Shown: positions 1 through 29,316 of the stretch, piece by piece
Numbering within the stretch: the first letter of the stretch is position 1
Layout: every line of letters starts with the position of its first letter
From: a bacterium
GTDB lineage: Bacteria; SAR324; NAC60-12
Assembly: GCA_965233585.1 (NCBI GenBank)
Contig: CBDDTI010000231.1
Span: 1-29,316, forward strand
Reading direction: 5' to 3'
Length of the DNA stretch: 29,316 nt
Position numbers and translations under genes: made by a program
The notes under the pieces: model-generated
The model's database searches: none
What the model was told of the DNA's origin: nothing
The model's input: the letters and a program-made list of their open reading frames with translations, nothing else

Positions 1-68
1 TCCTTCTGAGCGGGTTTGCACGAAGTATTTCTCCCCCAAGCTGGACCAATCAAGTCAACTTGTGAGAA

Positions 69-277
69 GGCTCATGGACCACAGACACAATGGTATGACA
101 CAACAAGAGTTCCTAAATTTTTTTAAAATAATAAATCAATAAATTTTAATAATAATAACAACACAATTTTGACGATAAAATAATAATAATAATATTTTTA
201 AAAATAATATTATTAGTAATAAAAATCCTAAAAAAATTTAGGCCCATTTATAAGGACCGTGTCGTGGTCCACAAGCC
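69..277. mobile_element. ~209-bp MITE with GG...CC terminal inverted repeats and 8-bp TSD (Merlin- or hAT-like)
   Basis: Left end GGCTCATGGACCACAGACAC resembles the reverse complement of the right end (GGCTTGTGGACCACGACAC). TGTGAGAA is duplicated exactly at 61-68 and 278-285. Interior is AT-rich. Confidence 0.7.
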
Positions 278-519
278 TGTGAGAATGTATACATGAAAAA
301 AAAATCAATGTATACTTGCTAAAGATGAATTTGAAAGAAGATCACCTGGGACGCTCATTAAATGGTCGGCACTACGATGGGAAATAATTTTTACAACTCC
401 ATGTACAGATAAGTTTGTACATATACACGTGAACACCTAATCGGAATTTTAAAAGGCCGTGCAATTTTTCCCTCTTTTATAGCATTGAGTGACTATCTAT
501 ATGTAATATACTGCTTTGG

Positions 520-1716
520 CAGCTTAAAAGATGATGAAAACGAATTTTGTTGAAAGACTGAATTTTGTTGAAGAATGTTGTTTGTAGGTTAGGTTTGTTG
601 CAAGACCCACTACAAGTGGCCACGGCTGGCGTCACAGCCCCAAGGCTGATGCACCAAGCCCGTTGGCTATTTGGGACCAAATTCGGCAGATTCTTGGTGG
701 ATTTTCAGCGGATTTTTGGCGGATGGGCAGATTTTTGGCAGAATTTCGGCGGATTTTCAGCGGATTTTCAGCGAGATTTCCGGACGATGAGATCTGGACG
801 GTGAGATCCGGATGGCGAGAGAGATCCGGACAGCATGAGATCCTGGACCCGGTGGAGACTCTGGATGACCCCGAGAGGGACCCTGCCAACTCGGTGAGAG
901 AGACCCTGGTCTGCGAGATCCTTTTGGAAAACGAGATCCTACCCTGTGGAGACTCTGCTGACCACCGTGGGGACCCTGCCAACCCTGTGGGGACCCTGCC
1001 AATCCCTTTGCAAACCCCGTGGTAACTCCTGCCAACCACTGTGGAGACCCCGCCAACCATGATGGCGAACCCCATGGGGACCCTGCCAACCCCATGATGA
1101 ACCCCATCAACCCCGTGATGACCCCATCAACCCCAGGATTCAGCTCAAAATGAACCCTGTGATGACCCCATTTCAACTTAAGTTCAAAAGGCTGATGATG
1201 AGGAGTTGAAGAAGAGCTGCCGGATGTGTCTTTCCCTGGTGATCCATCATGAGATTCCAGGTGTGACTTTCTTTAGACATTCATCAGAAGACCCATGGGG
1301 TGCTATTTTTGGAGATTTATTGGAAGAATCCTGGTGTGAACATCCCTGGAGATCCAATGGAAAATAATAATAATGTGTTCAGTGTGATTAAGTACAAATG
1401 ATTGAGCTCGATGTTATTTTGGGAATCCAATGACAACTTCTCCAACAACTTGTGTATGATGTATTTTTTAAGGTATTAATGATCAAACAGACAGTTCAGC
1501 AAGATAAAAAAGATGTTACCTTATTAATAAATATATATGCAAATACTTGAAACATTAACAAATCCTCATTTGCATCTTTACAACTCAAGAGTTAAATAAA
1601 ACAAAATAAGATTATTTCACAGCTTGTTAGTTATCTTTTTCTTCTATTACTCCATCTTAATGGTCAAACAAATCAACTTGGTGATTAATGATCAACATAA
1701 TAATGTTCAGCAAGAT
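520..1716 (+). repeat. Dispersed composite repeat with internal GC-rich minisatellites; left arm of a large inverted pair
   Basis: Co-linear with the reverse complement of ~4190-5279, from CAGCTTAAAAG..TGATGAAAA through ..AATGTTCAGCAAGAT. Internal arrays of GGCGGATTTT, GATCCGGA-type and GGGACCCTGCCAACCC units. Confidence 0.85.
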
Positions 1717-1765
1717 GATTGGCGTTGTTTTCCCCAACGTATGGATACCAAGATACTAAATCTAC

Positions 1766-1885
1766 TTGGTGAAAATAAAGCCTAAGGCATTATATTCACC
1801 AAGAATTTTGGTGAAAATAAGTGCTAGGCATTATTTTCACCAAGGATTTTGGTGAAAATAAGTGCTAGGCATTATTTTCACCAAG
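1766..1885. repeat. ~41-bp tandem repeat made of palindromic units
   Basis: Repeated TTATTTTCACCAA-ggatt-TTGGTGAAAATAA-GTGCTAGGCA, about three copies. Confidence 0.8.
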
Positions 1886-1922
1886 TTCATTAAACCAAGT
1901 TTATACAGTGCTGCTAGGTTGT

Positions 1923-2190
1923 CCAACTAATGATGAGGGGGCAGATTTAAAGCTTTCACCAAGTTGGGGAAGACAGAGGGGAAAGAGAATGCACATGCAG
2001 CACATAAAAAAGAATGACGAAATAACCGGCCAACTAAAGATGAGGGGGCAGATTTCAAACTTTCACCAAGTTGGGGGAGACAGGGGGAGAGGGCAAAGCG
2101 TGCATGCCAGCAGAGTAACTATTATAGTACATAGAGCGCCAACTAAAGATGAGGGGGCAGGTTTCAAACTTGTCACCATGTTGGGGCAGC
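1923..2190. repeat. Three spaced copies of a ~48-bp motif
   Basis: CCAACTAA(A/T)GATGAGGGGGCAG(A/G)TTT..AACTTTCACCAAGTTGGGG near 1923, 2029 and 2139, with a degenerate copy near 2452. Confidence 0.7.
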
Positions 2191-2427
2191 CAACAGCTGC
2201 TAGAGTTTCTACATTAGCTATGCTGTTGGTACAGTAAGACATTCTACAAATTCTGGTTGGATGCAAGTAAATATCTATGGACCTATCTAATATTAATCCA
2301 GCATATCTATGCTGGAATAGGTTATAAGACCATGCAATTTAATCCCACTGTTAACATTGAGTCCAAGTGATCTATGTGATATATCATTGCTCTCGGTTGT
2401 ATCCTTCTAAGATGAAGCCCCACCAGA

Positions 2428-2760
2428 TAGTCTTTGGGCATCAAGCTTCCATTGAGGGGGCGAGATGGTTCAAACTTTCACCAAATTAAGGGGCATTTGA
2501 CAGGGCAAATTGATTTCTCTATATCATAGTGTAACTTTTGGAATAAAGGGCCTAAGAAATTCTATTTTTCTGGTTGATTGCAAGCTATTTGAATAGTTTG
2601 AGATATACTTAATATTTAGGTGAGACATTAACTTTCTAGAATATTTAAGGAGAACCGTTGCATTTGGTTTTCCCTCTAGTTAACTTATTTAGTAAGTGGT
2701 TCCCAATGCCATCTACCTGTGTTATATATCCTGCTTTGGGTTCGTATCAGCTGACACTTC
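2428..2760. mobile_element. Diverged copy of the ~320-bp MITE family also at 25858 and 27520
   Basis: Shares ATAGTCTTTGGG.ATCAAGCTTC, TAACTTATT..G.AAG.GGTTCCCA.TGCCATCTACC and CAGCTGA blocks in the same order. Confidence 0.5.
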
Positions 2761-3016
2761 AAGTGAAGCGCTGTCAATTTGGTGCCTGAGAAGTTGCTCA
2801 ACAGATGGCGTTAAGAATGCCTTATTAATAAGCCACTTCATAAAATGTAACCCCTCATTTTTTCAAGAAAATTAATAAAAAAATGGTAAGAAATAGAACT
2901 GGCTGGTTTGGATTGCTTGGAAGAATAAATATAACAAGAATGAAACCTTCATCTTCAAAAAGTACCAAAATTCAATAAAAAGCAAAGTGCCAATGCCCCC
3001 TAGAAATGGCCCCCTC

Positions 3017-3273
3017 CATAGGCGGACGAGCAAAGGGGGCGGGAGGGGGGCAGCAGCCCCTAGTCTCAAAAATATTTGGGCAAAACGACAAAAATTCGGG
3101 CAAAATGCCAAAATTCGGCCAAAAAAACGTAATTTTTTCAGGCAAACAGGGCAGCAGCCCCCTAGTCTCGAAAATATTCGGGCAAAACGCCAAAATTCGG
3201 CCAAAAAGACGTAATTTTTTCGGGCAAACAGGGTGCCCCCCCCCCCGACTCGGATCGTGCCCGTACTCTTATG
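3017..3273. mobile_element. hAT-like MITE with internal ~100-bp tandem duplication
   Basis: Imperfect TIRs CATAGGCGGACGAGCA / TGCCCGTACTCTTATG. Flanks GCCCCCTC (3009-3016) and CCCCCCTC (3274-3281) give a 7/8 TSD. Two internal copies of GGGCAGCAGCCCCTAGTCTC.AAAATATT.GGGCAAAACG. Confidence 0.65.
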
Positions 3274-3949
3274 CCCCCCTCAGAACTACTAGTAATCCCA
3301 TCTTTTGATTTTTAGTGAAGCTAGAGCATCAAAGAATATTGGACTCTTCAGCTTGGATAAGTAAGAAAAGCAGATTGCAGTTATTTTGTAAAAAAGAAAG
3401 ATCTATTGATTTTACGGGGAGCGGTACGTGGAAATCGCCGGGAATCTGTCAAATCTGACCCCCGACGACCTGATGGGCTGTGGTGCCGGCCTTGGGGCTG
3501 TGATGCTGCCCATGGTGCCGGCAGTGGCACCGGCCATGGCGCCGTCTGGGTTTCGATGTTTCCTCGAATCTGTCAGTTATCCATCAATTTTTAGTCCATG
3601 GGATGAGGCCATCTCCACCTTGATAAAATATCTTAGTAAAAAAAAGTTTGCCTCGAGGATCATTGCCAGGATGATGAGGTCATTTTCCAGGCCAATCCTT
3701 CTTCATTCTGAAAAAGAGTCAGTACAACCTATGAGTGAAGATAGATAATGGGCACATATCAAGTGAAATCAGTCAATGCAAAAGCAGTTGTTTTACCCAT
3801 CCCTGGCATTGTAGACACAAAGCCAATGGTATAAGCTGGATCCACCCTGCCCCACCCTGCCCAAATGTATTCCAAATAATCTTCTTTTGCTTTTATTTAC
3901 CTTTTGAATTGTAAATTTAATGAATGTAAATGTAAGGTAACATCTTTCT

Positions 3950-5279
3950 TATCTTGCTGAACATTAAGTTGATCATTAATCTCATGAATCATCAAGTTGA
4001 TTTGTTTGATCATTAATATGGAGTAATAGAAGAAAAAGATAAGTAACAAGCTGTGAAATAATCTTATTTTGGTTATTTAACTCTTGAGTTGTAGGGATGC
4101 AAATGAGGTTTTGCCCCACATGTATTCCAAATTATCTTATTTTGTTTTTATTTAGCTTTTCAGTTGTAAATGTAAGGTAACATCTTTTTTATCTTGCTGA
4201 ACATTATTATGTTGATCATTAATATCATTAATCACCAAGTTGATTTGTTTGATCATTAAGATGGAGTAATAGAAGAAAAAGATAACTAACAAGATGTGAA
4301 ATAATCTTATTTTGGTTTATTTAACTCTTGAGTTGTAACGATGCAAATGAGGTTTTGTTGATGTTTCAAGTATTTGCACATATATTTATTAATAAGGTAA
4401 CATCTTTTATATCTTGCTGAACTGTTTGTTTGATCATTAACACCTTAAAAAATACGTACATCATACACAAGTTGTTGAAGAAGTTGTCATTGGATTCACA
4501 AAAATAGCATCAAGCTCAATCATTGGTACTTAATCACACTGATCACCTTGTCAAAGCACACATCATTACTATTTTCAATTGGATCTCCAGAGAAGCTCAC
4601 ACCAGGATTCTTCCAATAAATCTCCAAAGAAAGTCACCCCGTTGGTCTTCTGATGCATATCTAAAGAGGGTCACCTGGGATGGACACCATGATGGATCAC
4701 CAGGGAAAGACACATCCGGCAGCTCTTCTTCAACTCTTCATCGTCAGCTTTTTGACTCTAGTTAAATGACCACAGTTCATTTTGTGCTGAAATTGGTTGA
4801 TGGGGTCATCATGGGGTTGATGGGGTCCCAATGGGGTTGACAGGGTCCCCACGAGGTTGGCAGGGTCCCCACAGGGCTGGTGGGGTCGTCACATGGCTGG
4901 CGGAGTTACCACAGGGTTGGGGTTGGTGGGATCCCCACGGGTTGGCAGTGTCCCCAGGTGGTTGGCGGGGTCTCCACAGGGTTGGCAGGGTCCCCAAGGG
5001 GTCAGCAGAGTCTCCACACTAGGATCTCATCGTCCGGATCTCGCCGTCCAGATCTTGCTGCCCGGATCTCGCCATCCGGATCTCCGAAAATCCGCCGAAA
5101 ATCCGCCAAAAATCCGCTGAATCTGGTCCCAAATGGCCAATGGGCTGGTCGCCGGCCTTGGGGCTGTGACGCGGCCGTGACCACTTGTAGTGGGTCTTCC
5201 AACAAGCCAATCTTCAAACAACATTCTTCATCAAAATTTACTCATTCAACAAAATTTATTTTCATCACTTTTAAGCTGT
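3950..5279 (-). repeat. Inverted copy of the 520-1716 composite repeat, with an extra tandem ~240-bp AT-rich unit at 3950-4190
   Basis: Reverse-complement match to 520-1716. ATCTTGCTGAACATTA..GATCATTAA..ATGGAGTAATAGAAGAAAAAGATAA occurs twice in tandem. Confidence 0.85.
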
Positions 5280-5280
5280 C

Positions 5281-6482
5281 TTGACCGCATTCGGCTCTTG
5301 TACCTTTAACGACAAACGGAACATGTGAACTGTCGGTTGACATAGCCTTCTTGTGGGTTTTAATTGTCAAACCAGGCAGATCATACCTGATCCTCTGTCC
5401 TTTGAATTTTCAGACATGATAACGAGGACAATGGATTTTGTGAGGAATGTGCCAGACGTAAGAAACATCTCCACCGGCGTAGTGGCTGTCCTCAGCAGGG
5501 CAGGTTAGCCAGACATTATTTTACTGAGCAATGATGCCGTCGTCATCTCCCCTGGAAATGAACTTCTCATAGCGATAGAGGAGTTCTTCGGTGACGTACA
5601 TGACCATTTGGTCAACCTCGACGCCATTGATATGAAGAGTTCCACCATTACAGGTAATCTGACTGCCGTAGAACCCGGAGTAAGCGTTGGCTGAACCCTT
5701 AGCAAAATAATTAATTTCCTTTTGGACATTCTTAGCTATGCTATAAGTTTTGCCATCACCTGCTCAATATTGGCCCATTGCCAGAGACCGGCACTCATTA
5801 TAGGCCAAAATCTTAGGATGCCGGAAGAAAGTTTCTTGCAGCAAAGGATTGGCATGATCAGCATTTCCACAATTGTAAGTAAGTAAATTGTGAAATATAC
5901 CTTTCGCACCTAGTACCCAGAAACCCTCGTCTCGTATTGGACAATCTGGAATTGAGTAACAGGTTGAATATCATACGTCTCCTTTTCGCTGGCCTCTACA
6001 GGCTCACCAGGATCATGTATGAACAAGCTTACGGGCTTGACATCCATGGGTTTGGAACAGTCGTACCCTGCCAAAAATCGTTAGTTATCTCGAGCCTTGA
6101 GGTTCCGAAGTTGATCTTCGTTAAGCCCAAGTTCGGTTACCGGATCTGGAATAGCTTGGCAGCATTCGTGCAATGCTCTTCGTTCTATAAAGTGACATGT
6201 GGATCTTATAACAAGATTAGGAGATCCAACTTTCGCTAGAACGGTCAGGCCTGTAAACTGTGGAGGATTAAGTGGCTCACGTATCCCGTCAGGGATAATT
6301 GGTGGAAAGAGACTAGAGACAGTTTCTGAAAGAGTTTCCCCTTTTTTGCTCGGAGGTAAAATCTCTAGGGCAGCGACTTGGGGGGACTCTAGGGTAGCAT
6401 CTTGGGATTTGTTAAGTTCACTTACTTGAATTAAGCAGCACAAGATAAAGGACAGGAAAACAAAATACTCTGTCAAGTTCAT
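5281..6482 (-). pseudogene. Decayed chuvirus/Jingchuvirales-like (class III) envelope glycoprotein, 3'-truncated
   Basis: Manual translation: signal-peptide-like MNLTEYFVFLSFILCCLIQVS (ATG 6482) ...KARDN*RFLAGYDCSKPMDVKPVSLFIHDP...TQFQIVQYETR / GTRCERYISQFTY / NCGNADHANP...NECRSLAMGQY*...QITCNGG...LTCPAEDSHYAGGDVSYVWHIPHKIHCP...AECGQ. The GYDC..C..CG..H..C..C.G..C..YVW..CP..CG pattern is what I recognise from chuvirus glycoproteins. It has at least 4 stops and 2 frameshifts. Confidence 0.75.
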
Positions 6483-6509
6483 TTTGTGATAAAAGAATGA
6501 TGAGAGTTT

Positions 6510-7425
6510 AAACAAATGAGCTGAAAGATGTATTTTTTCAAGGTTCGCCCTCATTATCACATTTTAAGTGGGATGTTGCATAAGCACCTATTATTGTATT
6601 TTCCACTTGCATGTGTACTGCTTTTTTAGTCAGGCCATCTCTATATGACTCATCAGCTGAAATTTGATACTTTCTAACCATTCTCACCATGTACCACTAA
6701 TAGTGGAACATTACAAAACTTGAGCGGTACCATCCTTCCCTTTCAAGAATCAATAGTTTCAAGAAAAAAACAAAGAAGCTGGAAGATGTATTTTTTCGAG
6801 GTTCGCCCTTATTATCACATTTTAAATGGGATGTTGCATAAGCACCTTTATTTTGTGTTTTCACACACAGTTGTACTGCTTTTTTTTAGTCAGGCCATCT
6901 TTATATGACCTGAAATTTGATGCTTTCTTACCATTCTCAACATGTACCACTAATATTGGAACATTACAAAAATTGAGAGGTACAATCTTCCCTTTCAAGA
7001 ATCAATAGTTTCAAGAAATAAAAAAAGAAGCTGAAAGATGTATTTTTTCGAGGTTCGCCTTCATTATCACATTTTAAATGGGATGTTGCATAAGCAGCTA
7101 TTTTTGTATTTTCCACAAGCAGGGGTACTGCTTTTTTTAGTCAGGCCATCTCTATATGACTCATCACCTGAAATTTGATGCTTTCTAACCATTCTCACCA
7201 TGTACCACTAATAGTGGAACATTGCAAAACTTGAGAGGTACAATCTTCCCTTTCAAGAATCAATAGTTTCATGAAATAAACAAAGAAGGTGAAAGGTGTA
7301 TTTTTTCGAGGTTCGCCTTCATTTTCACATTTTAAATGGGATGTAGCATGGACACCTATTTTTGTGTTTTCCACACACAGTTGTACTGCTTTTTTAGTCA
7401 GGCCATCTCTATATGACACATCACC
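6510..7425. repeat. ~256-bp satellite, ~3.5 copies, interrupted by LTR1
   Basis: CTGAAAGATGTATTTTTTC.AGGTTCGCC recurs at 6521, 6779, 7031 and 7289 (periods 258, 252, 258). The last unit stops at ...CATCACC, where the LTR starts. Confidence 0.9.
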
Positions 7426-7782
7426 TGTCAAATCTTATACAAGAATAATATTATAGTCGATTTTATGAGATGGCCTTTTCTATCACAGTACTGACCCATA
7501 TATGTTTTTGCCCACCACCTTGATCTAAAAAGAACAAAATTGTGCCCTTGAAAGTAAAATGCTGGCAACGACCCAGATACAGTATGACATTGTAGTTGTA
7601 CAGATTTCTTGCTTTCACTTGTGTTTCTATCTTTAAGTCGTATGGACGTTTTTGTATGAAATATAAGCAGCAATTCTTGGTCACGACAAATTGGATTATA
7701 AGATCATCAGAACATCATTCTCGTTACGTTTACAAGTTCTTCGTGCCGTTCAATTTGTGGACAAGTAATTAGATATATTACA
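7426..7782 (+). repeat. LTR1 (357 bp, TGT...ACA)
   Basis: Starts TGTCAAATC and ends ATATTACA, followed by TTGG. I count 7 substitutions versus LTR2/LTR3. Confidence 0.95.
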
Positions 7783-8273
7783 TTGGTTTATCGTCAACGG
7801 GAAGCAGAGACCTTTTAAGGACCGAGCAGGCGAGCAATCAATCCAATTGAACCAAGGTACTGTTATATAAATTCTGGTGTAGATAGAAATGAATAATCGG
7901 CAGGGTCAGCCAGTAAGAAGGTGGTACAGAGAATCCTATTGCGTCACATGTGGAGATTGGTTCTCAGACATATTGACAAGAAGAATCATACACTTGGACT
8001 GTCCATTGTGTAGACTGATTAGGGGAGAAAATAGGTATTCTTTGTGCTTCGTGCGGAAGGAATCATAAGCATCCTACCTTTTGCATGAGCCCTGGAGATT
8101 TGCCACCTTTACAGTACAATCTACACTACGCCGGAAGAAAACGTGATTAGATGAGTTGAAGATGGAAATGTAAGTCAGATTTAGTGTTAAGACATTCATT
8201 AGTTCATTAGTAATAGGTCAAAAACAATAAGTTATTTTTTGAGAAAAGACAATTAGCATACATTTAGTTCAAA

Positions 8274-9620
8274 ATGGTCAGGACAAGATCAGCAGTGCAT
8301 AATAACCCTACTGTAATGGAGTTGAAGCGTATTGCTAGGGCATCAAGAAGACAAGAATGGCTCAGTTACTATGAGACAATAGAACAGGCCATCAGAGCTG
8401 GCGAAATTAAGGATTATTTCGCTGGGTCAACAGTGGGTGAGGATGAAGATGAACAAGACAGGTTTAAACTTTGCATCCGCCTCCTTTACGGGTTTCCCTT
8501 TGAAGAGTACATCGCCGTTACAAAGGAGGTACCCATTGTTACCCTCCTGATGAGGGAATTAGACAAATCTCTCAACAGGGAGGCATATCCGGGGCAATCA
8601 GAAGCTTTGGTATCTGATTGCACGGAAGAAGAAGTAAAAGGGTTCATGGTGGCCAGGAGAGCTCTTGTCTGCAGCTATCTTGAGAAGCTTCAATCATTTA
8701 GGGAAAAGGTTACAGTACAAGAAAAAGGATGGACCGAGGGTCTAAGCATTTATAAGGCAATGGCCTTGTCCCTTTTTCGAGAGTATTTGGATACTCTCGC
8801 ACATTTGCTGTTCTTGTCAGGAGAAAGTTTAATTAACGCAGTGATAGGACACACACAGTGGGCCAAAGAAAACGTTTTACCTGTAGTGCAAATGCTCATG
8901 ACCGCATTTTGAGATGACAATGTCTCTGCTCCAGTTTTATTTGAGCATTTTCCCGCAGCAGGGGAAACTTTCCTCTCATTTAGATCAACCTTGGAGGACG
9001 AGGTTAAAGAAAAACTCAAGAATGAGGTTAATGAGGAGAAAGTTGAAGGCGCGGCAGCTTTCCATCCAGGAATGTCATCAACCTTGAGGGATAACAAGCC
9101 AGCTCTCGATAAAAAAGATTTGCAGAAACAGCAAAGGTTAACTGCTATCTTTGAAGATGAGGATCTTTCACCGGAGCAAAAGTACTTCATGATGGAGTAC
9201 ATCAGGCAAGCGGATCATGAAGAAGATAATGAAAACTTTGTGACTACAGGAAAATTGGGAGAAGATGAAGACCCCTTAGAAAAGCGTTTTCACTTGCGTT
9301 TAGAAGAGACTGATCATGAACTTTATTCCTCACCCCAACCCCATTCTAGTCAATACCATTCTTTACCAGATGTCAAGCTCCCAAAATTCCATGGTAACCC
9401 CTTAGAATTTCATAAATTTTATTCTATGTTTCTTTGTTTGGTAGATAAGAATCCCAAAATTCCAAAAATCATGAAATTGCATTTACTCAACGATGCTCTT
9501 CGAGGTACAGCAAGCTATCTTACGCACCAGATTACGTATGCGCCGGGCAGTTATGACCAGTTGAAGCATAATTTGTTGCAAGCCTTTGGTGACACGGAGT
9601 CAGCCCTTAGTCAATTGCGA
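8274..9620 (+). pseudogene. gag: Truncated gag with premature stop
   Basis: Same protein as 10462 onward, but with an AGA>TGA nonsense change at 8910-8912 and truncation after ...ESALSQLR. Confidence 0.93.
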
Positions 9621-9970
9621 TCTTATACAAGAATAATATTATAGTTGATTTCATGAGATGGCCTTTTCTATCACAGTACTGACCCATATATGTTTTTGCC
9701 CACCACCTTGAACTAAAAAGAACAAAATTGTGCCCATGAAAGTAAAATGCTGGCAACGACCCAGATACAATATGACATTGTAGTTGTACAGATTTCTTGC
9801 TTTCACTTGTGTTTCTATCTTTAAGTCGTATGGACGTTTTTGTATGAAATATAAGCAGCAATTCTTGGTCACGACAAATTGGATTATAAGATCATCAGAA
9901 CATCATTCTCGTTACGTTTACAAGTTCTTCGTGCCGTTCAGCTTGTGGACAAGTAATTAGATATATTACA
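9620..9970 (+). repeat. LTR2 (5' LTR of the complete element; lacks first 6 nt TGTCAA)
   Basis: Identical to 22455-22806 on manual comparison, except for one A near the 3' terminus. Confidence 0.95.
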
Positions 9971-9971
9971 T

Positions 9972-9990
9972 TGGTTTATCGTCAACGGGA
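9972..9990 (+). promoter_or_regulatory. Putative primer-binding site
   Basis: TGGTTTATCGTCAACGGGA starts 1 nt after the LTR end, with the same sequence at 7784. TGG is complementary to tRNA CCA; I could not identify the cognate tRNA. Confidence 0.6.
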
Positions 9991-10076
9991 AGCAGAAACC
10001 TTTTAAGGACCGAGCAGGCGAGCAATCAATCCAATTGAACCAAGGTACTGTTATATAAATTCTGGTGTAGATAGAA

Positions 10077-10337
10077 ATGAATAATCGGCAGGATCAGCCA
10101 GTAAGAAGGTGGTACAGAGAATCCTATTGCGTCACATGTGGAGATTGGTTCTCAGACATATTGACAAGAAGAATCAGACATTTGGACTGTCCATTGTGTA
10201 GACTGATTAGGGGAGAAATAGGTATTCTTTGTGCTTCGTGCGGAAGGAATCATAAGCATCCTACCTTTTGCATGAGCCCTGGAGATTTGCCACCTTTAAA
10301 GTACAATCTACACTACGCCGGAAGAAAACGTGATTAG
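10077..10337 (+). CDS. 86-aa Cys/His-rich leader ORF (putative zinc-binding protein)
   Basis: ATG in GAAATG context; CVTC..H..CPLC..CASC...HKH...C. The copy at 7889 is frameshifted by an extra A near 8030. Confidence 0.55.
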   Translation: MNNRQDQPVRRWYRESYCVTCGDWFSDILTRRIRHLDCPLCRLIRGEIGILCASCGRNHKHPTFCMSPGDLPPLKYNLHYAGRKRD

Positions 10338-10461
10338 ACGAGTTGAAGATGGAAATGTAAGTCAGATTTAGTGTTAAGACATTCATTAGTTCATTAATAA
10401 TAGGTCAAAAACAATAAGTTATTTTTTGAGAAAAGACAAATTAGCATACATTTAGTTCAAA

Positions 10462-12708
10462 ATGGTCAGGACAAGATCAGCAGTGCATAATAACCCTACT
10501 GTAATGGAGTTGAAGCGTATTGCTAGGGCATCAAGAAGACAAGAATGGCTCAGTTACTATGAGACAATAGAACAGGCCATCAGAGCTGGCGAAATTAAGG
10601 ACTATTTCGCTGGGTCAACAGTGGGTGAGGATGAAGATGAACAAGACAGGTTTAAACTTTGCATCCGCCTCCTTTACGGGTTTCCCTTTGAAGAGTACAT
10701 CGCCGTTACAAAGGAGGTACCCATTGTTACCCTCCTGATGAGGGAATTAGACAAATCTCTCAACAGGGAGGCATATCCGGGGCAATCAGAAGCTTTGGTA
10801 TCTGATTGCACGGAAGAAGAAGTAAAAGGGTTCATGGTGGCCAGGAGAGCTCTTGTCTGCAGCTATCTTGAGAAGCTTCAATCATTTAGGGAACAGGTTA
10901 CCGTACAAGAAAAAGGATGGACCGAGGGTCTAAGCATTTATAAGGCAATGGCCTTGTCCCTTTTTCGAGAGTACTTGGATACTCTCGCACATTTGCTGTT
11001 CTTGTCAGGAGAAAGTTTAATTAACGCAGTGATAGGACACACACAGTGGGCCAAAGAAAACGTTTTACCTGTAGTGCAAATGCTCATGACCGCATTTAGA
11101 GATGACAATGTCGCTGCTCCAGTTTTATTTGAGCATTTTCCCGCAGCAGGGGAAACTTTCCTCTCATTTAGATCAACCTTGGAGGACGAGGTTAAAGAAA
11201 AACTCAAGAATGAGGTTAATGAGGAGAAAGTTGAAGGCGCGGCAGCATTCCATCCAGGAATGTCATCAACCTTGAGGGATAACAAGCCAGCTCTTGAGAA
11301 AAAAGATTTGCAGAAACAGCAAAGGTTAACTGCTATCTTTGAAGATGAGGATCTTTCACCAGAGCAAAAGTACTTCATGATGGAGTACATTAGGCAAGCG
11401 GATCATGAAGAAGACAATGAAAACTTTGTGACTACAGGAAAAATGGGAGAAGATGAAGACCCCTTAGAAAAGCGTTTTCACTTGCGTTTAGAAGAGACTG
11501 ATCATGAACTTTATTCCTCACCCCAACCCCATTCTAGTCAATACCATTCTTTACCCGATGTCAAGCTCCCAAAATTCCATGGTAACCCCTTAGAATTCCA
11601 TAAATTTTATTCTATGTTTCTTTGTTTGGTAGATAGGAATCCCAAAATTCCAAAAATCATGAAATTGCATTTACTCAACGATGCTCTTCGAGGTACAGCA
11701 AGCTATCTTACGCACCAGATCACGTATGCGCCGGGCAGCTATGACCAGTTGAAGCATAATTTGTTGCAAGCCTTTGGTGACACGGAGTCAGCCCTTAGTC
11801 AATTGCGAGAAAGGCTAAATGCTTGGCCTATGATCCCTGAGGATAAGTACACGGATCTCGCAAAATTCTATGGGTTTGCCACTAATTACGTTATGAGCCT
11901 TTTGCAGTATGACGAAGGTGCATCATTTAACGCAAGAGGTACACTTCACGACTTATACTGCAAATTCAATCAAAGTATGAGGCATAACTATCAATGGTCA
12001 TTGGAGCGTGAAGAAACCTTGAAGGGCAAGTTAGCAGATAGAGCGAAGTTGGATTTCATGTTACACTGGTTAGATAAACAGGTTTCAATGGCGAGAACCT
12101 TTTATCATGCGGACCCAAAGAACCCCAAACTTCCCTTGGGAATGCCCTCGGGAATTGCAATGGAGTTTGGGAAGAATCGAGGGAAACCAAACAATGAAAG
12201 GGGTAATGGAAGGGGCGGAGGCTCACAAGCGAAACAGAATTCGGAGCCCATAGACACAACCACGGTTCTTGCGACAGACACGGTTGCCACAAGGGGTGGA
12301 GCAACGCGTGGTGGCCGTGGTAGAGGTAGAGGAAGAGGAGGCACTCGAGGAGCTCGAGGCAGAGGAAGGGGAGGAAGGGGTGGAGGAGGGGGATCTTCGA
12401 CACATCCAGCTACATCGACAATCGATCAATCAGCATCAACGAGTGGTTCAAATGATGATAGGGAAGTTGTTCCTTGTTGTTTTTGTAACAATCCCCGGCA
12501 CAGTTCGCATTTATGCACGCAAAAGATGAAACCCGATACTGTATATATTAAGGCTTTAGAGTTTCAACTTTGTCTTAATTGCTTAAGAGCAGGCCATTGG
12601 GCATCTTCGTGTCCCCATCCGGGATGCGGACGTGATAATTGCAACGGACGACATCATCGTATGATGCATGGCAGATCGAAAGATTTAGCACCCACCCAAA
12701 ATAGTTAG
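10462..12708 (+). CDS. gag: BEL/Pao Gag (748 aa)
   Basis: DUF1759-like LPDVKLPKFHGNPLEFHKFYSMF, an RGG-rich tract, and knuckles CFCNNPRHSSHLC, CLNCLRAGHWASSC and CGRDNCNGRHHRMMH. Confidence 0.95.
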   Translation: MVRTRSAVHNNPTVMELKRIARASRRQEWLSYYETIEQAIRAGEIKDYFAGSTVGEDEDEQDRFKLCIRLLYGFPFEEYIAVTKEVPIVTLLMRELDKSLNREAYPGQSEALVSDCTEEEVKGFMVARRALVCSYLEKLQSFREQVTVQEKGWTEGLSIYKAMALSLFREYLDTLAHLLFLSGESLINAVIGHTQWAKENVLPVVQMLMTAFRDDNVAAPVLFEHFPAAGETFLSFRSTLEDEVKEKLKNEVNEEKVEGAAAFHPGMSSTLRDNKPALEKKDLQKQQRLTAIFEDEDLSPEQKYFMMEYIRQADHEEDNENFVTTGKMGEDEDPLEKRFHLRLEETDHELYSSPQPHSSQYHSLPDVKLPKFHGNPLEFHKFYSMFLCLVDRNPKIPKIMKLHLLNDALRGTASYLTHQITYAPGSYDQLKHNLLQAFGDTESALSQLRERLNAWPMIPEDKYTDLAKFYGFATNYVMSLLQYDEGASFNARGTLHDLYCKFNQSMRHNYQWSLEREETLKGKLADRAKLDFMLHWLDKQVSMARTFYHADPKNPKLPLGMPSGIAMEFGKNRGKPNNERGNGRGGGSQAKQNSEPIDTTTVLATDTVATRGGATRGGRGRGRGRGGTRGARGRGRGGRGGGGGSSTHPATSTIDQSASTSGSNDDREVVPCCFCNNPRHSSHLCTQKMKPDTVYIKALEFQLCLNCLRAGHWASSCPHPGCGRDNCNGRHHRMMHGRSKDLAPTQNS

Positions 12709-12779
12709 GAAATTTCGGGGCTCCCGTCGGACTTACCGGTGGGGGTAAGGGGGCCCTTAGAAAAATGGAAATCCCCTAC
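12706..12779 (+). promoter_or_regulatory. Candidate UAG readthrough signal (stop + 8-nt spacer + stem-loop/pseudoknot)
   Basis: TAG GAAATTTC, then GGGGCTCC (12717-24) pairing with GGGGCCCT (12750-57) and inner CTTACC/GGTAAG. Loop GTGGGGG could pair with CCCCTAC (12773-79). Confidence 0.65.
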
Positions 12780-15700
12780 TGTTAATTCCTGTAATGCTAA
12801 TGTAGTTTTTGATCTTACTAATCTTCATCACAGAACTAATCTTTTCACTAATCTTTCAGGCAGATCTCTGGGAGGTGAGCCTCAATTGGCACATTCTAAT
12901 AAAGTTATACCACAATTGCTCCCCACATTGATGGTTCCAAACCGAACTTCCAAGCATGAAAAATTAAGGGTTCTTTTGGACACGGGTTCCACTTCTTCTT
13001 TCATCACGGCAAAGGCTTTGAAAGGGGTAAGACACGAAACTCTTGATCATAATGTAACTTTGTCCATTAACACGCTTCATGGTACAAATGTACAACAATC
13101 GCGGAAGGTTAGATGCCACGTGAAGGCACCATTCGGTTTTGTCACTTTTGATTGTTTTGTAGTTTCCTTCATAATGGAATTAGATTATGAAAACACACAT
13201 GTCAATAAGGGTCTTTGTAAGAAATTGAATGCCCTTAAATTAAATGAGTCGATCCCGCGGAAGGGAGGTGAAGTAGATATTCTTCTCGGCATCATTGACA
13301 TGTGGTCGATAGTACGAGGTATTGACCAAAGGATCGGCGAATCTTTGGTCATATTGAAAACGGTTTTCGGCCTTGTACCTTGCGGAATGCTACAAGAGCA
13401 ACAAGAGGAACTCGATGTTTTTGTTTCTACGGTGGATCAACTTAACAAGAACATCGAGAGGATGTGGCAGATTGAAGAGCTCCCCAGAGATCAAACGAAC
13501 GAGAAACTCAGCGTGGATGAGATCATGGCTGTGGAAAGTATGTCGAAGAATTTGAGATACAACCCAATTTCTGGTCGTTTCACAACGAGACTTCTATGGC
13601 GAGAAGAACCAAAGTTGGTTAACAATATCGCCTCGGCGAAGGCGCGCCTAGAAGGGCTCATGAGAAGACTTGACAAGGATCCAGGGTTAAAGGACGCTTA
13701 CCTCAAGGCAATGACAGAGTTCATTGACCAAAACACGGTGGAGGAAGTGACCTCGGAGACGATCGAAGAAATGGGTAATTTGGAACGGACCGATCTTTAT
13801 TTCCTTCCCCATAGGGCTGTATACGATCCCACACGCGTCAGCACAAAATGTCGCATTGTGTTTGACGCTTCGGCAAAAACCCCGTCTGGGTTTTCCTTAA
13901 ATGATTCCCTATTGGCAGGACCCCCTCTTCAACAGGCAATAGTTGCTGTTGAACTACGATTTCGCACAAGGAAAATTGCACTTATAGGCGATATCAGCAA
14001 AATGTTTTTGCAAATAGAGGTGGATCCTGAAGATCGGAAGTATCTTAGATTTTTGTGGCGGGATCCGGAAGATCCCAAAGCCCTCACCAAAGTTTATCAA
14101 TTTAGGACTTTGATCTTTGGTGCGGCAGACTCTCCTTTCCAGGCCATATCTTGCTTGCAACAGCTTGTTAAAGACCGGTTGTTAGAGGCAGGCCTCACGA
14201 CCTTTGAAAAAAGGGCGTGTGATACCATCCTGAAGGACACATATGTAGATGATGTCACCACTGGGGGTGCATCCGTAGAAGAAGCCTTTCGTATGTTTGT
14301 TGAGCTATCCAAGTTGTTAGGTAGAGGTCATTTTCAAATCCGTAAATGGGCGACTAATTCGCCAGAGCTCCTTAAGATGATTCCTAAGGAGGCTCGAGCA
14401 CCCACGACGACAGAGGAGGAGGATAGTTCTTTGTTCTTAAGCGAAGAAACCTCTTCATTAGGGATACGATGGGATCCTTCAAAGGATATCTTTATCTTTA
14501 GACATTATTGCAATATGGCAATTCATAATGATGATACAAAGACTTCCGTAGCCAGTTTGCTTGCTAGACCTTTTGACCCTTTGGGGCTTATCTCTCCTTT
14601 CGTTCTTCTTGCAAGGAAAATCTTGAAGAAAACATTTGAGGAGAAGATAAATTGGAAAAGTTCACTACCCCAAAATTTGCGCACCGAATGGCACCGGTGG
14701 CTTGAAATGCTTCCAGAATTGAAAGATGTGACGTTTCCTAGATATGTTGAATTTAATGAATCTACTGAATTACATATCTTTGGCGACGCATCTGCAAATA
14801 TGGGTCATGGGGTTGCGGCATATGCACGGACGTTTAATAAGGATATTAATTGTTATGAGTCGAATTTGCTGTTTGCCAAGTCTAAGATTAATCCCACTAA
14901 GGAAATCTCTGTGCCCCGTTTAGAACTAGTGGCTGCACTTTTGTGTGCAAACATAGCTGAAATGTTAAAAGAAGAACTGGATTTTCCAAAGAACCGGATC
15001 TTTTGTTATTCTGATTCCGAAACGACATTGTGGTGGTTAACAAAAAAGCCGAATTCTTTGTTACCCTTTGTTGCTAACAGAGTACAAAAGATTCAGGAAC
15101 TTGGGTATGTTTTCCAATACGTGAGCACGCAGTCAAACCCAGCGGACATAGCGAGCCGTGGGTGTGCTCCACACGCATTAACAAGGACTCTTTGGGCAAG
15201 AGGGCCTAATTTTTTGCGCCTCTCGCGAGAGGATTGGAAAATACCCAAGGTGGATTTCTCTAAGGTGGACAAGTTGCAGGAGGTTAAGAAACAATATGTT
15301 TATAATCACTTGACAATTTGTAAAACCTATGAAGAGTTTCCACAAAATATGATGGTAGTCAATATGGCAGACTACTATAGTGACCACGATTTACTTCTGA
15401 GGAAAACCATGTTGGTCATGGAAATCGTGTCAGTTTGGAAAATCAAGGCGTTGCAGAAAAAATCAGCTATGTTGGATGTCAATAAAATATCGCATCATAA
15501 AAATCGAGCGCGACTTTATTGGATCAAACAGTCACAATATGCACATTTCGCTGAAGAGATCGAAAATCTAAAGCGGGGACAAGATATTCCAAGGCACTCT
15601 AAACTCTTACCATTGAACCCGCAATTGGATAAAGAGGGAGTGCTCAGGGTGCATGGTAGATTAGTTGAGGCCCCACTTTTGGAGTTTGAAAGATTTCCAA

Positions 15701-16884
15701 TCATCCTTCCAAAAGGACACGGATTTGTCACCTCACTTATTTTGAAAATTCACTTAGACAATCAACATTCTCCTGTTGATTGGACACATTTTCATCTGAG
15801 GCAACAATACTGGATTATGTCCAGTAGACTTCAGATAAAAAGTGTTTTGAGGAAATGTTTGGAATGCCAAAGATCAAATGCGAGGAGAGGTCAGCAGATC
15901 ATGGCTCCTCTCCCTATAGTCAGATTAAAATATTCCCCTCCATTTACTAAAGTGGGAGTGGATTATACGGCAAAATTTCAAATTAAAATGACTATGAGAG
16001 CAAGGAATTCGCAACCTTGCTATATGGTCATATTCACTTGTCTTATTACTAGGGCGGTTCACACCGAGCTAGTTCTCTCAAATGAAGCTGAAGACTTTTT
16101 ACTTGCATTACGGCGTATGATGAGTGTAAGGGGGGTTCCAGCCCATTTATACTCAGATAACGGCCTTTACTTCAAAAAGGCCGATAAGGAATTAAAGGAA
16201 ACTATTGACCTTAATAATGAGATTATTAAGGACGCCGCGGACAAGTATGAGTTTCAGTGGAGCTACTCTACGGAGCTTCATTCCGCTGGAGGAGGCATTT
16301 GGGAGAGGGCAGTGAAGCTCATTAAGGTTCCTTTAAGGAAATTAATAGATAAGTCAGAGGTGATGACTTATGTTGATTTTCTGACCTTGATGAAAGATGC
16401 AGAGGCGCAAGTTAATGATCGCCCTCTGCTTGCCGTTTCTGAAGAAGCATTTGACGTGATTACTCCTTCCATGCTTTGCCTTGGAAGACGTATTCGACTA
16501 TGGAGGGATTACTTTTCTGAGACTGAATGTGATGACTCTTCTGACGTAAGGCTCCGTTGGGAGCAACGTCAAAATTTGTCTCAGGAATTTAAGAAGTTGT
16601 GGACATCACAATACCTCACTCAACTTCATTCCCGCCATAGATGGTTTTCTAAACAACCTAACTTGAAGATTGGTGATTTGGTGTTAATTGAGGAACAAAA
16701 TAGGAAGCAGTATCAATGGCCACTTGCCAGGGTATTTAGGATAATTAAGGGAAAAGACGGACGGGTTCGAACGGTTCTTTTGCGGTCCAAAAATTCCAAG
16801 AAAATATTAAAACGAAGCATTCATGAGATATTTCCGTTGGAGGCTTGCAGGGACCATGAGCTCGACCAAACCCCTTCTTCCTAA
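12709..16884 (+). CDS. pol: BEL/Pao Pol: aspartic protease, reverse transcriptase, RNase H, integrase
   Basis: LLDTGSTSSFI (12979); YFLPHRAV..KCRIVFDASAK; YVDD (14242); LHIFGDAS, PRLELVAA, YSDS, NPADIASRG; H..H..CLEC, GVDY, YSDNG, WERAVK; C-terminal WPLARV..GKDGRVR. The frame is open from the codon right after the gag stop. Confidence 0.97.
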   Translation, partial: EISGLPSDLPVGVRGPLEKWKSPTVNSCNANVVFDLTNLHHRTNLFTNLSGRSLGGEPQLAHSNKVIPQLLPTLMVPNRTSKHEKLRVLLDTGSTSSFITAKALKGVRHETLDHNVTLSINTLHGTNVQQSRKVRCHVKAPFGFVTFDCFVVSFIMELDYENTHVNKGLCKKLNALKLNESIPRKGGEVDILLGIIDMWSIVRGIDQRIGESLVILKTVFGLVPCGMLQEQQEELDVFVSTVDQLNKNIERMWQIEELPRDQTNEKLSVDEIMAVESMSKNLRYNPISGRFTTRLLWREEPKLVNNIASAKARLEGLMRRLDKDPGLKDAYLKAMTEFIDQNTVEEVTSETIEEMGNLERTDLYFLPHRAVYDPTRVSTKCRIVFDASAKTPSGFSLNDSLLAGPPLQQAIVAVELRFRTRKIALIGDISKMFLQIEVDPEDRKYLRFLWRDPEDPKALTKVYQFRTLIFGAADSPFQAISCLQQLVKDRLLEAGLTTFEKRACDTILKDTYVDDVTTGGASVEEAFRMFVELSKLLGRGHFQIRKWATNSPELLKMIPKEARAPTTTEEEDSSLFLSEETSSLGIRWDPSKDIFIFRHYCNMAIHNDDTKTSVASLLARPFDPLGLISPFVLLARKILKKTFEEKINWKSSLPQNLRTEWHRWLEMLPELKDVTFPRYVEFNESTELHIFGDASANMGHGVAAYARTFNKDINCYESNLLFAKSKINPTKEISVPRLELVAALLCANIAEMLKEELDFPKNRIFCYSDSETTLWWLTKKPNSLLPFVANRVQKIQELGYVFQYVSTQSNPADIASRGCAPHALTRTLWARGPNFLRLSREDWKIPKVDFSKVDKLQEVKKQYVYNHLTICKTYEEFPQNMMVVNMADYYSDHDLLLRKTMLVMEIVSVWKIKALQKKSAMLDVNKISHHKNRARLYWIKQSQYAHFAEEIENLKRGQDIPRHSKLLPLNPQLDKEGVLRVHGRLVEAPLLEFERFPIILPKGHGFVTSLILKIHLDNQHSPVDWTHFHLRQQYWIMSSRLQIKSVLRKCLECQRSNARRGQQIMAPLPIVRLKYSPPFTKVGVDYTAKFQIKMTMRARNSQPCYMVIFTCLITRAVHTELVLSNEAEDFLLALRRMMSVRGVPAHLYSDNGLYFKKADKELKETIDLNNEIIKDAADKYEFQWSYSTELHSAGGGIWERAVKLIKVPLRKLIDKSEVMTYVDFLTLMKDAEAQVNDRPLLAVSEEAFDVITPSMLCLGRRIRLWRDYFSETECDDSSDVRLRWEQRQNLSQEFKKLWTSQYLTQLHSRHRWFSKQPNLKIGDLVLIEEQNRKQYQWPLARVFRIIKGKDGRVRTVLLRSKNSKKILKRSIHEIFPLEACRDHELDQTPSS

Positions 16885-16946
16885 CGGAAGTCTATTCTAC
16901 TCTGACAGTTATCCTTATGGTCAAGAAAGTTTGTTTCACTTTCTTA

Positions 16947-17150
16947 CACCTGGTTGACATATTGTCACCTGGGTGACATACTGCGGTCTATTGTAAATAC
17001 GCAAGATTAATTGCGTCTTAAATAGTTTCCTGTTTGCGCCAAAAACTTTTTTCCACCAATCAGATTCAAGAATTTATCTGTGGTTCCAAGAAAGTGAAGC
17101 CACCAGAATCGTATAAATAGCGCGAATTTTCATCTACTTTCATCACTTGG
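16947..17150 (+). promoter_or_regulatory. Internal RNA Pol II promoter
   Basis: Tandem CACCTGG(T/G)TGACATA (16947, 16966), CCAATCAG (17056), TATAAATA (17112-17119), Inr-like TTCATCACTT about 30 nt downstream, and first ATG at 17217 in GAGATGG context. Confidence 0.65.
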
Positions 17151-17216
17151 ATTCGCACTGCAGTTGCGAAAGGATTGCATTTAAAACTAACATTCCTACA
17201 ACATTCAAATAAGGAG

Positions 17217-17528
17217 ATGGCTGGATTTCTCCTTCCCTTAATAATGGACCTCGTGGGAGGAGGACTGGGTGGAATAGGAGGATCAATTGGAGGATCAACG
17301 TTTGGACCCGCGGAGCTGTCGTCATCAGCTCAGGATACGTCGGCGGACTCAAACGTTTTTAACACTCAAGGGCCTTCGGCTAATCACGGGTCGATTAGCT
17401 TTAATTTTCATGTTAATAATGAAAATTTTTCTACTCCGTTGGGAAACAGTCGAGGGGATCTTCTGGTCAACAGGCGGACGACTTACTTCAACAAAATGAG
17501 CTCCTCAGACGAATTATTGGTAAGATAG
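17217..17528 (+). CDS. Accessory segment A (103 aa if unshifted), hydrophobic Gly-rich N-terminus
   Basis: MAGFLLPLIMDLVGGGLGGIGGSIGG... Contains an in-frame A AAT TTT slippery heptamer at 17423-17429. Confidence 0.6.
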   Translation: MAGFLLPLIMDLVGGGLGGIGGSIGGSTFGPAELSSSAQDTSADSNVFNTQGPSANHGSISFNFHVNNENFSTPLGNSRGDLLVNRRTTYFNKMSSSDELLVR

Positions 17529-17936
17529 CTCCTAGTATCATACCAACTGGATCGAGGAGGAAGCGATCAATCCGGCCAAGAAGACCTTGGGTGAGGTGTT
17601 TTCGACCCTCACGACTTTGTCCACCGAGGCATTTTGGATTGCCTTACGTTGCACCTAAGCCTCTGGTTGACGGACCACCCTTGAGAAGATTTAATGCTAG
17701 TTCTCCTCTACTGATCAATCAACCGCCTATTCCTGTCCTCCGGGCGAAGCAAGCGTATGCAAAAAGGATTTCTGGACTTTTGGAAGAATATCATTTGGGC
17801 ATCTACAAAGAAGAAAAGAAGAACCCTCTTCCAAAGTCGTTTCAACTGGCGCTCTCGAAGTATTATGGATTGAAACCTCTTACGGACTCCCTTGAAAACG
17901 ACTCTAAGATTACACCTCAAATTGAAATCATTGAAG
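17423..17936 (+). CDS. Accessory segment B (-1 frame relative to A; no ATG)
   Basis: Open from 17423 (after TGA 17420-22): KFFYSVGKQ..DDLLQQNELLRRIIGK..SRRKR/SIRPRRPWVRC.. Ends at donor AG|GTAAAT (17937). Confidence 0.55.
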
Positions 17937-17996
17937 GTAAATAAAGAGCTCCTTTCTTCTGAAACTTTGGTATTTAGTTGTTGGTTTTCCTTTTAG

Positions 17997-18619
17997 ATGG
18001 AAAAAAGGTTCATAGTAGGAGAAAAAGGCAGACAAAAGGATTTATCATGCCTGTTCAAGCCGTGAAAGCCGTTATTGCTACGGCTCATTTGGACCAACTC
18101 CTCTATGACAAAATCATGCGTAACGCGGAGTATACGGATTCCAAGATCGTTAATGACTATCTGGATGATTTCTTCGCGATCAACCTGGCCAAGAGATTAC
18201 AACCTATGTTCGTACCACTTGACCATACGAAATTTCCGGAACAAATAGGCAAGGCGGTGTCGTTGGCAACTTTGAAGCTTACAACGGTGGCACGTTGCAG
18301 GATGCTTTACTCCACCTATCCCTGTGAGGATTTGTTGGTGGAGGACAAGAGGACGTGTGCTGCAGCTGGAATTTATACGTGTCACAGTCGTTCGTCACCA
18401 CCACCCGGATACGAGTATGGAACTTGGCGAGTGTACGATCAGTTGAAGGCCCAGGTTGCCGCCAACAGGATGTATCAGGCGGATAAGCATGAACCAACTC
18501 TGATTTTAGAAGAAAGGGAGCTGTCAAGGGAGAAGAGAGGTGCTTGGAAGGTGCCAAGGTATCGTCCCAGGAGGAAGAAACGTCCGTTTATGCGCAAATC
18601 GATCAAGATCGAAGAGTAG
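17997..18619 (+). CDS. Accessory segment C
   Basis: Follows acceptor TTTTCCTTTTAG (17996); removing a 60-nt intron joins B and C in frame. Contains RRKR/Q, a 4-Cys cluster and REKR/G. Confidence 0.6.
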
Positions 18620-18966
18620 TTCGTCCAGTCGTCGAACCAAACTTCAAGTCATGAAGACCTTGGGGGCGGGATCGAGTGTAGGTACGAGTTTGGGAGCAGG
18701 AAAGGTGCGTCCTGGAGCTGGGGCTGGAATGTTTAATACGCTCAGCATTCAGGACATGAGGAGGATGAATGCCGGACCACCAGCTTTGAGAAATCGTGCG
18801 GCAAATCCACATCCCATTACTGCCGCGGGAGTACATGTTGGTTACTCCTCTCCTGTCTCACTCACAAATTTACGCGCTCGATCATCTTCGTTGGATTCGG
18901 TTCGACAAAGTCCTACTCTGGTTCGATCTCCTTCATCATCTTCGATTTCGTTTCAAACGGCGCGAG
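18600..18966 (+). CDS. Accessory segment D (Ser/Arg/Gly-rich)
   Basis: RSRSKSSSSSRRTKLQVMKTLGAG...SSSSISFQTAR, ending at donor AG|GTAGGG (18967). How it joins to C is uncertain. Confidence 0.45.
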
Positions 18967-19010
18967 GTAGGGAAGCCTCTCAATCTTTACTCCTGTTGTT
19001 CCTCAACCAG

Positions 19011-20131
19011 TTTCTTCACTGGCTGCATCGTCGGCACCAAGATCTGGGTGGCATGATATGCCTCCTTTGGAGCCACCATATGCCTACTCACCAAGAGGGT
19101 ATCGACCTGTCCCGGCCAGAAGAAACCTCATCGGGGATCAAGCCTTAACTAGATCTAATTCTATTACCTCGTTGGACTCCAGCGTTAGTTCCAGCATGAC
19201 CGATTCAAGACCACCCACTCGTCTTACTAATGAACAGGGTTCTTTCTTGCCACAAGTTAGGGAGGACTTCAAAGTTCACAATCGGGTGGGAGATGCATAC
19301 CGGATTTATAAGGAAAAGCATCCTTATAAAGTCAAGGCTGGAAAATATGTTGGAGGGGGTATCGCGGCTCTTGGCTCCTACATTGCGGCCTCGCAAATCG
19401 ATAGGGCCATCCAACGCACTCAAGATAAGGCTGACGACAAGACCCATGAGAAGTATGCTAATGAGACAGCAGTTTTGGAGGCGGACCTTTTTAAGGAAAA
19501 ACTTGCAAATGAACGCTTTAAACAACAAAGCGAGTTTGCCTCCAAAGTTCTGTCTGACGCCATCTTGACGGGACAAATACCGACGGAATTGGTGAATCAT
19601 GTTGTGCCGAAGATGACAGTGCAAGAGCCAGTGAGGGAGGAACCGGGGACTTGGACGATGATCGACAGGACAGAAGACCCCTTGCGTCAACAAGATACGT
19701 CAAGAGGTCTCGCACCCAATGTAACAGAGTTGATTGTAGATCATGTCCAGCGGAATGAAAAACAGGTTGAGAAAATGTTAACTCGGAGAAAAGAGTTGAT
19801 ACTTCGAGAGGAAGAAGAGGAGATGCAACAGCCAAAACAAACACTTAGCGCCTTGGATCGTTTAAAGCAGCGAGAACACTTTCATTTTGAACTGCCGGAG
19901 CGAGAGAGAAGCCCGCGCGCTTTACCACATAACTGGGAAGAACCGGGGACACTGGAGTCGCACAAGAAAATTGTGTTGGCTTGGTGTGTGGGGTCTGCGA
20001 TTTTCGCAAGTACTCTTTGTTTTATCTCAGTAATGTGGTCAAAGTGCCGGTGCTGCTGCAGGAAACGGGTTAAAAAACCCACTCCTGTAGACGCTTCGGT
20101 AGAGCCACTTGAACTTGAACCGTTGAAATAA
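19011..20131 (+). CDS. Accessory segment E: coiled-coil-like region with C-terminal transmembrane helix and Cys cluster
   Basis: Acceptor CCTGTTGTTCCTCAACCAG (19010); hydrophobic YVGGGIAALGSYIAA; NETA and NVTE sequons; TM IVLAWCVGSAIFASTLCFISVMW followed by KCRCCCRKRVKK. Confidence 0.7.

Positions 20132-29316: not shown

Follow-up and report, generated by a model that had tools for sequence, protein, structure and literature searches.

The gag gene of a large BEL/Pao retroelement ends in an inherited UAG with a predicted, covarying RNA stem behind it, and its Pol is, as judged from sequence, likely made as a Gag-Pol fusion by programmed readthrough of this stop. A minority of ribosomes would pass the UAG to yield the fusion. 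By analogy with MuLV and the alphaviruses, the stem would sit at the mRNA entry channel of the ribosome and delay termination, a near-cognate tRNA would decode the stop, and Pol output would be held to a few percent of that of Gag. Sister families seem to follow the same route, using UGA and this stem or UGA-CAR-YYA and a long-range stem. Convergent readthrough, proposed in an earlier sequence-only reading of this DNA, accounts best for these features; that it arose independently of the gammaretroviruses is suggested by the place of the element among BEL/Pao elements.

The element and its gag-pol junction

The stretch of DNA analyzed (the window; 29,316 nucleotides) contains an env-bearing BEL/Pao LTR element of about 13.2 kb (9620..22806, +). 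Eight copies of its clade were compared within G000, the window's own assembly: the window, C68, C640, C212, C523, C328, C58, and C193. The features of the window are as follows.

7426..9619, +, extra LTR (7426-7782), leader and 5' part of gag; a tandem partial copy, 98.4% identical
9620..9970, +, 5' LTR, 100% identical to 22455-22803 over 349 nt
9972..9989, +, position of the primer-binding site, beginning with TGG
10462..12705, +, gag, 748 aa, with DUF1759 (PF03564, E 1.6e-8) and C-terminal Cys-His knuckles, the last ending at 12669
12706..12708, +, single in-frame TAG at the gag/pol boundary, read directly from the sequence
12709..12716, +, 8-nt spacer GAAAUUUC; its G at +1 and A at +2 are common to C68, C640, C212, C523, and C328
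12717..12757, +, predicted bulged stem-loop; 4 pairs differ on both sides from one subfamily to another
12773..12780, +, possible pseudoknot partner of the loop, at chance level in a shuffle test
12709..16884, +, pol, 1,391 codons: coding linker, protease, RT, Peptidase_A17, integrase, and DUF5641
17121..20131, +, accessory reading frames with no Pfam family, in several pieces in the window copy
20406..22277, +, env-like gene, baculovirus F family (PF12259, E 2.1e-14)
22437..22448, +, purine-rich tract preceding the 3' LTR
22449..22806, +, 3' LTR

The window element is young. The end of the upstream gag fragment stands in place of the first few bases of its 5' LTR, and the tandem partial copy to which that fragment belongs stops short of the gag-pol junction. 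Many copies in this assembly are decayed.

Membership in BEL/Pao was evident from the BEL-type domains (PF03564, PF05380, PF18701, and PF17921) and the Gag knuckles; PF05380 was present in all 120 best-listed Pol homologues. The LTRs, at about 355 nt, lie inside the Belpaoviridae range of 0.2-1.2 kb, and the tract at 22437-22448 is a polypurine tract of the Belpaoviridae type (about 10 nt, before the 3' LTR). The best match to the primer-binding site was a tRNA-Thr (14/18) among the 217 tRNAs of the assembly, which is only part of the host; tRNA-Arg or tRNA-Gly is given for the family (PMC8742986). The tree used here was a quick tree that contains no named BEL/Pao reference elements (BEL, Pao, Tas, Sinbad, Suzu, Dan, Flow). 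The element resembles the Belpaoviridae in its LTRs, Gag knuckles, PR-RT-RH-IN order, Pao-specific Pfam domains and env-like gene, and differs from the family profile in its in-frame stop between gag and pol, its extra frames and its length (PMC8742986). The profile describes gag and pol as continuous or overlapping and genomes as 4.2-10 kb; these features are descriptive and are not the basis of the family (PMC8742986).

The gag-pol frame (10462-16881; 2,140 codons) contains the one in-frame UAG described in the sequence-only reading (AAT AGT TAG GAA ATT TCG GGG; TAG at 12706-12708), which is codon 749 and the only stop of the frame. It lies between the last zinc knuckle and the protease, as had been claimed, 12 codons past the last knuckle His and 91 before the catalytic Asp (codon at 12979-12981). 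Pol has no usable start codon, the first in-frame Met being only at codon 75. A reassigned genetic code was ruled out: TAG and TGA both occur at the junction, with no other stop in frame.

Conservation of the stop

By sequence comparison, the gag stop is inherited and not a product of decay. A stop was found at the end of gag in 8/8 clade copies of G000, and neither a sense codon nor a fused form turned up in the clade. TAG occupies the same site in the window, C68, and C640, whose gag-pol frames of 2,140-2,152 codons each contain this one internal stop; Gag identity between these families is only 62%. The other five copies (C212, C523, C328, C58, and C193) have TGA at the end of gag. Past the stop, the frame is open to the protease in 5/8 copies; for the remaining 3/8, protein records from other copies run in the frame of the stop.

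The proteins of the wider clade showed the same separation. A Gag knuckle was present in 0/38 best Pol homologues but in 64/82 of those ranked next; the length range of this search (765-2,435 aa) covers fused forms. A profile search without a length limit gave 36 matches with a complete last knuckle among P0227-P0311, and all 36 end 38 residues or fewer past it. In a Gag search limited to 411-1,309 aa, a range that cannot reveal fused forms, 15/22 matches end 6-12 residues past the last knuckle, with one more by eye; 5/22 end ahead of it and 1/22 has 35 residues. Most of the clade is represented by proteins only, and a frameshift junction would likewise yield separate Gag and Pol records.

Protein selection acts on the coding linker past the stop, with a pN of 0.16 vs. 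a pS of 0.47 over linker codons 17-51. Synonymous-site conservation at the junction was modest (12/14; expectation, 8.0; p about 0.02); the 24-codon segment there ranked 86th of 2,094. Among contigs from four sequencing runs of one study, none of the best-supported 40 of 157 differences fell at 12706-12708 and one fell within 12700-12760 (12726, in the bulge); rare copies with a sense codon may thus be present. No RNA run is listed among the sequencing runs that contain the element. In one low-depth run contig 12565-12705 is missing, and the flanking ends do not resemble splice sites. Clade DNA beyond G000 was found neither in viral contigs nor in genome contigs searched with the Gag alignment. 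Genome contigs searched with Pol gave 7 distant loci, 1 of 100 related genomes had a match, also distant, and metagenome contigs gave at least 80 distant loci (28-33% identity), which served as a control.

The downstream stem and the junctions of relatives

The sequence-only reading had placed an 8-nt spacer after UAG-G. Eight nucleotides do precede the stem, but GAAAUUUC includes the G that follows UAG, and the stem starts from +9. The two nested helices of that reading are present (outer, 12717-12724/12750-12757; inner, 12732-12737/12744-12749), as is CCCCUAC at 12773-12779. The predicted stem-loop consists of an outer helix (12717-12725/12749-12757), an inner helix (12733-12737/12744-12748), and a loop (12738-12743).

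Support for the stem is comparative because the hairpin alone folds no better than chance: it was no stabler than its shuffles over 52 nt (z -1.16) or over three longer stretches (z -0.19, -0.32, and +0.78). A rival hairpin (12720-12746) wins in an 80-nt fold; it fits C68 and by eye is out of register in C212 and C523. When the stem was examined for covariation, 13 pairs were canonical in the window, C68, and C523, and 4 of these were changed on both sides; the covariation rests on two subfamilies, and the four double changes may therefore share one branch. Thirteen canonical pairs were reached by 0/1,199 pol control windows of similar identity (maximum 10) and by 1/1,000 codon shuffles, none of which had 4 both-side changes. 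Sliding the register of the stem lowered the paired fraction from 94.5% to 53-73%. C328 also has a stem from +9, of a different structure (z -1.9).

The pseudoknot proposed earlier between the loop and its downstream partner gained no support above chance level, as 131 of 1,000 shuffles equaled it in the window. Across four sequences the counts were 131, 34 (C68, where the position is kept), 328, and 322 of 1,000, at chance level in 3/4. A pseudoknot is possible and is not needed for readthrough. Rfam matches to E 10 included no gag-pol readthrough family and consisted of two chance snoRNA matches only.

Relatives carry further types of signal. In some sister families the stop is UGA and the stem is shared with the window; others combine UGA-CAR-YYA with a long stem, also predicted. 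C58 reads UGA-CAA-CCA and C193 reads UGA-CAA-CUA, so that CAR-YYA fits in 2/2, with UGA in place of UAG; both have a predicted 14-bp stem from +7 with a loop of about 85 nt. CAR-YYA is the type I motif, described as active with all three stops in the available text of PMC13517186. Of 66 junctions in the 80 listed distant BEL loci, the frame stayed open past a stop in 5, and each of these read UGA-CUAG, a context reported as leaky in the accessible part of PMC10085805. These loci (L015 and L027/028/031/033) represent two distant BEL lineages from other samples.

Taken together, these junctions tip the balance slightly toward a broader picture in which programmed gag-pol readthrough arose on three or more occasions in the Belpaoviridae. 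In a large, probably cnidarian clade that bears env, it would have been fixed ancestrally, and the signal would since have switched between a gammaretrovirus-like type (G, an 8-nt spacer and a stem, after UAG or UGA) and a tobamovirus type (CAR-YYA with a long-range stem). Two unrelated lineages would rely on UGA-CUAG, and a single retroelement family would then contain all three textbook signal classes.

Other routes to Pol and known systems

Pol could instead be translated from its own message or from one spliced so as to lose the stop, with the stem serving, e.g., in packaging. The window has an acceptor-like site (pyrimidines and CAG) at +151, with counterparts at +148 in C68 and C640, and the leader has a strong GTAAGT donor in both the window and C68. 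However, protein selection acts on the would-be intron, the only GTRAG donors of matching phase in gag lie at unrelated places (10625 in the window vs. 503 nt into gag in C68), and C193 is without a same-phase acceptor-like site ahead of the protease. Splicing would also leave the leaky-stop motifs directly after the stop unexplained, and we consider this route improbable.

Scarcely better or worse placed, though a shade less probable, is termination at the stop and a fresh start of Pol downstream, by reinitiation, internal entry or an internal promoter. The precedent is Tca2, in which an in-frame AUG in the predicted pseudoknot loop began translation in yeast reporters, according to the available portion of PMC2194720. 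The loop of the window has an in-frame GUG, but this is GAG in C523 and C212. Of the codons leading up to the catalytic Asp (91 in the window, 90 in C68 and C640, 52 in C58 and C193), the first in-frame Met takes position 75, 74, and 50, respectively, so late that a start there would probably remove the beginning of the protease fold.

A-to-I editing of part of the RNA could turn the stop into a Trp codon; only UAG and UGA were seen (8/8), each one edit from UGG, and one predicted fold pairs the stop with a downstream CCUA. Edited genomic RNA would yield sense-codon DNA copies, yet the fused form was absent from the eight G000 copies and the 38 Pol homologues, making editing very improbable. 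A nonsense mutation in a dead copy, which the decayed copies in this assembly might suggest, is refuted as the origin of the stop by the shared site despite 62% Gag identity, by three copies with no other stop in about 2,150 codons, and by the clade-wide separation of Gag and Pol.

Programmed readthrough of a gag stop is, to our knowledge, well proven only in gammaretroviruses and their kin. Gao et al. reportedly described in 2003 a silkworm element, Kamikaze, with a stop between gag and pol. The literature consulted contained no description of gag-stop readthrough for BEL/Pao, and a stop-separated layout is not listed in the ICTV Belpaoviridae profile (PMC8742986). If readthrough is confirmed, the clade would offer a natural series of readthrough signals that arose independently in an animal retroelement, and its covarying stem, which is new, could be tested with reporters. 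It would bear on which features of the +9 structure matter for readthrough and on the conversion of one signal class into another. In annotation, stop-containing copies of the clade should not be called dead.

The junction resembles that of Moloney MuLV in that nucleocapsid and protease are separated by an in-frame UAG with a G after it, and in its G-C-rich helix at +9 (PMC13517186; PMC3159437, as far as their available text goes). The match claimed earlier held for UAG-G, the 8-nt spacer and the helix position, but not for the spacer itself: the type III signal as described there has a purine-rich spacer (G1, G2, G5, U6, C7, A8) and an H-type pseudoknot, and GAAAUUUC has G1 and U6 without G2, G5, C7, and A8. 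UAGGAA is absent from the type III hexamers given in the available part of PMC13517186. MuLV also belongs to a different virus family; in the present element a bulged two-helix stem is supported and an H-type pseudoknot is not demonstrated, about 90 linker codons precede the catalytic Asp, and sister families use UGA.

Among retrotransposons, Tj1, Tcry1, and Tosmo1-3 of fission yeasts (Ty3/gypsy) likewise are LTR elements with a conserved in-frame gag/pol stop and no Pol AUG, and the stop of Tj1 is required for transposition; they differ in being fungal, without env and with a UGA-CU context, and the accessible text mentions no downstream structure (PMC4600332, PMC10085805). Tca2 of Candida albicans (gag-UGA-pol) shares the stop, the 8-nt spacer and a predicted structure, and differs in its in-frame loop AUG, which the window element does not have. 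Yeast reporters showed no readthrough of its UGA despite the spacer and the predicted pseudoknot (PMC2194720, available portion), and by this analogy such an architecture can mislead. C58 and C193 resemble the type I signal (CAR-YYA) of tobamoviruses, which are RNA viruses, and a 2026 review, as far as its accessible text shows, describes type I as absent from animal viruses. UGA-CUAG in L015 and L027/028/031/033 resembles the type II signal (UGA-C and an extended stem) of alphaviruses, likewise RNA viruses (PMC3159437, PMC13517186, in the parts available).

The gag-pol junction and its element

The gag-pol stop is carried by an LTR element that spans ~13.2 kb (9620-22806). Its two LTRs match at every position over 349 nt, which indicates a young insertion. 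Gag contains DUF1759, Pol contains Peptidase_A17, DUF5641 and an integrase zinc domain, and the 3' end encodes a baculovirus-F-like env; these Pfam domains place the element among BEL/Pao. Reading frames between pol and env belong to no known family. The junction is laid out as follows (window coordinates, forward strand).

10462-12705: gag
12706-12708: TAG
12709-16884: pol
12709-12716: spacer
12717-12757: predicted stem-loop with outer and inner helices (loop 12738-12743)

The TAG is the sole stop across 2,140 codons, as the sequence-only reading had claimed, and lies 12 codons past the last knuckle and 91 codons ahead of the catalytic Asp. The stems occur behind the stop where that reading had placed them. 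The 8-nt spacer, which that reading counted from behind UAG-G, includes the G after the stop, as does the count for murine leukemia virus (MuLV) in the available part of PMC13517186.

Several other features of the window were observed. Accessory frames at 17121-20131, between pol and env, lack a Pfam match and have relatives in contigs C68 and C640; the longer one is split in three pieces by frameshifts or short introns, and contig C212 carries a 1,061-aa Thr-rich frame at the matching position. The leader contains a strong splice donor, GTAAGT (10357-10364), that is kept in C68 and may serve as the major donor for env or accessory transcripts. The primer-binding site (9972-9989) differs from that of C68 and C640, and the primer tRNA may have changed within the family. 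Upstream, a tandem partial copy (7426-9619; extra LTR, leader and 5' part of gag) is 98.4% identical, contains a premature stop and joins the element at GTCAA, a short sequence that both share. No target-site duplication is present in the outer flanks, so the arrangement may reflect recombination or a chimeric assembly. An interrupted long inverted repeat at 500-5300 (arms ~527-1716 and 3982-5272, with 20-nt tandem units) and a second at 25847-27851 are possibly DNA transposon remnants. The source assembly is 12 Mb and filed among prokaryote genomes; most of the kin listed for it measure 3-5 Mb, so a large share of the assembly probably derives from the host. The sole clade protein with an organism name is from an octocoral.

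Stops at the end of gag in related copies

The stop, whose conservation the sequence-only reading proposed to check, is kept in all eight clade copies of the source assembly with a readable junction, as UAG in the window, C68 and C640 and as UGA in the other five (contigs C212, C523, C328, C58, and C193). C68 and C640, 62% identical to the window in Gag and 88% in Pol, each have one internal stop, a TAG at the window's site. C218 and C683, two BEL copies from this assembly that are of other kinds, have no stop, and the frame reads through. The frame is open from stop to protease in five of the eight copies and interrupted by frameshifts in C212, C523, and C328. Protein records of other C212- and C328-family copies start within the junction peptide and reach the protease in the frame of the stop; the frame behind the stop in C523 was read from its kinship to C212.

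Among the best 120 of 264 Pol homologues, examined for a Gag knuckle and a Gag Pfam domain, both were absent from the best 38 and the knuckle was present in 64 of the next 82, a pattern of separate Gag and Pol that a frameshift junction would also give in clade proteins without DNA. In a Gag profile search with no length limit, all 36 matches with a complete last knuckle among protein records P0227-P0311 end at most 38 residues past it (29 of them at most 20), and long or fused forms appear only from E ~5e-14 on. A quick RT tree (99 rows, no bootstrap) grouped 37 of the 38 Pol proteins with the eight copies (SH-aLRT 89); P0035 was left out because it was too short in the region. On these comparisons, the gag-end stop is inherited.

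The predicted stem and proposed decoding of the stop

No gap is needed to align the window/C68 group with C523 over the first 16 codons past the stop. In a four-row alignment, 94.5% of the stem cells pair vs. 53-73% in slid registers, and 4 of 14 stem pairs are changed on both sides, two per helix; an indel in the 3' arm of C212 puts two cells out of register. The empirical null comprised 1,199 ungapped 51-nt pol intervals from the window, C68, and C212 (mean identity 0.67 vs. 0.66 at the junction, where C523 replaced C212). The covariation that the sequence-only reading proposed to look for was found: 13 pairs were canonical in all three rows with four double changes, exceeding every control interval (maxima 10 and 3). 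Shuffling of the junction codons gave 13 pairs once in 1,000, and in no case together with four double changes. The double changes separate two subfamilies and thus should not be counted as four separate events. At the junction, the window and C68 showed modest conservation of synonymous sites (12/14 vs. 8.0 expected, p ~0.02; rank 86 of 2,094 intervals). Folded alone over four stretches, the hairpin did not stand out (z -1.16 to +0.78), and a rival hairpin was favoured when 80 nt were folded. The predicted stem behind the stop is supported by comparison.

Elsewhere in pol, nearly all synonymous sites at ~13010-13100 and 14140-14240 are common to the window and C68 (up to 24/24), exceeding the sharing at the junction; these stretches may be recombination tracts or further RNA elements. 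In protein records P0194-P0196, a family at ~49% Pol identity, the N-terminal peptide aligns in register with the junction peptide of C523, which suggests, from proteins only, the same stem.

Readthrough at the gag stop is, on our analysis, the probable outcome. Most ribosomes would terminate after Gag and a few would decode the stop by a near-cognate tRNA to give Gag-Pol, while the stem, beginning at +9 after the stop, would delay termination. This step is modelled on MuLV, whose 8-nt spacer puts the structure at the entry channel (available parts of PMC3159437 and PMC13517186). Removal of the stop by splicing is a weaker explanation, as linker codons 17-51 past the stop are under protein selection (pN 0.16 vs. 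pS 0.47), which an intron would not be, and no phase-matched donor is common to the window and C68. Also weaker is a separate start of Pol at an in-frame Met past the stop, the first of which lies 16 codons before the catalytic Asp, and only 2 codons before it in C58 and C193. Tca2, which has the same outline, showed no readthrough in yeast reporters and is a warning against reading a stop, spacer, and structure as readthrough (PMC2194720, in part).

The sequence-only reading also described a gammaretrovirus-like architecture in which the loop could pair with CCCCUAC at 12773-79, as in a pseudoknot. The pairing was not demonstrated: of 1,000 shuffles per sequence, 131 (window), 34 (C68), 328 (C212), and 322 (C523) equalled the loop's best downstream partner, which lies 22-26 nt farther off in C212 and C523. 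The window spacer agrees with that of MuLV, in the source text available, at G1 and U6 and differs at G2, G5, C7, and A8. With the pseudoknot unproven and so few spacer positions shared, the likeness is one of stop context and geometry, not of sequence or proven fold.

Other BEL junctions and known systems

In C328, a TGA-G stop and an 8-nt spacer precede another predicted stem, of 12-13 bp, from +9 (z -1.9). In a sister family, the stops of C58 (TGA-CAA-CCA) and C193 (TGA-CAA-CTA) both fit CAR-YYA; behind them a 14-bp stem is predicted to start at +7 (z -2.7 and -2.4, 130 nt folded). Its arms show 92% and 97% identity vs. 60% for the loop; the 3' arm also encodes conserved protein. Alphaviruses have extended stems of a similar kind (PMC3159437, in part). 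Type I signals, the class with CAR-YYA, are stated in the accessible part of a 2026 review as not found in animal viruses (PMC13517186).

Among the matches listed, 80 distant BEL loci served as controls and gave 66 readable junctions, with no stop within 45 codons in 59, a shifted-frame stop in two, and an in-frame stop with 100 or more open codons behind it in five. All five read GCA-TGA-CTAG, and TGA-CTAG is a known leaky context (PMC10085805, in part).

Stop contexts at other BEL gag-pol junctions
L005 (G000:C58:25803-25930): UGA-CAR-YYA with predicted 14-bp long-range stem
L006 (G000:C193:21277-21400): UGA-CAR-YYA with predicted 14-bp long-range stem
L027:5853-5859: GCA-TGA-CTAG, Gag-protease
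L028:5853-5859: GCA-TGA-CTAG, Gag-protease
L031:3127-3133: GCA-TGA-CTAG, Gag-protease
L033:468-474: GCA-TGA-CTAG, Gag-protease
L015:1308-1314: GCA-TGA-CTAG, Gag-protease

The TGA-CTAG loci come from samples other than that of the source assembly and occupy two places in the tree, L015 in one and L027/028/031/033 in the other. Each place has a fused relative next to it and lies apart from the window's clade; the loci look like independent gains of readthrough. The five loci support the idea that a BEL stop at the gag-pol site is accompanied by a leaky context.

The ICTV profile of Belpaoviridae describes gag-pol genes as continuous or overlapping, with no other layout. In the text available, "stop codon" is absent from De la Chaux and Wagner (PMC3118150), "retrotransposon" and "Belpao" are absent from the 2026 readthrough review (PMC13517186), and PMC554778, PMC5408684, PMC5009743, and PMC2678813 contain nothing on BEL/Pao stop readthrough. 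A literature search, with most subscription papers outside its reach, found no work on Belpaoviridae readthrough or a Pao in-frame stop codon. The BEL element Kamikaze was reportedly described by Gao et al. in 2003 as stop-separated; if so, the layout would be less new, but not the stem or the clade-wide pattern. In-frame gag stops are known, from the parts of the literature available, in gammaretroviruses, Tj1 and its kin, and Tca2, and the stop-separated gag-pol of this BEL/Pao element with a conserved predicted stem is a variant of these.
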